Source: an uncultured Ignavibacteria bacterium | Lineage (GTDB): Bacteria; Zixibacteria; MSB-5A5; SM1-73 | Length of the DNA: 64,000 nt | NCBI GenBank assembly: GCA_964580215.1 | Contig: CAZOJT010000001.1 | Coordinates: 126,475 to 190,474, forward strand | Reading direction: 5' to 3' | Shown here: positions 1 through 64,000 of the stretch, piece by piece | How the letters are laid out: each line of letters begins with the position of its first letter | Position numbering within the stretch: position 1 is the stretch's first letter | The notes under the pieces: generated by a model | The model's input: only the letters and a program-made list of their open reading frames with translations | Database searches by the model: none | What the model was told of the DNA's origin: nothing | Translations under genes and position numbers: made by a program

Positions 1-1
1 T

Positions 2-316
2 ATGGGAATCTTCAAGCAATCAGATAATCCTTTGGATAATATTTCATACATCTATGTAACGGACGAACAGGAAAAGTTGCTTGGAGTGGTGACTCTGCGG
101 GAGTTGATTTTGAATCCACCGGCGGCGAAAGTTAGCAGTTTTATGAACCGGGATATTATCAAATTGAAAGTCGAAGATTCAGTCAAGCAAGTGGCTGAAA
201 CCTTTAAGAAGTATAAATTTTTGACCATCCCGGTGGTGGATGGGCAAGATCGGATGAAAGGAATAATAACCTTGAGGGATGGAGTGGAGGCGATCTTCCC
301 GGAATTTGGAGAATAA
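2..316 (+). CDS. CBS-domain protein (MgtE-like cytoplasmic CBS pair), 5' end outside window
   Basis: ORF runs to the window edge. The CBS-pair-like segment is LLGVVTLRELIL...FLTIPVVDGQDRMKGIITLRD. No TM segment, and it sits directly upstream of an NRAMP transporter. Confidence 0.55.
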   Translation: MGIFKQSDNPLDNISYIYVTDEQEKLLGVVTLRELILNPPAAKVSSFMNRDIIKLKVEDSVKQVAETFKKYKFLTIPVVDGQDRMKGIITLRDGVEAIFPEFGE

Positions 317-331
317 AGAGAGCGTAGATTT

Positions 332-463
332 CAGACACCAGATATCAGACACCAGACGGCAGACGCCAGATTTCAGATTAATCCTTTATCTGCTTACTGC
401 AATCTGTTATCTGCCTACTGGAGTCTGTTATCTGCATAATGTTATCTGTTTACCTTTTCCCTT
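332..463. repeat. Tandem direct repeats in NRAMP leader (CAGACACCAGAT-like x3-4, then TGTTATCTGC x3-4)
   Basis: Visible by eye: tcagacaccagatatcagacaccagacggcagacgccagatttcagat followed by ctgttatctgc repeated at about 10-25 nt spacing up to the NRAMP start codon. Confidence 0.6.
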
Positions 464-1714
464 ATGACTAAAAGTCTGTTATCAAAATCTCGATGGAGAA
501 ATGCACTTATCCTTCTGGCGGTGATAGGTCCTGGAATAATCACCTCTAACGTGGATAACGATGCTGGCGGAATCGCCACCTACTCCATTGCCGGTGCTCA
601 TTTTGGCTATTCTCTGATCTGGTCGCTTATTCCCATCACGTTAGCGCTTATCATAATCCAGGAGATGAGCGCTCGCATGGGGGTGGTTACGGGCAAAGGT
701 CTGTCCGATCTGATAAGGGAACATTTCGGGGTAAAGATAACCTTCTATCTCCTGACGGCTTTAATATTCACCAATTTCGGAAACACCATAGCGGAGTTTG
801 CCGGAATAGCCGCCAGCTTAGAGATATTTCACGTCTCCAAATACATTTCCGTGCCCCTGGGTGCTCTCTTCGTCTGGATGCTGGTGGTGAAAGGGACTTA
901 CAAATCAGTGGAGAAAGTTTTTCTGGGGGCTTGTCTTTTTTACCTCACCTACATTGTATCCGGTTTTTTAGCCAAACCGGATTGGAATGCAGTGAAAGAC
1001 AGCATATTGACTCCCGAGTTAGAGTTTTCCGCGGGGAGCTTTGGCATGTTGATTGGATTGATCGGGACCACCATCGCTCCCTGGATGCAGTTTTATCTGC
1101 AGTCCGCGGTGGTGGAGAAAAACATCAAGTTGAAGAATTATAAATACTCCAGGGCGGATGTTATCTCCGGAAGTTTCATGGTAAACCTGGTGGCTCTTTT
1201 TATAATTGTGGCTTGTGCTACCACTCTTTCCAAAGCAGGAATCAGAATCGAAACGGCAAAGGATGCGGCTTTGGCATTAGCACCTTTAGCGGGAAAGTAT
1301 TGTTCCTATCTTTTTGCATTCGGTCTTTTGAATGCGTCACTTTTTGCCGCTTCCATATTACCACTCTCTACTGCTTATGTGGTCTGTGAAGGAATGGGAT
1401 GGGAGCAAGGGGTGGATAGGAAATTCTCCGAAGCACCACAGTTTTATACCCTATACTCTCTTTTGATATTTTTGGGAGCAGGGGTGGTGCTCTGGCCCAA
1501 TCTACCACTTATCCCCATCATGTTCATCTCTCAGGTGGTAAACGGCATAGTTCTTCCCGTAATTCTCATCTTCATATTGATACTTATCAACAACAAAAAG
1601 ATCATGGGGTCATATACCAACGGTAGAGGCTTTAATATCTTAGCCTGGCTGACCGTGGTGATTCTGATCGCTCTCAGTGTTATGCTTCTGCTGTTGATGT
1701 TTGGGATAGTCTAA
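464..1714 (+). CDS. mntH: NRAMP family divalent metal cation transporter (MntH-like)
   Basis: 416 aa and multi-TM. Carries the NRAMP signature GPGIITSNVDNDAGGIATYSIAGAHFGYSLIWSL and the QEMSARMGVVTGKGL motif. Confidence 0.85.
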   Translation: MTKSLLSKSRWRNALILLAVIGPGIITSNVDNDAGGIATYSIAGAHFGYSLIWSLIPITLALIIIQEMSARMGVVTGKGLSDLIREHFGVKITFYLLTALIFTNFGNTIAEFAGIAASLEIFHVSKYISVPLGALFVWMLVVKGTYKSVEKVFLGACLFYLTYIVSGFLAKPDWNAVKDSILTPELEFSAGSFGMLIGLIGTTIAPWMQFYLQSAVVEKNIKLKNYKYSRADVISGSFMVNLVALFIIVACATTLSKAGIRIETAKDAALALAPLAGKYCSYLFAFGLLNASLFAASILPLSTAYVVCEGMGWEQGVDRKFSEAPQFYTLYSLLIFLGAGVVLWPNLPLIPIMFISQVVNGIVLPVILIFILILINNKKIMGSYTNGRGFNILAWLTVVILIALSVMLLLLMFGIV

Positions 1715-1898
1715 ATTATACCAGACTGCTGGCAAATCAAAAAATTTAAAATGCAAAAAGAAAAATTCAAAAATACAATTGAAAATCCAAAGTTACCTCT
1801 CATTCCACATGATTGTTACCTGCGAATTTTCAATTTTGAATTGCAATTTTGCTTTTTGCTCTTTGATTTTTGAATTTTCTTTCAACAAAGTTTATTTC

Positions 1899-1927
1899 TT
1901 GACAGCACTTTGGTTTCCCCGTAAATT
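1899..1927 (+). promoter_or_regulatory. Sigma-70-like promoter (TTGACA-17-TAAATT) upstream of the two-component operon
   Basis: TTGACA at 1899-1904, a 17-nt spacer, then TAAATT at 1922-1927. An AT-rich A-tract region lies upstream, and the ATG of the kinase is about 35 nt downstream. Confidence 0.4.
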
Positions 1928-1962
1928 GAATTCGTCAAAGCGTTCATCTTTAAGGAGAAGAG

Positions 1963-4026
1963 ATGGCTTCTTTCCCCACTACGAGATTTTTAGCGAACAT
2001 AAGATTAAGATACGTGGTCATCATCACCCTGCTTTTGGCTTTCATCTTCTTTTTAATCGCGCTTTTTGGTATCCAAAAGAGCAAATCCAACATGTTGAGG
2101 GTGATGGAAAAACAAGGGATGGCTTTGTTGGAAAGCTTGATTCTGGCAAGCCAGAATACGGTCCGGGCAAATGCTTTAGTGGAGGAGCTGGTAGGGGAGA
2201 GGCTTCGGGACATCGCAAATTTAGTTAATCAAATGGAAAAAGATGGAAAGGTGAGAAACTCGAAATTAGAGAACATGGTAAAAAAAAGTAATCTCTTGCG
2301 GATTGATATTCTGGATCAGGGTATGAATCTGAAATATAGCAGTCATCCCTCAGATAAAGGAATCTATCAGGATTCAACCACTTCGGTGATTCCTTCTGTA
2401 AGAAGCATCCTGGAGGGGGAAGAGGAAGAGGTGGTTTTTGGGATCGAAGCTAAATCTCTTTTAGCGGAAAAAAGCTACGCCGCCGCAGTGAAAAGGTCAA
2501 AAGAAGCAGGTGCTGTGGTGGTGGTCGCCTCCGCCTCCTACTTGGAGAGCTTCAAAAAAGAGATCGGAATCGGTTATCTGATTCAGAAGATTAGCCAGCA
2601 AAGCGGAGTCGATTATATCGTTTTACAATCGAGGGAAGGGATAGTGTTGGCATCCAAGAAAGTGGAACGGATGTTGAAAATTGAAGAAGACCCTTTTATT
2701 CAAAGCGCTCTGACAGAGGAGTTGGCTAAAAGCAGAATCACCACCTTTGAAGAAGAGGATGTCCTGGAAGTGGTGAAGCCGTTTAAGTCCGAAGATATAC
2801 CTTCAGGGATTTTCAGAATCGGGCTTTCTCTGAAAGGGTATAAGAAAGTCGCTTCCAGCTATCAAAAACAGATGATCTTATTCTCCATTATTTTGTTTTT
2901 TCTAGGGCTTTTGACAACCGGAATCGTGATCATCAATCAAAACTACTCTATTTTAGATAGATCATATAAGGAGATTAAGACCCTTACCGGAAACGTACTT
3001 GAAGCCATGCACAGCGCGGTGGTGGCGGTGGATGAGGAGGGTAAAATCGTCATGCTGAATCGTTTGGCTGAGGATCTGTTCGGGATAAGCAAAGATCATG
3101 CTATCAATCAGGATTATAATTCCATTTTCCCGGATGATCCCTGTCTGCTGAAACAAACTCTTGAAAAGAAGAGAACCACCAGGGATGTTGAGACCGAATT
3201 TCGCACACTTTCCGGCGAGGATAAGGTTTTGATAATCGGAACCTCCTGCCTTTTCGATGAGGAGAAAAAATTCAAAGGGGCGGTGGCGGTGATTCACGAT
3301 ATCACCGAGTTAAAACAATATGAGGAGGAGGCAAAGAGAGCAGAAAGACTTTCGGCTCTAGGAAACTTAGCCGCAGGCGTTGCCCATGAGATAAGAAATC
3401 CTTTAAATGCTATCTCCATCACCGCCCAAAGACTGAAGTCAGAGTTCGTTCCTCAAAAGGATCAGGAGGAGTATGCATCCTTCATTCGGATTATCTTAGA
3501 CGAGATTAAAAGATTGGACAATATTATAAATCAGTTTTTGAGCTTAGCCAAAGCGCAAAAGCTGAATTTAGTCCCTACTGATATGAGCAAGTTTTTGAAT
3601 GAGGTTGTGGACCTGGCGAAAATTGAGGCGGATCAAAAGAACATTCAACTCACCAGGGAGATTGAGAGCCTTCCACAAATTAAAATCGATCCAGAGGAGT
3701 TGAAGAAAGCTCTTTTGAACATAATACTGAATGGAATTCAGGCAACGCCTTCAAGTTATGAATTAAGTGTTCGGTCTTATCTGGATGATTTACAAAGGAA
3801 TATAGTAATAGAAATTAAAGATTCAGGAGGTGGAATTCCTAAACAGGAGCTTTCCAAGATTTTCCAACCCTACTTTTCCACCAAAGAGAAAGGAACCGGA
3901 TTGGGACTTTCTATAGCTTATCGAATTATCTCCGATCATAAGGGTAAAATCGAAGTGAAAAGTGAGGTGGGAAAAGAAACCATTTTCACCGTAAAATTGC
4001 CTATCACATGGAACACAACAGGGTAA
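1963..4026 (+). CDS. Sensor histidine kinase (N-terminal TM + periplasmic domain, PAS, HisKA, HATPase_c)
   Basis: N-terminal TM helix, a second TM near residue 300 and a PAS-like region. H-box AHEIRNPLNAI, then N and G boxes (LLNIILNGIQAT, DSGGGIP, GTGLGLSIAY). Confidence 0.85.
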   Translation: MASFPTTRFLANIRLRYVVIITLLLAFIFFLIALFGIQKSKSNMLRVMEKQGMALLESLILASQNTVRANALVEELVGERLRDIANLVNQMEKDGKVRNSKLENMVKKSNLLRIDILDQGMNLKYSSHPSDKGIYQDSTTSVIPSVRSILEGEEEEVVFGIEAKSLLAEKSYAAAVKRSKEAGAVVVVASASYLESFKKEIGIGYLIQKISQQSGVDYIVLQSREGIVLASKKVERMLKIEEDPFIQSALTEELAKSRITTFEEEDVLEVVKPFKSEDIPSGIFRIGLSLKGYKKVASSYQKQMILFSIILFFLGLLTTGIVIINQNYSILDRSYKEIKTLTGNVLEAMHSAVVAVDEEGKIVMLNRLAEDLFGISKDHAINQDYNSIFPDDPCLLKQTLEKKRTTRDVETEFRTLSGEDKVLIIGTSCLFDEEKKFKGAVAVIHDITELKQYEEEAKRAERLSALGNLAAGVAHEIRNPLNAISITAQRLKSEFVPQKDQEEYASFIRIILDEIKRLDNIINQFLSLAKAQKLNLVPTDMSKFLNEVVDLAKIEADQKNIQLTREIESLPQIKIDPEELKKALLNIILNGIQATPSSYELSVRSYLDDLQRNIVIEIKDSGGGIPKQELSKIFQPYFSTKEKGTGLGLSIAYRIISDHKGKIEVKSEVGKETIFTVKLPITWNTTG

Positions 4027-4055
4027 CTTACGTTTAACAAACTATGGGATGAGTT

Positions 4056-5423
4056 ATGGCACTTTATCGAATTTTGATAGTGGATGACGATGAACATCAG
4101 AGAGAACAATTATCTGGCTTTTTGAAAAAGCAGGGTTTTAGCGTGACAACTGCTGAATCGGGTCTAGAGGCGATAAATCTTTGTCAAGACAAACATTTCG
4201 AGGTGGCTCTGATCGATCTAAAGATGCCCGGAATGGATGGAATTGAACTTTTAAAGAAGCTGAAAGAGTCAAACCCGGAAATTCAGGTGATTATGATCAC
4301 CGCGCACGGCTCGGTGGACACTGCAGTTGAAGCTATGAAACTGGGAGCATATCACTATGTAAATAAGCCAATTAACCTTGATGAGTTGAAACTAAACATT
4401 AACAAAGCCCTAGAAAGCTATCATCTTGTGTCGGAGAACAAATATTTAAAGGAGCAACTGGAAGAAAAATATAAGGATGTTCAGATAATCGGGAATAGCA
4501 AGGCAATAAAAGAGGTGCTAAGCACGGTTTCCCGGGTGGCAAAAACGAAATCGACTGTTTTGATAAGAGGCGACAGCGGGACAGGAAAAGAGCTCGTAGC
4601 AAGGGCAATTCATGCTTTAAGTGATCAAGCAGACCAAAGATTTATTCCCATCTCCTGTGCGGCTTTGCCGGAGACTCTCTTTGAGTCGGAGCTATTCGGA
4701 CATGAAAGAGGCGCCTTTACCGGAGCAATCAAGAAGAGAGAAGGTAGATTTGAACTGGCTGATGGGGGAACTCTGTTTTTGGATGAGGTGGGGGATATTC
4801 CCCTAGAGACCCAGGTTAAACTCCTTAGGGTGATTGAGTCGCAGGAATTTGAAAGATTAGGCGGTAAGGAAACTTTAAAAGTGGATGTGCGCATTATCTC
4901 TGCCACCAATCAAGACCTGGAGAAGAAGATCAAAGAGAGGAGTTTCAGGGAGGATCTGTATTATCGGCTGAATGTGATTTCCGTATTCATTCCCCCTTTG
5001 CGAGAAAGAAAAGGAGATATTTTGCTTTTAGTGGATCACTTCATCAAGAAAGCCAATCAAAAATGTGGCAGATCAATTAAAGGGATTACTCCAGAGGTCA
5101 AGGACTTAATTTTAAATTATGATTGGCCTGGAAACGTGCGGGAGCTGGAGAACGTGATCGAGAGGGGAGTAGTTCTTTCCAGGACAGAGGTGATAGACAA
5201 AACAGACCTGCCGTATTTTGGATTGGTGTCGGATAAATCTCTTAAGCATCTTCCATCCGCATCACTTTCTCTTAAAGATGTAGAAAAAGATCATATCTTG
5301 AGGGTTTTAAAAAAGACCAATTGGAACTTGAACAAGACCGCAGAGGTTTTGGGAATTCACCGAAATACACTTCGTTTGAAGATGAAAGAATATGGAATCG
5401 AGAAGGTCAACGGATTAAACTGA
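4056..5423 (+). CDS. Sigma-54-dependent response regulator (REC + AAA+ sigma-54 activator + Fis-type HTH), NtrC/AtoC/ZraR family
   Basis: REC domain (ILIVDDDEH...DLKMPGMDG). Walker A GDSGTGKELVARAIH and the GAFTGA motif ESELFGHERGAFTGA. C-terminal HTH NKTAEVLGIHRNTLRLKMKEYGI. Confidence 0.9.
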   Translation: MALYRILIVDDDEHQREQLSGFLKKQGFSVTTAESGLEAINLCQDKHFEVALIDLKMPGMDGIELLKKLKESNPEIQVIMITAHGSVDTAVEAMKLGAYHYVNKPINLDELKLNINKALESYHLVSENKYLKEQLEEKYKDVQIIGNSKAIKEVLSTVSRVAKTKSTVLIRGDSGTGKELVARAIHALSDQADQRFIPISCAALPETLFESELFGHERGAFTGAIKKREGRFELADGGTLFLDEVGDIPLETQVKLLRVIESQEFERLGGKETLKVDVRIISATNQDLEKKIKERSFREDLYYRLNVISVFIPPLRERKGDILLLVDHFIKKANQKCGRSIKGITPEVKDLILNYDWPGNVRELENVIERGVVLSRTEVIDKTDLPYFGLVSDKSLKHLPSASLSLKDVEKDHILRVLKKTNWNLNKTAEVLGIHRNTLRLKMKEYGIEKVNGLN

Positions 5424-5620
5424 TGAAATGGTCAACAGATTAAGCGGATTGTGTCTCTTGCTTCTCGTTGGCATTCGGTGGCTGGCAGACTTCACCTGTC
5501 CTATGATGGTTCGGCTCAACCGGGTCCCTGCTGAGGGGAAATGAATCGAGGCTGAAGAACAGCCGACAGTGCGAACTGCCTATGCATTATGATATTTGAC
5601 GTTTTGCAGAGAATGGAATT

Positions 5621-6259
5621 ATGAGAAACAAGATCAGAATATGCTATTATAACCTCTTTTCTCGTTTTTACGACGCTTTCGTTGCCTTACACTCCGGTGA
5701 CCCCGGTGGAAGATTGAGGGATCATCTGGCCGGAAAGGTTGGGTTAAAAAGCGCTGATGCGGTCTTAGACATATGTACCGGCACGGGAGCTATGTTGTCG
5801 AGTCTGCGCAAACGTATAGATGAGGAAGGGATGGTGGTTGGTCTTGATTTCTCAAGAGGAATGTTAAGGGCAGCCAGATCCAAACTTGCCTCCTATCCGA
5901 ATATCTTCTTGATCGAGGCGGACGTTTCCAACCTTCCTTTTAAGAATGACGTCTTCTCCGGCGTTACCTGCTCACATGCCTTCTATGAACTGAAAGGAGA
6001 TGCTTCAGTCAAATGTTTGCGTGAGATACATCGGGTACTCAGGAAGGGGAAGCATTTTTTGATGATGGAACATGAGGTTCCAGAGAATAGATTTGTTAGG
6101 ATGCTTTTTTATGTCAGGATATTCTTTATGGGTCGGAAGAAAGCCCTGGAGATTCTAAAAGAAGGGGAGAAGATATTCAGAAATAATTTTGGCCGGGTGG
6201 AAAAGTCAAAGACAGAAGACAGCAAGTCGAAAATCGTAGTCTGCGAAAAGGGGCGATAG
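5621..6259 (+). CDS. Class I SAM-dependent methyltransferase (UbiE/COQ5-type, methyltransf_11-like)
   Basis: Motif I VLDICTGTGAM, post-I GLDFSRGML and motif II/III region LIEADVSNLPFKNDVFSGVT. Confidence 0.7.
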   Translation: MRNKIRICYYNLFSRFYDAFVALHSGDPGGRLRDHLAGKVGLKSADAVLDICTGTGAMLSSLRKRIDEEGMVVGLDFSRGMLRAARSKLASYPNIFLIEADVSNLPFKNDVFSGVTCSHAFYELKGDASVKCLREIHRVLRKGKHFLMMEHEVPENRFVRMLFYVRIFFMGRKKALEILKEGEKIFRNNFGRVEKSKTEDSKSKIVVCEKGR

Positions 6260-6299
6260 CGCATTGACTTCCGCTGGCGCAACGGAGATCCTTCGGGCG

Positions 6300-6450
6300 G
6301 GAGATGAACGGGTCAACAGATTAAACGGATGAGACTGATGAATTGATGTCCCCTCTCCCCTTGGGGGAGACGAAGACCCGTCTGGGAGGGATGGGGTGAG
6401 GGGGAAAGTAATGGTCAACGGATTAAACGGATGAAGCGGATTAAGTGTCC
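6300..6450. repeat. Short repeat unit TGGTCAACRGATTAARCGGATGA, two copies flanking a G/C hairpin; further copies at 5405-5450 and (inverted) 51730-51765
   Basis: Copies at 6311-6332 and 6413-6445. The same word forms the last codons of the response regulator (EKVNGLN, 5403-5423) and recurs at 5428-5447 and 51744-51760 (reverse complement). Confidence 0.5.
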
Positions 6451-6487
6451 GTGTAATTCTGGTTAATCAAACTCAGGAGGAGAAGCT

Positions 6488-6832
6488 ATGGAGAAGATGA
6501 TTGCTTTTTGCGGGCTGGTTTGTACCGAATGTCCGGCATTCATTGCCACACAGAAAGATGATGAAGAAGAAAGAAGAAAAGTGGCTGAAATGTGGTCCAA
6601 AGAGTTTAAGATGGATTTGAAACCCGAAGACATCAACTGCGATGGGTGTTTAATTGACAGTGAAAACCTTTTCAGTCACTGCAAGGTTTGTCCAATACGG
6701 AAATGCGGAAAAGAGAAGAGAGTCGAAAATTGCGCCTATTGCGATGAATATGCGTGCGAAAAACTGACCAACTTTTTCAAAATGGCGCCCGAGGCAAAAA
6801 CGACTCTTGATAAAGTAAGAAAGATTCTCTGA
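6488..6832 (+). CDS. DUF3795-family cysteine-rich protein
   Basis: 114 aa with Cys pattern CGLVCTECPAF ... CDGC ... CKVCPIRKC ... CAYCDEYAC, typical of DUF3795 proteins. Good RBS GGAGGAG. Confidence 0.55.
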   Translation: MEKMIAFCGLVCTECPAFIATQKDDEEERRKVAEMWSKEFKMDLKPEDINCDGCLIDSENLFSHCKVCPIRKCGKEKRVENCAYCDEYACEKLTNFFKMAPEAKTTLDKVRKIL

Positions 6833-6899
6833 TTTTTCCATCTGCAGAACGCCGTTTTCATTTGTTCCCGTTCTTGCTTATCACCAATGGTGTTTAGTT

Positions 6900-7075
6900 G
6901 GTAGGGCGGGCATCCTTGCCCGCCGAATTTATGCGGGGCTGGAAGCCCCGCCTACGAATCGAGGTTTCCGTAGGGACAGGGCTTGGCCCTGGTGCGAACC
7001 AGAACGAGGACAGCCACAAGGGCTGTCCCTACGTCTGAATACCTGGAGCGGGCGCCATGAATGGCGTCCCTATAA
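6900..7075. repeat. Cluster of GC-rich extragenic palindromes (REP-like family C: gcggggctgg..agccccgcctacg)
   Basis: Hairpins gggcgggcatccttgcccgcc, gcggggctggaagccccgc and gggacagccacaagggctgtccc. Related copies at 9633-9775 and 22556-22663. Confidence 0.6.
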
Positions 7076-7120
7076 TCCTCACAACTATAGGAGCTCGATT
7101 CCTCGAGTCCGAAATCGACT

Positions 7121-8062
7121 TTGATCTGGTTCGGAATGAATAATCCCCACCAGCAACATGATAACCCAAACTTATCTGCAGGTTATCTCTACGCATCCCT
7201 GTCTGCGGTCATGGCGTCGGTGTTAATTGTGTCTGGTAAATGGACGCTCTATGCAATCTCCCCTCTGGCACTAAGTGCCTTAGTTTTTCCTATAGGTTCG
7301 GTTGTCCTGGGGCTGACTATGATTCCCCGGAAGCGATGGAAGCGAATCTTTGCTCTTGACCTAAGAGCGTGGGTATGGACTCTTGCTTTTAGTGTGCTGG
7401 CTTTCGTGGCAATCTGGACTTACTGGATTGGACTCAAAATGATGGACCCCACGTTAGCCTCATTTCTGAACCGCTTCGAGACTCTGGTTACAATCTCTCT
7501 GGGCATTTTGATTTTGGGTGAACGTTTTACTAAAGGTGAGGGGGCGGGCGCGATTTTAGTGTTGTTCGGAATTGTATTGATGAAGTTCGCCTTTAGAGCG
7601 GAGTATTCTGTCGGATTTTGGGTGGTGTTGTTCAGTTCTGTCTGCTTTGGGACGGCAGAGTTTATTGCCAAGATCGCTGTTCGTTATGTCGAGCCTTTGA
7701 CCATCAGCTTCTTACGGAACGTGGTGACCTCGATATTCTTTTGGATTGCAGTACTGATCGTAGGAACTTCCTTTGAAGGAGTTAGGTCGGTATGGTGGGG
7801 AGTTCTAATTATCGCCTTTGCCGGTCCAATACTAACCCGGCCGATTTATCTTTACGCCTTAAAACATATCGAAGTCTCCAAGGTCGCCCTGATTAACCAG
7901 AGCCAACCTGTTTTCGTGGCAATCCTGGCGCTTCTGGCTCTAAGCCAGACACCCGCCCCCCGTGAGATCATAGGCGGGCTATTTGTAATCGGTGGGTGCT
8001 TGTTTATTATCATAAGCCGCAGAAAACTTCGGCCCGGGAATGCCTTGAAGCCTCGGGAATAG
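7121..8062 (+). CDS. EamA/DMT-superfamily membrane transporter
   Basis: About 10 predicted TM helices in two EamA-like halves. No recognisable soluble domain. The true start may be internal. Confidence 0.55.
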   Translation: MIWFGMNNPHQQHDNPNLSAGYLYASLSAVMASVLIVSGKWTLYAISPLALSALVFPIGSVVLGLTMIPRKRWKRIFALDLRAWVWTLAFSVLAFVAIWTYWIGLKMMDPTLASFLNRFETLVTISLGILILGERFTKGEGAGAILVLFGIVLMKFAFRAEYSVGFWVVLFSSVCFGTAEFIAKIAVRYVEPLTISFLRNVVTSIFFWIAVLIVGTSFEGVRSVWWGVLIIAFAGPILTRPIYLYALKHIEVSKVALINQSQPVFVAILALLALSQTPAPREIIGGLFVIGGCLFIIISRRKLRPGNALKPRE

Positions 8063-8237
8063 CAATTGTGGAAGTTTTTGAAGAGGAGGAAAAAGTACTT
8101 GAGTTTTGAAAAGAAACGCCTTAGTGTAAAACAAAAGCAGATAAACTCACGAAAAGCGCTTGATTAGATGAACTGACGTTTCAGGAGGCGCGGTTTCGTG
8201 ATGACAAAATTTTGTTGCGAAAGAAAGGAGGAACAAA

Positions 8238-9077
8238 GTGACCATCAAAGACGCTGTGGAGGCTCTGGAAAAAGCCAGAGATTCAACGGTCATATCCTAT
8301 ATAGCGACCGATGGTTTTATAGACATGTCGGACTGCCTTGCGCTGGACGATAACCTGTCGTCTCTGACGGATTCGGGCCAGAAAAAACTACCTAAGTTAG
8401 ATCTCATACTACATAGTTCGGGGGGCATGCTTGAGGCTGCGTATAAATTTGTCAGGATCTGTCGACAATACTGTGATTCCTTCGCGGTCATTGTACCAGT
8501 ATTCGCGAAGAGCGCAGCAAGCTTTATTTGTTTCGCAGCTGATGAGATCGTGATGACGACCGTGTCTGAGCTTGGCCCTGTTGACCCAATAATCCAACAC
8601 CCGCAGAATCCTAATATTAGAGTACCTGCCAGATCGATCGCGGATTATCTTGAGTTCATAGCTGGTGTTGAAACTAAGGTGGCCTCTATTAATCCTGAGA
8701 CCAGAAGGACACTGGATAGACAGTTGGACCCTTATTTGATTGGGAGTTACCAAAGCGCCATTACAGGCTCCAAAGAGATTATAAAAAGGCTGCTCGAAGA
8801 AAATACTGCTTTTGTATATAAAGAAAAAATACCGGAGGTGGTAAAGTTATTCACCGAAACGTATCGACTGCACACCTTTCCGATTGATCGAGATGAACTT
8901 GACAGAATCGGGTTTGGACCTATGGTAGTGAGACCCGAGCAGACACCTGGGCTTCTCGTTGCAATAAAACAGCTTTTAGGGATTTACCTTAATTTCATGC
9001 AGGTGAATGACTTCATCAAGCTGCAGGGAAATAGGTACAAGAACTGGCATGTGGGTCGCAAAAAGGCTCAAGTGTGA
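8238..9077 (+). CDS. ClpP-fold serine peptidase, S49/SDH (serine dehydrogenase proteinase)-like
   Basis: LILHSSGGMLEAAYKFVRI...VPVFAKSAASFICFAADEIVMTTVSELGPVDPII resembles the ClpP/SppA core, with a putative catalytic Ser in AKSAAS. Confidence 0.55.
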   Translation: MTIKDAVEALEKARDSTVISYIATDGFIDMSDCLALDDNLSSLTDSGQKKLPKLDLILHSSGGMLEAAYKFVRICRQYCDSFAVIVPVFAKSAASFICFAADEIVMTTVSELGPVDPIIQHPQNPNIRVPARSIADYLEFIAGVETKVASINPETRRTLDRQLDPYLIGSYQSAITGSKEIIKRLLEENTAFVYKEKIPEVVKLFTETYRLHTFPIDRDELDRIGFGPMVVRPEQTPGLLVAIKQLLGIYLNFMQVNDFIKLQGNRYKNWHVGRKKAQV

Positions 9078-9092
9078 GGGAGGCACTATAAA

Positions 9093-9611
9093 ATGCAAAC
9101 TGAATCTTTGTTAGTTTTGGGTGCCCAGTCTCCACCATCTCCAGGATTTGAATCTATATTGCTCATTGCGGCCACAGTCGTGGGTTTCTTTTTTGGAGCT
9201 CTCCTTACATACCTTTTTGACTTGAAGAAGCTAAAAATAATTAGAAAGAAGGAATTTGATCTACACCAAGTTAATTCCCTTCTTGCACTGCTCAAAAGGC
9301 TGTTGATTGTGACGCGTGGAGAGCTACCAGCCGAGAAAGAAATAGCGAGTGATATACTTGATGAGTTTTACGCGGAAGCGGCACTGGTCGTTTCGCTGCC
9401 AAGTGCTATCACTTCGAAGCTCGACGAACTATACTCGAGGTGTTTAGCCTATAATGAATATCTTGATTTGTTACAAAACCGATCAGATACTACCTCGCTC
9501 GAGCAAGGTAATCTCAAACTTTCGGACAAGAGAGAAGAACAGAAACGGCACGAATTGGAAAACCTGGTGAAGGAGATTGTGGGCCAGATACGAGAGTCTT
9601 ACGTAGTTTAG
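9093..9611 (+). CDS. Small membrane-anchored coiled-coil protein, unknown function (likely co-transcribed with the upstream peptidase)
   Basis: N-terminal TM (ILLIAATVVGFFFGALLTYLF) followed by a charged helical region. The 15-nt gap to the peptidase gene contains an RBS (gagggagg). Confidence 0.4.
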   Translation: MQTESLLVLGAQSPPSPGFESILLIAATVVGFFFGALLTYLFDLKKLKIIRKKEFDLHQVNSLLALLKRLLIVTRGELPAEKEIASDILDEFYAEAALVVSLPSAITSKLDELYSRCLAYNEYLDLLQNRSDTTSLEQGNLKLSDKREEQKRHELENLVKEIVGQIRESYVV

Positions 9612-9632
9612 TAACTTTTGCGGGAAGAATCA

Positions 9633-9775
9633 TGCGGGGCTGGTCATCCCATAGGCAGATCCCCCGCCTCTGGCGGGGGAGAGCCCCGCCTACGCGGGAC
9701 TTGTGGATGATAACATCCACAAGGAGCAGAAAGTCACGTAGGGTCCCACCTCAGGCGGGACGAACTCAGGCACTT
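9633..9775. repeat. REP-like palindrome cluster (family C copy)
   Basis: catgcggggctggtcatcccataggcagatcccccgcctctggcgggggagagccccgcctacg, plus hairpins gtggatgataacatccac and gtcccacctcaggcgggac. Confidence 0.6.
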
Positions 9776-9788
9776 TTTCAAAAACCTC

Positions 9789-10706
9789 TTAGAACCAATC
9801 AAGTATCCCCATATAAAAAGATTTGCCATAGACTTTGTGAATATCGACATCTGTCAGGTTCTTCACCATCAATACGCTATTGTCTCCTTTTTGAACTCGA
9901 TATCCTTTGGATTTATATATACCCAGAAGCCTTTCATCCGGAACCAAACGGTTAATCACCCCATTTATGGCAACCTGCTCTACCTCTTCAATAAGTTTTC
10001 CGTAAGTGGAATCATCCAGCGCCACCAAATCCTGAATCTTAACCACGTTTTGGCTCTCCGACACCAAAGCGTATCCCTTTTCCTTCTGGATCGATTTTCG
10101 TTCATCAAACCTTTTACGCTGGGCAAACATGGTGACAAAATCTTTTTGTCTGACTGCAAATCCGGTCTTGTCTTTCATAGACTTTTCGTAGATCTGATAA
10201 ATCTTTTCGGGATCGAGGTTGATATGGGCATTTTTACCTTCTTGTTCTGTTTTATCCAAAACTTTGTAAACGCCCATGAATTGATTTACACCTTCGACTT
10301 CCGTATATCCTAATTTCTCGTAGAAGGCAAAAGCGATTATGGTACGAATGGTGCAGAGGAAGGAGAAGCGGTAATTCTGTGAGCGAAAATAGTCGTGAGC
10401 CGCCTCCATCAGAGTCGTGCAGATTCCCTGCCGTGCAAAATCGGGATTGGTCGCCACCGCCCAGATCCCCCCGATAATCTCCATCTCGCCTTCGACAGTT
10501 TTTGTGGGAATATCCATCACTCCCACGAAGCCTGCCAGCTGGCCATCCTTTACAGCACAGAATCCAACCGGACCATTCTTTAGCCTTGCGTCTGATCCTA
10601 TCCTCTCTTCCATATCCTCAGGTGAGATGGGCCACCAGAAGGCAAGCTCCATCAACATCATGATGTCATCCTTCGGCTCTAATTCTCTGTAAGTTACTAT
10701 CTCCAT
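9789..10706 (-). CDS. GNAT-family N-acetyltransferase with C-terminal extension
   Basis: GNAT core FCAVKDGQLAGFVGV...IWAVATNPDFARQGICTTLMEAAHDYF. The ORF extends to 10811, but the likely start is the internal Met (MEIVTYREL) preceded by AAGGAAG. Confidence 0.6.
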   Translation of the reverse strand: MEIVTYRELEPKDDIMMLMELAFWWPISPEDMEERIGSDARLKNGPVGFCAVKDGQLAGFVGVMDIPTKTVEGEMEIIGGIWAVATNPDFARQGICTTLMEAAHDYFRSQNYRFSFLCTIRTIIAFAFYEKLGYTEVEGVNQFMGVYKVLDKTEQEGKNAHINLDPEKIYQIYEKSMKDKTGFAVRQKDFVTMFAQRKRFDERKSIQKEKGYALVSESQNVVKIQDLVALDDSTYGKLIEEVEQVAINGVINRLVPDERLLGIYKSKGYRVQKGDNSVLMVKNLTDVDIHKVYGKSFYMGILDWF

Positions 10707-11031
10707 GATTAACTTCCTTTTTTGTGAAGTAGTTTCTCTTTGCTTCTTTTTAACGAAAAAGTGAGTAAAAACTAAAAGGGCTTGTTGAGAAACCCAAACT
10801 GGAGTGCCCATGTGGGCGGTTTTCCTCAGAGTTTAAGTGGTGAAGACATAAGAGCATCTGAATTTTCCGAATTTGGATTTTGGGGACAACAAATCGCGAA
10901 AGCAAGCTTTCGCACTCCAAAAACACTTTTTCAACAGTCCCTAAAATCAATTATCTTAAACTTTGCTGTGCTGAGATTTAACTCTAAACTCCCTTTTAGG
11001 TTTAAGGAGGGCAAAAAGAATTCAGCTTAAT

Positions 11032-14000
11032 CTATCCCACCAGACTGAGCAATTTTCTGTAGTCTTTGGGATTTCCATGCTTGATTTTTCTATGTAAATT
11101 TAAGGTTTCTGGATCAGGCTCAATATCCAGGTATCTTTTCAGACCTTCTTCACATACCTTGAATTGCCGAATGGCGGCGGTGCGACTTCCCAAAAGAGCG
11201 TAGGAGAGCATTATCATGCGGTGCGCCTCCTCATCCGTGGGATCGGCTAAAAGCAAAGACTGAAGGTAACGGATACAGTTTTCATAATCAGCTTTTTCCC
11301 AGGCTGATTGAGCCAGCCTCCGGAACACGGCGTTATACTTTTCCCTGTATTCCTCCCGGGCTTCCTCCGCCCAGCGTTCATAAAAATCTTCTAACAGGTT
11401 GGAGGAATAAAGCTCTGCCGCCTTCTGGTATTCTGAGTCCACCAGATGAAACTTCTCCTCCTTCTGGAAGCGAAGGGCATTGTCCAGGCAGGACAAAAAT
11501 TCACCAACATCAGACCATATCTTGCCTTCCCAGTTTAATCGATAGACCCCGGCCTGGAAAGTGAGATATTCTCCTTTTTCCTTCTCGATGGCTTTTCTGA
11601 GATGAGAAAGGGTTACGTGGAAGGTGTTGCCCAGACTTTGAGGATCAATTTCCGGCCAGATGGCATCTACCAGTTTGTCCCGGGTAACTCCAATCTTTTT
11701 TGTATCCTTCACCACCAGATAAGCTAAAATCTGCTTAGCTTTGACCGACCCCCACTCCTTTGCCAAAATCTCTTCGGTCTCATACGGTCGATATACCCTG
11801 AGCCTTCCAAAGCAGTAGATGCGTAGGTGATCCATATAGTCGCCGCTTATCCCCACCGGTGCCAAAGATTCCGGATATTCCTCAGCCTTTCTTTTTACCT
11901 TCATGTGGACGGTCTTCTGTTCGATTTCCTTTAAGATAGAACCTAATTCAGATTCCAGACGAATCTCCTTTATTCTCTCTTTTAATAAGATCAGTCTTTT
12001 TTCAAAATCAAGCCCGGTTAATATCTTTATAGCCTGGTTTAAGGTATCAATACTTCTTTGAAATAGAACCTCCTTTTTCTTGGGTTCTTCTGAGATCGCC
12101 ATCTGTGCCAGACAGAGACCGAGGCTTTCCAGTGTTTGCGCTAACTGGAAAGGAGAGCCCAGCTCCTCAAAGAGGATTTTGCTCTCCTGTAACAGTTTTT
12201 CAGCGTTCTCCCAATCCTTAAGGGAGAGGTAGCATTTCCCCAAAGTTCTTCTCGCCATTCCCATGCTTAATTTGGAAGACTGCTTGGTGGCCAAATCCTG
12301 AGCTTCTTTAACCAAAGCAATGCCCTTTTCATGGTGGTTAAGTTTGAAATGGATCTCTCCAAGATTCGTTTGAATGATAGGCAAAACATCTTTGGCTCCT
12401 ATCTTCTGGCAGATGGTAAAACTCCGGCTCATATAATCCAGCGCTTTGTCTGGTTGTCCCTGGGATAGAAAAGTTACCCCTAGGTTGTCGAGAGCCGATA
12501 CCATTCCCCGCCGGTCCCCATATTGTTCTCTGATCTTTAAACTCTTCTCAAGAAAACCGAGCGCCTTCTCCCATTCCCCTCTGTCCTTATACAATACTCC
12601 CAGATTATTATAGATGATCCCTTTCCATGAGAGATTGCCCATTTCCTGAGCCAAATTTAATCCTTTATAGTAATAATCCTCAGCTTTGTCATACTGCCCC
12701 AGATTGAGATGAATCACTCCCAGATTGATCTTTAAAGCGGACAGCCTTGACTTATCCTGAACCTTCTGCTGTATTTCCAGACACCGATTAAAATGCTCAA
12801 TGGCCTTCTCATATTTCCCCTGACTGTGAGCCACCCAACCAAGATTGTTGTAGCTCCGCTCTATCAGGGTTAGATGTTTTCTTTTCCGGGAAAGTTCGAT
12901 CCCCTTCTTTGACCAGTGGATACACTTCTGGTGTTCCCCCTTCATAACATAAGTTAGACCCAGGGAATTACAGATGGTAATGTACTCGGTGAGCTCAGGC
13001 TCAGAGGAGGTGTCCTTCAACTTCTTTAAGGCACGTTCATAATAAGAGATAGCTTCAGTGTAATCACTTATGGAATGATAAACATAACCGATCTTTCGAT
13101 ACATCTGGGCTTCCTTGAGATGGTCTAAAAGTTTTTGGTCCTCTCCCAACTTCAAAGCCTCCTGGTAAGAACGTATGGCGGAATCCGATTTACCAACTCT
13201 GACCTGAACCTCACCCAGTAACTCAAAAAGTTTGAGTAATTTCGCATATTTCTCTTTGGAGACAGGGACATTTTTCAAAAGCTCCAGCGCTTGAAGAAAG
13301 TATTGTTCTGCTTTGCCTTCCGAGTATTGTTTTTGCATCTTCTGCCCTGCCTGAATCAAATAATTTATGCTTTTTTTCAAAGAGGTTCGATCTTTTTTTC
13401 CCCGACTGAAATGATAAGCCAAATCCTCCACCTTTTGAGATAGTTTAACCTTTCCTTTGTCCTTCTCCAGAATGGTTGCTACCTTTTGATGGGTCTTCTC
13501 TCTAAATTCCGGGTTAAGAGTCTGATAGATGTGAAGGCGCACTATATGATGGGTAAAACGATAAATTCCCTTTTCTTTTTCCTTATCTGAAATCTTACCA
13601 ATCAGGTTTTTTACAATTAGATCCCCCACGATCCTTCTTAACTGGGTGGGGGAAATGGCCAAAAGTTTTTGCAAGGTTTGCAGATCGAATCTATCACCTA
13701 TTACCGTGGTAAGCGACAGCACCTTTTGGGACAACTCATCCAGCCCCTTTAGTCTCCGTTCGATCACACTCTGGAGGGTGGCAGGCTCTAAGATCCTTTC
13801 TAAGTATTCCTCTTTGATCTCCCAGCGGGATTCCACCGGATCGAAAAAGAAAGCATCCTGCTCTATGCCTGACCTTAGGGTCTCGTTTATGAATAAAGGA
13901 TTGCCTGCGGTATAATCAAGAAGCCACTTAAAGAAGTTTTCGGTCAATTTCTGATTAAAGAAGGCTTCCACCAGATTCTTCACCTCTTCTGGAGCCAGAC

Positions 14001-14676
14001 TGGAAAGCTTCAGCCGATGAACTAACCTCTGATCTTCCAGATTGCCAATCCACCCTTCGGTGAAAGAGCCCGCTTGGGCGCCCCGGCTGGTGGCGATCAC
14101 CAGGATAGGAGACTTCCTGAAATTGGTGCTCAGATATCTCAAAAGCTCCAGGGTGTCCGGCTCCAACCAGTGGAGGTCCTCAATGTCTAAGATCAGAGGA
14201 TAACGATGGGAAAGCTTTGAAAAGAAAAGCAAAAGCGTGTCGTAAAATCTCTGCTTCTCCTCCTTGGGTGAAAGGGGAGGGGTGGTGACGCGGGAAATAT
14301 CAAAGGGAATGTATTCCTCAATTTCGGGAACTATCTTTTCCAGAAGGGCTATGGTCAAATTATCTAAAAGAGGCGCCAAGTATCGGGTGTCGTAGTTGAT
14401 AGAGGAGAAGAAGTTGCGAAGCATCTCGGAGAAAAGCCGGTAAGGTGAGATCTCCTTGTGATACCCGTGTCCCCGGATCACCATAGCTCCCCGGGATGTT
14501 ATCCCATCCAGAAACTGTTCCACCAATCTGGTTTTTCCTATTCCGGTCTCCCCCTCGATCAAAACGAAACTTCCCCGGTTCTCCAGAATGGAATCAAAGA
14601 ATCCTTCCAGAACTTTCAGCTCATTTTCCCTTCCCACGAAGGGTTCGCTCTTATTTTTGGAGAACTGTATATTCAC
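11032..14676 (-). CDS. Large STAND-like regulator: N-terminal AAA/P-loop ATPase, central TPR array, C-terminal OmpR-type wHTH + BTAD (SARP-like) domain
   Basis: Walker A GETGIGKTRL and Walker B LILDIEDLHW. Multiple TPR_12-like repeats (YNNLG.., LGQYDKAEDYY..). The C-terminus has LRIYCFGRLRV...KAKQILAYLV...LRKAIE (wHTH) and EEAHRMIMLSYALLGSRTAAIRQFKVCEEGLKRYLDIEP (BTAD). Confidence 0.8.
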   Translation of the reverse strand: MNIQFSKNKSEPFVGRENELKVLEGFFDSILENRGSFVLIEGETGIGKTRLVEQFLDGITSRGAMVIRGHGYHKEISPYRLFSEMLRNFFSSINYDTRYLAPLLDNLTIALLEKIVPEIEEYIPFDISRVTTPPLSPKEEKQRFYDTLLLFFSKLSHRYPLILDIEDLHWLEPDTLELLRYLSTNFRKSPILVIATSRGAQAGSFTEGWIGNLEDQRLVHRLKLSSLAPEEVKNLVEAFFNQKLTENFFKWLLDYTAGNPLFINETLRSGIEQDAFFFDPVESRWEIKEEYLERILEPATLQSVIERRLKGLDELSQKVLSLTTVIGDRFDLQTLQKLLAISPTQLRRIVGDLIVKNLIGKISDKEKEKGIYRFTHHIVRLHIYQTLNPEFREKTHQKVATILEKDKGKVKLSQKVEDLAYHFSRGKKDRTSLKKSINYLIQAGQKMQKQYSEGKAEQYFLQALELLKNVPVSKEKYAKLLKLFELLGEVQVRVGKSDSAIRSYQEALKLGEDQKLLDHLKEAQMYRKIGYVYHSISDYTEAISYYERALKKLKDTSSEPELTEYITICNSLGLTYVMKGEHQKCIHWSKKGIELSRKRKHLTLIERSYNNLGWVAHSQGKYEKAIEHFNRCLEIQQKVQDKSRLSALKINLGVIHLNLGQYDKAEDYYYKGLNLAQEMGNLSWKGIIYNNLGVLYKDRGEWEKALGFLEKSLKIREQYGDRRGMVSALDNLGVTFLSQGQPDKALDYMSRSFTICQKIGAKDVLPIIQTNLGEIHFKLNHHEKGIALVKEAQDLATKQSSKLSMGMARRTLGKCYLSLKDWENAEKLLQESKILFEELGSPFQLAQTLESLGLCLAQMAISEEPKKKEVLFQRSIDTLNQAIKILTGLDFEKRLILLKERIKEIRLESELGSILKEIEQKTVHMKVKRKAEEYPESLAPVGISGDYMDHLRIYCFGRLRVYRPYETEEILAKEWGSVKAKQILAYLVVKDTKKIGVTRDKLVDAIWPEIDPQSLGNTFHVTLSHLRKAIEKEKGEYLTFQAGVYRLNWEGKIWSDVGEFLSCLDNALRFQKEEKFHLVDSEYQKAAELYSSNLLEDFYERWAEEAREEYREKYNAVFRRLAQSAWEKADYENCIRYLQSLLLADPTDEEAHRMIMLSYALLGSRTAAIRQFKVCEEGLKRYLDIEPDPETLNLHRKIKHGNPKDYRKLLSLVG

Positions 14677-14876
14677 AACTCACCTTTTTTTCTTGTGACG
14701 TTGTTCCTTATTCTGACCCTGTGCTACTTATAAGTAAAAATATATTGGAAAAAAATCAACAAAAATTTTTGCTTGCGATGCCAATTATGAATTATTCATT
14801 ATTTTAAAAAATTGGACATGTTACATGAGTTTGAAGTAGTAGGGACAGTCCTTGTGTCTGTCCTCATTAAAGAGCT

Positions 14877-15030
14877 TGTCGAAAAACCACAAAAAGGTCA
14901 TTTGTGTCATTCTGAACGAAGTGAAGAATCTAATAAATTCAACATGTTACAAATACGTATACACTCATACGAGTTTGAGATTCTTCCCCCGCCAAAGGCG
15001 GGGTCAGAATGACATTTCTCGACAGGCTCT
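14877..15030. mobile_element. MITE-like element A, copy 1 (TIR tgtcattctga / tcagaatgaca)
   Basis: About 150 bp with an internal palindrome (cgtatacactcatacg), hairpin cccccgccaaaggcgggg and terminal inverted repeats. Copy 2 at 18217-18390 is near-identical. Confidence 0.55.
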
Positions 15031-15326
15031 AAGGTTAGGACAGGAATTCATCCCCAAGGACGAACTCTGTCCCTATCCTATGGATCCTGCGGACATAAAA
15101 CTTTTCCACAAAATGACTCCACACTCCAGTGTTTCCTCTGATGTTTCCATAGTTTGGGCGAAGCAGAGTGTCTATCACAAGCCGATGAAAGAAAGTAATA
15201 CAACCAAATCAAGATTTAAAGATCACTATTAGATCATTTTGCTTGACTTTTGGTATGTTTTTGGTTTCTTAATCTCAACTGAAAATTTAAAACTCAATAA
15301 CCTTTATCTTTTAGAGTGTTATACAT

Positions 15327-15746
15327 ATGAGTGTGGTAACCAAATCTTTTTCCGTTAAGACCAAGGGGGATACTGATATCATAGACATCACCGCGCAGGT
15401 GGGTAATGCATTAAAAGAGACGCAGCTTTTGAATGGGATCTTAACGGTATTTGTGCCAGGTTCCACTGCAGGCATAACCACCACAGAATATGAGCCGGGA
15501 TTGCTCAAGGATCTGCCAGCTCTGTTTGAAAAGCTGATCCCCAAGGGAGACGATTATCATCATAATCTCACCTGGGGAGATGGAAATGGTTACGCTCACG
15601 TGAGAGCGGCTTTGGTTAAATCCTTTTTCACCGTTCCTTTTGTGAATGGAGATTTGATCTTAGGCACCTGGCAACAGATCATTTTGATAGATTTCGATAA
15701 TCGCCGAAGACAAAGACAGATCGTGGTGCAGATGATCGGAGAATAG
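15327..15746 (+). CDS. yjbQ: YjbQ/UPF0047 family secondary thiamine-phosphate synthase-like protein
   Basis: 139 aa. The segment GILTVFVPGSTAGITTTEYEPGLLKDL...HNLTWGDGNGYAHVRAALV is typical of YjbQ. Confidence 0.75.
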   Translation: MSVVTKSFSVKTKGDTDIIDITAQVGNALKETQLLNGILTVFVPGSTAGITTTEYEPGLLKDLPALFEKLIPKGDDYHHNLTWGDGNGYAHVRAALVKSFFTVPFVNGDLILGTWQQIILIDFDNRRRQRQIVVQMIGE

Positions 15747-15833
15747 TCTTCGTCTATCAAAATAGACTTCGAGCAAAAGCTTTCCCCTTAAGTCAGACTG
15801 AAAATTTCCCTCAAAAAGGAGATCGAAAAAGAG

Positions 15834-16856
15834 ATGTCGTCATCCAATAAACTCAAATTTAAAACTCTGGAGTGGACGGACGATCACTTGAGAATTTTGG
15901 ATCAGACCAGACTGCCTGAGGAGACAATATATCTGGACTATGACACTGTGGATGAGGTCGCCTCGGCAATAAGGGACTTGAAAGTTAGAGGGGCGCCAGC
16001 TATCGGTATTGCCGCCGCCTTCGGGGTGGTGGTTGGTATGCGCAAACAAAATTTTCAAGGTTGGGAAGAATATGAGGAGAGATTGAACCACGTTGTTTCC
16101 ATCTTGGCTGGCACTCGTCCTACCGCGGTCAATCTCTTCTGGGCTTTGGAAAGAATGAGAATGATGGCAGAAAAAAATAAGAAAGAGAATCTCGAAAAGA
16201 TAAGTCAGCTTCTCCTTAACGAAGCTATCTCGATTCACCAGGAAGACCAATTGATGTGTGAGAAAATTGGAGAGTTCGGGGCAGGTTTGTTAAAAGATGA
16301 TGACACCGTTTTGACCCATTGTAATGCTGGAGCATTAGCCACCGGAGGAATCGGAACCGCTCTGGGAATCATCTACACCGCATCCTGGCAAGGGAAGAAA
16401 ATCTCAGTCTTTGCTGATGAAACCCGACCAGTGCTTCAGGGGGCAAGACTAACTGTATGGGAGCTTCAACAGCAGGGGATAGATGTCACCCTCATCTGCG
16501 ACAACACCGCCGCTTTTGTGATGAAAAACAAAAAGATAGATTGCGTAATAGTGGGTGCCGATAGAGTAGCTTCCAATGGAGACGTGGCAAACAAGATCGG
16601 AACCTATAACTTGGCGGTTTTGGCTAACTTTCACAAAATTCCCTTTTACGTAGCCGCTCCCAGCTCCAGCTTTGATCCAGCCATCTCGGATGGTGAGAAG
16701 ATAAAAATAGAGGAAAGATCAGCTGACGAGGTGACTAATTGGTTTGGAAGAAGAACCGCCCCTTTAGGAGCCAAAGTTTACTCCCCGGCTTTTGACGTTA
16801 CTCCGGCAGAACTGGTAATTGCTTACATAACAGAAAAAGGGATTGAAAGGCGTTGA
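15834..16856 (+). CDS. mtnA: S-methyl-5-thioribose-1-phosphate isomerase (eIF-2B alpha/beta/delta family)
   Basis: LEWTDDHLRILDQTRLPEE...VRGAPAIGIAAAFG and the GADRVASNGDVANKIGTY motif of the family. A ribose-1,5-bisphosphate isomerase is not excluded. Confidence 0.7.
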   Translation: MSSSNKLKFKTLEWTDDHLRILDQTRLPEETIYLDYDTVDEVASAIRDLKVRGAPAIGIAAAFGVVVGMRKQNFQGWEEYEERLNHVVSILAGTRPTAVNLFWALERMRMMAEKNKKENLEKISQLLLNEAISIHQEDQLMCEKIGEFGAGLLKDDDTVLTHCNAGALATGGIGTALGIIYTASWQGKKISVFADETRPVLQGARLTVWELQQQGIDVTLICDNTAAFVMKNKKIDCVIVGADRVASNGDVANKIGTYNLAVLANFHKIPFYVAAPSSSFDPAISDGEKIKIEERSADEVTNWFGRRTAPLGAKVYSPAFDVTPAELVIAYITEKGIERR

Positions 16857-16959
16857 AAGTTTAAAGTTCAAGGTTTAAGGTTTAAAATTTAACATTAAAC
16901 AACCCCTTGAAGCCTTTGCCAAAGAGTAACTTGCGGTTGCGTTAGAGAACAGAGCACAC

Positions 16960-17040
16960 TTATCCTTTATCTCACCCCTTGTGTTCCCCTTTCCATAAAA
17001 TGGAGAGGTGGATTGGGGGTGAGGTTTCAGTTAATTCAAG
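16960..17040. repeat. Repeat family D copy (..ccctttccataaaatggagaggtgg..)
   Basis: Shares the catgaaatggagagggg core with 20085-20110 and 56695-56715. Related ccttcagggtgaa hairpins occur at 56660-56690, 61650-61700 and 62140-62160. Confidence 0.45.
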
Positions 17041-17301
17041 AATCATAATCTCTAACGGAAAAAGATTAATTCCTCTTGTTTGTCATGGAAGCCTTCGTCT
17101 GTGACGTTTTATGGTAAAGGGTTTATGGTGAAGGGACAAAGAGTACGCCAGCACCGAAATAAATCGTGGGATAATAAGGTATGATAGGACTACCCAATAA
17201 TCTGACTCCCCAAGTCGTATTTCGTATGAAAAGATAGCTGAGTTATTCGTATCAATTTTGATTGAGAACAGGCTCAGAAACATTCACCAGAAGGGGAGAC
17301 C

Positions 17302-18204
17302 TTGAGCAAATCGAGAGTGGTAGTTGTTAAAGGTTCGGGTGTGATCAGTTCTTCCGGGAAGGTGGATAAGGAACTTCTGTCCCGGATGGTAAAGCGGGGA
17401 ATTTGCCAACTTACATCTGAGTCTAAGTCTGAGGATGCGCTAAGACATTTTTTTTCACCCAAAGATCAGGTGGGATTAAAGGTAAACTGTCTGGCAGGGC
17501 GCATGGCTTCCACTCATCCGGAATTGGCTTTAGTCGTTGCCAGCTTGTTAAAAAAGATCGATATCAAAGGAAAAAACACTATCATCTGGGATAGATCGTC
17601 CGATGAACTCAAAGAGGTGGGATTTCCTTTGACTGTCAATGGTGGTGATTTTCTTTGTTTCGGCACGGATGCTCAAGGTGTGGGCTATTCCCAGGAATTG
17701 ATCGATTATAAAAGCATCGGTAGTTTGCTGAGCCGGGTGATGGAGAAGTTCACCAATGCTCAGGTGAACCTTCCAGTTTTAAAGGACCACGGTCTTTCTG
17801 GCATCACTTGCTCTCTGAAAAATTTTTTCGGCGCCATTCACAATCCGAACAAATACCACGATGATGATTGTAATCCATTCATCGCTGATCTGAATGCGGT
17901 TCCTCTGATAAGAAAGCAACAGAAGTTGGTGGTCTGTGACGCCTTGCGGATTCAATATAATGGAGGACCATCATACCATCCCCAGTGGGCGGAAAATTTT
18001 GGGGGAATAATCGTGGGAGATGATCCAGTGGCGGTTGATTTCGTAGGATATCAAATCATAGATAGAATCAGACGAAAAAAAGGTCTCCCCAGCTTGGAGA
18101 AGGCGGGCAGAAAGCCAAAACATATCTTCACTGCGGCAGATTCCGAGCATAAATTGGGAAAGGCAAGCTCAGACCAGATAGATCTGGTGGAGACGGTGAT
18201 CTAA
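17302..18204 (+). CDS. DUF362-domain protein
   Basis: 300 aa. The segment LKDHGLSGITCSLKNFFGAIHNPNKYHDDDC resembles DUF362. I cannot verify this without a search. Confidence 0.45.
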   Translation: MSKSRVVVVKGSGVISSSGKVDKELLSRMVKRGICQLTSESKSEDALRHFFSPKDQVGLKVNCLAGRMASTHPELALVVASLLKKIDIKGKNTIIWDRSSDELKEVGFPLTVNGGDFLCFGTDAQGVGYSQELIDYKSIGSLLSRVMEKFTNAQVNLPVLKDHGLSGITCSLKNFFGAIHNPNKYHDDDCNPFIADLNAVPLIRKQQKLVVCDALRIQYNGGPSYHPQWAENFGGIIVGDDPVAVDFVGYQIIDRIRRKKGLPSLEKAGRKPKHIFTAADSEHKLGKASSDQIDLVETVI

Positions 18205-18216
18205 GATCCAAGCGTG

Positions 18217-18390
18217 TCGAAAAACTACAAAAAGGTCCTTTATGTCATTCTGTCCGAATTTGGATCCATAGGAAACGAAGTGAAGAATCTAATAAATTCA
18301 ATATGTTTCAAATGCGTATGCACTCATACGAGTTTGAGATTCTTCCCCCGCCAAAGGCGGGGTCAGAATGACATATCATGACAGGCTCAT
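18217..18390. mobile_element. MITE-like element A, copy 2 (with a 20-bp internal insertion gtccgaatttggatccatagg)
   Basis: Alignable by eye to 14877-15030 over about 150 bp, with the same TIRs and the same hairpin cccccgccaaaggcgggg. Confidence 0.55.
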
Positions 18391-18494
18391 CCGTTGCATC
18401 GGGGTACCTTATCCCGATGCGAATTAAGGTCATGGGTAAGGGTACCCCTGACCAACGGGTAATGTGGGCGTCAAGAATGTAGAGGAACGAGACC

Positions 18495-19646
18495 ATGAGT
18501 AAGATTGATCGCAGGCGGTTTTTGAAATGCTTTTTATGTGCGGCTGGTGGAGTGATGTTCCCTCAAGTTTTACCTGGAGGGTCTTTTCTTGATTTATCTC
18601 AGAATGCATCCGCCTCGCCCACCCGGGCTGGTCTTTCTCACGTGGAAGCGAAATATTACAAGAAGCTTGAGCATAAAGAGATAGAATGTGAGCTCTGTCC
18701 CCGAAAGTGCAAGGTAGGGGATAGGGAGAGGGGGTATTGTGGGTGTAGAGAGAACCAGAATGGGACTTACTACACACTGGTTCATTCCTACCCTTGCTCA
18801 ACTCATGTCGATCCCATCGAGAAAAAGCCCCTCTTTCATTTTCTTCCGGGAACAGATGCCTTCTCTATTGCCACAGCAGGTTGCAATCTTAACTGTAAGT
18901 TCTGTCAGAACTGGGAGATCTCCCAGGTGAGACCGGAACAGGTGAGCGCTTACTATCTTTCCCCGGAGGATGTGGCTTCTTATGCTGAACAAAGCGGGAG
19001 TAAATCAATCGCCTATACTTATTCTGAGCCAGTGGTGTTCTACGAATACATGCTGGATTGCGCCATTGCCGGAAGAAAAAGGGGGATCAAAAGCGTGGTG
19101 ATAACCGCAGGATATATAAATCATGATCCCTGGCTGGAACTGATAAGAGAGGTGGATGCCATCAAAGTGGACTTCAAAGCCTTCACCGAAGAATTCTATC
19201 AGGATATCTGTCATGGAAAGCTGAAACCGGTGATGGGCGCTTTAGTGGATCTGGCACAAAGCAACATTTGGTATGAATTGGTCTATCTGGTTGTGCCCAC
19301 CCTTAACGATAATCTCAGCGACATTAGAAGGATGTCTAAGTGGATAGTCAAAGAGCTAGGCAGAGATGTTCCAGTTCATTTCACTCGTTTTGGTCCCCGG
19401 TATCTGTTAAAGAATCTTCCTCCCACTCCAATATCCACTCTGGAAAAAGCCAGAGAGATTGCTCAAGAGGAGGGGATGAACTTCGTATATGTGGGAAACG
19501 TTCCCGGTCACAAAGGAGAGAACACTTATTGTCCTGACTGCAAACAGGTAGTGATAGAAAGAATGGGCTACCGCATCACCCAGATGAATCTGAAAAATGG
19601 CAAATGCAAGTTCTGCGGAAGGGCTATACCTGGAGTTTGGAGTTAG
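18495..19646 (+). CDS. AmmeMemoRadiSam-system-type radical SAM enzyme (AmrS-like) with N-terminal twin-arginine (Tat) signal
   Basis: Tat motif DRRRFLK followed by a hydrophobic segment and an ASA-type cleavage site. Cys clusters CELCPRKCKVG...GYCGC and the radical-SAM CNLNCKFCQNWEIS. Confidence 0.7.
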   Translation: MSKIDRRRFLKCFLCAAGGVMFPQVLPGGSFLDLSQNASASPTRAGLSHVEAKYYKKLEHKEIECELCPRKCKVGDRERGYCGCRENQNGTYYTLVHSYPCSTHVDPIEKKPLFHFLPGTDAFSIATAGCNLNCKFCQNWEISQVRPEQVSAYYLSPEDVASYAEQSGSKSIAYTYSEPVVFYEYMLDCAIAGRKRGIKSVVITAGYINHDPWLELIREVDAIKVDFKAFTEEFYQDICHGKLKPVMGALVDLAQSNIWYELVYLVVPTLNDNLSDIRRMSKWIVKELGRDVPVHFTRFGPRYLLKNLPPTPISTLEKAREIAQEEGMNFVYVGNVPGHKGENTYCPDCKQVVIERMGYRITQMNLKNGKCKFCGRAIPGVWS

Positions 19647-19658
19647 TGCGAAAATAGT

Positions 19659-19688
19659 GCCAGAACCCAATTGGGTTCTGGCTTTTTA
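19659..19688 (+). terminator. Rho-independent terminator
   Basis: gccagaaccca-attg-ggttctggc followed by TTTTT, 13 nt after the radical SAM stop codon. Confidence 0.6.
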
Positions 19689-19839
19689 CTAAAGGTGAGC
19701 AGTGTCCAATACTTCAATAACTTTTTGATTGAGTTCTTTGCGACTTTTAGTGGCTTAAGCTCTTCATAGGAAAATGAATCATAAGAATACGGTCTATAAG
19801 CTTGAAAACCTCCGTTGTTGCGGGATACCCTTCGACCTG

Positions 19840-19935
19840 CGCCCTCAGGGCAAGCCCTTACCCCGCAACATGCGTATGCTCGTATGAGTGCATACGCACA
19901 TTCATACGAATTTCTGGTTCGGGGTGAGGGCACCC
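19840..19935. repeat. Palindromic repeat (gcgtatgctcgtatgagtgcatacgcacattcatacgaat family) plus GC hairpin
   Basis: Shares the tcgtatgaatgtgcgtatgcactcatacgag word with the elements at 48690, 56480 and 63720. Confidence 0.5.
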
Positions 19936-20228
19936 CGAACCAACCTTTGCGGTAACATCCGCCTGGGCGTGGTGCGGAAGCTTGCTTCCGCAAACGTCCC
20001 GCCTCTGGCGGGATGTACTCCGGATTTTACATTTTGAACACCTCACCCCCCTGCCCCCTCTCCACCCAGACGGGTGGGCGTCTGCCCATGAAATGGAGAG
20101 GGGTTCACCATGAGGGGTTCATCCTGAAGGGGACAAAGAGGGAGAGGTTAAAGAAAGCCCGGCTTCGCATCAGGCGAAACCGGGCTCAAGTTTACCTGAA
20201 TGAGAAAAACTTATATTCACTGTAAAAG

Positions 20229-22526
20229 ATGAAGGTAAATTCGCAAAAGTTCTCCAATAGAGCCGGGTTTCTTCTGGCAGGTGTTCTTTTAGGTTTTTCC
20301 TGCATGTCCTCCCAGATCGTGCTTTTCAGAGAGATGATGGTCTCCTTCTACGGGAATGAGTTGAGTTTGGGGGTTATGCTTTCGGTATGGCTTTTCTGGG
20401 AGGGGGTGGGTGCAGCTTTGGGCAATAAGATAGCTGGCAAAAAAAGTTATTCTGCCCGAAAACTTTCCCTCTGGTATTTTTTAATCTCAGCCGCAATTCT
20501 GTTAACCATTATTCTCATAAGATTCTCCAAGCAGATTTTAGGAACCGCTCCGGCAGAGATCGTCGGCTTTTTTCCCATGTTTGTTTTCGCATTTATACTG
20601 ACGAGCTTCTTGTGTCTTTGTTTGGGGATAACCTTCGTGTTAAACTCCAAATCATGGGCATTTGATGAAAGCCTTATTTTTTCGGTTAACCGGGTGTATC
20701 TGTGGGACTCTTTGGGGGCAGGTCTGGGTGGATTTCTGGTCACCTTCGCTCTGATTCCGAATTTCTCCAATTTTAAAATAGCGGTTTTCTTATTCTCTTT
20801 GAATCTTCTTTTTTGTGTCCTCCTTTTGACCCGGGATTTAAAGAGATGGACAAAGGCTTTGGCGTGGGCAGTGGTGATTCTGGCGATTCTCGGTTTTTCC
20901 GCATCAAGACTGGGAGATTCTCTTGATCGCTTCTCCGCCAGCCGGATGTGGAGAGACTTACCTTTAATTTATTCGACAGATACCAGATATGGCAATATTT
21001 CGGTAACCAGACAGTATGAGCAGGTTACATTTTATGAAAACGGGCTGATGTTATTCTCATATCCGGATGATTTCTCAGCAGAGGAGGCGGTTCATTTCGC
21101 GCTTTTGGAACATCCTCGTCCGCGAAGCCTTCTTCTGATCGGAGGGGGAGTGGGAGGGGCGTTGTCCCAGGCACTGAAATATGATAGCTTGAAGATAGAC
21201 TATGTGGAGATAGATCCGGAATTGATAAGAACCGGGGAAGCCTATCTGCCAGAGGAGGAGACTAAATCTTTAAAAAATCCGTGGGTTGGAATTCACTTTA
21301 TGGATGGCAGGCTTTTTGTCAAGCATAGGGTAAAATGCAAAGAGGAAAAACATTATGACGTGATAATACTGAATTTGCCTGATCCCTACACCGCTCAGTT
21401 AAATCGTTTCTTCACCTTCGAGTTTTTCGGCATGATAAGTTCTATTCTAAATGAAGGAGGGGTTTTTTCCTTCAGGGTTAGCTCAGCCGAAAACTATATC
21501 AGTCGGGAGCTGAGCCTTTATCTTTCCTCCATTTATCAAACTCTGAAGTCCAGCTTTGAAGAGGTGAAGATTCTCCCCGGCTCCAATAACATCTTCCTGG
21601 CTTCAAAAAAGAAAGACATGCTTTTCGATGACTGGCAAACCATGGTGGCACGGTCGAAACAAAGAGGGATTTCTACCCGATTTGTTAATGAGAATTTTTT
21701 GCCAGATCGTCTTTCTCCCCTCAGACTTGCTTTCTTAAAGGGTGCCTTTCCCCAGAAAGGGGGCAGAACAAACTATGATTTAAAACCGGTCTGCTACTTT
21801 TACAACAGCATCCTGTGGAGCAAGCAGTTCAGGTCCTTAGAAAAACCGCTTTTGCTCTTCCTCTCCCATGTCCGCCCTGGATGGTTTATGGGGGCAACCA
21901 TCTTTGCCTTCTCAATAATCTTTCTTTTGTGTGTATTGTTGAGATCAAGGTCATCAAATCTGGCTTTGGCTGTCATCTTCGTGGCAGGTTTTACCAGCAT
22001 ATTCGTGGAGATAGTTGTGGTTTTGTCATTTCAGATATTCTATGGATATATCTATTCAATGATCGGATTGATATTTACCCTTTTTATGTTAGGACTTGTC
22101 TTTGGCGCCTTCGTTATCCAGAAGATAGCCGGTCAAAGAAAGACCAACTTCAAAGGGCTGGTTTTAGTTCAACTCCTTCAGGTGATCTTCATATTCTCTC
22201 TTCTGGTGATGATCTGGGCTTTTGCAGAAACCTCCCCTTCAGATATAGGGATAATGATCTTCTTGCTTTTGCTTATAACCATTTCGGGGCTGTTGGGAGG
22301 GATGGAGTTTACCTTAGCGAACCATCTTTTCTTGAAAAGGAGAACGACTTTAAAAGCAGGGACTGGTTATTCTATAGATCTATTGGGTGCAAGTTTAAGC
22401 TCAATTTTAGCTTCCGCCATCCTGATTCCTCTTTTAGGAATTCCCACCACTCTCATTATGATTCTGTTGATAAACATAGTCTGCTTTTGTTTTCTTTTAA
22501 TCCCCGCCAGATCACTGTCAAGTTAA
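20229..22526 (+). CDS. Membrane-fused spermidine/spermine-synthase-family protein (polyamine aminopropyltransferase-like, multi-TM N- and C-terminal regions)
   Basis: Central Rossmann-type domain LLLIGGGVGGALSQAL...DYVEIDPELI...HYDVIILNLPDPYTAQLNRFFTFEFF, flanked by about 7 and 6 TM helices. Confidence 0.7.
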   Translation: MKVNSQKFSNRAGFLLAGVLLGFSCMSSQIVLFREMMVSFYGNELSLGVMLSVWLFWEGVGAALGNKIAGKKSYSARKLSLWYFLISAAILLTIILIRFSKQILGTAPAEIVGFFPMFVFAFILTSFLCLCLGITFVLNSKSWAFDESLIFSVNRVYLWDSLGAGLGGFLVTFALIPNFSNFKIAVFLFSLNLLFCVLLLTRDLKRWTKALAWAVVILAILGFSASRLGDSLDRFSASRMWRDLPLIYSTDTRYGNISVTRQYEQVTFYENGLMLFSYPDDFSAEEAVHFALLEHPRPRSLLLIGGGVGGALSQALKYDSLKIDYVEIDPELIRTGEAYLPEEETKSLKNPWVGIHFMDGRLFVKHRVKCKEEKHYDVIILNLPDPYTAQLNRFFTFEFFGMISSILNEGGVFSFRVSSAENYISRELSLYLSSIYQTLKSSFEEVKILPGSNNIFLASKKKDMLFDDWQTMVARSKQRGISTRFVNENFLPDRLSPLRLAFLKGAFPQKGGRTNYDLKPVCYFYNSILWSKQFRSLEKPLLLFLSHVRPGWFMGATIFAFSIIFLLCVLLRSRSSNLALAVIFVAGFTSIFVEIVVVLSFQIFYGYIYSMIGLIFTLFMLGLVFGAFVIQKIAGQRKTNFKGLVLVQLLQVIFIFSLLVMIWAFAETSPSDIGIMIFLLLLITISGLLGGMEFTLANHLFLKRRTTLKAGTGYSIDLLGASLSSILASAILIPLLGIPTTLIMILLINIVCFCFLLIPARSLSS

Positions 22527-22555
22527 CGTTCCCAAAAGCTCTGAAAAAGTCATTT

Positions 22556-22663
22556 GCGTATGCTCGTCCCGCCGTTGGCGGGACGCACATTCATACGAAT
22601 TTGCGGGGTTGGTCATGCCTTAGGCAGATCCCGCCACAGGCGGGGGAGAGCCCCGTCTACGGT
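22556..22663. repeat. Composite repeat (tcgtatgaat-family fragment + family C REP)
   Basis: gcgtatgctcgtcccgccgttggcgggacgcacattcatacgaat followed by gcggggttggtcatgccttaggcagatcccgccacaggcgggggagagccccgtctacgg. Confidence 0.5.
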
Positions 22664-22837
22664 AGCAAAAGTGTTGATTTTTCGTAGGTAGGGCACCCAT
22701 GCCCGACCACTCCCTTCCACTTTTTCACAGACCTCATATAATTGACTTGACAGCCCCTCAAGCCAATTATATATTTTGACGAATTTTAGAAAGTTTCAGA
22801 GTGGTTTGCGAATTCTAACAACAAGGATAGGTGAAAC

Positions 22838-23707
22838 GTGTCGAACAGAATACAAATAGATCTGCTAGAGAAAATAGTTGGAAAAAACGGTCTCCAGATC
22901 ATTTCCGAAAGAGTTATCCTGTCCCCGGAGGATGCTCCGGCTATATCCGAGATTGTAAAATTAGCCAACCAGGAGAAGTTCAAGATACTGCCATTAGGCT
23001 CAGGCTCGAGTCTTGATTGGTCAAAACTCTCCTCCCCTCGACAAGCTCAGGGCGGTGACAGTTCGACTTCGCTCACTGTCTCTGAACAAGGTCGAAGGGA
23101 GCGAAGTCGAACCGCAGAGAATGTGGTCATCTTGAAGTCAGACAGGCTGAACAGGATCAAAAAGGTGGTTCCCGAAGATCTGTATGTGATTGTTGAGGCT
23201 GGTTTTCCTCTTAAGGATTTAAACCGTCATCTGGAATCATTTAATCTGTTTTATCCACTTGCCCCGCAAAGTACGGGGCTGGCAGATACCAGTTCTGCTG
23301 GTACTATGGGGGGAGCGGTGGCAACTAACCTTAAAGGGGAATCCGGTCATAGGAATATTCAGACCAGGGAGTATGTTCTGGCATTGGAGGTGATTGATCC
23401 CGAAGGTCAGATCTTAAACGTGGGGGCAAAGACGTTTAAATCGGTGACCGGATACGATCTTCCTCGCCTTTTTGTAGGGTCCTGGGGGAGTCTGGGCTTT
23501 ATCAGCCAGATAAGCCTAAGATTGGTGCCTGCAAGAAAAAGAAATGATTATCCGGACATAATATTTGATCCAGCCAGAATAGATGAGATCAAAGGACCAA
23601 ACAACTTCAAAACCATCTTAAGTTCCCGCATCAAGAAGTCACTGGACCCTAACGGGGTTTTCTTTAGTTTCGATTCCTTCAGGATGAATCGTTTCCTTCG
23701 ATCCTGA
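22838..23707 (+). CDS. FAD-binding PCMH-type oxidoreductase subunit (GlcE-like), GTG start
   Basis: FAD_binding_4-like ...LGSGSS...AGTMGGAVATNLKGESGHRNIQTREYVLALEVIDPEGQILNVGAKTFKSVTGYDLPRLFVGSWGSLGFI. It carries an extra segment of about 28 aa relative to GlcE. Confidence 0.65.
   Translation: MSNRIQIDLLEKIVGKNGLQIISERVILSPEDAPAISEIVKLANQEKFKILPLGSGSSLDWSKLSSPRQAQGGDSSTSLTVSEQGRRERSRTAENVVILKSDRLNRIKKVVPEDLYVIVEAGFPLKDLNRHLESFNLFYPLAPQSTGLADTSSAGTMGGAVATNLKGESGHRNIQTREYVLALEVIDPEGQILNVGAKTFKSVTGYDLPRLFVGSWGSLGFISQISLRLVPARKRNDYPDIIFDPARIDEIKGPNNFKTILSSRIKKSLDPNGVFFSFDSFRMNRFLRS
23061..23112. repeat. Perfect 14-bp inverted repeat (gttcgacttcgctc ...25 nt... gagcgaagtcgaac) lying inside the FAD-protein CDS
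   Basis: Seen directly. It coincides with the extra SSPRQAQGGDSSTSLTVSEQGRRERSRTAEN segment of the protein. Confidence 0.6.
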
Positions 23708-23967
23708 GGCTTCCCTTCTCCTGCCAAAAGCGGGATTGGTGCGAGGCAGGTCCGAAGGGCAGGATGAATCCCTTGCTTGACAGGCAATTTATCTGCGGCT
23801 ATTGTCTGAGTCGGAAAAACCATCTAAAAACTTAATTTCCCTTTGGTGAAGCCTGCCACCCATGCACGGACGCGCCCGTCTGGGGAACACCAACAAGAAG
23901 CAAGGAAACAAATTTACCCAGAAAAATTATTGTTAAAACTTAATTCACCATAAACGTTATCAAAAAT

Positions 23968-24002
23968 CCTCTTGGGTGTCAGATATGTATCCGGTCATTA
24001 CA
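23968..24002. promoter_or_regulatory. Conserved 35-bp element cctcttgggtRtcMgatatgtatcYggtcattaca (second copy at 51979-52013)
   Basis: Two near-identical copies. Both are followed by gccattttt, and this copy sits immediately 5' of a promoter-like TTGACA. Confidence 0.4.
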
Positions 24003-24020
24003 TACTAAATGCCATTTTTC

Positions 24021-24049
24021 TTGACAAAACCCGTAAAATTTGATATTTT
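24021..24049 (+). promoter_or_regulatory. Sigma-70-like promoter TTGACA-17-TATTTT with about 235-nt leader before tdh
   Basis: TTGACA at 24021-24026, a 17-nt spacer, then tatttt at 24044-24049. Confidence 0.4.
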
Positions 24050-24284
24050 GGAATGAAAGAAAATTGAGATGTTTTAAATCAGAAGAAGTTTCATGCCTAA
24101 TCAGGATAATAGATCAAAGTCGGAGAGGATAAACCAAACGTGGAATACGACTACATTGTTCTATTGAATCAGATAAAGCAGAAACCGATAAGCACGGCTC
24201 TGCTTTTAAATTTTTGTCTTTTGCGGCCCGGAGGTGTGAACCATACGGTTCATACTGCAGGATTCGTAGGAAAGGAAAGATCCC

Positions 24285-25340
24285 ATGTCTGAAAAGATGC
24301 TTGCAGTTATGAAAAAAGAAAGGGCAACCGGAGCAGAGTTGGTAACGGTTGATATCCCAAAGATCAAACCGGATGAAGTGCTGGTCAAGGTGAAAGCCAC
24401 CTCCATCTGTGGAACCGATGCACATATTTATAATTGGGATGAATGGTCGCAAAGCCGGATCAAGCCTCCCATGATTTTCGGGCATGAGTTTGCTGGAGAG
24501 GTGGTGGAGGTGGGAAATTTAGTGAAAAGAATCAAAGTGGGCGACCTTATCTCAGCCGAGACCCATATCCCCTGTGGACATTGCTTTCAATGTCTAACCG
24601 GACGACAGCATATCTGTCAGAATCTGAAAATTCTGGGTGTGGATATTGATGGCTGTTTTGCCGAGTATGCGGCAATTCCGGAAGTTTGTGCCTGGAAAAA
24701 TGACAAAAACATTCCTGTCGAGATCGCCTCGGTTCAGGAGCCTTTTGGCAATGCTACTTATGCTGTAATGGAGAGCCAGGTTTCTGCAAAAGTTATCACC
24801 ATAATGGGGGATGGACCCATCGCCTGCTTTGCCACCGGGATAGCCAGGGCAGTGGGGGCGGCGAAGATCTTTAGCGTTGGAGAGTTCCCTTATCGGGTCA
24901 ATCTTTTAAAAAAGATGGGGGCGGATGTGGCTTTGAGCATTCTCACCCATGACACGGTGAAAGAGATTTTGGATGCTACCTCCGGTGAGGGGGTAGATGT
25001 AGTCCTGGAGATGACCGGCGCTCAAAAAGCAATTGACGATGGCTTTAAGATTTTGAAAAAAGGAGGAACTTTCACCGCCTTCGGTATTCCCCCCTCCAAG
25101 ATTGAGCTTGACTTAAACGATAGTGTAATCTTCAAAAATGCGAATATCATCGGCATAAGTGGAAGATTGATGTTTGAAACCTGGTTTCAATTGAGCAATC
25201 TTTTGAAATTTAAGAAAGTGGATGTCTCACCGGTGATAACTCATAAGATGCCCTTGAAGGATTTTCACAAAGGCATGGAGGCGGTGATCTCGAAAAAAAG
25301 AGAGGCGGGAAAGGTAGTCTTCTTCCCCGAGGCAAAATGA
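24285..25340 (+). CDS. tdh: L-threonine 3-dehydrogenase (zinc-dependent MDR family)
   Basis: VKATSICGTDAHIYNWDEWSQSRIKPPMIFGHEFAGEVVEVG and CGHCFQCLTGRQHIC (structural Zn cysteines). 351 aa, typical for Tdh. Confidence 0.9.
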   Translation: MSEKMLAVMKKERATGAELVTVDIPKIKPDEVLVKVKATSICGTDAHIYNWDEWSQSRIKPPMIFGHEFAGEVVEVGNLVKRIKVGDLISAETHIPCGHCFQCLTGRQHICQNLKILGVDIDGCFAEYAAIPEVCAWKNDKNIPVEIASVQEPFGNATYAVMESQVSAKVITIMGDGPIACFATGIARAVGAAKIFSVGEFPYRVNLLKKMGADVALSILTHDTVKEILDATSGEGVDVVLEMTGAQKAIDDGFKILKKGGTFTAFGIPPSKIELDLNDSVIFKNANIIGISGRLMFETWFQLSNLLKFKKVDVSPVITHKMPLKDFHKGMEAVISKKREAGKVVFFPEAK

Positions 25341-25457
25341 AAAAGATTTGGAAGGCAGAAGTTTGCGTTTGCTTACATTACTCCTGAATTCGTATTCTAA
25401 CTTGGGCATCTGCGCGAAAAAGGGTTGTCTGCGTAATATTAAGGATAAAGCAAGATT

Positions 25458-28400
25458 ATGAGTTTAAAGATATCCCAGCTAAAATCGAAGTGGAATAAAG
25501 AGAAGAACTTCTACAAAACACAAGAAGTCGGTTCCGGCGTTCAGATATTTGTCAAAGATGTTTTGAAATCGGAGGAGATATTCAATCTCAAGGTCGGATT
25601 CGCCTCTACCCCCTTGGAACGGCGCAGAAATGAGTTTGTCGAGGAGAAAAAAACAAAAGACTCAAGAAGAGCAGACATCGTCATTTATGTTTCCCCGGAT
25701 ATTACCATCCCTGTAGAAGTTGAAAAATATCAAAATATCGAAGCGGGAATAGGGCAACTCTTACAATACCAAGCAGATTTAGATAAGAAGTATGGTATCC
25801 TAACCGATGGTTATACTTGGCGATTTTACAATAACAATATTTTCCGAAAATTCACACTTAACCAAATCTTGGATGAAACAGAAGAATTCTTAGAATTTTG
25901 GAAAGAATATACTAAGCCGGAATTCTATTACCTTTCTTTCTTCGAATCCCCGGGTCAACTCACACTTCTCAAAGAAATAGAAAAATTACTTGTTGAGGAC
26001 AACAGGCTGATTTTCTTCGAAGACATTAGAAAACTCATTCGGGGCTTTAAGCATAAATTAAATATAGAGGGATACTTTGAGGGGCTAGAAAAGAAAGAAA
26101 GAGAGAAAAAAGCAGTTGAGATTACCTATGCTTACATTATTCAGTTTATTCTGTACAAGACCTTAGTGGATAATGACTTTGATGATTTTAAAAAAGAATT
26201 TTCAAAAAAACAGAATGGCATATATGAATGTCTGAAAGTGAAACAATTCGGGAAAATCTTGGGTATAATTAACGGTATTTCTAACGAGATATCAAAAAAT
26301 ATTTATCGCCCGTTTGCCAAAGAACAAGAATTTATAACAAACAAAATTTTGGAGCTTTTTAATAAGCCAAAAAATGAATTACACGAAGTCTCCCCGTGGT
26401 TAGACATATTTGTCTTTATCAAAAAGTATAATTTCGCAAGTGTAAAAAATGAAATCTTCGGATACATTTATGAGAATTATCTAAAAGAGCTTTATGAAGA
26501 TAAAAAGAAGGGGCAATATTTTACTGACCCGGCCGTGGTCAACTTTATGCTTCGGCAAGTCGGCTATACCCCAGAAAAGTTAAGAGAAAAACTCAGAAAC
26601 GACAAAGAAAGTATTTCCTTAATAGACCCTGCTTGTGGCAGTGGCACTTTTCTTTATAGTGCAACCAATGAGCTTATTCGTGCAGTGCCTGATGGGTCAG
26701 AGGAATCATCAAAAACAATTGAAGAATTAGTGGACAATAACATCTTTGGTTTGGATATTGCAGAGTTTCCACTTTATTTAGCAGAGATGAACATTTTAAT
26801 GCGGATGTTACCGCTTATTATCACCGAGAAATACAACAATCCAATTGATAAAAAAATTAAAGTTTTCTTAACTAAAGATAGTGTTGCAGAGTTTATGGAC
26901 GCAGGCATAGAAAATACCATCAACGATATTGATGTTAGGCGGGGGCAATTTCCACTTTTTACACGAAAGCTTGAGCTTGGATACAAAAGTTATGTGAGAG
27001 ATGAAGGCGATTTGTCGGAGATGAAGCAAAGTATGCGTCCCCCTCGCCGACGTTTTGATTTTGTTATTGGCAATCCGCCGTATGTTGGATATAACGAGTG
27101 TTCTAAGCAGGACGTCTTGGTTTTTAATTTATTGAAAAAAGGCGAGGTTAGTCTCGGTGACATTTATAGTGTTAATCTACACAGTATCCCCAATACTCGA
27201 AAAAAAAGACCGCCGAAACCAAACCTATATGCTTTTTTTATTGCAACTGGTTTAGTATTGCTCAAAGACAACGGAAAACTTTGTTACATTATCCCACAGA
27301 CAATTCTAACTGCAGGTGATTTGGATGTATTACGCTATCATTTGGCAAAATTTACGACTATTGAGAAAATCATTACTTTCAGTGGTAAGATGTTTATTGG
27401 TCGTGGTATTAAACAGAATAAGCCAGTAGCTACTTCAAGTCTTATTTTTATTGTTTCAAGAAAAGTACCTTCCAGATTGCATCAAGTTGAAATTGTCAAT
27501 TATGAAAAGTCTGGGGATAGCATAGAGGATACTTTACAGAATATCTTGGACGGTAAGAGAATTGATAGGAAGAAAATCTTACAGAGTAAACTTCTCCAAA
27601 ATGTAGCAAATTGGAATTTTGTTAAGCAGGGTAAAGCATTTTGGGGTTTTTGTGAGGCGTACAAGAGAAACACAGAAAATATGGGAATTTATTACAATCA
27701 TGCGATGGCTGAGCATAAATTCAAAAGTAAATTTTATTTCGACATCGGATATAATATAAACGAGAAAATTATGCTCAAACATCCTGAGGGCAAAGGCCTT
27801 ATTTTTAGCTACCCCGATTTAAAAGACAATTTCTCGACAATTAAAGAATTCAGAGGGTACTGGCCAAACATTAGAAGTGGTACCTCGAAGTATATCATTA
27901 AGTTATTGAAGGCAAATCAAGGTTACAATTTATTGGATAGTCCACACAAAATTATTTGGTCTTACGCCAATCCTAAAAAATTTCACTTTACTTCGACTCC
28001 GGTAATTTGGGCTCGTAATCAAATATGTGCTATCGGTAGCAAAAATAAAAAGGAGCTTCTTTACCTTTTTGCAATATTAAACTCCAAAGTCACTAACGTT
28101 ATTCTTAATTCTCATTTAAAAAGTGAACAGGAAAAAGACTTATTAGTTTCTATTACAGCAGTTAAAGAATTTGTCCGTGTTCCCCGAATCTCGGACCACA
28201 CTCAATTTATCAAAGATGAAATCATCAAACGGACAGAGGAGATGCTTGAATTGGAAGAAAGGACACTTTCGGATTTTGTTGATTTTTCAGGCATTCTATT
28301 GCAAAAGTTCAAGGACATAAAAGTGAAGAAAAATTACCTTGTCGCAATAGATGGAGGCAAAAAAACGAAACTCAAAATCACGGGAGACCCTGCGCTTGTT

Positions 28401-28649
28401 GAAAAGGCTTTGCTCAGGGAATTCGAGGAGTCTGAATTACCGCTACAAGCTCGGAGTATTAGACTCTCTGCTCTTCGCAAGCTACCAGTTATTGACCTTC
28501 AAAAGCAAGCACAGCTAAGGAAATACATTGATGACTTAGTTTTTGCTCTGTATTTCAAAGTGAATTTGGAGAAAATAGGTTTTGAAAAGGCTAAATTAAT
28601 TGAAAAAAAGTGCGAGGAAAATAAATTTTACAAAACCATCCAATCTTAG
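25458..28649 (+). CDS. Single-polypeptide Type IIG/IIL-like restriction-modification enzyme (N-terminal nuclease-like domain + gamma-class N6-adenine methyltransferase + C-terminal putative target-recognition region)
   Basis: MTase motifs in gamma order: X GQYFTDPAVVNFMLRQV, I LIDPACGSGTFLY, IV DFVIGNPPYVGY. The N-terminus has RADIVIYVSPDITIPVEVEKY (PD..ExK-like). 1063 aa and markedly AT-rich versus its flanks. No hsdR/hsdS or BREX partners nearby. Confidence 0.65.
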   Translation: MSLKISQLKSKWNKEKNFYKTQEVGSGVQIFVKDVLKSEEIFNLKVGFASTPLERRRNEFVEEKKTKDSRRADIVIYVSPDITIPVEVEKYQNIEAGIGQLLQYQADLDKKYGILTDGYTWRFYNNNIFRKFTLNQILDETEEFLEFWKEYTKPEFYYLSFFESPGQLTLLKEIEKLLVEDNRLIFFEDIRKLIRGFKHKLNIEGYFEGLEKKEREKKAVEITYAYIIQFILYKTLVDNDFDDFKKEFSKKQNGIYECLKVKQFGKILGIINGISNEISKNIYRPFAKEQEFITNKILELFNKPKNELHEVSPWLDIFVFIKKYNFASVKNEIFGYIYENYLKELYEDKKKGQYFTDPAVVNFMLRQVGYTPEKLREKLRNDKESISLIDPACGSGTFLYSATNELIRAVPDGSEESSKTIEELVDNNIFGLDIAEFPLYLAEMNILMRMLPLIITEKYNNPIDKKIKVFLTKDSVAEFMDAGIENTINDIDVRRGQFPLFTRKLELGYKSYVRDEGDLSEMKQSMRPPRRRFDFVIGNPPYVGYNECSKQDVLVFNLLKKGEVSLGDIYSVNLHSIPNTRKKRPPKPNLYAFFIATGLVLLKDNGKLCYIIPQTILTAGDLDVLRYHLAKFTTIEKIITFSGKMFIGRGIKQNKPVATSSLIFIVSRKVPSRLHQVEIVNYEKSGDSIEDTLQNILDGKRIDRKKILQSKLLQNVANWNFVKQGKAFWGFCEAYKRNTENMGIYYNHAMAEHKFKSKFYFDIGYNINEKIMLKHPEGKGLIFSYPDLKDNFSTIKEFRGYWPNIRSGTSKYIIKLLKANQGYNLLDSPHKIIWSYANPKKFHFTSTPVIWARNQICAIGSKNKKELLYLFAILNSKVTNVILNSHLKSEQEKDLLVSITAVKEFVRVPRISDHTQFIKDEIIKRTEEMLELEERTLSDFVDFSGILLQKFKDIKVKKNYLVAIDGGKKTKLKITGDPALVEKALLREFEESELPLQARSIRLSALRKLPVIDLQKQAQLRKYIDDLVFALYFKVNLEKIGFEKAKLIEKKCEENKFYKTIQS

Positions 28650-28684
28650 AACTCTACGTTTCAAGAAAGAAGGAGCTATTTTCG

Positions 28685-30388
28685 ATGAGCAACATCGGTT
28701 CTTATGAGGAAAGATGTAAAGATTTTGATTGGTCTGTTGCCAAAAAGGAACTTTCATACAAAGAAGGCGATCCCCTTAATATCGGTTATTATTGTGCAGA
28801 CAGAAACTGCGATTTAGGTCTGGGCAATAAGTTAGCCTTAATCTGGCAAAGCTTCTCAGGTGAACAGAAAAGGTTTACCTTTGAAGATTTGAAGATACAC
28901 TCCAATTCATTTGCCCATCTGCTAAGTGAGAAGCTGGGAATGAAAAGCGGCGAGCGCATGGTTGTCTTTATGGACAAAATCCCCGAACTCTATTTTTCCT
29001 TTTTGGGAATTTTGAAAATGGGAGGAATTGCAGTCCCTCTTTTTTCTGCTTTTGGAGAGGATTCACTCCTTACCAGACTCAAGAACTGTAATGCTTCGGC
29101 TGTTTTGACCACCAGAAAGCTTGTGCCCAGAATAAGAAAGATTAAAGATAGGCTTCCGGATTTAAGACATGTGGTGATAATATCAGAAGATGAGAGCATT
29201 CCGGTAAAAGAACGTGAGATGGCGTTTTCTTATAGCAAAGCCCCCCGGATTGAATCATTTGAATCTTTTCCAGCTACTGCAGAGACACCTTCTGTGCTTC
29301 ACTACACTTCCGGAACAACCGGCCAGCCCAAAGGAGCACTGCATGTTCATGCCTCTATTTTCTCTCAATACCTGACCACCAAATGGGTTTTAGACTTAAG
29401 ACCGGACGATATTTACTGGTGCACTGCCGATCCGGGATGGGTTACTGGCACGTCTTACGGAATCATTGGTCCCTGGAGTTTGGGCATAACCCAGGTGGTT
29501 TTAGATGGAGGTTTTGTTCCGGAGAAATGGTATGAACTTATTCAGAAACATAAGATAACGGTCTGGTATTCCGCCCCGACCGCCATTCGGATGCTTATGA
29601 AAGCGGGAAAGGAGATTGTTAAGAAGTTTGATCTTTCGTCCCTCCGTCATCTATGCTCTGTGGGTGAACCGCTGAATCCTGAAGCTGTGATCTGGTCTAA
29701 GGAGGTCTATGGTTTACCTTTCCACGATACCTGGTGGCAGACAGAGACCGGGTGTATTTTGGTCTCAAATTATCCCGGAATGGAAATCAAGCCGGGATCA
29801 ATGGGCAAAGCTTTTCCTGGCATAACTGCCGCAGTTTTAAGCCACGAATTCGAGCCTATTACCGAGAAAGACAAACCCGGACTCCTAGCTTTAAGACCGC
29901 CCTGGCCCTCCATATTTCGGACCTACTGGAACAATAAAAGCGGATATGAGAGCAAATTCAAGAACGGATGGTATATAACCGGCGACAGATCAAGCATTGA
30001 TGAAGATGGATATTTCTGGTTTATGGGGCGGGATGATGACGTGATCAACGTAGCCGGACACTTAGTTGGTCCCTTTGAGATAGAGTCCGTACTTTTGGAA
30101 CATGAAGCGGTGGCAGAGTCTGCCGCCATAGGAAAACCGAATGAGATAAACATGGAGGTGGTTAAAGCTTTTGTGGCTTTAAAACCCGGATTTGAGCCGA
30201 CAGATGATCTGGAGCTTTCAATCATGAACTTCATTCGGAAGAAGCTGTCCTCCATCGCCATGCCCCAGGAGATCAAATTCGTCGATTCATTGCCCAAAAC
30301 CCGTAGCGGAAAAATCATGAGAAGAGTCTTGCGCGCCCAGGAGAGAGGTGAGCCGGTGGGTGATCTTTCTACTTTAGAGGATGATTAA
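28685..30388 (+). CDS. Acetyl-CoA-synthetase-family AMP-forming acyl-CoA/acyl-ACP ligase (short ACS-like, 567 aa)
   Basis: AMP-binding motif YTSGTTGQPKG and the ACS-type DTWWQTETG motif. C-terminal KTRSGKIMRR. Confidence 0.8.
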   Translation: MSNIGSYEERCKDFDWSVAKKELSYKEGDPLNIGYYCADRNCDLGLGNKLALIWQSFSGEQKRFTFEDLKIHSNSFAHLLSEKLGMKSGERMVVFMDKIPELYFSFLGILKMGGIAVPLFSAFGEDSLLTRLKNCNASAVLTTRKLVPRIRKIKDRLPDLRHVVIISEDESIPVKEREMAFSYSKAPRIESFESFPATAETPSVLHYTSGTTGQPKGALHVHASIFSQYLTTKWVLDLRPDDIYWCTADPGWVTGTSYGIIGPWSLGITQVVLDGGFVPEKWYELIQKHKITVWYSAPTAIRMLMKAGKEIVKKFDLSSLRHLCSVGEPLNPEAVIWSKEVYGLPFHDTWWQTETGCILVSNYPGMEIKPGSMGKAFPGITAAVLSHEFEPITEKDKPGLLALRPPWPSIFRTYWNNKSGYESKFKNGWYITGDRSSIDEDGYFWFMGRDDDVINVAGHLVGPFEIESVLLEHEAVAESAAIGKPNEINMEVVKAFVALKPGFEPTDDLELSIMNFIRKKLSSIAMPQEIKFVDSLPKTRSGKIMRRVLRAQERGEPVGDLSTLEDD

Positions 30389-30567
30389 GAATAGAATTTT
30401 TGAAGCTCAAAAATTTAGAAACTGGTATCGAGACTTGGCTTTCGATTCCCGGTGTCTCGTTACTGTGGAAAACGAATAAAAAAGTTGACATGTTGTCCGC
30501 AGTCCATGGGACGTGTCATGTTGAGCGAAGCGAAACATCTCACAATATATTTGCAAGGAGGACTTAA

Positions 30568-30804
30568 ATGAAAGAGGAACTGATTGAGTACATAAAAAAA
30601 GAATTTGTGGAAGATCCGGACGAAGAGATCGATGAAGCTACTCCTTTGATATCCTCAGGATTGATCGATTCGCTCTCCATCGTCTCTTTGGTGGCATTCA
30701 TAGACAAGAAATTTGGGGTGAAAATCCCGGACGAGAAGGGAGTAGTTGAGAATTTTGAGACGGCAAACAAAATCATCGAAACGATCAACGAATGCAAAGG
30801 TTAA
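30568..30804 (+). CDS. Acyl carrier protein-like (phosphopantetheine-binding) small protein
   Basis: 78 aa and acidic. It carries an LIDSLSIVSL motif (Ser in DSL as the putative 4'-PP attachment site). RBS GGAGGA. Confidence 0.6.
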   Translation: MKEELIEYIKKEFVEDPDEEIDEATPLISSGLIDSLSIVSLVAFIDKKFGVKIPDEKGVVENFETANKIIETINECKG

Positions 30805-30835
30805 CACGTTCGCTGTTCGTCACGGACTTGTCCTG

Positions 30836-30895
30836 ATCCCCCGCCAAAGGTGTGAACCACATGGTTTACACCAAAGGCGGGGGAGAATGGACGCC
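30836..30895. repeat. Long GC-rich hairpin (cccccgccaaaggtgtgaaccacatggtttacaccaaaggcggggg)
   Basis: Related hairpins occur at 24222-24256 (ggaggtgtgaaccatacggttcatac) and 37693-37720 (ggtatgaactgtatggttcatacc). Confidence 0.5.
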
Positions 30896-30982
30896 TCGTC
30901 CGTGACGCTACGTTTACTGGTATCGGATGGGTCGTCCGATACCAACCAGAGAAATGAGGTAATGATCAACTAGGAGGTAATT

Positions 30983-32227
30983 ATGGCTTACGGAAAAGCT
31001 AAAGAATTTTATCAAAATGAGTTAAAGAGCATAAAAGATGGCGGGCTATATAAGGAGGAGAGGTATATACACACTCCTCAAGGCGCGGACGTTAAGGTGG
31101 AGTATCCCGAAGGGTCGGCCGCCAAGGAGGTCATCAATTTCTGTGCCAACAACTACCTGGGACTCTCCAGCCATCCGGAGGTTATGGAAGCGGCTCGAAA
31201 AGGGTTGGATGACCGGGGTTATGGGATGTCATCCGTAAGATTCATCTGCGGCACCCAGGATATACACAAACAGTTGGAGAGGAAGCTGAGCGAATTTCTG
31301 GGGATGGAGGATACCATTCTTTTCCCTTCTTGCATGGATGCCAACGCCGCAGTTTTTGAGGTGCTTTTGGACAAAGAGGATGCCATTATTGCCGACAGAC
31401 TGGTTCACGCCTCCATCGTGGATGGTATGAAGCTCTGTAATGCTCAACAATATAATTATAAGCATTCGGACATGGCACATCTGGAGGAAAAACTGAAGGA
31501 GGCGGAGGGTGCCCGGTTTCGCATGATCGCCACCGATGGTGCCTTTTCTATGGACGGAGATATAGCTAAACTTGACGAAATCTGTGCCCTGGCGGAAAAG
31601 TACGATGCCATGGTGTTGGTGGATGATTCTCATGCCTCAGGATTTATCGGAAAAACGGGGAGGGGAACACACGAGTTGTGTGGGGTAATGGGCAAGGTGG
31701 ACATAATCACCACCACCTTAGGTAAAGCTTTAGGAGGAGCTTCGGGTGGTTGTGTGAGTGGTCGTAAGGAGATCGTGGAGATGCTCAGGCAGCGAGGCAG
31801 ACCATATCTTTTCTCCAACACCGTAGCACCGGTGATTGTCGCCGCCGCCAATACGGTTTTAGACCTTATCTCAAAAACCACAGACAGGCGGGATAAGCTC
31901 GAAAAGAATACTCTGTACTTCAGAAAGAAGATGACCGAGGCGGGTTTCGATATCAAGGAAGGGATTCATCCCATCGTCCCCATCATGCTTTATAACGCCA
32001 AATTAGCTCAGGATTTTGCTAAAGACCTCTATTCTGAAGGCATATTCGTCATCGGATTCTTCTATCCGGTGGTTGCCCGAGGTCAGGCTCGGATACGAGT
32101 TCAGATCTCGGCAGTTCATGAGATGGAGCATCTGGATAAAGCCATCGAAGCCTTCACCAAAATCGGCAAAAAATACGATATCCTGGGAAAAAAGAAAAAA
32201 GAGATTGTGGCAATGTATGGACTTTGA
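30983..32227 (+). CDS. kbl: 2-amino-3-ketobutyrate CoA ligase (glycine C-acetyltransferase), class II PLP alpha-oxoamine synthase
   Basis: Near-collinear with E. coli Kbl: EFYQNEL...GLYKEER, VINFCANNYLGLSSHPE, SVRFICGTQDIHKQLE, ATDGAFSMDGDIA, DDSHASGFIGKTGRG, TTTLGKALGGASGG. Confidence 0.85.
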   Translation: MAYGKAKEFYQNELKSIKDGGLYKEERYIHTPQGADVKVEYPEGSAAKEVINFCANNYLGLSSHPEVMEAARKGLDDRGYGMSSVRFICGTQDIHKQLERKLSEFLGMEDTILFPSCMDANAAVFEVLLDKEDAIIADRLVHASIVDGMKLCNAQQYNYKHSDMAHLEEKLKEAEGARFRMIATDGAFSMDGDIAKLDEICALAEKYDAMVLVDDSHASGFIGKTGRGTHELCGVMGKVDIITTTLGKALGGASGGCVSGRKEIVEMLRQRGRPYLFSNTVAPVIVAAANTVLDLISKTTDRRDKLEKNTLYFRKKMTEAGFDIKEGIHPIVPIMLYNAKLAQDFAKDLYSEGIFVIGFFYPVVARGQARIRVQISAVHEMEHLDKAIEAFTKIGKKYDILGKKKKEIVAMYGL

Positions 32228-32301
32228 TTTAAACGGTTCAGATTTTCGTTCCGACAAAGATCGGACGATTTGTCTGCGTTGAGAAAGCTTATTAACGCAT
32301 A

Positions 32302-32335
32302 GGGCAGGGCATTTAGCCCTGCCCAGAGCTTTTTA
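32302..32335 (+). terminator. Rho-independent terminator after kbl
   Basis: gggcagggc-attta-gccctgccc followed by agagcTTTTT. Confidence 0.5.
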
Positions 32336-32371
32336 ATAAATCCTTAGGTCATAGACCCAGTGTAGAAACCG

Positions 32372-32878
32372 ATGATCAAACTAACCAGCAAAGACATAAC
32401 CTTAACCGCCCTTTTTATCACTTTGGGAGTGACTATTCCCATCGTGTTCCATCAGATGGCTTTGGCAGGGAGGATATTTTCGCCCATGCACATCCCTGTT
32501 TTTTTGGCAGGAATATTTGTAGGTCCGGTGAGCGGATTGATCGTGGGGCTGGTCTGTCCGGGCATGAGTTTTTTGCTCACCGGCATGCCTCCTCCCTATG
32601 CGGTCCCTCTGATGAGTCTGGAATTGCCGGTTTACGGAATCTCCATCGGGATACTCATAAGGGTTATAAAGGTTCCTATCCTCTCTCTTTTGTTGGCTAT
32701 GATTCTGGGTCGTCTGGCTTTTGCCTTTGGACTTTTCATTTTCGGTCTGTTTTTGTCTCTTCCGTATGGACCGAAAGAGTTCATAAAGGTCTCCGTGATC
32801 ACCGGACTTCCCGGAATCGCCATCCAGCTTGTTTTAATCCCCCTATTGATTGAGACAATTCAATTGGCTAAGAAATAA
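32372..32878 (+). CDS. ECF-transporter S-component-like small membrane protein
   Basis: 168 aa with about 5-6 TM helices. The N-terminus LTALFITLGVTIPIVFHQ...MHIPVFLAGIFVGPVSGLIVG resembles ECF substrate-capture components. Confidence 0.5.
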   Translation: MIKLTSKDITLTALFITLGVTIPIVFHQMALAGRIFSPMHIPVFLAGIFVGPVSGLIVGLVCPGMSFLLTGMPPPYAVPLMSLELPVYGISIGILIRVIKVPILSLLLAMILGRLAFAFGLFIFGLFLSLPYGPKEFIKVSVITGLPGIAIQLVLIPLLIETIQLAKK

Positions 32879-33067
32879 CGTCTTCACCACTTCAGGTTTT
32901 GGATTCTATTTCCGACGGCGTTTTTACATCGTTGATTCTGTGCGTCGGGGGCAAAAATTTTTTTGGCGGATATCTGGTCTCATTTCAATTAAGTCCCTCC
33001 TTTTTTTGCCGATCTTAACTATTGACTCGTCCCTTCTTAAAAATCGTCCCACCTTCACGGAGTCAAA

Positions 33068-34600
33068 ATGGATACATTTGAAAAAAAGCTAAGAAAGATT
33101 CAGAGACGAGATTGGCAGATATGGATTTTAATGCTCGGCATGTTTTTGGTCTTCGCCACCTTCATCGTTGTGGTGATTTTCTACTCCGATCTTCAACGGC
33201 TTTATGAAGAGCAAATAGACGCCCAAATGTTCAACGTTCTGCTTTTGGGGTTTGTGGCCCTTTCTTTACTCTTTATTGGCTACGTGGTACTGAAGGAGAT
33301 GGCTATCAAGAAGCTTCAAAAGGAACTTATGGAACGCAGGATCACCTTCCAGGTTTTGGAGCAACGTTTGAGGGATATTCAAGAGGCATTTGAGGTGATC
33401 ACCTTGGTTAACTCCGAAATGGTGCTCTCCATGGTCTTGGACACCATATCCATCAAAGCCCTTAAAACCCTCGGCGGAGACCAGTGTTCGCTTTTTCTTT
33501 ATGATCCTGAGATAGATAAACTACGCTGCGTTTCGGTTTGGGGTCCCCAAAGCGATCTGATTAAAAATGCAGTAATGGCGGTGGGAAAAAGCGTTGCTGG
33601 ATGGGTGATGCAACATGGAAAACCCCTGCATCTGGGTGAGAACTTAAATGAGAGTCAGTTTTCAGATTTCATCAAAAAGGACAAAAAGATCGCCTCCAGT
33701 TTATGCGTGCCCCTGATGGTGAAAAATAAAGCTAAAGGGGTTTTAAACATCAGTCTATTTGATAAGAAGAAAGAATTCACCGAAACCGATCTGAAGATAA
33801 TCTCCATATTTGCTGAAAATGCCGCCATCTCCATTGAGAAAGCAGAACTTTATGAGAAATTGAGAAAACAGGCGGAGGACTTGAAAAACGCCATCGTCAA
33901 ATTGAAAACCACTCAGGATCGACTTGTCCAACCACAAACGCTTAGGGCTTTGAGCAACTTAGTCAGTGGAATGGCACATGATTTCAATAGCACTTCTACC
34001 GCGATTCTGGATATGATTCCATTGCTTTTAAGGGAGATGGAAGGAGTGGCGGTTCCAGAAGGTACTAAAAAGAACGTATTGAAACAGTTGAAGATTATAG
34101 AAAAACTGGCAACCAATGAGGCAGAGACGGCAAAGCACATTCAGGCATTTGCCAGAACCTTTCAAGCAGGCTCAGAAAAAGATCGTGAGGAGCTGGACAT
34201 CAATGCTATCGTACGGGAGGCGGTGGAGGTAACCAAGCCCAAGTGGAAGAATGAAGTTAAGCTTAAAGGGATGCAGAAAGGAATGGAAACGGAGTTGAAA
34301 AGCTTTTAAATCCTGAGGGTAATCCCTCGGAGATAAGAAAGGTCTTGACCCCATATGATATTTAACCCCATCGACGCCCGACCAGATGGAGGCAAAATAA
34401 AAAACCGCATCAACAAGTTGATGCACTCCGGGAAAATCTGCAGGGATGAACCCTGCGCTACGCAGGCTTTGTTGGGGCAGGGGTTTAACCCCTGCCCCAA
34501 CTTAAGACAAGCTCTTCAGGATAAACTTGGGCACTACATTTGTAGGTCCGCAATGCTCTCATTGGGGGACTTTCGGACAATTAATTTTGTAGTTGCCTGA
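33068..34600 (+). pseudogene. GAF-domain sensor histidine kinase, disrupted in the HATPase region (3 in-frame stops, apparent -1/+1 indel pair in T-runs, degenerate G-boxes)
   Basis: The TM, GAF and HisKA (SGMAHDFNST) regions are intact to 34309. The N-box is readable only by frame-hopping: ...ELKSF / LNPEGNPSEIRKVLTPYDI / FNPIDARPDGGKIKNRI. The downstream G1/G2 boxes are degraded. Confidence 0.5.
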
Positions 34601-34983
34601 TTCTTCCAAGTATCTTGAGGTCAGGCTAAGGATAGCTACATGAATCGAGTCTCCAGATTCAAATCCTATGGATCCATAGGGTAAACAACTACAAAAGAAA
34701 TCATGGTGCAGATTTGCCTTTTAACCTGCTGTTCTTAAGAGTTCGTATGCTCTTCCAACCTACCTTACTTTCCCATGAAGGCAGACTAAGCGAGACAACT
34801 AACTTCCTGGAAATCAAGGCCTTATTCCATCAATCACTACAAAATCGCATAATTTGATCAGTCGTTAATATTCCCAATTAGAAAATTTCCACATTTTAAC
34901 TATCGGTGGAATAAATAGTTAGAGGGCGAGCTTGTTTCAGCCATCTCTCTGAAAAAAATATTGTGATTGCGATATGTTTTTTG

Positions 34984-35012
34984 TTGACAAATTGGCATCG
35001 GTGGTGTAAAAT
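34984..35012 (+). promoter_or_regulatory. Canonical sigma-70 promoter TTGACA-17-TAAAAT upstream of the GH35 gene
   Basis: TTGACA at 34984-34989, a 17-nt spacer, then TAAAAT at 35007-35012, about 120 nt upstream of the ATG. Confidence 0.5.
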
Positions 35013-35132
35013 GATAAGAATTGTAACCAATCTCTGGAGCGGACTGATTAGAAAACGTTCTGGCGATTTTGGATAAGTCGATGTGGTTAAGTGTCTTATT
35101 GGCAATAATTCTATTCTCAGAAAAGGAGAAAT

Positions 35133-37379
35133 ATGCTGAAGGTTGCCAACAATAAATTGATTATTGGAAAAGAAGAGTATTATCCATTTTCAGCTGAGAT
35201 GCACTATTTCCGGGTTAGCAAGAGATACTGGTCAATTTGCTTTGAGCGAATCAGAAAGGCGGGATTTAGAATCATCTCCACCCGTGTACCTTGGAATCTG
35301 CATGAGTCGGTCATAGGTGACTTCGATTTCATGGGAATCACAGATCATACCAAAGATTTGGTTGTTTTCTTGGAACTGGCAAGAGAGTTTGGACTCAAGG
35401 TGATTCTTCATCCCGGTCCCTTTATAGATTCTGATTGGAAAAATGGAGGGTATCCTGACTTTTTATATAACAGTCCTGAGATTTTTGCAAAAGATCCCAA
35501 TGGCGAGCCGGTCAAAATATTCGCAGAATCCAAAATCGAATCAGCAGGAATGGATCACACAGGGACAGGGAAAGAGGGGGTCTTTTCGCCGCTTCATCCT
35601 CGGTTTTTAACTCACGTTAAAAGATACTTGGGCGCCCTTTCAGATACAATAAAAAACTACATCTACCCCAAAGGTCCGGTGATTTTGGTAAAGCTGGACA
35701 ACGGGCTCTTATCTTTCCGTCCTGACCAGTCGCCCGAAAACCTAAATCCGTTTAACTCAGACTACAACGAGCATCTGATCAACACCCTTTTCCCAGAATA
35801 TCTTAAGGGGAAATATGAGGATATTAAAAAGCTGAATAAGCTTTATGGAGAGAGGCATCGCGATTTCAAGGATGTGAAACCTCCTGCTGAGTTGAAGATA
35901 TCAAAGCCTCAGAATCTGATCAGGTATTTCGATTGGGTCGGCTTTAAGGAAAAAATTTCCGCTGATTTTGTTTTAAAGCTGAAGGAACTATATCTATCTT
36001 TTGACGTCTCCCCTCTGTTTTCCACTGATCTTTTCTTATCTAAGGATTTTTCCTTGCCTTTCAACTGGAAGGCTTCAGAGTCTGATGATCTTTTTTGTGG
36101 AATAAGCCTGCAATGGCAGAATGATTATGTGGAGCTGGCTCGTCATCTGCGATATTTTACCACCTGTTGTAAATTTCCCTGGTCTTCGGAATTCACTGTG
36201 GGATCGCGGGCAGACTCACCCAAGGAGGCTGAAAAGTATTTTCCAATGTCTCCAAGAAAAGTTAAGCTCCTTCTGACCACCGCTTTGGCGTCTGGGATAA
36301 GGGGGTTCAATCATTACATGTTTGTAGAAAGAGATCACTGGTATGATGCACCTTTAGCCAATGACGGAACCATCCGCCCCAGTTTTGATCTGATTAAAAA
36401 ATTCAATGAGCTGATTGTCAGGATTCAACTGGAAAATCTGAAATCTTTTCCCCAGGTGGGATTGGCAAATTACCGCCCCTATCTCTGGTTTGATTATCTG
36501 TCCCATGAACAGTTGACTAAAATGAGATCAGGAGGAAAACCCTCAGAGCCTTTTTCCTATCTGCCATTTTTGCTTTCTAAAACCCACAAGGGATTGAGTC
36601 AGGATTTGATCAACCTGAAGCTTGACCATGGAATGCCGGATCTATGGGTTGAAGAGAGTCTGGAGGACTTCCCGGTTCTTATGGTGCCTTGTGCCGAATT
36701 CATGGATGCGGAGACTCAACAGCTTCTGGTGAACTTGGCTAAGGCGGGAAAAACCTTGATCCTGTTTGGTCTTTTGCCCCGATTTGACCTGAATATGAAA
36801 CAGCGTAGGCTTCTCTCCGATTCTTTAAAACTACAGACTAAGGTTCAATCCTGCGTGGGCAAAGTGCAAACTTCTGATCAGGAAATCATCACTTTTCTTT
36901 ATGGATATATAAGGGGAGCTAAGAGGTCTCAAGTTCTGGCAAAATACCAGGATCGACCGGTGGGGGTGGTTTCAAAATTAGGCAAAGGACGTGTTTTTGT
37001 TTTCACCTTCGATATCTCCGCTCAACTTTCTCACCACAAGCTTTCCTTCCTGGAAGAAGTACTGGGCCGGGCAGGTGTCCAGAGCCAAATATATTGTGAT
37101 GCTCCAGAGGTAGATTTGGTGTTGCAAAAAGATGAGAAAAACACCATCCTCTATCTAATCAATCCTTCCGAGCAGAATTCCTCCATAAATGGAAAAGATC
37201 AAAGAAAGTTAGTACTGCAATTTGATCCCCGAAAGTTGGGAATAAAGGGGAAAAGACTCCGTTTGGTTGATCTTCTGGGAGATGAAGTCATAAAAACCTC
37301 GCCAGAGGAGTTGAAAACTGGACTCATTATAAATATCGCCCCACAAGATAGCCGGATGTATTTAATAGGAACAAGATAG
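35133..37379 (+). CDS. Glycoside hydrolase family 35-like beta-galactosidase
   Basis: The N-terminal catalytic barrel matches the GH35 pattern: YYPFSAEMHYFRV...RIRKAGFRIISTRVPWNLHESVIGDFDF...LKVILHPGPFIDSDWKNGGYPDFL. Confidence 0.7.
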   Translation: MLKVANNKLIIGKEEYYPFSAEMHYFRVSKRYWSICFERIRKAGFRIISTRVPWNLHESVIGDFDFMGITDHTKDLVVFLELAREFGLKVILHPGPFIDSDWKNGGYPDFLYNSPEIFAKDPNGEPVKIFAESKIESAGMDHTGTGKEGVFSPLHPRFLTHVKRYLGALSDTIKNYIYPKGPVILVKLDNGLLSFRPDQSPENLNPFNSDYNEHLINTLFPEYLKGKYEDIKKLNKLYGERHRDFKDVKPPAELKISKPQNLIRYFDWVGFKEKISADFVLKLKELYLSFDVSPLFSTDLFLSKDFSLPFNWKASESDDLFCGISLQWQNDYVELARHLRYFTTCCKFPWSSEFTVGSRADSPKEAEKYFPMSPRKVKLLLTTALASGIRGFNHYMFVERDHWYDAPLANDGTIRPSFDLIKKFNELIVRIQLENLKSFPQVGLANYRPYLWFDYLSHEQLTKMRSGGKPSEPFSYLPFLLSKTHKGLSQDLINLKLDHGMPDLWVEESLEDFPVLMVPCAEFMDAETQQLLVNLAKAGKTLILFGLLPRFDLNMKQRRLLSDSLKLQTKVQSCVGKVQTSDQEIITFLYGYIRGAKRSQVLAKYQDRPVGVVSKLGKGRVFVFTFDISAQLSHHKLSFLEEVLGRAGVQSQIYCDAPEVDLVLQKDEKNTILYLINPSEQNSSINGKDQRKLVLQFDPRKLGIKGKRLRLVDLLGDEVIKTSPEELKTGLIINIAPQDSRMYLIGTR

Positions 37380-37911
37380 AGTATCTCCTGCCTTACGAGT
37401 TCGAGAATAAACCTTCAAGTGATCAAATCCAGTTCTTTTCTTTTCTTATCTTTCGCATTCTGTAGGAGACTGTCCGAGAAATGCAAAAATCATGTTTTAG
37501 ATGCCCATATATTGCGGTATGAGATTGTAGTTGCCCAATTTATTGGGCTCGATAAATCGAGCAACTATATTCTCAGACACGCTCCTTAGAAAATCAAGGG
37601 CTCGAAGGAGATCTAATGAGCTGATAGATGATTATGATGCAAAAAAAGGATTCTTTACTCTAAGTATCTTGAATAAAGGAACTTGTCCAGAGGTATGAAC
37701 TGTATGGTTCATACCAGGGAAAGGGAGGGTAGCCGCAGGTCAGTTGACTCAAATGAGCTTCAGCCTGCGGGGTAGTAGTGCAAGAATGGGATAATTACTT
37801 TTTTGTCTCAATTCACTCTAAATGAGCAGAAGAACAAGAACTCGGCTTTGGATTTTCGTGTTTTTGGTGTTGTCGACCTTTATTGTCCATTGCCGGAAAG
37901 GAAAAAGAGAA

Positions 37912-38484
37912 AAGATGATGTATGAAGTAAAGAAAATCTGCGTGTATATCATCGGTGAAAAAGACTCAGTGCTTATGAAAGATCTGCCTTTTTACCTGGA
38001 GTCCACATTTCATCGGAACATAAAAGTGGATGAGTTGGAGATGAATCTGGATTTTGCTTATTATCCCAAAAGAAAACAATATTCTTCTTCAGCTATTTTA
38101 GATAGATTAAAAACGATGAAAAATAAAGAATGTGATCGTTTGCTGGCGATAGTGGATGTCGATCTTTATGTGCCGGAGTTGAATTTCGTGTTTGGAGAGG
38201 CAAATTTTCAAACAAAGGTGGCAGTGATCTCTTCTATCAGATTAAGACAGGAATAATACGATTTGTCCGCAGGATCTCAGTTGAGTCAAATGACCATAAG
38301 ACCTGAAAATAAACAGCTATTTCTGGAGAGGGTGACAAAGGAGGCGGTGCATGAACTGGGTCACACCTATGGTCTGCCACACTGTCCGGACCCAAAATGT
38401 GTGCTGCATTTTTCCAATAGCTTATGGGATACCGATTTTAAGTCCTATTCTTTCTGCGAGAATTGCAAGAGGAACTGGGGTTAA
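37912..38484 (+). pseudogene. amzA: Archaemetzincin (peptidase M54) gene interrupted by an in-frame TAA (38254-38256) within a repeat-like insertion
   Basis: The C-terminal part has the [24 protein letters not shown]...CENCK zinc signature, and the N-terminal part has ...GEANFQTKVAVISSIRLR. Both are in the same reading frame, separated by QE[17 protein letters not shown]. The inserted DNA (ccgcagg..cagttgagtcaaatga) resembles the repeat at 37735-37775. Confidence 0.55.
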
Positions 38485-38740
38485 AGGATAAATAACCTTT
38501 CAGTTTAAGGACAAACGGTAGATTTTTTAAGTTTTTGTGTTCCAGAGCCTTATATTAACAACCTGGTAATTCGTGGCTTGGAAAACATTTGCTACAGTCA
38601 TCCCAAGAATTTTGCAGATTTTTACGTATATTCTAATGTAGATGGAGAGGAAGTAGAGGCATATTTGGGTAAGATATTGTGTGACAATATGATATCATGT
38701 GAGCGGGGTTGCCCTGAAAAGGATTTTGAGGTAACTGGCC

Positions 38741-38947
38741 ATGGACGGAAGGGTTAATTTTGTGATGCGTGGAAAACCTGAGCTTACAAAAAAGAGACAT
38801 CAGATTAATGTTCTGCTCAAAAGAGCCATGAAAGGCAGAAAGCAGGCTAAGGATAAGCTATACAAGGAGTTTGGCATCAGGATATATTCCTCCGAAGAGG
38901 TGGAAAAATATGTAGCCGAAAAGCTGAAAACCGAGATGATTGAATAG
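38741..38947 (+). CDS. Hypothetical small basic protein (68 aa) in an AT-rich gene-poor region
   Basis: ORF only. No recognisable motif, and it could be spurious. Confidence 0.2.
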   Translation: MDGRVNFVMRGKPELTKKRHQINVLLKRAMKGRKQAKDKLYKEFGIRIYSSEEVEKYVAEKLKTEMIE

Positions 38948-39530
38948 TCGCTACCTGCAGCTTCAGCAAAGCCTATGTCAAAGAGAAAGAACAGACAGAT
39001 GGTGAAAAAAAGATAAGATTCCCTTTGTTAAGGAGAATATAAATAAGTGAAGTGGATAATTGAGGCGTCGCAACTGGTTGTGTGACGTTTTTTTCTTTTA
39101 TAGTGGCGAAGTGTAGTGGAGACCTTTAGGTCTCCATATAAAATTCGCAGATAGCCGAAATTCCTATACTTGGCAAGATGCAATACCGAGTAAGGCGCTC
39201 AGTATAGTTAATATTCTTCTTCGTCCCAAAGACAAGCGATCTACAACATCTTCGTAAATGAAGGGCAGACCCTTTTATGGCATCCCGTTGTTTCTTTATA
39301 AGAAATGTGGTAAAGATGACCAAATGCGCTTTTGTCACAGGGTCAATGCCCTAAAAAATTAGCGCTTTGAAGACGGACTTATCCCAAGGTATTTTCAATA
39401 TCGACGGTCCTACCTCCACCACGTATTTAGTTATCGGTTCGTAGTGGGTGGTTCATAGTATCCCCACACCACGACCCTCAACTAATTCAGTCTCAGTCTC
39501 AATTCTCGGACTATACTCTCAGTCTCCGTC

Positions 39531-40091
39531 TCAATCTTGGATTTTCTGGTATTTTTTCACTCCCTCCTGATAAAGATTTCCGCCGTGGCAATCCTGAACC
39601 ACTATTGCCGGAAAGTCCTTGACCGTATATTTTCTGATTGCCTCAGCTCCCAACTCCTCCCAGGCGACCAGTTCATTTCCCACTATGGACTTGGCAATCA
39701 AAGCGGCTGCCCCGCCGATGGCAGCCAAATATACACCGGTGTATTTGTTCAACGCATCCTGAACCCCAGAACCCATCTCTCCTTTTCCGATCATACCCTT
39801 CGACCCTGCTTCCAATATCCGGGGAGCATACGGGTTCATTCGACCTGAAGTGGTGGGTCCGGCTGATCCAATCACATTTCCCGGTCGGGCGGGTGAAGGA
39901 CCCACATAATAGATCAATTGTCCGCCTATATCAAAGGGAAGTTTTTCACCTTTGTCTAAAAGCTCAACCATCCTCTTATGAGCCGCATCCCTTGCCGTGT
40001 AAATATCGCCAGTTATCAATACATTATCACCGATCTTCAAATCTTTTACCACCTCATCTGTGAGGGGGGTGTTTATCTTTTTCTGTGCCAT
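39531..40091 (-). CDS. Class I fumarate hydratase / Fe-S hydro-lyase beta subunit (FumB/TtdB-type)
   Basis: 186 aa. GDIYTARDAAHKRM...GGQLIYYVGPSP...GPTTSGRM are hallmark segments of the fumarate/tartrate hydro-lyase beta chain. Confidence 0.85.
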   Translation of the reverse strand: MAQKKINTPLTDEVVKDLKIGDNVLITGDIYTARDAAHKRMVELLDKGEKLPFDIGGQLIYYVGPSPARPGNVIGSAGPTTSGRMNPYAPRILEAGSKGMIGKGEMGSGVQDALNKYTGVYLAAIGGAAALIAKSIVGNELVAWEELGAEAIRKYTVKDFPAIVVQDCHGGNLYQEGVKKYQKIQD

Positions 40092-40188
40092 TTCCTAATC
40101 CTCCAAATTTAATCTTTTTTCTCTTATGTCCGAAACTCATGTAACCAAGAGTTCTTCCCTCGGCATAAACTATTTGGTTCATCCTCTG

Positions 40189-40211
40189 AGCCAAGCCGTA
40201 AAGGCTTGGCT
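40189..40211. repeat. Perfect 9-bp-stem hairpin (agccaagcc-gtaaa-ggcttggct) in the 205-bp spacer between fumarase subunit genes
   Basis: Seen directly. Confidence 0.5.
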
Positions 40212-40296
40212 ACGCAACTTGCTTTTTTAAATCTGCAAAAAAACTTCACCGCTTCGCAGAACCATAAAGGTTCTACTACACAACAAGAGATTCTGA

Positions 40297-41139
40297 TTAT
40301 AACACTGCCTCTTTATGTCTTGCCACGTGGCAGTTGAGGTTCACCGCCGCCGGAAAGCTGGCGATGTGACAGGGGTAGGTTTCAATAAAGACTGCCAGTG
40401 CCGTTTGAGTTCCCCCAAAACCTTGAGGACCTATGCCCAGCTTGTTCACCTCCTCTAAAAGCTCCTCCTCCAGCTTGGCATAGAATGGATTGGGGTGCTT
40501 TGATCCGATTGTACGCAAAAGCGATCGTTTAGCCATCTCCGCGCATTTCTCGAAGGTTCCCCCAATTCCCACTCCCACGATAATGGGAGGGCAGGGATTA
40601 CTTCCTGACCTTCTGACCTTGTCGATCACAAACTCCTTTACCCCCTCCACCCCATCTGCCGGCTTCATCATTTTCACCTCAGACATGTTCTCACTTCCAC
40701 CGCCCTTAGGGACACAGACGATTTTTAGTTTATCACCCTTTACAATATCTAAGTGAATGACCGCCGGGGTATTATCACCGGTGTTTTTCCTCTCGATGGG
40801 ATCAGCCAGGATGGACTTTCTCAAATAGCCGTCCTTATAACCTTGCCTGACCCCTTCGTTGATGGCTTCAAAAAGGTTGTCACCCTTAATGCTAACCTGG
40901 TCTCCCATCTCCACGAAGAAGACGGCAGTGCCGGTATCCTGACACATGGGGAATTCTCCCTGTTTGGAGATCTCGAAGTTGTCGATGATCTGCTTTAAGG
41001 TGGCTTTACCCACAGGTGACTCTTCTTTCTCATACGCTTTCCGAATCACATCCTGCACATCTTCGCCCAAATAATAATTGGCGTCTATGCAGAGCTTCTT
41101 TACCGCTTTGGTTATATCTTTACTGAAAATCTCCCGCAT
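40297..41139 (-). CDS. Class I fumarate hydratase / Fe-S hydro-lyase alpha subunit
   Basis: 280 aa. Cys ligand context CQDTGTAVFFVEMG, plus VCVPKGGGSENMS and IGIGGTFEKCAEMAK, typical of the FumA/TtdA N-terminal catalytic domain. Confidence 0.85.
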   Translation of the reverse strand: MREIFSKDITKAVKKLCIDANYYLGEDVQDVIRKAYEKEESPVGKATLKQIIDNFEISKQGEFPMCQDTGTAVFFVEMGDQVSIKGDNLFEAINEGVRQGYKDGYLRKSILADPIERKNTGDNTPAVIHLDIVKGDKLKIVCVPKGGGSENMSEVKMMKPADGVEGVKEFVIDKVRRSGSNPCPPIIVGVGIGGTFEKCAEMAKRSLLRTIGSKHPNPFYAKLEEELLEEVNKLGIGPQGFGGTQTALAVFIETYPCHIASFPAAVNLNCHVARHKEAVL

Positions 41140-41147
41140 AACTCCTC

Positions 41148-41831
41148 CTAACTTGTTTTTGATAAGGTGAGCTCTAAAACTCCATTGATCAGATTTTCAA
41201 TGCTTGAAGCCATTTCCACAGGTTTAAGTTTCAACAGATTTGCCGGGGTGGAGACCACCCTGTGTTCTGAGTCCATCACCGCCTCCGTTCCCCTGGAGAA
41301 AACGTGAACGGCGCCCATATCCTCTATCTGTTTGATCAACTCCGGGTCTTTTCCGATGGTCAGAGTCAAAGGGGTTTCCACTATATATCTCAAGGCAGAA
41401 GCAACCAGAAGGCTGGCAAGCCCGCAAGCTCCTATTGGTTTTTTTCTTCGATAAATCTCCCTTATGATTCTTTGAAGTTCTGGTTTGGGCTTTAGATACT
41501 CATTTTCAGGCTCGCCAAAAAGATCAGCCAGATTCTTGACCGATCCGTATCCGCCAGGAAGGATAAGCCCATCCACATCCCTTCCGGATAGAGTCTTTAT
41601 CTCTTTAATCTCTCCCCAGGCGATGCGGGCAGATTCTTTCATAACATTCCTTGTCTCCTGAGTGGCGGTTTGCGTCACATGGTCCACCACCTCTTTTTGC
41701 TCCACATCCGGAGCAAAGAAGACCAGATTCTTACCTTTCCTGCTCAGATAATATGAGAGGAAAACCACTTCCCATATATCTGAGCCATCCAGGCACCCGC
41801 ATCCGCTTAAGATCACCGCAAAGTTGCTCAT
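41148..41831 (-). CDS. elbB: ElbB-like DJ-1/PfpI-superfamily protein (isoprenoid biosynthesis glyoxalase ElbB family)
   Basis: N-terminus MSNFAVILSGCGCLDGSDIWEVV matches the ElbB signature (ILSGCGVYDGSEIHE). 227 aa. Confidence 0.75.
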   Translation of the reverse strand: MSNFAVILSGCGCLDGSDIWEVVFLSYYLSRKGKNLVFFAPDVEQKEVVDHVTQTATQETRNVMKESARIAWGEIKEIKTLSGRDVDGLILPGGYGSVKNLADLFGEPENEYLKPKPELQRIIREIYRRKKPIGACGLASLLVASALRYIVETPLTLTIGKDPELIKQIEDMGAVHVFSRGTEAVMDSEHRVVSTPANLLKLKPVEMASSIENLINGVLELTLSKTS

Positions 41832-41889
41832 GTCACTTTAGAGAAAAAATCTAATTTTCAAAGAACACGTGAATGATTTTTGTCACTCA

Positions 41890-42126
41890 CTATATCATTT
41901 CTTCAGTCTGTTTCACCAAATCAGCCATATCATACATATATTTTCTTTTATTCTCCTCTTCGGCTTCCGGAACTGGCCGTCCCATCAAAGGGAAATCCTC
42001 CAATCCATCTATGGCTTCAATAATTTTTTCAATAAACCGGATTGCATAATATTCTGCGTCTCTGGCAATATAAGCTCGAATGCTCTCCAAATCTTGAATA
42101 GCCGGTTCAGTCCAATCAATCTTCAT
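41890..42126 (-). CDS. RelE/ParE-family toxin, C-terminally divergent or truncated (possibly inactive)
   Basis: The N-terminal 55 aa parallel the intact paralogue at 43009-43302 (IDWTEPAIQDLESIRAYIARD..EYYAIRFIEKI..FPLMGRPVPE). The tail lacks the conserved YRIIYR core. Confidence 0.5.
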   Translation of the reverse strand: MKIDWTEPAIQDLESIRAYIARDAEYYAIRFIEKIIEAIDGLEDFPLMGRPVPEAEEENKRKYMYDMADLVKQTEEMI

Positions 42127-42302
42127 TTCGAAAGAAATCTCTTCTTGACTTCGTCGTGAGAGATAATGTGACCTTCTTCTGCGGCTTTGATACCGGTTGC
42201 GATTTTTTTCTTAACGTAAAACTCATACATAATGTCATCCCACGTTACCTGATCGGGTAACCGGTCAATCAATTTTTTTGCCTCTTCTTTGACGCTACTC
42301 AT
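42123..42302 (-). CDS. Antitoxin of the RelE/ParE module (59 aa, below the ORF-track size cutoff)
   Basis: Reverse-strand translation gives MSSVKEEAKKLIDRLPDQVTWDDIMYEFYVKKKIATGIKAAEEGHIISHDEVKKRFLSK. This is homologous to the ORFs at 43287-43475 and 43594-43782. Its stop overlaps the toxin ATG (ATGA). Confidence 0.55.
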   Translation of the reverse strand: MSSVKEEAKKLIDRLPDQVTWDDIMYEFYVKKKIATGIKAAEEGHIISHDEVKKRFLSK

Positions 42303-42607
42303 ATTTTATGATCTCCTTTGACGTTTTCTATGAAACATCGGGAGTGGGAATTCCTAATGCATGTTCGCCTGAGCATTGGCATTTTCTTCGGGACGAGCCC
42401 TAATGCCAATGCATCCAAGAACGCTCTGCGGGCACACTTGATGACCGAAGAAGATCTGATTTAACTGGGTTGATCTGGAATGTTTGTTCATCTTGTGTGG
42501 CAAGGATGTTCTCAGTTCCGAATTCTGCAGAAATACGGCAGGATATGGTCTGAAATTAAGCCATCCGTGCAAGGATTCATCCTGAGGGAAAGATTCCTCA
42601 GAGGGTA

Positions 42608-42856
42608 TCAATAAACGCTGACTACTTTTTTGCTCTTCCCCTTCGGTTCAAATTTGACCACTCCGTCCATCAGGGCAAAAAGGGTATCATCCTTTCCCTT
42701 GCCCACGTTCAGGCCCGGGTGTATTTTGGTTCCCCTCTGTCGCACCAGAATGGTGCCAGCTAAAATTGCCTCACCCGCAAATCTTTTCACACCCAGCCTC
42801 TGCCCGTGCGAATCCCTTCCGTTGCGTGAACTTCCTACTCCCTTTTTATGTGCCAT
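42608..42856 (-). CDS. rpmA: 50S ribosomal protein L27
   Basis: [29 protein letters not shown]...[24 protein letters not shown] is the canonical L27 sequence. No rplU lies adjacent. Confidence 0.95.
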
Positions 42857-43008
42857 TTTTCATCATCCTTTCTGTGTCTACTTGACCAAACAGATAAACG
42901 TTGTTTGATGAACATCTTTTTGAGTCATTTTACCCTTTATGGTTAAAAGAAGTGCGATAGTATTCGGATGTTCAATTTTTAACCTATTGTTTGGCGAAGT
43001 CATGACCG

Positions 43009-43302
43009 CTAAAAAATATCCTTCAATGTTTTTGCCCCATGACAGATAGCAACAATTTCGACAATACTTTCTTTAAGCCTGTAAACTATCCGATAGTTCT
43101 GATAAATCTTTTCCCTTAAATTCTCATCACCATATTCTGGAACAATACGTCCTACTTTGGGAAATCGAGGTATATCTTCAACCATAGTAATTATCTTCCT
43201 AGCAAAAAGACGAGCATAATATTCAGAATCTTTGGCGACGTAGTTGCATATCTCTTCAAGATTGGAAAGAGCGCGGGGAGACCACTTTATTTGTTGAGCC
43301 AT
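43009..43302 (-). CDS. RelE/ParE-family type II toxin (intact)
   Basis: 97 aa. IKWSPRALSNLEEI..YVAKDS..YARLF...IPRFPKVGRIVPEYGDENLREKIYQNYRIVYRLKESIVEIVAICHGA. Confidence 0.8.
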   Translation of the reverse strand: MAQQIKWSPRALSNLEEICNYVAKDSEYYARLFARKIITMVEDIPRFPKVGRIVPEYGDENLREKIYQNYRIVYRLKESIVEIVAICHGAKTLKDIF

Positions 43303-43475
43303 TTTGACATTCGCTTTTCTACTTCCTCATGAGAAATTCCTTTGCCTTCATCCAAATCTTTCAATCCTGCGTCCACTTGAAGCCTAAAATACAACTCCGC
43401 CATTATCTCCTCCACAGAAACATCATCAGGAAGATTCTGAATCATTTGAATAACTTGCTCTTTTACTCCTGTCAT
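43287..43475 (-). CDS. Cognate antitoxin (62 aa, addiction-module-component type)
   Basis: Overlaps the toxin start by 16 nt. Conserved NLPDDVSVEEIMAELYFRLQVDAGLKDLDEGKGISHEEVEKRMSKWL. Confidence 0.65.
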   Translation of the reverse strand: MTGVKEQVIQMIQNLPDDVSVEEIMAELYFRLQVDAGLKDLDEGKGISHEEVEKRMSKWLNK

Positions 43476-43593
43476 TTAATCACCCTCCGAACAACCCAAT
43501 ATACCGCCAAAAGATCTGCTTTAACAACTGTAATAATTTTGCCAAATGTTCAAAGCTAAAAAAGTGCGATAAGATTTGGGATGTCAATCTTTA

Positions 43594-43782
43594 TTACTTT
43601 TCGAGCCATTTTGCCATCCGCTTTTCGACCTCTTCCTGTGTATAAACCCGTCCGTCTTCTGCATCCTTCAAACCACGCTCAATCTTTTGAAGGACATAAA
43701 GATGGTACTGAATATCTTCCAGAGAACAGTCTTCTGGCAGACGGTTGAGTAGATTGGTTACTTCTTGTTTGGGTGTGTGCAT
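43594..43782 (-). CDS. Orphan antitoxin paralogue; only a 16-codon toxin remnant (about 43545-43596) follows
   Basis: MHTPKQEVTNLLNRLPEDCSLEDIQYHLYVLQKIERGLKDAEDGRVYTQEEVEKRMAKWLEK. Downstream, ATGGCTCGAAAAGTAATAAAGATTGACATCCCAAATCTTATCGCACTTTTTTAG translates to MARKVIKIDIPNLIALF-stop. The flank resembles the 3' flank of the intact toxin. Confidence 0.55.
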   Translation of the reverse strand: MHTPKQEVTNLLNRLPEDCSLEDIQYHLYVLQKIERGLKDAEDGRVYTQEEVEKRMAKWLEK

Positions 43783-44089
43783 ATCTGCTTCCTGATTTAA
43801 TCATACTAAATTTGACCGCGAATTTTGTATAACGTCTTGCGTGTTTGCGAAGTGCCGAAGGCATTTGGGTGAGCGAAACGAAACGCAAATTCGCTGTTAT
43901 CTGCCGTTGCGGATAATACCTTATTTTGCATTGTTTACTCCATTCTTTGCCTGCAATGAGCAGATAACGTTCCCGGGGTAAACGACGTTTTGCTGTAGCG
44001 TTAGCGGAGGCAAAATGTGGCAAAGCCCAAGCGGCCGACAGGGAGCGCAGCGTTTTACCCCGTGTTGTGCGAAGTGCCAGACATATGTA

Positions 44090-45166
44090 TTATTCAACCA
44101 TTCTTTTAACAAATTCATCAAAAGATACGCACCTGTTTGGTGGAATCATTGCTGCTATCCAATTTTTCCCTCGACCTTTGTTTTTAGTACCATCCTTTAG
44201 TAAAGGTTTTTGCAATTTGATTGGTTTATTTAAGAAAAAATATGTAAATGTTTCATTTGAGTCAGGATCCATTTTGATTCCCTTCAACCACCTGGAAACA
44301 AGATCAGAATCTCCATCAGCAAATAATTTGAGGTCATCCATAAATATTTCTGCGTCTTTTGGATTAAATGAAAGTATACCAAGTACTTTTGATAAGTAGG
44401 AGATGCCTTCTCCCTCAGGTTGATTAGCATTTCTTGTAAAGTAGGGTGAAAAGTACAAGGGACTTCCAAATATTACATTTCTTCGATATATAAAATATTC
44501 ACGATATTTTTTCATTTCTTTTTCATCGCTTAGATCTTGAACTAGTATTTCTTTTTGATCACGCATTTTATATCCCCTTATAATAAACTTGATAAAATCT
44601 GAGATTATAGGTTTTTCTAAAAATTCTTTAGAATCATAAAGATTCGCAATTTCTATCCACCCAATATTTCTAATGATAACACTATCATATAGTTGTTTTT
44701 GGTAATCATGGATTTGCGTTATGAAGCAAATGCATTTTTGAGGTTCATCATCAAAACAGCTTAGATACTGAGTTTTTTGTTCTGATATTTTATTTGTTTT
44801 TACTTTACTTTCAATTATTAAATGAAATTTGTTTTCTTGTTTAATTTCTATATCTGTTCTGCCTTCGGAATGTTTTTTCTCAATTAAAATTTCTGTTGCT
44901 TTATAATTGTTCTCTGTGTTTTTTATTGAAATACCAATAAATTGCAAGAATCTATATAGTGCTATCGGTTCTTTTGAAATGGTATAAGCGAATGCTTTTG
45001 AAAGACCATTTTCATCGTAACCGAGTAAATCATGTACAGTTAATGGTGTCTCAAGATACCCATGTTTTTTAATAATCATATTTTCCTCTTGTCTGGCATT
45101 TCGCACAACTCGTTCATATCCAAACTTCGTTTCTTGTTCAAATTTGGAATAATATGCGAAGTTCAT
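44090..45166 (-). CDS. Hypothetical protein with PD-(D/E)xK-nuclease-like core (candidate defense/abortive-infection nuclease), strongly AT-rich
   Basis: 358 aa. Residues about 97-122, HSEGRTDIEIKQENKFHLIIESKVKT, give a D..(14 aa)..E-S-K arrangement. No other recognisable domain. It is embedded in the toxin-antitoxin island. Confidence 0.4.
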   Translation of the reverse strand: MNFAYYSKFEQETKFGYERVVRNARQEENMIIKKHGYLETPLTVHDLLGYDENGLSKAFAYTISKEPIALYRFLQFIGISIKNTENNYKATEILIEKKHSEGRTDIEIKQENKFHLIIESKVKTNKISEQKTQYLSCFDDEPQKCICFITQIHDYQKQLYDSVIIRNIGWIEIANLYDSKEFLEKPIISDFIKFIIRGYKMRDQKEILVQDLSDEKEMKKYREYFIYRRNVIFGSPLYFSPYFTRNANQPEGEGISYLSKVLGILSFNPKDAEIFMDDLKLFADGDSDLVSRWLKGIKMDPDSNETFTYFFLNKPIKLQKPLLKDGTKNKGRGKNWIAAMIPPNRCVSFDEFVKRMVE

Positions 45167-45239
45167 ATATTATCAGCGTGTCTGTGAAGGCACGCCAACG
45201 GCGAGATCTAAGTAAGCCAAGCAAACCGCAAACAAACGG

Positions 45240-45524
45240 TTAAGCGACGTTTCTACGGAAAGTATTTATAGATATCCTTTCTATGCAAAAATCTTGTAAA
45301 GATAATTTTATCATTTACTATTTCAATACCTATTCTATTCTATAATCTCCTGCCCTGATACGATAAAATGTCTTATAACTTTTTAATTTTTCCAAACCTT
45401 TTATTTCTCTTAAACCTTTGGAACTCCTTACTTCATTTATAGCCTTCTTTACCCTCTTTAATAAACTTTTATCTTTGACTTTTCTTAAGTCTTTTTCAAA
45501 ACTCTCTTCAAAATAGATTTTCAC
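45240..45524 (-). pseudogene. RelE-type mRNA-interferase toxin, frameshifted near the C-terminus
   Basis: The ORF ends ...FYRIRAGDYRIE-stop. The expected continuation GIEIVNDKIIFTRFLHRKDIYKYFP is readable in the next frame after the gaatagaatagg slip. Confidence 0.5.
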
Positions 45525-45526
45525 TT

Positions 45527-45724
45527 TTAACCTAACATCTTCAAAATTCTATCTTCACCCACAAATTTATTTTTTCTCCCTTCCCGGATGGCATTAGCTA
45601 AACCCACCTCCTCTATTACTTCCAATATGATTTCATAGAAGACCTTTCTTTTTTCTTCAATAATTTCAATAATGGCTTCTTTTATAATCCCTTTCAGTTT
45701 TTCATCGCTTATTGATAATTCCAT
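45527..45724 (-). CDS. Putative antitoxin partner of the frameshifted RelE-like toxin
   Basis: 65 aa acidic helical protein ending 2 nt before the toxin ORF. Typical toxin-antitoxin gene arrangement. Confidence 0.4.
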   Translation of the reverse strand: MELSISDEKLKGIIKEAIIEIIEEKRKVFYEIILEVIEEVGLANAIREGRKNKFVGEDRILKMLG

Positions 45725-46032
45725 ATTGATCTCCTCGAATTGGTGTTATATTCCCCCTCGGAGCGTGGCCTAGCGTGGTCATATCCGAACTTCAAATTTT
45801 ATCTCACTGGTTATTACTGAAAGATTTTAATACCAAGTTTTTCGTAAAAGTCGAGTTTCGATCATCGCACCACAAGCCTCCAAACCAGCATCGCCACAGA
45901 AAAACGAGCATCGAGAGTTTTACAAATCTCCTTGATGCAAAATTAAACCCGAAAATTGCATCTTCTGTTTTTGCAATTTCAGGTTATAAAAAGTAATAAA
46001 TTCTATTTCCTTGGGCAACAGAGGATTTTTCT

Positions 46033-48504
46033 CTAAGTTAAAGATTTCTCTGGTGCGGCTTTGCGTTTCTCCTTTCCCTTGGCTCTGATATCGAACCTCA
46101 ACTTCTTCTCCTCTTCCTTTCTGTCTATGGTTACCTCGCACCCCCCGGAGAACTGCCCCTTCAATATCTCCTCGGCTAAAGGATCCTCTACATGCTTCTG
46201 AATGGCCCTTCTCAATGGGCGGGCGCCGAAAGTGGGGCTGTATCCCTTTTCCGCCAAAAACTCTTTGGCTGGAGAGGTTAGCTCAAAGGTGATTCCTCTC
46301 TCTTCTAATCTCTTGGATACGTCCGAAAGAAGTATGTCGATAATCTGCATAACCTCCTTCATGCCCAGAGCATGGAATACTATGATCTCATCAATACGAT
46401 TCAAGAACTCCGGATTGAAAGTTCGTCTGGTCTCCTCCATAAGTTTCTGCTTCATCTGCTCGTAGGAGGATTTTGTATCCTCTTTCTGAAAGCCTAAGGT
46501 CTTTCCTCCCTTGATCTCCCTTGTTCCCAAATTCGAGGTCATAATCACCACGGTATTTTTAAAGTCAACCCTTCTGCCAAAGCTATCGGTTAAGGCGCCA
46601 TCATCGAACATCTGAAGAAGTATGTTAAAAACATCCGGGTGAGCTTTCTCTATCTCATCTAAAAGGACCACCGAATAAGGTTTTCGCCTCACCTTCTCGG
46701 TAAGCTGTCCTCCCTCCTCATAACCCACATATCCGGGTGGAGCGCCAATCAGACGGGAGACGGAGAACTTCTCCATATATTCGGACATATCGATTCTTAC
46801 CAAAGAGTTCTCATCTTCGAACAGTGATGCGGCCAAAGCCCGGGCTAACTCGGTTTTGCCCACTCCGGTTGGTCCCAGGAAGATGAAGGATCCGATGGGC
46901 CTTCGGGGATCTCCTAAACCTGCCCGATTTCGCCGGATGGCTTTGGAGATGACCCCTATGGCTTCCTCCTGCCCCACAATCCTTTTCTTCAGCTCCTCCT
47001 CCATTCGCAGAAGCTTCCTTGACTCTTTCTCCTCTAACTTGAACAGAGGGATTCCGGTCATCTTGGAGACCACGCAGGATACATCTTCAGCGGTCAAGGT
47101 GACCCGTTCCTTTCCTTTCCCTTCCTCCCAATCTCTTTTCATCTGCTCCAATTTTTCTCTTTTGATCTTCAGCTCATCCCGTAGTTGAGCCGCCCTCTCG
47201 AACTCCTGGTTTTTCACCGCCTTCTCTTTTTCCCGCTGAACTCCAACTATCTCCTGTTCCGTCTTTTCAAAAATCTCCGGGCGGGTGCAGGTGGCAAGAT
47301 GGATCCGGGAGCCAGCTTCATCTATCACATCGATAGCCTTATCCGGCTGAAACTTTCCAGTGATATATCTATCTGACAATTTCACCGCCGCCTCACTAGC
47401 CTCATCCGATATCTTTATCTTATGGTGTTCCTCATACCTGCTTCTTAACCCTTTTAGAATTTTTCTGGTATCCTCGGTGGATGGTGGATCCACCATGATG
47501 GTCTGGAAACGCCGCTCTAAAGCTCCATCCTTCTCGATGTATTTTCGGTATTCATTCAAGGTGGTGGCACCGATGCACTGGATCTCCCCCCGGGAAAGGG
47601 AGGGTTTGAATATGTTGGAGGCATCCAGGGAGCCTTCCGCTCCTCCCGCCCCCACGATGGTATGCAATTCATCCAGAAAGAGGATCACATCCTTGCAGTT
47701 TATGATCTCATTCATCACCGCCTTCATCCTCTCCTCGAACTGCCCCCGGTATTTAGTTCCTGCCACCAAAGCAGCCATATCCAGACAAACGATTCTTTTA
47801 TTCTCCAGGGTTTGAGGGACTTTGCCGGCTACTATCCTCTGCGCCAGACCCTCGGCTATGGCGGTTTTGCCCACTCCCGGCTCACCAATTAAAACCGGAT
47901 TGTTTTTCTTTCTTCGGGAAAGTATCTGGGAAACCCTTTCAATTTCGCTATCTCGACCGATGATGGGGTCCAGCTTCCCCCGGCGAGCCATCTCGGTTAG
48001 ATCTCTTCCAAAATGGTCTAAAGCGGGGGTTTTGCTTTTCTTTCTTTTTCTGGCATAAGAGGATGGCTTTCCACTTTCTATGTTTTTCAGCTCCTCATTC
48101 ACTTCCTTGTAATCCAAATCATACATGGAAAGAACCTGAGCCGCTACCCCCTCTTCATCCCTCAGTATGGCTAAAAGAAGATGCTCGGTATCGATGTCTT
48201 TTGATCTTAATGCGCGTGCCTCCTGTGCGGAGACCTCCAAAAGCTTTTTTGCTCTGGCGGTTAAGGGAAGCTGACCCATGGCCATGGTTCCACCGGAGGG
48301 CTGAACCACATCCTCAACCGACTGCCGCAACTCGTTTAAATCTATCCCTATGTTGACCAGAATCTCAATCGCCTTCCCCTCTCCCAGACGGAGCAGCCCC
48401 AAAAGAAGGTGCTCTGTGCCGATATAATCATGTTTGAGCCTGGCCGCTTCATCCCGGGCATATTCTATGGCCTTACGAGCCCTCTCCGTAAACATCTCAT
48501 TCAT
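46033..48504 (-). CDS. clpC: ATP-dependent Clp protease ATP-binding subunit ClpC (Clp_N x2, AAA1, UVR-like linker, AAA2)
   Basis: N-terminal repeats [35 protein letters not shown]. Walker A motifs [15 protein letters not shown] and [15 protein letters not shown]. 823 aa. Confidence 0.9.
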
Positions 48505-48663
48505 AGAAAACCTCCGCTCCGATTTCTACGTTGATCTGTCAAACCAAAAAAACTTCTCAGGGCTTTTCTGATCCGCCCATCTTCCTTCAACCTCTATTAA
48601 TACATTACGCAAAAAGACTCAAAATGTCAACTGCTTTGGGAAAAGCAACTATAAAAACTCTTT

Positions 48664-48937
48664 CATTTACTAAGAGGAGCAGGAAACAGTTTACATCTTA
48701 TTATTCGTATGAATGTGCGTATGCACTCATACGAGCTTCGCATTGATTTTTTCTCCCACACCTGTTTTGGGCTTGACTTGAAATTCGTATGAATGCATAC
48801 GCATCCCCCTTTAGTAAAGGGGGATTTAGGGGGATTTTCCAAGTTTCAAATGCGTCCCGCAAAATGCGGGACGAATCCCCCCTTCCCCCCCATTTTTTTA
48901 GGGGGGATGTAAACAATTATATGCTCCTCTTAGTAAC
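48664..48937. mobile_element. MITE-like element B, copy 1 (about 275 bp, TIR ttactaagaggagcaggaaacagtttacat)
   Basis: Terminal inverted repeats plus internal palindromes ttcgtatgaatgtgcgtatgcactcatacga and G-tract/C-tract hairpins. It sits between the mcsB stop and the clpC start. Confidence 0.65.
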
Positions 48938-48997
48938 ACAGCTTTTACGTAGACCGACTCGCTTGCTTTGTCTCCAGTGATTTTTTTTGGAAATCTA

Positions 48998-50041
48998 TTA
49001 CCCCAGTTTTGATCTGACCAACTCTGCCCTTATTTGATCCCTCTGGTTCGGCTCCATCCTCTTTTTAAAATATTTCTGCAGATGAGCAGGTTGAGTCAAA
49101 GCCAAAATCTCATTTACCTGAGAGAGGCTCACCATCTCCAAAACACCCATTCCGATTCCCAGCCTTATGGCGGAGAGCATATTCAAAACCTCCTCGGAGG
49201 TTAAGGTTCGGGCATATTTTAAGATCCCATAGGCGCGCCAGATTTTGTCCTCTATCTGTTCCTTAGCCTCACTGAACAGTCGCTTTCGGGCATTCTCCTC
49301 ATATTCTATTATCTGCTTTGTAACTCTCTCCAGGCTCTCCACGATATCCTCCTCAGACCTTCCCAGAGTGGTCTGATTGGAGACCTGAAACAGATTTCCC
49401 CACACATCTGAACCCTCTCCGTAAAAGCCCCTGACCACCAATCCCAGTTTGCTGATCTGGGAGATCACCTTCTCGATCTCCTGGGTCAATGCCAGTCCGG
49501 GCAGATGGATCAAGACCGATGCCCTCATTCCGGTTCCGGTATTGGTGGGACAAGAGGTAAGATAACCAAAGGTGGGATCGAAAGCAAACTCCAGGGACTT
49601 GGACAGCTCATCGTCTATATGATCCGCCATCTGAAACGCCTCCCTTATCTCCAGCCCCGAAGCCAGAGCTTGAATCCTTAAGTGGTCCTCCTCATTGATC
49701 ATCACGCCCACATTCCCTTCTTTTCCGATTAAAAGTGCAGAAAAATCTCTTAATTGAGTAAACTCCAGGCTGACTAAGTGTCTTTCCACCAGAAAGGACC
49801 GATCCAGATCATCCAGTTGGCTGCAATTCACAAATGTCCCCTGTCTCAAATCTGCGCTTTTCTTCACAGCGTTTTTGATAAAGGAGAGAATTCTTTCCCG
49901 CGCATCTGTATCGGCTCTGGAGGGAAAGGGGGAGTTTGCAATGTTGCGCGCCAGCCTCACCCTGGAGGATAAGACCACCTGCGAGTTGGAACCCTCCCCG
50001 GAAAGCCACACCGCTGGTTTTTTCGCCATCTGTTCAAACAT
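48998..50041 (-). CDS. mcsB: Protein arginine kinase McsB (ATP:guanido phosphotransferase)
   Basis: Phosphagen-kinase core GYLTSCPTNTGTGMRASVLIHLPGL. 347 aa. Confidence 0.85.
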   Translation of the reverse strand: MFEQMAKKPAVWLSGEGSNSQVVLSSRVRLARNIANSPFPSRADTDARERILSFIKNAVKKSADLRQGTFVNCSQLDDLDRSFLVERHLVSLEFTQLRDFSALLIGKEGNVGVMINEEDHLRIQALASGLEIREAFQMADHIDDELSKSLEFAFDPTFGYLTSCPTNTGTGMRASVLIHLPGLALTQEIEKVISQISKLGLVVRGFYGEGSDVWGNLFQVSNQTTLGRSEEDIVESLERVTKQIIEYEENARKRLFSEAKEQIEDKIWRAYGILKYARTLTSEEVLNMLSAIRLGIGMGVLEMVSLSQVNEILALTQPAHLQKYFKKRMEPNQRDQIRAELVRSKLG

Positions 50042-50066
50042 AATCTGATACCTTTTTGAATAAACT

Positions 50067-50567
50067 TCATTTTTTGGCAGCCAAAGCCTTTATTCGATCT
50101 CTGATCTGGGCGGCTTTTTCGAAATCTTCTTCTTCGATAGCTTTCCTCAACTTCTCTTGAAGCTTTGTTTCCTCCCACAAAGGTTTCATCACATTCCTGG
50201 TAGTGTGAGGGTATTTCCCCCGATGCTGGGTGGAACCGTGGATCTTTCTCAAAAGATCGTTAAGCTGGCTTTTGAAGGTAACGTAACAGTTCCCACATCC
50301 CAGACGCCCTGTTTTGGCGAAATCGGAGAAGCTCATCCCGCAGTCAGTGCAAACAACCTCGGACTCTTTGCTGGGCTTCTGCATCTTGGTCTGACTGAGC
50401 ATACTAGCTAAGAACTCAGCTAAGGGGAAGGGCACTCCCTCCAGAGGATTACGAAATCCCCTCTTCTCTGCACATTCCCGGCAAAGATTTAAAACCACCT
50501 TCTTGTTGTTGATCACCTCGGTCAGATGAACCGTAGCTTCTCTTTTCCCACAATCCTGACACAGCAT
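50067..50567 (-). CDS. mcsA: McsA (protein-arginine kinase activator; zinc-finger + C-terminal UVR motif)
   Basis: Cys pairs CQDCGK...CRECA and CTDCG...CGNCY. C-terminal UVR-like KLRKAIEEEDFEKAAQIRDRIKAL. Confidence 0.8.
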   Translation of the reverse strand: MLCQDCGKREATVHLTEVINNKKVVLNLCRECAEKRGFRNPLEGVPFPLAEFLASMLSQTKMQKPSKESEVVCTDCGMSFSDFAKTGRLGCGNCYVTFKSQLNDLLRKIHGSTQHRGKYPHTTRNVMKPLWEETKLQEKLRKAIEEEDFEKAAQIRDRIKALAAKK

Positions 50568-50635
50568 GTTATTCGCCTTTTACCTCATGTTTAGAGATGT
50601 CTTTAAAGAAACTATTTTAAAAGAACGATTGGAGT

Positions 50636-50706
50636 GTTCACCTTTAGGTGAACCAGGTTGCACTTCTATACTTTATAAATAATCTCAGGTCAAGCTAAAG
50701 CTTGAC
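50636..50706. promoter_or_regulatory. Two perfect palindromes (GTTCACC-TTTA-GGTGAAC and GTCAAGCT-AA-AGCTTGAC) upstream of mcsA-mcsB-clpC
   Basis: Seen directly at 50636-50653 and 50689-50706, in the 215-bp gap upstream of the operon. No ctsR gene is present. Confidence 0.35.
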
Positions 50707-50782
50707 ACTCCAGAACCCAGAACCCTTTTTTCAATCTGACTTTTTCAGAGATCTCTTTTTACCTCTCCTGAATCTTCAATTT

Positions 50783-51484
50783 TTATTTTGAACCCGGCAT
50801 CGCCTTGCCCTCAACCAAAGTGATTATCCGATGAGCTCTCTCTGCCAGAAGATGATTGTGCGTGGCGATAATAAAAGTCTGACCCTTCTTACCACTCAAC
50901 TCGGATATAAGATTATGTAACTCCTCTCCGGTTGCCCTGTCTAAGTTTCCGGAGGGCTCGTCTGCGATCACTATCTGAGGCTCATTGATCAATGCCCGCG
51001 CCACTGCCACCCTCTGCTGTTCCCCTCCGGACAGCTCTCCAGGCTTATGATAGGCTCTATCAGCAAGTCCCACCTCCGAAAGCAGTTGCGCTGCCTTCTT
51101 TCTAATTGAACTCATCTCCTCTCCGGCAATAAGTCGAGGCATCATCACGTTCTCCAGGGCGGAAAACTCCGGCAGAAGATGATGAAACTGAAACACAAAT
51201 CCTATGGTCTTGTTTCTGAAATGTGCCAGCTTTTTGTCGCTTAAGGCAAAGACGTCGGTGGAGTCCAATCTCACCTTTCCCTTTGTAGGTCGATCCAATG
51301 CTCCCAAGATGTGAAGCAGAGTGCTTTTCCCCACCCCGGATGCGCCCACCACAGATACTATCTCGCCTCGTCTTATCCCGATGTCCACTCCCTTTAATAC
51401 GTGAAGCGTTTCAGCACCCGTTTGAAAGCTCTTGTGGATGTCAACGCCTTCTAATACAATATCGTCGTCTCTGGTCTGTTTCAC
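50783..51484 (-). CDS. ABC transporter ATP-binding protein (LolD/FtsE/MacB-type ATPase)
   Basis: Walker A GASGVGKSTLLHIL, signature LSGGEQQRVAVARAL and Walker B IVIADEPSGNLD. Confidence 0.8.
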   Translation of the reverse strand: MKQTRDDDIVLEGVDIHKSFQTGAETLHVLKGVDIGIRRGEIVSVVGASGVGKSTLLHILGALDRPTKGKVRLDSTDVFALSDKKLAHFRNKTIGFVFQFHHLLPEFSALENVMMPRLIAGEEMSSIRKKAAQLLSEVGLADRAYHKPGELSGGEQQRVAVARALINEPQIVIADEPSGNLDRATGEELHNLISELSGKKGQTFIIATHNHLLAERAHRIITLVEGKAMPGSK

Positions 51485-51978
51485 AATCTTATTATATTTT
51501 TATTTTCGCCATTTTTTTCGCTTTATTTACCAACAGCATCAAACTTTGAGCATCCAATAACATTTTAGCTTGAAAAATGGATTTGTCAATAGAAAAGTGA
51601 ACTGAAAATGTAGATACCAAATACAAATCAGACACCCCCGAAAGGTTTACCCTTACGGGCTCACCAAAGGCGGGATGGATAATAACGTCTACAGGTAGCA
51701 GAAAATCCCTCACAGCAGATTAAGCAGATAAAAATCATCGGTATCAGCTTAATCCGTTTAATCAGCTGTGAGGCATTCTCCTGCTCCCCGATATGTTATC
51801 CTAACGGGGGCGCATGTCCTCCCCTCTGGGGATCTCCGTCATCCCACGACATTAGTCGAAGATCCCGCCGAAGGCGGTGATTGAAAACCCCGCCAGAGTG
51901 GGGCGGTATCAATAAAATGACGCCCATACAAAAATCAAACTTGAGATTGAATCCACCTTAAGCTATATTATAAAAGTT

Positions 51979-52013
51979 CCTCTTGGGTATCCGATATGTA
52001 TCTGGTCATTACA
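51979..52013. promoter_or_regulatory. Second copy of the conserved 35-bp element (see 23968-24002)
   Basis: tcctcttgggtatccgatatgtatctggtcattaca, then aagtgaactgaaaag and tttcgccattttttt. Confidence 0.4.
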
Positions 52014-52557
52014 AAGTGAACTGAAAAGTTTCGCCATTTTTTTCAATTTACCCCACAGGCTGAAGCTACGTTGCACACCCGGGTACTCCATTAGCAAAAA
52101 TATGGCGAAAAATTGTTGATTTTTGGAAGAAAATGGCTATGTTAAGGGCAATTTGTTGCCCGACAGAACTTTTAGGTCACAGAAGTTTTCGGACATAAGA
52201 TAAGGAGGTAACTACTTGGAAATTCATTTTGGAACTGGCATAAGAGCTCCGAACCCCACCCTGTGGAGCGGGATAGAATGTATCCTGAGTTTAATAGTGT
52301 TTAAAGGTCAAACATCAATTTTAAGGAGAAAGCGTCAAGATGAATTCATAAAAAGGTTGAGATGTTCGGTTAACGTTGGCGAAGTCCGAATTTGGATCCA
52401 TAGGACTGGTATCGATGCTGGAGGCTCGAAGTTGGAAGCTGAAACACCTAATTGGACAAAGAAATCTTCGAGTGTCGAGCTTCGAAAGACAAACTTCGTT
52501 ACGAATCTCGACAACAACATCCGAGCATCGAGCCTTATCAAAGGAGGTGATTAAAAT

Positions 52558-52917
52558 ATGCCAACCATAGTTCATTTTGAAATCCCGGCAGACGATCCTG
52601 AGCGGGCAAAGAAATTCTACACCGATCTTTTTGGCTGGAAAATCGAAAAAACACCAGAAATGGATTACTGGATGATTGCCACCAGCGGTGAAAAGGCAGT
52701 GGATGGTGGTATGATGAAGAGACAAGAACCGCATCAACCAATTACCAACTACATTGATGTCCCTTCCATAGATGAATATGCCGCCAAAGTGGAAAAGCTC
52801 GGTGGCAAAGTAGTTATGCCCAAAACGGCTGTGCCAACTATGGGATACTTCGCTGTATGTCTTGATACCGAGAACAATGTCTTTGCCCTGTGGCAATCGG
52901 ACAAAAGCGCAAAGTAA
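52558..52917 (+). CDS. VOC-family (glyoxalase/bleomycin-resistance fold) protein
   Basis: 119 aa. The N-terminus IVHFEIPADDPERAKKFYTDLFGWK is typical of VOC. Strong RBS AGGAGGTG. Confidence 0.8.
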   Translation: MPTIVHFEIPADDPERAKKFYTDLFGWKIEKTPEMDYWMIATSGEKAVDGGMMKRQEPHQPITNYIDVPSIDEYAAKVEKLGGKVVMPKTAVPTMGYFAVCLDTENNVFALWQSDKSAK

Positions 52918-53073
52918 CACCCGGCGGGGTTCGGAAGCAGTAGTATTCCCAGAGTTTCAGTTGCGTCGGGAAATTGTTTTCCCGACGCAATGCCCGAATG
53001 ACGCAAACTCAGACATATTTAGATGTCAGGTGTGAAGCAGATATGGGCTGTTGCATGAAGAGGGTGTCTCAGC

Positions 53074-54273
53074 ATGAAAAGATATGAAAGAATAATATCG
53101 ACTATAAAAGAAGAAACTGGTCTCCTTAAAATGATTCAATCGGGGCTTAAACCGGAAGAGATAAAACAGGCAGTTATTGAATCGCTTGAACCCTATTTTG
53201 TGAATAAAGATGTTCTTGCGGAGCTTGCCACAGAAGCACTTGTTGGCGACAGTATAAACCTTATCAGGCTTCAGAAAAGCCCATGGTTCTTTCGCAGATT
53301 TGAGAAATGCCTTTCCACCTATCGCAACGCAAAAAGTCGAGATGCGCGGAGTAGTTTTGAATGTTGCGCGGCGTGGCGCTCCGGCATTAACGAAAGCATA
53401 TCGAAGTTTTGGAGCGTTCTCCATCTGGAAGTTGATAAGAATACTCTTGAAATTGAGGAATTCTTGCAGGAGTGTCTCAGTAATATCGGTGATATAATTG
53501 AAGGAATAACAAAACCGTATTTAAAAGCCCTTCTTCACCAAATGAGAATTGCCGAAGGGGTCAAAACTGCTTTTGGGCACATCGACTCTTTGGATTTGGG
53601 CACAACCGTGAATGAGTTAATCCAAGAAAGCGGTTATCCGGAACTTTTCATGCCGCCTCCGTGGAAAATCCGACTCAATCAATGGCGAAACATCGCCTAC
53701 CACAGCACGGCCGGAGTCGAGGACAATCTCATTATTTGTTGGTATGGAAAATCACCCAACATTAGGACTGTTCGCTTTCCCAGGAACGAACTTCTGGAGG
53801 CTGTCCACACTATTTTTCATATATTCAAGACTTTGAAACTGGCTGACAGTATCTTCTTCATGGATAACGTTAAAGAAATCCGAAAGCTTCTTCCGCACGG
53901 CGATATAAGACCGGAGGCGGAATTTCTGAATTTTGCCGCGGGCTTAGCGTCTCAAGGGTTCGAAATAGTCGAGTATGTTAAGGCGCCCAATGAAGCAAGA
54001 CTCATTGTAAAGGACATCTCTAGCTTAAACCCAAATGAACGCCGATCGCACGCTTCACAGTTCTTATTCCCCCTTTGGCTAGTCACTGGCTCAAGGGAAG
54101 TAATAGTGGAGTACCGAGAGAGGGACAACACGCCCAATGTCAGGGTGAGCACTGACTCCGCCACGTGCCAAAAGATCTATGACGGAGAACTAGACCCGTT
54201 GACTTTGGCAAAAACAATGAAGATTGTGAAGCTGAAGAGAAACAATGCTTCGACACCACGGGATGGTAGTTAG
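53074..54273 (+). CDS. Hypothetical 399-aa protein, no recognisable domain (GC-rich relative to neighbours)
   Basis: Long clean ORF with no motif I can place. It is followed 150 nt later by a GIY-YIG nuclease gene on the same strand. Confidence 0.45.
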   Translation: MKRYERIISTIKEETGLLKMIQSGLKPEEIKQAVIESLEPYFVNKDVLAELATEALVGDSINLIRLQKSPWFFRRFEKCLSTYRNAKSRDARSSFECCAAWRSGINESISKFWSVLHLEVDKNTLEIEEFLQECLSNIGDIIEGITKPYLKALLHQMRIAEGVKTAFGHIDSLDLGTTVNELIQESGYPELFMPPPWKIRLNQWRNIAYHSTAGVEDNLIICWYGKSPNIRTVRFPRNELLEAVHTIFHIFKTLKLADSIFFMDNVKEIRKLLPHGDIRPEAEFLNFAAGLASQGFEIVEYVKAPNEARLIVKDISSLNPNERRSHASQFLFPLWLVTGSREVIVEYRERDNTPNVRVSTDSATCQKIYDGELDPLTLAKTMKIVKLKRNNASTPRDGS

Positions 54274-54424
54274 CCGCGAGGCGCCTTTTTGTGGGACTTC
54301 ATGTAACCTTGGCAAGTCTTCCGCAAAAACGCAAAGAGAGAAAACGAGAAGTCTGCTGCTTGGCCCTCAGCCAAACGAGTGTTTCTTCAATCGTTGGGCC
54401 GAAAGCTGATTTCAGGAAGGATTC

Positions 54425-54880
54425 ATGTTTACAGATCAACAAATACGGCGATACCTTCGCAGAATGGAAAGCAAGCTAATGACGGAAGCAAACAGAAGAA
54501 AGGTAAGGCTATCGACTGACTGGGTAAACGAACGTCCTGACAAACCTGGCGCCTATATTGCGTTTGAGGGTCGGGTCGTAGTTTACGTCGGAGAAACCGG
54601 GAACCTTCGAGCACGCATGAGAGATCTGCTTGACTCGCGCCGCCATAGTCTCCGCAGAAACATTGGAAAGCATAACTTCTCAGGGGACAAAGGCTATCGG
54701 GATGCCACCACTCGAAGGAAGTTTCCAAAACACATTGAGAACAGTGTCGTCAGATGGCTCGAGAAAAAGGTTAGCATCTCACTAGTGCCAATGAAGCTAG
54801 GGCGAAAAGAACTGGAGGAGAAGCTTGTTCATAAACATGATCCAAAATACAACAAAAGGCGCCAACGAAAGACACGCTAG
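54425..54880 (+). CDS. GIY-YIG nuclease-domain protein (151 aa)
   Basis: GAYIAFEGRVVVYVGETGNLRARMRDL matches the GIY-(10)-YVG..N...R core. The C-terminal tail is basic. Confidence 0.6.
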   Translation: MFTDQQIRRYLRRMESKLMTEANRRKVRLSTDWVNERPDKPGAYIAFEGRVVVYVGETGNLRARMRDLLDSRRHSLRRNIGKHNFSGDKGYRDATTRRKFPKHIENSVVRWLEKKVSISLVPMKLGRKELEEKLVHKHDPKYNKRRQRKTR

Positions 54881-55033
54881 AAAAACTTCAACAGTTCGCC
54901 GAGCTCCCGGTCCTGAGCGTATCGAAGCATGTAGAGGGGGAGACAGGTGCGCGAGGTAAAGATAGGGAAACTTGACTTTCTGGCACAAGCGATTTGTCTT
55001 TGTGAAAACTACTTGCCCGGAGGAGTCCAGGAA

Positions 55034-56372
55034 TATGCAAATGTACGAGATAATCAGCAAGAAAAGAGACAAAAAAAAACTTACCCAGGAGGAGATAGAG
55101 TATTTCGTCTCAGGTTATACCAAAGGTCAAATCCCCGACTATCAGGCATCCGCGCTTCTGATGGCTATTTTCCTAAACGGCATGGATGCGGAGGAGACCT
55201 TCCACTTGACCTTATCCATGATGAAGTCCGGCAGGGTTCTTGATCTGAGCTCTGTTCGGGGAATGAAGGTTGACAAGCACAGCACTGGAGGAGTGGGGGA
55301 TAAGGTCTCGTTGATACTTGCCCCTCTGGTCGCCTCATGCGGGGTTAAGGTTCCCATGATCTCCGGAAGGGGACTGGGTCATACCGGCGGAACTTTGGAC
55401 AAATTGGAGTCCATTCCCGGATTCCGTACAGATCTATCTTTAACAAGATTTGTAAGAATGCTCTCAGACGTCGGTGTCTGCATGATCGGACAGACAAAAG
55501 AGATTGCACCTGCCGACAGAAAAATGTATGCTCTAAGAGACGTAACCGCTACGGTGAGCTCCATACCTCTGATCGCCTCCAGCATCATGAGCAAAAAATT
55601 AGCCGAGGGGGCAGATGGGTTTGTATTCGATGTCAAGGTGGGAAACGGAGCCTTCATGCAAAAAAAGGATGAGGCTGTGTTTCTGGCAAAGAGTTTGATC
55701 CAGATAGCAAAAAGATTCAAAAAGAAAGCGGTGGCTTTGATAACTAACATGAATGAACCGCTAGGCGAGGCGGTGGGGAACTCCATTGAGGTGATGGAAG
55801 CCATCCAGGCTTTGAAAGGAAAAGCTCCACAGGATCTTATGGAAGTTACCCTGAGCTTGAGCGCACACATGCTTGTTTTAGGGAAAAAGGCGAAGAATCT
55901 GAAGGATGCAGAAAAGAAGTTAAGTCAAGCCATAGAAACCGGTAAGGCACTGGATAAATTTGAAGAGATGATCAAAAAACAGGGTGGAAATCCAAAAGTG
56001 TTATTTGACTTTGGGCTTTTTCCTTGGGTGAAATTCAAGCTTTGGGTAAACTCAAACCGAGAGGGATACGTTCAATCCATAGACACCCGGAAGATCGGAC
56101 TTTCAGCAATGAGGTTGGGTGCTGGCAGAGAGAAGATGGATAGCCCAATTGATCCAGGCGTTGGTTTTTTAATCAAGAAAAAGGTGGGAGATTCTGTCAG
56201 AAAAAGGGAGCCCCTGGCTGTGGTCTTTGCTAACAAACTGAAAAAAGCCAGGCAAGCTTGTTCTGAGATCAGGCAGGCCTATCAGATAACCAAAAGAAAA
56301 ACACCCAGGTTGAAAAAGATTTTATTGATTGTTGATGAAAACGGGACCAGGAGATCAAAGGACGGCTTTTAG
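55034..56372 (+). CDS. deoA: Pyrimidine-nucleoside / thymidine phosphorylase
   Basis: MQMYEIISKKRDKKKLTQEEIEYFV...KHSTGGVGDKVSLILAPLVA...SGRGLGHTGGTLDKLESIPGF. The ORF-track start at 54972 is probably an upstream extension. An ATG at 55034 follows GGAGGAG. Confidence 0.85.
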
Positions 56373-56426
56373 TTATCCCCGCCCAGGGCCAAATTTATGG
56401 TTATGGAGAGCCAGAATCTAACTTAT

Positions 56427-56572
56427 TAAGGAGAGCATATAATTGTTTACATCCCCCCTTTAGAAAAGGGGGGAAGGGGGGATTCGTATGAATGTGCGTA
56501 TGCACTCATACGAGCATACGCACATTCATACGAATAATAAGATGTAAACTGTTTCCTGCTCCTCTTAGTAAG
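56427..56572. mobile_element. MITE-like element B, copy 2 (internally deleted, about 145 bp)
   Basis: Same ends as the copies at 48664 and 63526: ..gagagcatataattgtttacatcccccc... and ...atgtaaactgtttcctgctcctcttagtaa. Confidence 0.6.
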
Positions 56573-56639
56573 TTAAGTTCTGGCTCTTTCCCCCTTCACA
56601 TTTCCTCTGTTTTTCTGTAAGGCAATCTTCTGTCCTTTT

Positions 56640-56720
56640 TCTACCTCACGCCTTTTGTTCCCCTTCAGGGTGAATCCTTCAGGGTGAACCCCTCTCCATG
56701 AAATGGAGAAGGGGATAGGG
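56640..56720. repeat. Repeat family D copy (ccttcagggtgaatccttcagggtgaacccctctccatgaaatggag)
   Basis: Matches 61650-61700 and 20085-20110. Confidence 0.5.
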
Positions 56721-56985
56721 AGTGAGGATTTTTGAGTTGTAGGTCGGATATGTCTCGCCAGAGGCGGGACTATCCGACATTTGTTCTGTCCGAAACCACC
56801 GCCTTTGGCGGGGATTTCGGACCTACAATTGACTCAAATTTGAACCAAATCATTAAATTATTAAAATAAAATGTCGAAATTCTTATGGAAAGTTAAAAAT
56901 TTCTGCAACATCCCCATATTCACAACGTATAGTATTCTAAGTTAGAATAGTATAGATTATAATAACTCTGGGAGAGAGCGGCTTT

Positions 56986-57525
56986 ATGACCAAAAATGAG
57001 CTTGTGGTATTGGGGCTTTTAGACCAGACGCCCATGCACGGCTATCAGCTCTATCATGAAATAGAGAGAACCAGAATGGAGCATTGGGCTCAGGTCAACT
57101 TGGCATCCATATACAATACCCTCAATAGATTAGAGCAAAAGGAGATGATAGAGCCAAAAAAGGAAAAGCCCGGACGGATGCCAGAGCGAAGTGTATATCA
57201 CATTACTAAAAAAGGAAAAGAGAAATTAGCCTCATTGGTGGAGCAAACCCTGAAGGCCAGTCAAATACCTCAAAGCAATTTCGTGGTGGGGGTTGCTTTT
57301 ATCAAAGGTTTGTCAAAAAAGAAAGCTCTGGATTGTCTTAAATTTAAGGAGGAGGTTTTCCAGAAAACCTTAAAGCACCTACTAAAAGCCGACAAAGATG
57401 AAGGAGCGAACATGCCCTTCCATTGGAAATTTATTCTGCACAGTGGAATAGATCACATGAGATTGGAGATCAAGAGAATAAACGATCTGATAAAACAGAT
57501 ACAAAAGATGCGAAACTGGAAATAA
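56986..57525 (+). CDS. PadR-family transcriptional regulator
   Basis: wHTH LGLLDQTPMHGYQLYHEIERTRMEHWAQVNLASIYNTLNRLEQKEMIE with a C-terminal dimerisation helix. Confidence 0.8.
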   Translation: MTKNELVVLGLLDQTPMHGYQLYHEIERTRMEHWAQVNLASIYNTLNRLEQKEMIEPKKEKPGRMPERSVYHITKKGKEKLASLVEQTLKASQIPQSNFVVGVAFIKGLSKKKALDCLKFKEEVFQKTLKHLLKADKDEGANMPFHWKFILHSGIDHMRLEIKRINDLIKQIQKMRNWK

Positions 57526-57553
57526 TCTTAGAAGCGAAAGAGAGGAAGAGGTA

Positions 57554-58480
57554 ATGAAAAAAGTGATTTTATGGCTGATTCTGGTAGCCATTATCGGCTT
57601 TTTGGGCTATAGAGTCTGGGTGGCTTATCAGCGAAGCCAGATAAAAGAAGTTGAAAAGACAGAAGAAATCCCGCCGGTTCAAATCGAGGTGGTTAAAACC
57701 AGCCCTCTTACTGAATCATTAAATCTGACCGGGGATGTCAAGGGGATAGAGGAAATAAACGTTTTCCCCAAGGTTTCGGGAAAGTTAGTGGAGATGAAGA
57801 TCAGAGAGGGAGACCGGGTCAAAAAAGAACAGGTCTTAGCCATCATTGACAGAGATGTGGAGGGTATGAGATTCGAGCAAGCGGAGGTGACCTCCCCGGT
57901 AAGAGGAATTGTGGGAACAGTCTATCTGGACAAGGGAGCAAGGGTTAACCCGCCTGAGCCGGGACCAAGCATGGGAACTGCCTTGTTGAGAATTGTAAAC
58001 ATGGATACAGTAAAAGTGGTGGTGTGCGTTATCGAAAAAGACCTGTCCAAGATAAAGCTTCATCAGAAAACCCGGGTCTTGGTGGCTGCCTATCCTGGCC
58101 AGATGTTCTCCGGAAAGATAACTTTGATCAGCCCCACCATAAACCAAATGACCAGAACTGCTTCGGTTGAGATCACCATTCCCAACCGAAATCATAAGCT
58201 CAAACCCGGTATGTTTGCTGAAGTAGAGATCATAATCAGAAAGCAAGACGACGCCATCTTAATACCTGCCTACGCTGTGCTTGAGCAAAGCAGTAACAAA
58301 AAAGTGTTCACTGTGGTGGATGGGAAGGCGGTGATGGGGCTGATCGAAGTAGGGATAGCTCAGGGTGACTTGGTGGAAGTAAAAAGTGGGCTTGATGCGG
58401 GGGATACTCTCATCGTGGCGGGTCACCATCAAGTCTCAAGTGGTGACTTAGTCAGTATAGTTAAGGGGGGTGCCGAATAA
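57554..58480 (+). CDS. Efflux RND transporter periplasmic adaptor subunit (membrane fusion protein)
   Basis: N-terminal TM, a lipoyl/biotinyl-like hairpin (VFPKVSGKLVEMKIREGDRVKKEQVLAII) and a beta-barrel domain. Its stop overlaps the permease start (ATAATG). Confidence 0.85.
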   Translation: MKKVILWLILVAIIGFLGYRVWVAYQRSQIKEVEKTEEIPPVQIEVVKTSPLTESLNLTGDVKGIEEINVFPKVSGKLVEMKIREGDRVKKEQVLAIIDRDVEGMRFEQAEVTSPVRGIVGTVYLDKGARVNPPEPGPSMGTALLRIVNMDTVKVVVCVIEKDLSKIKLHQKTRVLVAAYPGQMFSGKITLISPTINQMTRTASVEITIPNRNHKLKPGMFAEVEIIIRKQDDAILIPAYAVLEQSSNKKVFTVVDGKAVMGLIEVGIAQGDLVEVKSGLDAGDTLIVAGHHQVSSGDLVSIVKGGAE

Positions 58481-61400
58481 TGTTTCTGCCCAAATTCGCC
58501 ATCAAAAGACCGGTTACGGTCTTCATGATCTTCATTATGCTGGTCATCTTGGGGATAATTTCCTTCACCCAGTTGTCCATCGACCTTATGCCGGATGTCT
58601 CCTTCCCCATGGTAATGGTGGTGACCAGTTATCCGGGTGCAGGTCCCTCCGAGATAGAAACCATGGTCGCCAAACCCCTGGAGGGATCTTTGGCCGCCAC
58701 CAAAGATGTGAAGAATATCTTCTCCTATTCTCTGGAGGAGGTTTGTGCCATAATGATGGAGTTCGAATGGGGAACGGATATGGACGTGGCTGCCTCAGAC
58801 GTGAGAGAGAAGGTGGATTTGGTTCGCTGGCGTCTTCCCGAGGACGTAGAGAACCCCACCATCATAAAATTCGATCCCTCCATGATGCCCATTCTGTTTT
58901 TAGGCTTGTCCGGTGAGAGTCAAACCCCGGCGGAATTACGCTATTTAGCTGAGGAGATCATACAACCAAGACTGGAGAGACTGGATGGAGTAGCTGCAGC
59001 TATGCCCATAGGGGGATTGGAGAGAGAGATAAAGGTTGAGCTTAATCGAGCCAGATTGGAAGCTTTGGGAATCTCTGTGAGTCAGATCATCGGAGCCATC
59101 GGAGCCTCCAATCTGAATTTGCCCGGTGGACATCTTAAGTTTGGGCAGAAGGATTTTCTGGTTAGAACAACCGGAGAATTTAGCCAACCTTCTCAATTGG
59201 AAAATGTGATCATCTCCAATCATCAAGGTATTCCTATTTATCTAAAAGATGTGGCTGCAATCAGAGATGATTTTAAAGAGCAGACCAGCGTGGTCAGAGT
59301 GGGTGGAGGGCCCGGCATTATGTTGCTGGTGCAAAAGGAATCCAGGGCTAATACGGTGAAGGTGGCTGATAAAGCCAAAAAAGCTTTAAGAGATATTCAA
59401 AAGGTCCTTCCTTCCGATGTGGAGATTAACATAATTATGGATTCCTCCAAATACATAAAGCTCTCCGTGGGCAATGTGGAAAAATCAGCGTTGGAGGGGG
59501 GACTTTTAGCCATAATTATAATCTTGTTGTTTTTGAGAAGCTTCTCCAGTACCCTTATCATCTCGGTTGCCATTCCCATATCGGTTTTAGTCACTTTGAT
59601 TTTGCTTTACTTTGGTAAGATGACTTTGAACATCACCACTATGGGTGGTTTGGCTTTGGGAATTGGCAGGTTGGTGGATGACGCCATTGTAGTCTTAGAG
59701 AATGTTTTCCGACACCGACAGCAGGGCGAAAGACCCAAAGAGGCGGCGGTGATTGGCGCCAGCGAGGTCTCCACTGCGGTGTTAGCTGCCACCGTCACCA
59801 CCATCATAGTCTTCATCCCCATATTTTTCGTAGGGGGAATGGTGGGAATTCTCTTCCGCCCCATGGGTTACACCGTGGTCTTATCTTTAGCCGCTTCTTA
59901 CTTTGTGGCTATGGTCTTGATTCCCCTTTTAACCTCTAAGTTTTTGAAGGTGGAAAGAGTAGCAGTGTTAGGGAATCCGAAAAAGTTCACCATCGGGGGG
60001 AGGCTATTCAACTTAGGTCAGAAAACCTTTGATGCCATCGATGAGCAATATCATAGAACGGTAAGCTGGGCAATAACACATAAGAAAACCGTAGTCTTGG
60101 GGGTATTGGGGGTCCTTCTTGTCACCCTGCCCCTGTTAAAGTTCATAGGATCCGAGTTTACGCCTGAAACAGATGAAGGGCAGTTTGAGATTTCTGTCAA
60201 AATGCCCGTGGGGACAGAACTGAAACAGACCGAGAAAGTCTTGGTTCAGATCGAAAATATCGTAATTGAGAACGTACCCGAGTTAAACACAATGATGGTT
60301 AGAGGAGGAATTGAAGGAAAAGGGATAGCCGCACTCTCGGCTGTGTTCCAGGATATAACCGGTCCGCATGCCGCCACCGTTCAAATCCGCTTGGCCGATC
60401 GAGTCGAGCGAAAGCGTTCCATGTTCGAAATCATGGAGCTTCTACGTGGTAAGCTAAAGGACATTCCAGATGTGAATTTCAATATCAGAGCCAGTGGAAT
60501 GATGTCAAGGATGACCAGCTTTGGCGGAGCCGCCGCTCCTATTGTGGTGGAGATAAGAGGCTATGATCTGGAAACCGCACGGAGTTTGGCGGTCAAAGTC
60601 AAGGAGATACTGGAGGCAACACCCGGAAGCAGAGATGTAAGAATACAGCGTGAGGAAGGATTACCTGAACTGCAGATCAAAATCGACCGGGATCGGGCGG
60701 CCGCCCTGGGCTTAAATTTGGCTCAAATCGCCCGAACCATTCAGACCAATGTGGACGGGACCATTGCCTCTTTGTTCAGGGATCCAGAATTAGGCAAGGA
60801 ATATAATATTTTAGTTCAATTAAGAGAAGAAGACAGAAGGAATCTTTTGGACTTAGACCGAATCTTTATTACCTCTTATTCAGGCAAACAGATTCCTCTT
60901 TCCAATGTGGCTGAGGTGGTCAAAGCCGAAGGTCCGGTCAAAATCGATCGAAAGAATCAGGAGAGGATGCTTTTAGTTACCTCTCAGGCTTATGGTCGAC
61001 CCGCAGGGACTGTGGCGGCTGAGGTGGAGGACATGATCAAGAAGAGCTTAAGGGTGCCGCAGGACTTCTCGGTGGAAATGACAGGAAGCTATGAGGATCA
61101 GCAGGAATCATTTAAAATATTGATCTTAGCTTTGATTTTAGCCATTGTTTTAATCTACATGATCTTAGCCGCCCAGTTTGAATCTCTATTTGATCCGTTT
61201 ATAGTGATGTTCTCCGTTCCCTTAGGATTCATTGGGGTGATCTGGGGTCTGTTTTTAACCGGGCACACCTTCAGCATTCTTTCCTTTGTGGGGATGATCA
61301 TGATGGTTGGAATTGTGGTATCCAATGCCATACTTTTGGTGGACTACACCAACATCTTAAGGAGACGAGGGATGGAGCTTCATGAGGCGGTGGTCCAGGC

Positions 61401-61623
61401 GGGCAGAACCCGTCTGCGTCCCATTCTGATGACCTCCTTCACCACCATGCTGGCTTTGGTTCCTATGGCTTTGGGATTAGGAGAGGGTGGCGAGATCTAC
61501 TCTCCTATGGCAGTGGCGGTTATCAGCGGTCTTTTGGTCTCCATGGTGCTTACTCTGGTCTTTATCCCTACTTTATATACCATCTTTGAGGAGAGGCTGA
61601 AAAGAAAAATCTTTGTGCAATGA
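58480..61623 (+). CDS. Efflux RND transporter permease (AcrB/HAE family)
   Basis: 1047 aa, 12 TM with two large periplasmic loops. The N-terminus KFAIKRPVTVFMIFIMLVILGIISFTQL is typical of AcrB. Confidence 0.9.
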   Translation: MFLPKFAIKRPVTVFMIFIMLVILGIISFTQLSIDLMPDVSFPMVMVVTSYPGAGPSEIETMVAKPLEGSLAATKDVKNIFSYSLEEVCAIMMEFEWGTDMDVAASDVREKVDLVRWRLPEDVENPTIIKFDPSMMPILFLGLSGESQTPAELRYLAEEIIQPRLERLDGVAAAMPIGGLEREIKVELNRARLEALGISVSQIIGAIGASNLNLPGGHLKFGQKDFLVRTTGEFSQPSQLENVIISNHQGIPIYLKDVAAIRDDFKEQTSVVRVGGGPGIMLLVQKESRANTVKVADKAKKALRDIQKVLPSDVEINIIMDSSKYIKLSVGNVEKSALEGGLLAIIIILLFLRSFSSTLIISVAIPISVLVTLILLYFGKMTLNITTMGGLALGIGRLVDDAIVVLENVFRHRQQGERPKEAAVIGASEVSTAVLAATVTTIIVFIPIFFVGGMVGILFRPMGYTVVLSLAASYFVAMVLIPLLTSKFLKVERVAVLGNPKKFTIGGRLFNLGQKTFDAIDEQYHRTVSWAITHKKTVVLGVLGVLLVTLPLLKFIGSEFTPETDEGQFEISVKMPVGTELKQTEKVLVQIENIVIENVPELNTMMVRGGIEGKGIAALSAVFQDITGPHAATVQIRLADRVERKRSMFEIMELLRGKLKDIPDVNFNIRASGMMSRMTSFGGAAAPIVVEIRGYDLETARSLAVKVKEILEATPGSRDVRIQREEGLPELQIKIDRDRAAALGLNLAQIARTIQTNVDGTIASLFRDPELGKEYNILVQLREEDRRNLLDLDRIFITSYSGKQIPLSNVAEVVKAEGPVKIDRKNQERMLLVTSQAYGRPAGTVAAEVEDMIKKSLRVPQDFSVEMTGSYEDQQESFKILILALILAIVLIYMILAAQFESLFDPFIVMFSVPLGFIGVIWGLFLTGHTFSILSFVGMIMMVGIVVSNAILLVDYTNILRRRGMELHEAVVQAGRTRLRPILMTSFTTMLALVPMALGLGEGGEIYSPMAVAVISGLLVSMVLTLVFIPTLYTIFEERLKRKIFVQ

Positions 61624-61644
61624 TAGAGAGACTATTGAAAAACT

Positions 61645-61705
61645 TCATTAGGCAGGGCTGAATGCCCTTCAGGGTGAATCCTTCAGGATGAACCCTGCCC
61701 TATGG
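61645..61705. repeat. Repeat family D copy downstream of RND permease
   Basis: ggcagggctgaatgcccttcagggtgaatccttcaggatgaaccctgccc hairpin. Confidence 0.5.
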
Positions 61706-61805
61706 GTGATGAGACATTGTTGCCCATAGGGGCGGGAATTTATCCTGCCCCGAAGTGGGGTTTTTGAACACGCCCTAAAAACCGCAGAACAAAGGATAAA
61801 TCACG

Positions 61806-62093
61806 ATGAAACTAATCTTTTTGATATTCAACAGCCCCTTAGAGCCTGATGTGAAGGATCTTTTAAAAAAGGCTGAAGTGGCTCATTATACCCGCTGGGA
61901 AAAGGTCAAAGGAGTGGGCGAAACCGGTCCGCACTTCGACGATGAGGTCTGGCCATCGGTGAATATAGCCCTGATGTTTTCTTTGGAAAACGAAAAGAAA
62001 AACGAAGTAGCTGAGGGTGTGCGAAAAATCAGAGAGCAGTTTCCCGATGAGGGAATACGCATGTTGGTCTTGCCACTGGAGGAAATAGTGTAA
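61806..62093 (+). CDS. Small hypothetical protein (95 aa) inside the RND operon
   Basis: ORF with RBS-like aaaggataaatcacgATG between permease and TolC. No motif recognised. Confidence 0.35.
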   Translation: MKLIFLIFNSPLEPDVKDLLKKAEVAHYTRWEKVKGVGETGPHFDDEVWPSVNIALMFSLENEKKNEVAEGVRKIREQFPDEGIRMLVLPLEEIV

Positions 62094-62194
62094 AAACAAG
62101 AGCCAGGCTGAAGCCTGCCGCTATCGAATGGTATGGTAGCCGCACCCTTCAGGGTGCGAAAAACAGACTTTTTGCGTGTCCAGAGGAGGTAGGA

Positions 62195-63493
62195 ATGCTT
62201 TTCAGATATCTTTCAAGGATTACTTTAGTACTCTTACTGTTATTTAATTTTTGCGAGGCACAAGACAAGAGAATCAACTTGAATTTAGATCAAAGTCTTA
62301 AGATTGCTTATGAAAACAATAAAACTCTTTTGCAGTTACAAGAGAAGATCAATACGGCAAAATATCAAATAGATGAAGCTAAATCAGGCTTCTATCCGCA
62401 ATTGTCCTTCAGCGGAAGCTATACCCGTTTGGCAGAGGTTCCCGGCTTTGATATGGGAGGAATGGGAAAAGCCAAGTTGGGTACAGAGAACAATTATGAC
62501 CTTAAGCTTTCCTATCAACAACCTCTGTTCACCTGGGGAAAAATTCGGGCGGGATACGATATATCGAAATACAATCTTTCCCTAACCAGAGAGGAATATC
62601 GAAAGACAAAACAGGAGATAAAGTTCAACTTAGTCAATCTATTCTATAATATCCTTTTGGCTGAGGAATTGATCAAAGTCAGAGAAGAATCAATCGCCCG
62701 AATCGAGGACCATCTCAGCACAGTTCAAGAAAGATATGACAAAGGGTATGCCTCGGAGTTTGACGTATTGAGGGTCAAAGTCCAACTGGCCAATGCCAAA
62801 CCTCCTCTTGTGCAAGCGAAGAATCTTTATAGCTTAACCTTAGACAACCTGAAAAACCTTCTTGGAATCAGTTTGAAGGACTCGGTTGGTCTGGAAGGCA
62901 CCTTAGAGTTTCAACCTATAGAGGTGGATCAGTCTCGTGCGGAGGAATTTGCCTTCAAAAATAGATCTGAATTGAAGTCGATATTTCATCAGGGAAGAAT
63001 TGCCCAAGAAGCGCTGAATATTGCCAAAGCGACCAACAAGCCCAATTTGTTGGGAATAGCCAATTATGAATACAAAAAACCTTTCTATTTCAATGACGAA
63101 TGGGAAACGGATTGGAATTTCACCTTCCTGGTGACCGTTCCCATATTCGACGGGTTCCTGACCAGATCAAAGGTTCGTCAGGCAAGATCGGATTTAAAGC
63201 AGATAGATATTGCTGAAAAACAGATTCAGGATTTTATAAAATTAGAGATCAGTCAAGCCATCTCCGATCTAAATTTAGCCAAAGAGAATATCCTCTCCCA
63301 GGAGGAGAATGTAAAGCAAGCCAATGAGAGCTTGAGGATCGCCAAGGTGCAATACGGAAAGGGCATGTTGACTAACCTGGAGTTGATGGATACAGAGTTC
63401 GCCTTGACCGTGGCGGAGACCAATTATCTTCAGGCGCTATCAGATTATCTGATCGCCAAAGCCAAGTATGAAAAAGCGATCGGAAAAGATTAA
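62195..63493 (+). CDS. TolC-family outer-membrane efflux protein
   Basis: Signal peptide, then two OEP repeats (..LSLDQSLKIAYENNKTLLQLQEKINTAKYQIDEAKSGFYPQL.. and ..LELMDTEFALTVAETNYLQALSDYLIAKAKYEKAIG). Confidence 0.8.
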   Translation: MLFRYLSRITLVLLLLFNFCEAQDKRINLNLDQSLKIAYENNKTLLQLQEKINTAKYQIDEAKSGFYPQLSFSGSYTRLAEVPGFDMGGMGKAKLGTENNYDLKLSYQQPLFTWGKIRAGYDISKYNLSLTREEYRKTKQEIKFNLVNLFYNILLAEELIKVREESIARIEDHLSTVQERYDKGYASEFDVLRVKVQLANAKPPLVQAKNLYSLTLDNLKNLLGISLKDSVGLEGTLEFQPIEVDQSRAEEFAFKNRSELKSIFHQGRIAQEALNIAKATNKPNLLGIANYEYKKPFYFNDEWETDWNFTFLVTVPIFDGFLTRSKVRQARSDLKQIDIAEKQIQDFIKLEISQAISDLNLAKENILSQEENVKQANESLRIAKVQYGKGMLTNLELMDTEFALTVAETNYLQALSDYLIAKAKYEKAIGKD

Positions 63494-63525
63494 AAAAAAC
63501 AGGGTCATGGGGCAAAAAAATATAA

Positions 63526-63790
63526 TTACTAAGGGGAGCATATAATTGTTTACATCCCCCCTAAAGAAATGGGGGGAAGGGGGGATTCGTATGAATGCAT
63601 ACGCATTTGAAACTTGGAAAATCCCCCTAAATCCCCCTTTACTAAAGGGGGATTCGTATGAATGCATACGCATTTCAAGTCAAGCCCAAAACAGGTGTGG
63701 GAGAAAAAATCAATGCGAAGCTCGTATGAGTGCATACGCACATTCATACGAATAATAAAATGTAAACTGTTTCCTGCTCCTCTTAGTAAA
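63526..63790. mobile_element. MITE-like element B, copy 3 (full length, opposite orientation to copy 1)
   Basis: TIRs ttactaagg(g)gagcatataattgtttacat ... atgtaaactgtttcctgctcctcttagtaa. The internal ggggattcgtatgaatgcatacgcattt is duplicated. Confidence 0.65.
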
Positions 63791-64000
63791 TAAGTTCTTG
63801 TTCCGGCGGGATATTGTTCATTTGGATATTGAGATTATCCCGCCGAAACCCTATCTTCTGACAAGCCTTTTCATAGATGGTTCGGGGTTGCCCTTCAGGG
63901 CTTATTGAAAAAGCTACACTTCGGAGCGGGATGACGGAGACCCGTCTGGGAATTCCCGCTCCTATGGGAGACAATTACTTATCATCCATAGGCCAGGGCA

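What the first reader, a model, noticed from the sequence alone, without database searches (positions are those of the whole stretch)
44090..45166. AT-rich orphan gene with a PD-(D/E)xK nuclease-like core inside the toxin-antitoxin island - candidate uncharacterised defense effector
The 358-aa protein has no domain I recognise except a segment, HSEGRTDIEIKQENKFHLIIESKVKT (residues about 97-122), that fits the D-(x10-20)-(D/E)-x-K catalytic signature of restriction-endonuclease-fold enzymes. It is followed by about 230 residues of unknown function. Its strongly low GC contrasts with the host genes, and it lies among addiction modules. Together these make a single-gene abortive-infection or anti-phage nuclease plausible.
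Basis: inference. Interest (0 to 1): 0.6.

Follow-up and report, generated by a model that had tools for sequence, protein, structure and literature searches.

The report
Cassette-borne nuclease with modified-base reader
The gene encodes a DNA-cutting enzyme fused to a domain shaped like known readers of chemically modified bases, so it is most likely an uncharacterised anti-phage restriction enzyme that cuts modified DNA and spreads between bacteria as a small integron-type gene cassette.

The parts
44090..45079 (-). Corrected CDS, 329 aa (stop codon 44090-44092): two-domain nuclease-reader protein
   Evidence: ORF. Start fixed by homologue lengths and coverage, by the public 329-aa gene calls and by the RBS.
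45080..45166 (-). Spurious 5' extension of the 358-aa ORF (29 codons). It actually holds the 5' untranslated leader, the RBS and the R'-type box.
   Evidence: Almost none of the 150 listed representative-cluster matches aligns here. The 5' arm of the inverted repeat lies inside it.
45084..45088 (-). Shine-Dalgarno GAGGA, 5 nt upstream of the ATG at 45079
   Evidence: Read directly from the sequence.
44585..45079 (-). N-terminal PD-(D/E)xK nuclease domain (about residues 1-165), Pfam PDDEXK_4
44804..44854 (-). Catalytic motif D76-x13-E90-x-K92 (GRTDIE...IIESKV). It is followed by invariant Q101 and Y105, and E23 and E67 are also invariant.
   Evidence: These residues are invariant in the 35-sequence alignment A1. 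In the model D76 lies on strand 73-81 and E90 at the end of strand 85-91, with K92 one residue beyond it.
44093..44557 (-). C-terminal PUA-superfamily (ASCH/YTH/EVE-like) reader domain, about residues 175-329
45090..45112 (-). 5' arm of the CDS-bracketing inverted repeat. It contains the R'-type box GTTGTGC (45103-45109), the putative cassette 5' boundary.
   Evidence: Inverted repeat I1, 21 of 23 complementary. 2 matches in the window against 0 in 100 shuffles. Chain rule positive. A similar arm is present in L009.
44061..44083 (-). 3' arm of the inverted repeat, starting 6 nt after the stop codon. It contains the R''-type box GCACAAC (44064-44070).
43962..44070 (-). Candidate attC-like site of the nuclease cassette: GCACAAC, an imperfect stem GGGGTAAAACG / CGT(CG)TTTACCCC, then GTTATCT
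   Evidence: Sequence reading. The stem appears in the DNA fold, but z is only -1.06. Weak hits of the L006-trained attC model end at 43962 (10.6 and 7.9 bits, E 0.23 and 0.91). Inconclusive.
43827..43903 (-). Second attC-like site. CAGATAAC is the exact complement of the preceding GTTATCTG; it is followed by the stem GCGAATTTGCG / CGCAAACACGC and then GTTATAC. It contains a degenerate third copy of the repeat arm (43840-43856).
   Evidence: The attC-model hit at 43827-43902 (-) scores 9.4 bits, E 0.42. Weak.
45253..45724 (-). Neighbouring TA module: intact RelB-like antitoxin (45527-45724) and a ParE/RelE-like toxin disrupted by a 5-nt AGAAT duplication (45330-45524, with the remainder running to about 45253). 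It shares the low GC of the nuclease gene.
   Evidence: Pfam, frame analysis, GC profile.

Best explanation
The gene encodes a stand-alone, two-domain enzyme. An N-terminal PD-(D/E)xK (PDDEXK_4) metal-dependent nuclease is fused to a C-terminal PUA-superfamily domain of the ASCH/YTH/EVE type. The most likely mechanism is that of a modification-dependent (type IV-like) restriction endonuclease. The reader domain docks on DNA carrying a modified base (identity unknown), and the tethered nuclease cuts nearby. This destroys incoming phage or foreign DNA that carries the mark, while the host's own DNA lacks it. No methyltransferase is needed, so a single gene is a complete defence module. This fits its dissemination as a one-gene integron-type cassette, which is how it appears to have reached this toxin-antitoxin-rich spot between clpC and rpmA.

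Shown here: the domain folds, the conserved catalytic residues, the lack of a conserved partner, the patchy distribution, the defence-island contexts, and the cassette boundaries.

Inferred, not shown: DNA (rather than RNA) as substrate, dependence on a modification, which modification, and anti-phage activity.
For: - **Autonomy.** No neighbour family is shared by more than 5 of 39 loci, and none in the Planctomycete clade. The window cassette's boundaries hug a single CDS.
- **Precedent.** PUA-nuclease fusions without a nearby methyltransferase are experimentally modification-dependent (Lutz 2019, PMC6765204). A variety of EVE-PD(D/E)XK type IV enzymes has been predicted (Bell 2020, PMC7641849).
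- **Defence context.** Neighbours include type I R-M, Shedu SduA, GmrSD-HNH and an EcoRI-type methylase, type III-like R-M, SNF2 and GmrSD, and Mrr. In four loci the gene sits in a DUF1156-DUF499-SNF2/NOV_C (MADS-like) cluster, where Bell 2020 found stand-alone EVE readers.
- **Distribution.** About 42 full-length copies occur in 185,579 species genomes, across at least 10 phyla, at 41-63% identity. There are none in the phage, plasmid or viral collections.
- **Mobility.** Chain-rule boundaries occur in 9 of 46 family genes, against 13 of 725 other ORFs and 1 of 725 shuffled flanks. Homologue P0042 lies in an integron with an IntI-like integrase (46.5% identity to IntI1, E 3e-93) and textbook attC sites.
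Against: - There is no biochemical or genetic test of any kind.
- The closest structural match, ZmASCH, is described as a single-strand RNA ribonuclease (PMC5615036), and YTH domains mostly read RNA.
- I could not inspect the model's coordinates, so a base-flipping pocket or aromatic cage was not verified.
- PADLOC has no model for the protein.
- Many family loci lie among ordinary housekeeping genes.
- The host itself carries a type IIG N6-adenine methylase, so a generic m6A-dependent nuclease would be self-toxic. This narrows the possible targets but does not identify one.
Confidence: 0.55

Rival explanations
1. It is an RNA-directed toxin or abortive-infection effector. The PUA-like domain reads a modified or structured RNA (as ASCH and YTH domains often do), and the PD-(D/E)xK domain, or the ASCH-like domain itself, cleaves RNA and shuts down the infected cell.
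Against: Every PD-(D/E)xK structural neighbour is a DNA endonuclease or a dual DNA/RNA enzyme from a defence system. Prokaryotic reader-nuclease fusions tested so far act on DNA (PMC6765204, PMC7897488). TRIP4 ASCH domains bound to dsDNA are also among the hits. No antitoxin-like partner is conserved.
Confidence: 0.12
2. It is a ligand-triggered abortive-infection nuclease. The PUA-like domain binds a free modified nucleotide produced during infection and switches on an otherwise silent, non-specific nuclease.
For: A 2026 preprint reports a PUA-Calcineurin-HAD defence module activated by m6-dAMP released during phage-induced chromosome degradation (PMC12871103, abstract seen). A stand-alone nuclease without a methyltransferase must be kept silent somehow.
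Against: There is no evidence here for oligomerisation or for a small-molecule pocket. The simplest precedent for a PUA-nuclease fusion is direct reading of modified DNA.
Confidence: 0.1
3. It is not autonomous. It serves as an accessory reader-nuclease subunit of larger restriction-like systems (DUF1156 methylase-DUF499-SNF2 MADS-like clusters, or type I R-M), taking the place that a stand-alone EVE protein occupies in archaeal versions.
For: Four loci (L010, L024, L033, L064) have the gene packed tightly inside DUF1156-DUF499-SNF2/NOV_C clusters. Six loci have type I R-M subunits alongside. Bell 2020 describes the same cluster with stand-alone EVE.
Against: Most loci, including this window, have none of these partners within reach. 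Nine copies are delimited as single-gene cassettes. The protein carries its own complete catalytic site.
Confidence: 0.1
4. It is a housekeeping DNA-repair or recombination nuclease (NucS/EndoMS-like or RecB-like) that recognises damaged or mismatched bases.
For: NucS/EndoMS and Bax1 appear among the structural hits. Q101-xxx-Y105 resembles the QxxxY motif of RecB/Cas4-type nucleases; that resemblance is from my own knowledge and was not tested here.
Against: The family is extremely patchy (about 42 of 185,579 species genomes). Identity is high across unrelated phyla, which implies horizontal transfer. GC content is foreign. The contexts are cassette and defence-island.
Confidence: 0.03

Closest known systems
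PUA-superfamily/nuclease modification-dependent restriction endonucleases (TspA15I/VcaM4I EVE-HNH; YenY4I PUA-DUF3427-PD-(D/E)xK), Lutz 2019 PMC6765204 and PMC7897488
   Different: No sequence homology is detectable. The nuclease is PDDEXK_4, not HNH. The domain order is reversed: in the Lutz screen all sensors were N-terminal and the nucleases C-terminal.
PvuRts1I/AbaSI family of 5hmC-dependent enzymes (from my own knowledge)
   Same: The order is the same (N-terminal endonuclease, C-terminal reader), the size is similar (about 300 aa), and both are stand-alone genes.
McrBC (type IV restriction), archaeal McrB N-terminal reader domains plus the McrC nuclease
   Different: McrBC is a two-protein, GTP-dependent AAA+ machine.
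ZmASCH (Zymomonas mobilis ASCH protein, PDB 5guq)
   Different: Identity is only 16%. ZmASCH is a single-domain protein reported as a ssRNA ribonuclease (PMC5615036) and has no fused PD-(D/E)xK domain.
Stand-alone EVE proteins in the COG1743 (DUF1156) methylase-DUF499-SNF2-nuclease system, Bell 2020 PMC7641849
   Same: Four family loci place this gene inside the same kind of cluster. PADLOC labels the neighbours mad2 and mad3.
   Different: Most copies, including the window's, occur without that system.
[quoted passage not shown]
   Same: It is a compact defence gene delimited by integron-type recombination boxes. One homologue lies in an array with Shedu, GmrSD and TA cassettes next to an IntI integrase.
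   Different: I found no sign that this family is among the 13 BRiCs that paper describes, though I did not compare sequences. The window copy has no integrase within 64 kb. Its R'/R'' pairing is extended to 23 bp, far longer than the usual 7-bp core.

Membership tests
PD-(D/E)xK nuclease superfamily (Pfam PDDEXK_4, PF14281) | Profile match above the curated gathering score | tested here: met
   25.7 bits against 22.3. 35 of 35 homologues match, best E 3e-10.
PD-(D/E)xK nuclease superfamily (Pfam PDDEXK_4, PF14281) | Restriction-endonuclease-like core fold, with D on the second core strand and (D/E)xK at the third | tested here: met
PD-(D/E)xK nuclease superfamily (Pfam PDDEXK_4, PF14281) | Catalytic D / E / K residues conserved across the family | tested here: met
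   D76, E90 and K92 are invariant in 35 sequences at 48-73% identity. They are also retained in the Planctomycete clade (TDIE...EAK).
PD-(D/E)xK nuclease superfamily (Pfam PDDEXK_4, PF14281) | Metal-dependent phosphodiester cleavage | not testable with these tools
   Needs purified protein.
PUA superfamily readers (ASCH / EVE / YTH clade) | PUA-like beta-barrel fold with a helix after strand 1 | tested here: met
PUA superfamily readers (ASCH / EVE / YTH clade) | Sequence-profile membership in a named family (Pfam ASCH, EVE, YTH or SRA) | tested here: not met
   None of 35 members hits any of these models at E<=1. A family profile against PDB sequences finds nothing. I therefore do not file it as an ASCH, EVE or YTH family member, only as PUA-like by fold.
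PUA superfamily readers (ASCH / EVE / YTH clade) | Pocket (aromatic cage) that accepts a flipped modified base | not tested
Invariant aromatic residues exist (Y198, Y209, F210, W264, W307), but their geometry is unknown.
Type IV (modification-dependent) restriction endonucleases | A nuclease domain combined with a modification-reader domain | tested here: met
Type IV (modification-dependent) restriction endonucleases | No cognate methyltransferase linked to the nuclease | tested here: met
   There is no recurrent neighbour in 39 + 10 loci. No methylase family recurs with it apart from DUF1156 in the MADS-like clusters. Single-gene cassette boundaries are present. The ParB-methylase next to L052 is not recurrent.
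Type IV (modification-dependent) restriction endonucleases | Cleavage or restriction requires modified DNA | not testable with these tools
   Needs in vitro digestion of modified and unmodified substrates, and phage assays.
Type IV (modification-dependent) restriction endonucleases | Homology to a catalogued type IV family | tested here: not met
   PADLOC-DB v2: 0 hits. NCBIfam: 0 hits. PDB sequences: 0 hits.
Integron gene cassette | The 5' boundary GTTRRRY-type box is complementary to an RYYYAAC-type box just after the ORF (chain rule) | tested here: met
   GTTGTGC lies 30 nt upstream of the ATG and GCACAAC 19 nt after the stop. The same rule holds for 9 of 46 family genes against 1 of 725 shuffled flanks, and for every cassette of the L006 integron. 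The boxes fit GTT/AAC but deviate from the strict RRRY consensus at one position.
Integron gene cassette | A folded attC site (R''-L''...L'-R') downstream of the ORF | tested here: inconclusive
   Hand-called sites lie at 43962-44070 and 43827-43903. DNA folds are no better than shuffles (z -0.44 and -1.06). The L006-trained covariance model gives only weak hits at these positions (7.9-10.6 bits, E 0.2-0.9). Rfam returned nothing.
Integron gene cassette | Association with an integron integrase (IntI) | tested here: not met
   No IntI-like ORF is found in the 64-kb window, so at best this is a solitary cassette or an attC cluster lacking an integrase. The feature is met for homologue P0042 in L006 (46.5% identity to IntI1 over 329 aa; the IntI1 probe sequence was recalled from memory).
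Toxin-antitoxin / abortive-infection toxin | A conserved adjacent antitoxin or immunity gene | tested here: not met
   No conserved neighbour exists. The adjacent TA pairs in the window are separate ParE/RelB modules.

The most novel reading that the evidence does not exclude
The C-terminal domain founds a previously unrecognised branch of the PUA superfamily that reads a DNA mark not covered by known type IV enzymes, for example a hypermodified phage base. In addition, the conserved 16-23-bp repeat that brackets the CDS (with the same A·C mismatch and one compensatory change between the window and L009) is a functional extension of the attC base stem, or a 5'-3' mRNA clamp, that controls the mobility or expression of a potentially self-toxic nuclease cassette.
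Probability: 0.15. Interest if true: 0.7.

Novelty: new variant of a known kind. Interest (0 to 1): 0.45.

Why it matters
If the prediction holds, this is an uncharacterised, compact (329 aa), single-gene modification-dependent restriction enzyme family. Its reader domain is invisible to current sequence models and defence catalogues. Enzymes of this kind are useful reagents for mapping DNA modifications. They also explain why phages diversify their base modifications.

The finding also adds a concrete example, from uncultured environmental phyla, to the recent idea that integron cassettes are a reservoir of phage-defence genes. It shows that a simple "chain-rule" scan of CDS flanks can flag such cassettes even where no integrase is nearby.

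None of this overturns current understanding. It extends known principles to a new family.

Tried and rejected
- **Sequence libraries.** PADLOC, NCBIfam, PHROGs and PDB sequence searches gave nothing useful.
- **AFDB50 fold search.** The library was unavailable.
- **Classical R-M rival.** A ParB-fused DPPY methylase lies next to the L052 homologue. I rejected the R-M reading because no neighbour recurs in the Planctomycete clade.
- **Plain transposon TIRs.** I considered this for the bracketing repeat and rejected it in favour of integron boxes. The repeats begin GTT and end AAC in six of the seven loci with the strongest repeats, and a homologue sits in a genuine integron. I saw no target-site duplication.
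- **Rfam.** No hit in 41-47 kb.
- **RNAalifold on ten L006 attC sites.** It gave no consensus structure, because the variable middles misalign and the integrated R boxes are chimeric.
- **attC covariance model (R1).** The model I forced from those sites is array-specific and gives only weak hits elsewhere.
- **Local DNA folds** of the window's intergenic regions are not better than shuffled sequence.
- **Xer/dif-like sites (pdif-module idea).** I considered this only from memory and did not test it.
- **Phage, plasmid and IMG/VR collections.** No relatives found.
- **Host organism.** I did not identify it. The species-representative genome scan returned no copy more than 63% identical.

Full report
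**Observation.** The 358-aa ORF at 44090-45166 (-) exists and its GC content is strikingly low. It is 0.26-0.33 across the gene and the adjacent small TA pair, against 0.44-0.50 in the flanking clpC and fumarate-hydratase genes. The neighbours are indeed addiction modules: three ParE-family toxins and their small antitoxins. Two parts of the description fail.

First, the gene starts at the internal ATG at 45079, giving 329 aa. Homologues are about 330 aa and cover 92% of the query. Almost none of the representative-cluster matches reaches upstream of ORF residue 30. GAGGA precedes that ATG. Public gene calls on identical contigs give 329 aa.

Second, it is not an orphan. There are 308 relatives in the 90%-clustered database and 162 clusters at 50% identity, many of them 50-73% identical.

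**Mechanistic reading.** A nuclease fused to a PUA-type reader, without a methyltransferase, is the architecture of modification-dependent (type IV) restriction enzymes. Lutz et al. showed modification-dependent cleavage for several PUA-HNH enzymes and one PUA-PD-(D/E)xK enzyme. They argued that the lack of a nearby methylase supports such activity (PMC6765204). Bell et al. predicted many EVE-PD(D/E)XK type IV enzymes (PMC7641849). In the Lutz screen the sensor was always N-terminal.

I tested autonomy by clustering all neighbour ORFs of 39 full-length loci. The most recurrent neighbour family occurs in only 5 loci. The divergent Planctomycete clade has no recurrent neighbour at all, so the methylase next to L052 is incidental. 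That clade shares both domains at the profile level (hhalign 99.4% over 266 columns), although BLASTP sees only the nuclease half.

**Context and distribution.** About 42 full-length copies occur among 185,579 species-representative genomes. They are spread over Zixibacteria, Bacteroidota, Spirochaetota, Planctomycetota, Cloacimonadota, Omnitrophota, Desulfobacterota, Nitrospirota, Ignavibacteria, Aminicenantes and Proteobacteria, at 41-63% identity. That pattern indicates horizontal transfer. Recognisable defence neighbours are frequent:

- type I R-M;
- Shedu SduA, GmrSD-HNH and an EcoRI-type methylase;
- a type III-like methylase/helicase cluster with GmrSD and an integrase;
- an Mrr-type nuclease immediately upstream;
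- AriA/PtuA-like ATPases.

In four loci the gene sits in DUF1156 methylase-DUF499-SNF2/NOV_C clusters (PADLOC mad2 and mad3). This is the system in which Bell et al. found stand-alone EVE readers. Many other loci are flanked by housekeeping genes. No relative was found in the phage, plasmid or IMG/VR collections.

**An unexpected feature: cassette boundaries.** A 23-nt inverted repeat (21 of 23 complementary) has arms at 45090-45112 and 44061-44083. It brackets the corrected CDS, with one arm 10 nt before the ATG and the other 6 nt after the stop. The arm occurs nowhere else in the window, and 0 of 100 shuffles give two matches. The Zixibacteria homologue (L009, 63% identical protein) has a similar repeat at the same positions (GTTGTGCGTAATGCCC / GGGCACTACGCACAAC). 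It shares the same A·C mismatch and shows one compensatory A-T to T-A change. Across the family, 7 of 46 genes have a CDS-hugging inverted repeat scoring >=9, against 9 of 327 control genes (Fisher p = 0.0013). Six of the seven begin GTT and end AAC.

GTTRRRY and RYYYAAC are the core boxes of integron attC sites. A tblastn search with IntI1 (sequence recalled from memory) found a full-length integron integrase in L006 (46.5% identity over 329 aa, E 3e-93). It is divergently oriented to a same-strand array that contains the homologue P0042. The intergenic regions of that array are textbook attC sites. They obey the chain rule: each cassette's 5' GTTNNNN box is the reverse complement of the NNNNAAC box after its own ORF, including GTTAGCT | homologue | AGCTAAC.

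Applied as an objective test, the chain rule is met by 9 of 46 family genes (including the window copy, GTTGTGC/GCACAAC). It is met by 13 of 725 other ORFs, of which 8 are neighbours in the L006 and L026 arrays, and by 1 of 725 shuffled flanks.

Downstream of the window gene the chain continues: GTTATCTG, then CAGATAAC 60 nt later, then a stem and GTTATAC. However, local folds are not better than shuffles. A covariance model trained on L006 attC sites gives only weak hits at those positions (E 0.2-0.9), and no integrase lies within the 64-kb window.

I conclude that the family is frequently carried as single-gene integron cassettes. The window copy is most likely such a cassette, or a relic of one, in a small integrase-less cluster next to TA modules. 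My confidence in this is about 0.6. The 23-bp extension of the R'/R'' pairing remains unexplained. Defence genes in integron cassettes have recently been described (bioRxiv 10.1101/2024.07.02.601719; PMC12614218).

**Rivals.**
- An RNA-directed toxin. ZmASCH is a ribonuclease and YTH domains read RNA.
- A ligand-triggered abortive nuclease, by analogy with the PUA-Cal-HAD system activated by m6-dAMP (PMC12871103).
- An accessory subunit of MADS-like or type I systems.
- A repair nuclease.

The first three are not excluded. The last is unlikely, given the distribution and mobility of the family.

**Verdict.** What is there is a conserved but uncharacterised nuclease-reader fusion, best explained as a stand-alone type IV-like restriction enzyme spread as an integron-type cassette. 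It is a new variant of a known kind. It is of moderate interest because both the principle (reader plus nuclease) and the vehicle (defence cassettes in integrons) are already established, while the family, its cryptic reader domain and its extended bracketing repeat are new and directly testable.

Noticed in passing
window 45253-45524 (-): The ParE/RelE-like toxin next to the nuclease is disrupted by a 5-nt AGAAT duplication (...AGA ATA GAA TAG...). Its C-terminus (RIGIEIVNDKIIFTRFLHRKDIYKYFP) continues in another frame. The RelB-like antitoxin at 45527-45724 is intact. This is a decaying TA module.
   Followed up: yes
window 25458-28649 (+): A second low-GC island (GC 0.34-0.39) encodes a 1063-aa type IIG/IIL fused restriction-modification enzyme (Eco57I, N6_Mtase and MmeI_Mtase domains). 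The host therefore writes site-specific m6A.
   Followed up: partly
window 43594-43782 (-) and 43287-43475 (-): Two paralogous 62-aa antitoxin-like genes. Their 3' ends are 80% identical over 45 nt and their downstream segments are also similar. Only the second is followed by a ParE toxin (43009-43302); the first is an orphan.
   Followed up: partly
window 42608-42856 (-): The ribosomal protein L27 gene (rpmA) sits alone between two TA pairs, with no L21 gene directly upstream. This is an unusual setting for a core gene.
   Followed up: no
window 43840-43856 (-): A third, degenerate copy of the repeat arm (GGCACTTCGCAAACACG) lies about 215 nt downstream of the nuclease gene. AAATGCC sits just before it, so both half-arms are back to back, like an 'empty' version of the hairpin that brackets the gene.
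   Followed up: partly
L006 1-17011 (ENA ERZ922552 contig, 258,947 nt): A complete chromosomal integron. An IntI-like integrase is followed by a cassette array carrying PIN, an EcoRI-type methylase with GmrSD-HNH, GNAT, Shedu SduA, the family homologue, a methyltransferase, Fic, a group II intron reverse transcriptase, and Phd/ParE and BrnT/BrnA pairs. It is in effect a defence island built from cassettes.
   Followed up: partly
L051-L059 (Planctomycetota genomes): A divergent clade of the same two-domain family (335-391 aa; hhalign 99.4%). Its reader domain has diverged beyond BLASTP detection (EVWILSI...RPLYLAFRV...TIWHLDxPV). It may read a different mark.
   Followed up: partly
L029 11404-13914 and L047 11420-14032: In two Flavobacteriaceae loci, a small 129-130-aa ORF and an 836-870-aa DUF4132 + DUF7737 protein follow the family gene, next to a type I R-M system and an AAA_21/AAA_15 ATPase. 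The function of this conserved trio is unknown.
   Followed up: no
window 11032-14676 (-): A 1214-aa AAA_16-TPR-BTAD protein (STAND/MalT-like signal-transduction ATPase with a transcriptional activator domain).
   Followed up: no

What the first reader, a model, noticed from the sequence alone, without database searches (positions are those of the whole stretch)
52920..54900. GC-shifted two-gene module: unknown 399-aa protein + GIY-YIG nuclease - candidate undescribed system
The two same-strand genes 53074-54273 and 54425-54880 look more GC-rich than their neighbours, which suggests horizontal acquisition. They lie between the repeat-rich non-coding tract and deoA. The second has the GIY-YIG endonuclease core (GAYIAFEG-RVVVYVGETGNLRARMRDL) and a basic tail. 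The first has no motif I can assign. A large unknown sensor or partner followed by a small nuclease effector is a recurrent layout of phage-defense or abortive-infection systems. I cannot match it to a described system from sequence alone.
Basis: inference. Interest (0 to 1): 0.6.

Follow-up and report, generated by a model that had tools for sequence, protein, structure and literature searches.

The report
Two unlinked nuclease genes, one new HEPN
The two genes are real accessory genes of a Zixibacteria genome, but they are not a conserved two-part system: one is a small UvrC-like GIY-YIG DNA nuclease, and the other belongs to an undescribed family with the fold and catalytic motif of HEPN RNases, whose closest relatives often sit next to restriction systems.

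Summary
Both ORFs exist as described: A at 53074-54273 (399 aa) and B at 54425-54880 (151 aa). Both are under purifying selection. The GC shift is not real: A is 0.446 and B 0.479, against a window gene mean of 0.448 +/- 0.038. Only the dinucleotide signature is unusual (95th percentile).

Synteny shows a discrete accessory cassette (53051-54903). It is shared by three Zixibacteria lineages and replaced by other genes in relatives.

Outside that clade the two families are never linked. None of 55 genomes with an A homologue has a B homologue within 8 kb, and none of 80 B loci has an A homologue. Neither family has any other recurrent partner.

Five of seven close non-Zixibacteria A homologues lie next to RM, McrBC or helicase genes, and two A-like genes are phage-borne.

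Best reading: two independent single-gene nucleases in a small variable slot, with A a candidate stand-alone HEPN defence RNase. Interest is moderate to low.

The parts
53074..54273 (+). Gene A: a 399-aa protein of an undescribed family. It has an N-terminal helical region, a central HEPN-like helical bundle and a C-terminal alpha/beta domain.
53686..53703 (+). Codons for R205-N206-I-A-Y-H210, an R-N-x3-H (Rx4H) motif of HEPN type. It is the most conserved feature of the family.
   Evidence: R205 in 233/233, N206 in 232/233 and H210 in 232/233 full-length members sharing 22-68% identity. E143 and G176 are also at 100%.
53911..54231 (+). C-terminal alpha/beta domain of A (about residues 280-386; predicted order helix, 2 strands, helix, 2 strands, helix) with conserved QGF, D314, R323, H326 and Q329. 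Its role is unknown; a sensor or dimerisation role is inferred only.
54274..54424 (+). 151-nt A-B spacer. There is no translational coupling. It is about 61-67% identical to the spacer of the L150 cassette. A purine-rich stretch (AGGAAGG) precedes the B start codon (my reading of the sequence).
   Evidence: Sequence; alignment; sliding identity. The terminator and promoter scan was uninformative. No Rfam match.
54425..54880 (+). Gene B: a 151-aa stand-alone GIY-YIG nuclease of Pfam family PF20815, closest to the UvrC N-terminal domain, with a basic C-terminal tail.
53051..54903 (+). The A-B cassette as a unit: the block shared with a second Zixibacteria lineage (L150-L152) at 74.8% nucleotide identity. 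Homology stops about 23 nt outside each gene, and the flanks differ on both sides.
   Evidence: blastn; context. A third lineage, L163, has glyoxalase-A-start of B.
52960..54961 (+). The segment that differs from the relatives sharing the window's left flank (L143, L147). Those genomes carry a 118-aa membrane protein plus a 187-aa lipoprotein here (L143), or a lipoprotein plus remnants (L147).
   Evidence: Homology with L143 and L147 ends at 52936/52959 and resumes at 54962-54964. Gene tables. The proteins of the slot do not match the A or B profiles.
52558..52917 (+). Left flank: a glyoxalase/bleomycin-resistance-fold gene. It is not part of the cassette.
   Evidence: Pfam PF00903 and PF22677. 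96% amino-acid identity in L143 and L147.
55035..56372 (+). Right flank: pyrimidine-nucleoside (thymidine) phosphorylase, a core gene conserved in Zixibacteria.
   Evidence: Pfam. Homologues are named Zixibacteria thymidine phosphorylase. Synteny.

Best explanation
The region is a small variable slot of a Zixibacteria chromosome, between the ClpC-McsB-McsA-LolD-glyoxalase block and the deoA-PadR-RND block. It holds two independent single-gene nucleases, not a two-component system.

Gene B is a stand-alone UvrC-like GIY-YIG DNA endonuclease with a complete catalytic set.

Gene A founds an undescribed family. Its core is a HEPN-type helical bundle carrying a nearly invariant R-N-x3-H motif.

By analogy with HEPN toxins and Abi proteins (inferred, not shown), A would dimerise so that two motifs form a metal-independent RNase site. 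It would stay latent, perhaps held by its own N- and C-terminal domains, and would cleave RNA when an invader is sensed. This would make it a stand-alone abortive-infection or defence type RNase.

The A-B adjacency arose once in a Zixibacteria ancestor, or was passed among Zixibacteria, and has been inherited as a block. It is not required by either family.
For: No linkage outside the clade:
- 0 of 55 A loci carry a B homologue.
- 0 of 80 B loci carry an A homologue.
- Neither family has a recurrent partner by all-against-all BLAST of neighbours.
- The +1 neighbours of A are heterogeneous.

The pair is limited to three related lineages in the same neighbourhood. The spacer is 151 nt with no coupling.

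B diverges at its own tempo. dS is 0.54 for B, against 1.50 for A and 1.51 for deoA.

A as HEPN:
- The AF2 model has pLDDT 89.4.
- R205, N206 and H210 are conserved in 232-233 of 233 members.

Defence or mobile context of A:
- A lies next to N6_N4 MTase plus R.TdeIII (L007).
- Two MTases, Csa1, a BrxC/D-like ATPase and ResIII (L153).
- McrB and McrC (L156).
- N6_Mtase and a large helicase (L158).
- MTases and a helicase-PLD protein (L159).
- Integrases, PIN, AAA_21 and MTases among the neighbours in 55 genomes.
- A-like genes lie beside the integrases of a temperate Terrisporobacter phage and in a Vibrio inovirus.

B as GIY-YIG.

Accessory status.
Against: - No activity is shown.
- The defence association is anecdotal, not a statistic. 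Among the 55 genomes, many neighbours are housekeeping genes.
- No PADLOC model matches A or B.
- The pair is kept together, spacer included, in three lineages diverged to about 72-75% nucleotide identity. It is present or absent as a unit, which a functional coupling would also explain.
- The locus sets come from pattern-seeded scans and short contigs, so some linked cases could have been missed.
Confidence: 0.62

Rival explanations
1. A and B form a true two-gene defence module in Zixibacteria. A (HEPN) and B (GIY-YIG) would act together, for example one sensing or guarding the other, giving RNA- and DNA-directed arms.
For: - The block of A, spacer and B is conserved as a unit in three diverged lineages, with different outer flanks.
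- It is absent as a unit from relatives.
- Both genes are under purifying selection.
- In other lineages the gene next to A is often a DNA-restriction module, most often just downstream in the same orientation. B could be the local equivalent.
Against: - No co-occurrence in 55 A loci and 80 B loci from other taxa.
- The 151-nt spacer gives no coupling.
- The synonymous divergence of A and B differs.
- All three linked cases lie in the same chromosomal neighbourhood of one phylum, so simple descent explains them.
- No PADLOC match.
Confidence: 0.15
2. A is a PrrC/RloC-like guard: a latent HEPN RNase that associates with whatever restriction module lies next to it and fires when that module is inhibited by a phage. 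B is then just one of many neighbouring DNases.
For: Five of seven close non-Zixibacteria A homologues directly flank RM, McrBC or helicase-nuclease genes of different types, on the same strand with gaps of about 110-210 nt. The HEPN motif is conserved.
Against: - Most of the 55 genome loci have no recognisable restriction gene within two genes.
- A lacks the ATPase domain of PrrC and RloC (established knowledge of those families; no P-loop family hit).
- Clustering of unrelated defence genes in islands explains adjacency without any interaction.
Confidence: 0.12
3. Neither gene has a defence role. A is a non-catalytic helical protein or a housekeeping RNA-processing factor, and B is a DNA-repair or structure-specific nuclease. 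They sit in a recombination-prone slot by chance.
For: - The slot is a mosaic breakpoint. The left flank resembles L143/L147 and the right flank resembles L145/L150.
- Other occupants of the slot are a lipoprotein, a membrane protein and a Usp protein.
- B is closest to UvrC.
- No PADLOC hits.
Against: - Both families have a patchy distribution across many phyla, with no fixed neighbourhood.
- Near-invariance of R-N-x3-H argues for catalysis.
- Phage-borne copies exist, and integrase, RM and TA genes are among the neighbours.
Confidence: 0.11

Closest known systems
HEPN toxins of HEPN-MNT toxin-antitoxin pairs (PDB 7ae2, 8xdj, 5yep; SO_3166 type)
   Different: - A is three times larger, with extra N-terminal helices, a predicted beta-hairpin insertion just after the motif and a C-terminal alpha/beta domain.
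- There is no MNT or other conserved neighbour.
- There is no detectable sequence similarity.
Single-gene abortive-infection HEPN proteins (AbiD/F, AbiJ, AbiU2, AbiV; the HEPN domain of AbiA, PDB 8oz7)
   Different: No match to any Abi model in PADLOC or Pfam. The domain architecture differs. No phenotype is known.
PrrC / RloC anticodon nucleases embedded in restriction-modification loci
   Same: They are HEPN-type RNases found beside restriction modules. Several close A homologues are placed this way.
   Different: A has no ABC-ATPase or P-loop domain. The RM association is not constant. The target is unknown.
UvrC N-terminal GIY-YIG domain / Cho; Pfam PF20815 GIY_YIG_2
   Different: B is a 151-aa stand-alone protein. 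It lacks the UvrB-binding, RNase H-like endonuclease and HhH domains of UvrC (established knowledge; NCBIfam scores of 17-20 bits against cut-offs above 285). It has a roughly 35-aa N-terminal helix and a roughly 60-aa insertion with its own conserved DSRxHxLRRNIG motif.
GIY-YIG restriction and defence nucleases (R.Eco29kI, T4 EndoII, PD-T4-3)
   Different: There is no adjacent methyltransferase, no PADLOC match and no DNA-recognition domain in the 151-aa form. Some 213-aa relatives have a C-terminal extension that looks like a helix-turn-helix.

Membership tests
HEPN superfamily (for gene A) | All-alpha up-down helical bundle of the HEPN fold | tested here: met
HEPN superfamily (for gene A) | Conserved Rx4-6H motif with a polar residue after the Arg | tested here: met
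   R205-N206-x3-H210 is conserved in 232-233 of 233 members.
HEPN superfamily (for gene A) | Sequence-profile membership in a described HEPN family (Pfam or NCBIfam) | tested here: not met
   No HEPN family appeared among the hits of P0001 or of 110 family members at E<=1. The PDB profile search found none.
HEPN superfamily (for gene A) | Metal-independent RNase activity that depends on the Arg and His | not testable with these tools
   This needs biochemistry with R205A and H210A mutants.
GIY-YIG nuclease superfamily / PF20815 (for gene B) | Profile match above the curated threshold | tested here: met
   PF20815 at 25.1 bits against a cut-off of 22.4. PF01541 at 18.7 bits is below its cut-off of 22.6. 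Most homologues carry PF20815.
GIY-YIG nuclease superfamily / PF20815 (for gene B) | Catalytic residues: the GIY Tyr, the YIG Tyr, Arg, the metal-binding Glu and Asn | tested here: met
   Y44, Y54, R64 and E129/E131/E132 are invariant and N143 is nearly invariant in 43 sequences. The GIY/YIG/Arg segment and the helix holding the Glu and Asn align to the T. maritima UvrC GIY-YIG domain.
GIY-YIG nuclease superfamily / PF20815 (for gene B) | GIY-YIG alpha/beta fold | tested here: met
UvrC / Cho excinuclease (for gene B) | Full-length architecture and equivalog score | tested here: not met
   NCBIfam UvrC and Cho models score 17-20 bits against cut-offs of 285-818. B is only 151 aa.
Conserved two-gene (sensor plus effector) defence system | Co-occurrence of both families as neighbours across unrelated taxa | tested here: not met
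   0 of 55 A loci and 0 of 80 B loci. Linkage occurs only in three Zixibacteria lineages in the same neighbourhood.
Conserved two-gene (sensor plus effector) defence system | Match to a described system | tested here: not met
   PADLOC-DB 2.0 gives no hit for A or B at E<=1. DefenseFinder and later model sets were not available.
Type II toxin-antitoxin pair | Small cognate partner, tightly spaced or overlapping, co-conserved | tested here: not met
   The spacer is 151 nt. No recurrent small neighbour exists for A or B. The largest partner cluster is 4-5 of 80 loci, mostly from near-identical contigs.
Horizontally acquired island | Deviant GC or GC3 | tested here: not met
   GC 0.446 and 0.479 against 0.448 +/- 0.038. 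The block is at the 69th percentile.
Horizontally acquired island | Presence/absence polymorphism against conserved flanks, or a deviant oligonucleotide signature | tested here: met
   A 2.0-kb replacement relative to L143 and L147, with sharp homology breaks. Dinucleotide delta* is at the 95th percentile. No integrase, tRNA or flanking repeat was found beside it.

The most novel reading that the evidence does not exclude
The A family would be a widespread, undescribed class of HEPN 'guard' RNases. Each would pair with whichever DNA-restriction module lies next to it: type II RM, McrBC, helicase-nucleases or, in Zixibacteria, the small GIY-YIG nuclease B. The window's cassette would then be a true two-layer RNA-plus-DNA defence unit with a stand-alone GIY-YIG restriction enzyme.
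Probability: 0.12. Interest if true: 0.65.

Novelty: new variant of a known kind. Interest (0 to 1): 0.33.

Why it matters
The proposed two-gene system does not hold up, so it should not be catalogued as a new defence system on this evidence.

What remains useful is gene A. It marks a family of about 580 clusters at 50% identity, spread over many bacterial phyla and a few phages. It is absent from Pfam, NCBIfam, PADLOC and PHROGs. It carries a nearly invariant HEPN-type catalytic motif in a new three-part architecture, and it often sits next to restriction systems.

That makes it a concrete, cheaply testable candidate for a new stand-alone HEPN RNase of the abortive-infection or defence type.

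The locus also shows how a variable slot in Zixibacteria exchanges small cassettes.

Tried and rejected
- **Family libraries for A.** Pfam, NCBIfam, PADLOC and PHROGs scans gave only sub-threshold noise, such as HGTP_anticodon and rbfA. Scanning all 110 family members at E<=1 showed no recurring informative family.
- **Structure searches for A.** The PDB sequence-profile search gave noise only. Foldseek against the PDB found nothing below E 0.1. The afdb50 fold library was not available.
- **Hidden partners.** All-against-all BLAST of +/-3 neighbours found none for A or B. phmmer and hmmsearch on the +1 neighbours of A found none.
- **L005.** It first looked like an alternative context for an identical A gene, but it is the same sequence on a truncated contig.
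- **Slot proteins of relatives.** The 187-aa lipoprotein, 118-aa membrane protein and Usp protein are unrelated to A and B.
- **Mobile-element records.** Plasmids hold no homologue of A or B. Phage records hold no B. Viral contigs hold no B and one A.
- **Vibrio inovirus.** The 'endonuclease' next to the A-like gene is not a GIY-YIG protein.
- **Other scans.** The promoter and terminator scan was at chance level. Rfam on 51300-55200 found nothing credible.
- **Literature.** One full-text search for HEPN, GIY-YIG and 'defense system' listed eight papers, none of whose titles or abstracts describes such a pair; I did not read them. PF20815 is not mentioned in the library.
- **Bacteroidota forms of A.** The extra C-terminal extension of about 140 aa has no Pfam match.
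Full report
**What is there.** The window holds two same-strand ORFs at the stated coordinates. A lies at 53074-54273 (399 aa) and B at 54425-54880 (151 aa), with 151 nt between them.
- Upstream lie a glyoxalase-fold gene (52558-52917) and, on the other strand, LolD-McsA-McsB-ClpC.
- Downstream lie a pyrimidine-nucleoside phosphorylase (55035-56372), PadR and an RND efflux operon.
- The closest homologues of the phosphorylase are named as Zixibacteria proteins, so the window comes from a Zixibacteria genome.
- Identical sequence occurs on several metagenome contigs from one sample series.

**Composition.** The GC shift is not there.
- Gene GC is 0.446 (A) and 0.479 (B), and GC3 is 0.474 and 0.490. 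The 44 window genes average 0.448 +/- 0.038 GC and 0.49 +/- 0.065 GC3.
- The 1.85-kb block is at the 69th percentile of GC among windows of the same size. Its dinucleotide signature is at the 95th percentile.
- The truly GC-poor genes are at 44090-45166 and 25458-28649.

**Are the genes accessory? Yes, by synteny.**
- Related Zixibacteria keep ClpC-McsB-McsA-LolD on one side and deoA-PadR-RND on the other. The slot between them differs.
  - L143/L144: glyoxalase, a 118-aa membrane protein and a 187-aa lipoprotein.
  - L147: a broken glyoxalase and the lipoprotein.
  - L148: a Usp gene and the lipoprotein.
  - L145: unrelated genes.
- None of these loci encodes anything matching the A or B profiles.
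- Against L143 and L147, nucleotide homology stops at window 52936/52959 and resumes at 54962-54964. A segment of about 2.0 kb is therefore swapped.
- The locus is also a mosaic. The left flank is 87-96% identical in protein to L143/L147. The RND pump on the right is 75% identical to L145/L150 and only 33-38% to L143/L147/L148.

**Is the pair linked elsewhere? Only inside this clade.**
- The closest B homologue (80% identity) lies in L150-L152, directly after a 392-aa A homologue (68% identity). A lipoprotein gene and deoA follow it.
- The shared block is window 53051-54903, at 74.8% nucleotide identity including the spacer.
- A third lineage, L163 (a 2-kb contig), shows glyoxalase, A (68% identity), a gap of about 160 nt and the first 41 residues of a B homologue.
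- Beyond these, linkage disappears.
  - None of 55 species-level genomes with an A homologue has a B-family ORF within +/-8 kb (hmmsearch E<=1e-3). These genomes include Thermodesulfobacteriota, Acidobacteriota, Bacteroidota, Clostridia, Pseudomonas and Halomonas.
  - None of 80 metagenome loci with a B homologue has an A-family ORF. Of these, 45 have at least 1.4 kb upstream and 37 have at least 1.4 kb downstream.
- The nearest non-Zixibacteria A homologues (61-66% identity) have other neighbours.
- B homologues at 55-61% identity likewise lack A (L062-L066).
- Neither family has any other recurrent partner.
- Caveats: the locus sets were seeded by short peptide patterns, and many contigs are short.

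**Gene B.**
- It passes Pfam PF20815.
- Its family profile aligns to the T. maritima UvrC GIY-YIG domain over the GIY and YIG tyrosines, the Arg, and the helix that carries the Glu and Asn. These residues are invariant or nearly so in 43 homologues.
- It is far too short to be UvrC or Cho, and it scores far below their NCBIfam cut-offs.
- The family is absent from the plasmid and phage collections and from viral contigs.
- Its neighbours are varied. They include XRE-type HTH proteins, Schlafen/AlbA_2, integrases, resolvases, GNATs and some RM genes.

**Gene A.**
- No library recognises it, and all source names are 'hypothetical protein'.
- The family is sizeable, with 578 representatives at 50% clustering and E<=1e-3. 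Length is uniform at about 390-400 aa. A form of about 540 aa, seen in the Bacteroidota loci L023-L034, has an extension that matches nothing.
- The AF2 model is confident (pLDDT 89.4, pTM 0.84). It shows N-terminal helices, a long-helix bundle (about residues 90-265) and a C-terminal alpha/beta domain.
- Independently, the most conserved feature of 233 full-length members (22-68% identity) is W-R205-N206-x3-H210. R, N and H are present in 232-233 of them, and E143 and G176 are invariant.
- An Rx4-6H motif with a polar residue after the Arg is the hallmark of HEPN RNases. I take this from established knowledge (Anantharaman et al. 2013) and did not re-read the paper.
- I therefore assign A to the HEPN superfamily as a new family and architecture, with about 70% confidence. 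The catalytic mechanism (dimeric composite RNase site) is inferred.

**Context of the A family.**
- Close homologues lie next to restriction-type modules of different kinds, on the same strand and most often with the module immediately downstream.
  - N6_N4 methylase plus R.TdeIII (L007).
  - Two methylases, Csa1, a BrxC/D-like ATPase and a ResIII helicase (L153).
  - McrB and McrC (L156).
  - An N6 methylase and a 1195-aa helicase (L158).
  - Dam-like and N4/N6 methylases and a helicase-PLD protein (L159).
- Among 150 neighbours in the 55 genomes, integrases (4), PIN (3), AAA_21 (3) and several methylases appear alongside ordinary housekeeping genes.
- A-like genes also sit beside the integrases of a temperate Terrisporobacter phage and in the accessory region of a Vibrio inovirus. 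One lies on an IMG/VR contig. None is on 72,556 plasmids.
- This pattern fits a horizontally moving, stand-alone defence or exclusion gene. It is an association, not a measured enrichment.

**Selection and tempo.**
- Between the window and L150, dN/dS is 0.13 for A, 0.19 for B and 0.10 for deoA, so both genes are functional.
- Synonymous divergence is 1.50 for A and 1.51 for deoA but only 0.54 for B. Nucleotide identity is 83-92% across 54536-54885 and about 70% in A.
- B thus seems to have a partly separate history, or a nucleotide-level constraint. I cannot explain this.

**Verdict.**
- The most likely picture is two autonomous nuclease genes in one variable slot. B is a PF20815 GIY-YIG DNase. 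A is a new HEPN-type family and a reasonable candidate for a single-gene abortive-infection or defence RNase.
- A functional A-B coupling restricted to Zixibacteria, or a PrrC-like guard role of A towards neighbouring restriction modules, is not excluded (together about 25-30%).
- Interest is moderate to low. Uncharacterised HEPN families near defence genes are common, but this one is well delimited and easy to test.

Noticed in passing
window 44090-45166 (-), 25458-28649 (+), 37822-38256 (+): These are the genuinely GC-deviant genes of the window: GC 0.302 (GC3 0.221), 0.356 and 0.37, against a gene mean of 0.448. The area around 43500-45400 also has the most deviant dinucleotide signature. 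They are better candidates for recent horizontal acquisition than the finding itself.
   Followed up: no
window 48665-48855 and 63601-63791 (inverted); partial copies at 56482-56571 and 19878-19911: An interspersed intergenic repeat of about 190 nt, 97% identical between two inverted copies. Shorter fragments of 34-58 nt lie in other intergenic regions. It contains internal palindromes and looks like a MITE or REP element.
   Followed up: partly
window 54536-54885 vs L150: Gene B is much less diverged than its neighbours between two Zixibacteria lineages. dS is 0.54, against 1.50 for A and 1.51 for deoA. Nucleotide identity is 83-92%, against about 70% in A. The cause could be separate transfer, gene conversion or a nucleotide-level constraint; it is unexplained.
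   Followed up: partly
window 48000-62000 vs L143, L145, L147, L148, L150: The locus is a recombination mosaic. The left flank (McsB, McsA, LolD, glyoxalase) is 87-96% identical to L143/L147. The RND pump on the right is 75% identical to L145/L150 and only 33-38% to L143/L147/L148.
   Followed up: partly
window 51485-52557: This is a non-coding tract of about 1.07 kb between LolD and the glyoxalase gene. The 220 nt just upstream of the glyoxalase are about 91% conserved in L147. An ORF there (52216-52554, 112 aa), called as a gene on JGI contigs, has no Pfam match. Only a few short direct and inverted repeats were found, so it is not strongly 'repeat-rich'. There is no Rfam match. It could be a conserved leader or regulatory RNA.
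   Followed up: partly
L161 (Vibrio inovirus PQ189351.1) 4769-5506 and 5605-6711: The A-like gene of this filamentous phage (RNISNH motif) is preceded by a 245-aa protein annotated as 'endonuclease'. That protein carries an R-H-N-F-A-A-H string, which may be a second HEPN-type motif. It has no Pfam match and is not a GIY-YIG protein.
   Followed up: partly
L023-L034 (Bacteroidota loci) and P0192, P0211, P0223, P0232, P0233: A-family members of about 530-550 aa carry an extra C-terminal extension of about 140 aa that matches no Pfam family. In the genome loci this long form is seen in Bacteroidota.
   Followed up: partly
L068, L075, L089, L092 (next to B homologues): Four B-family loci share a neighbouring protein of about 157-171 aa with no Pfam match. 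It may be a clade-specific partner of some B homologues.
   Followed up: partly
P0151, P0152, P0154, P0163 (Saprospiraceae and others): Some B-family members are 213 aa long, with a C-terminal extension of about 60 aa that looks like a helix-turn-helix (GKSIAEIASIFGRNQGAINSRLNKI). This recalls the nuclease plus DNA-binding-domain layout of GIY-YIG homing endonucleases.
   Followed up: no
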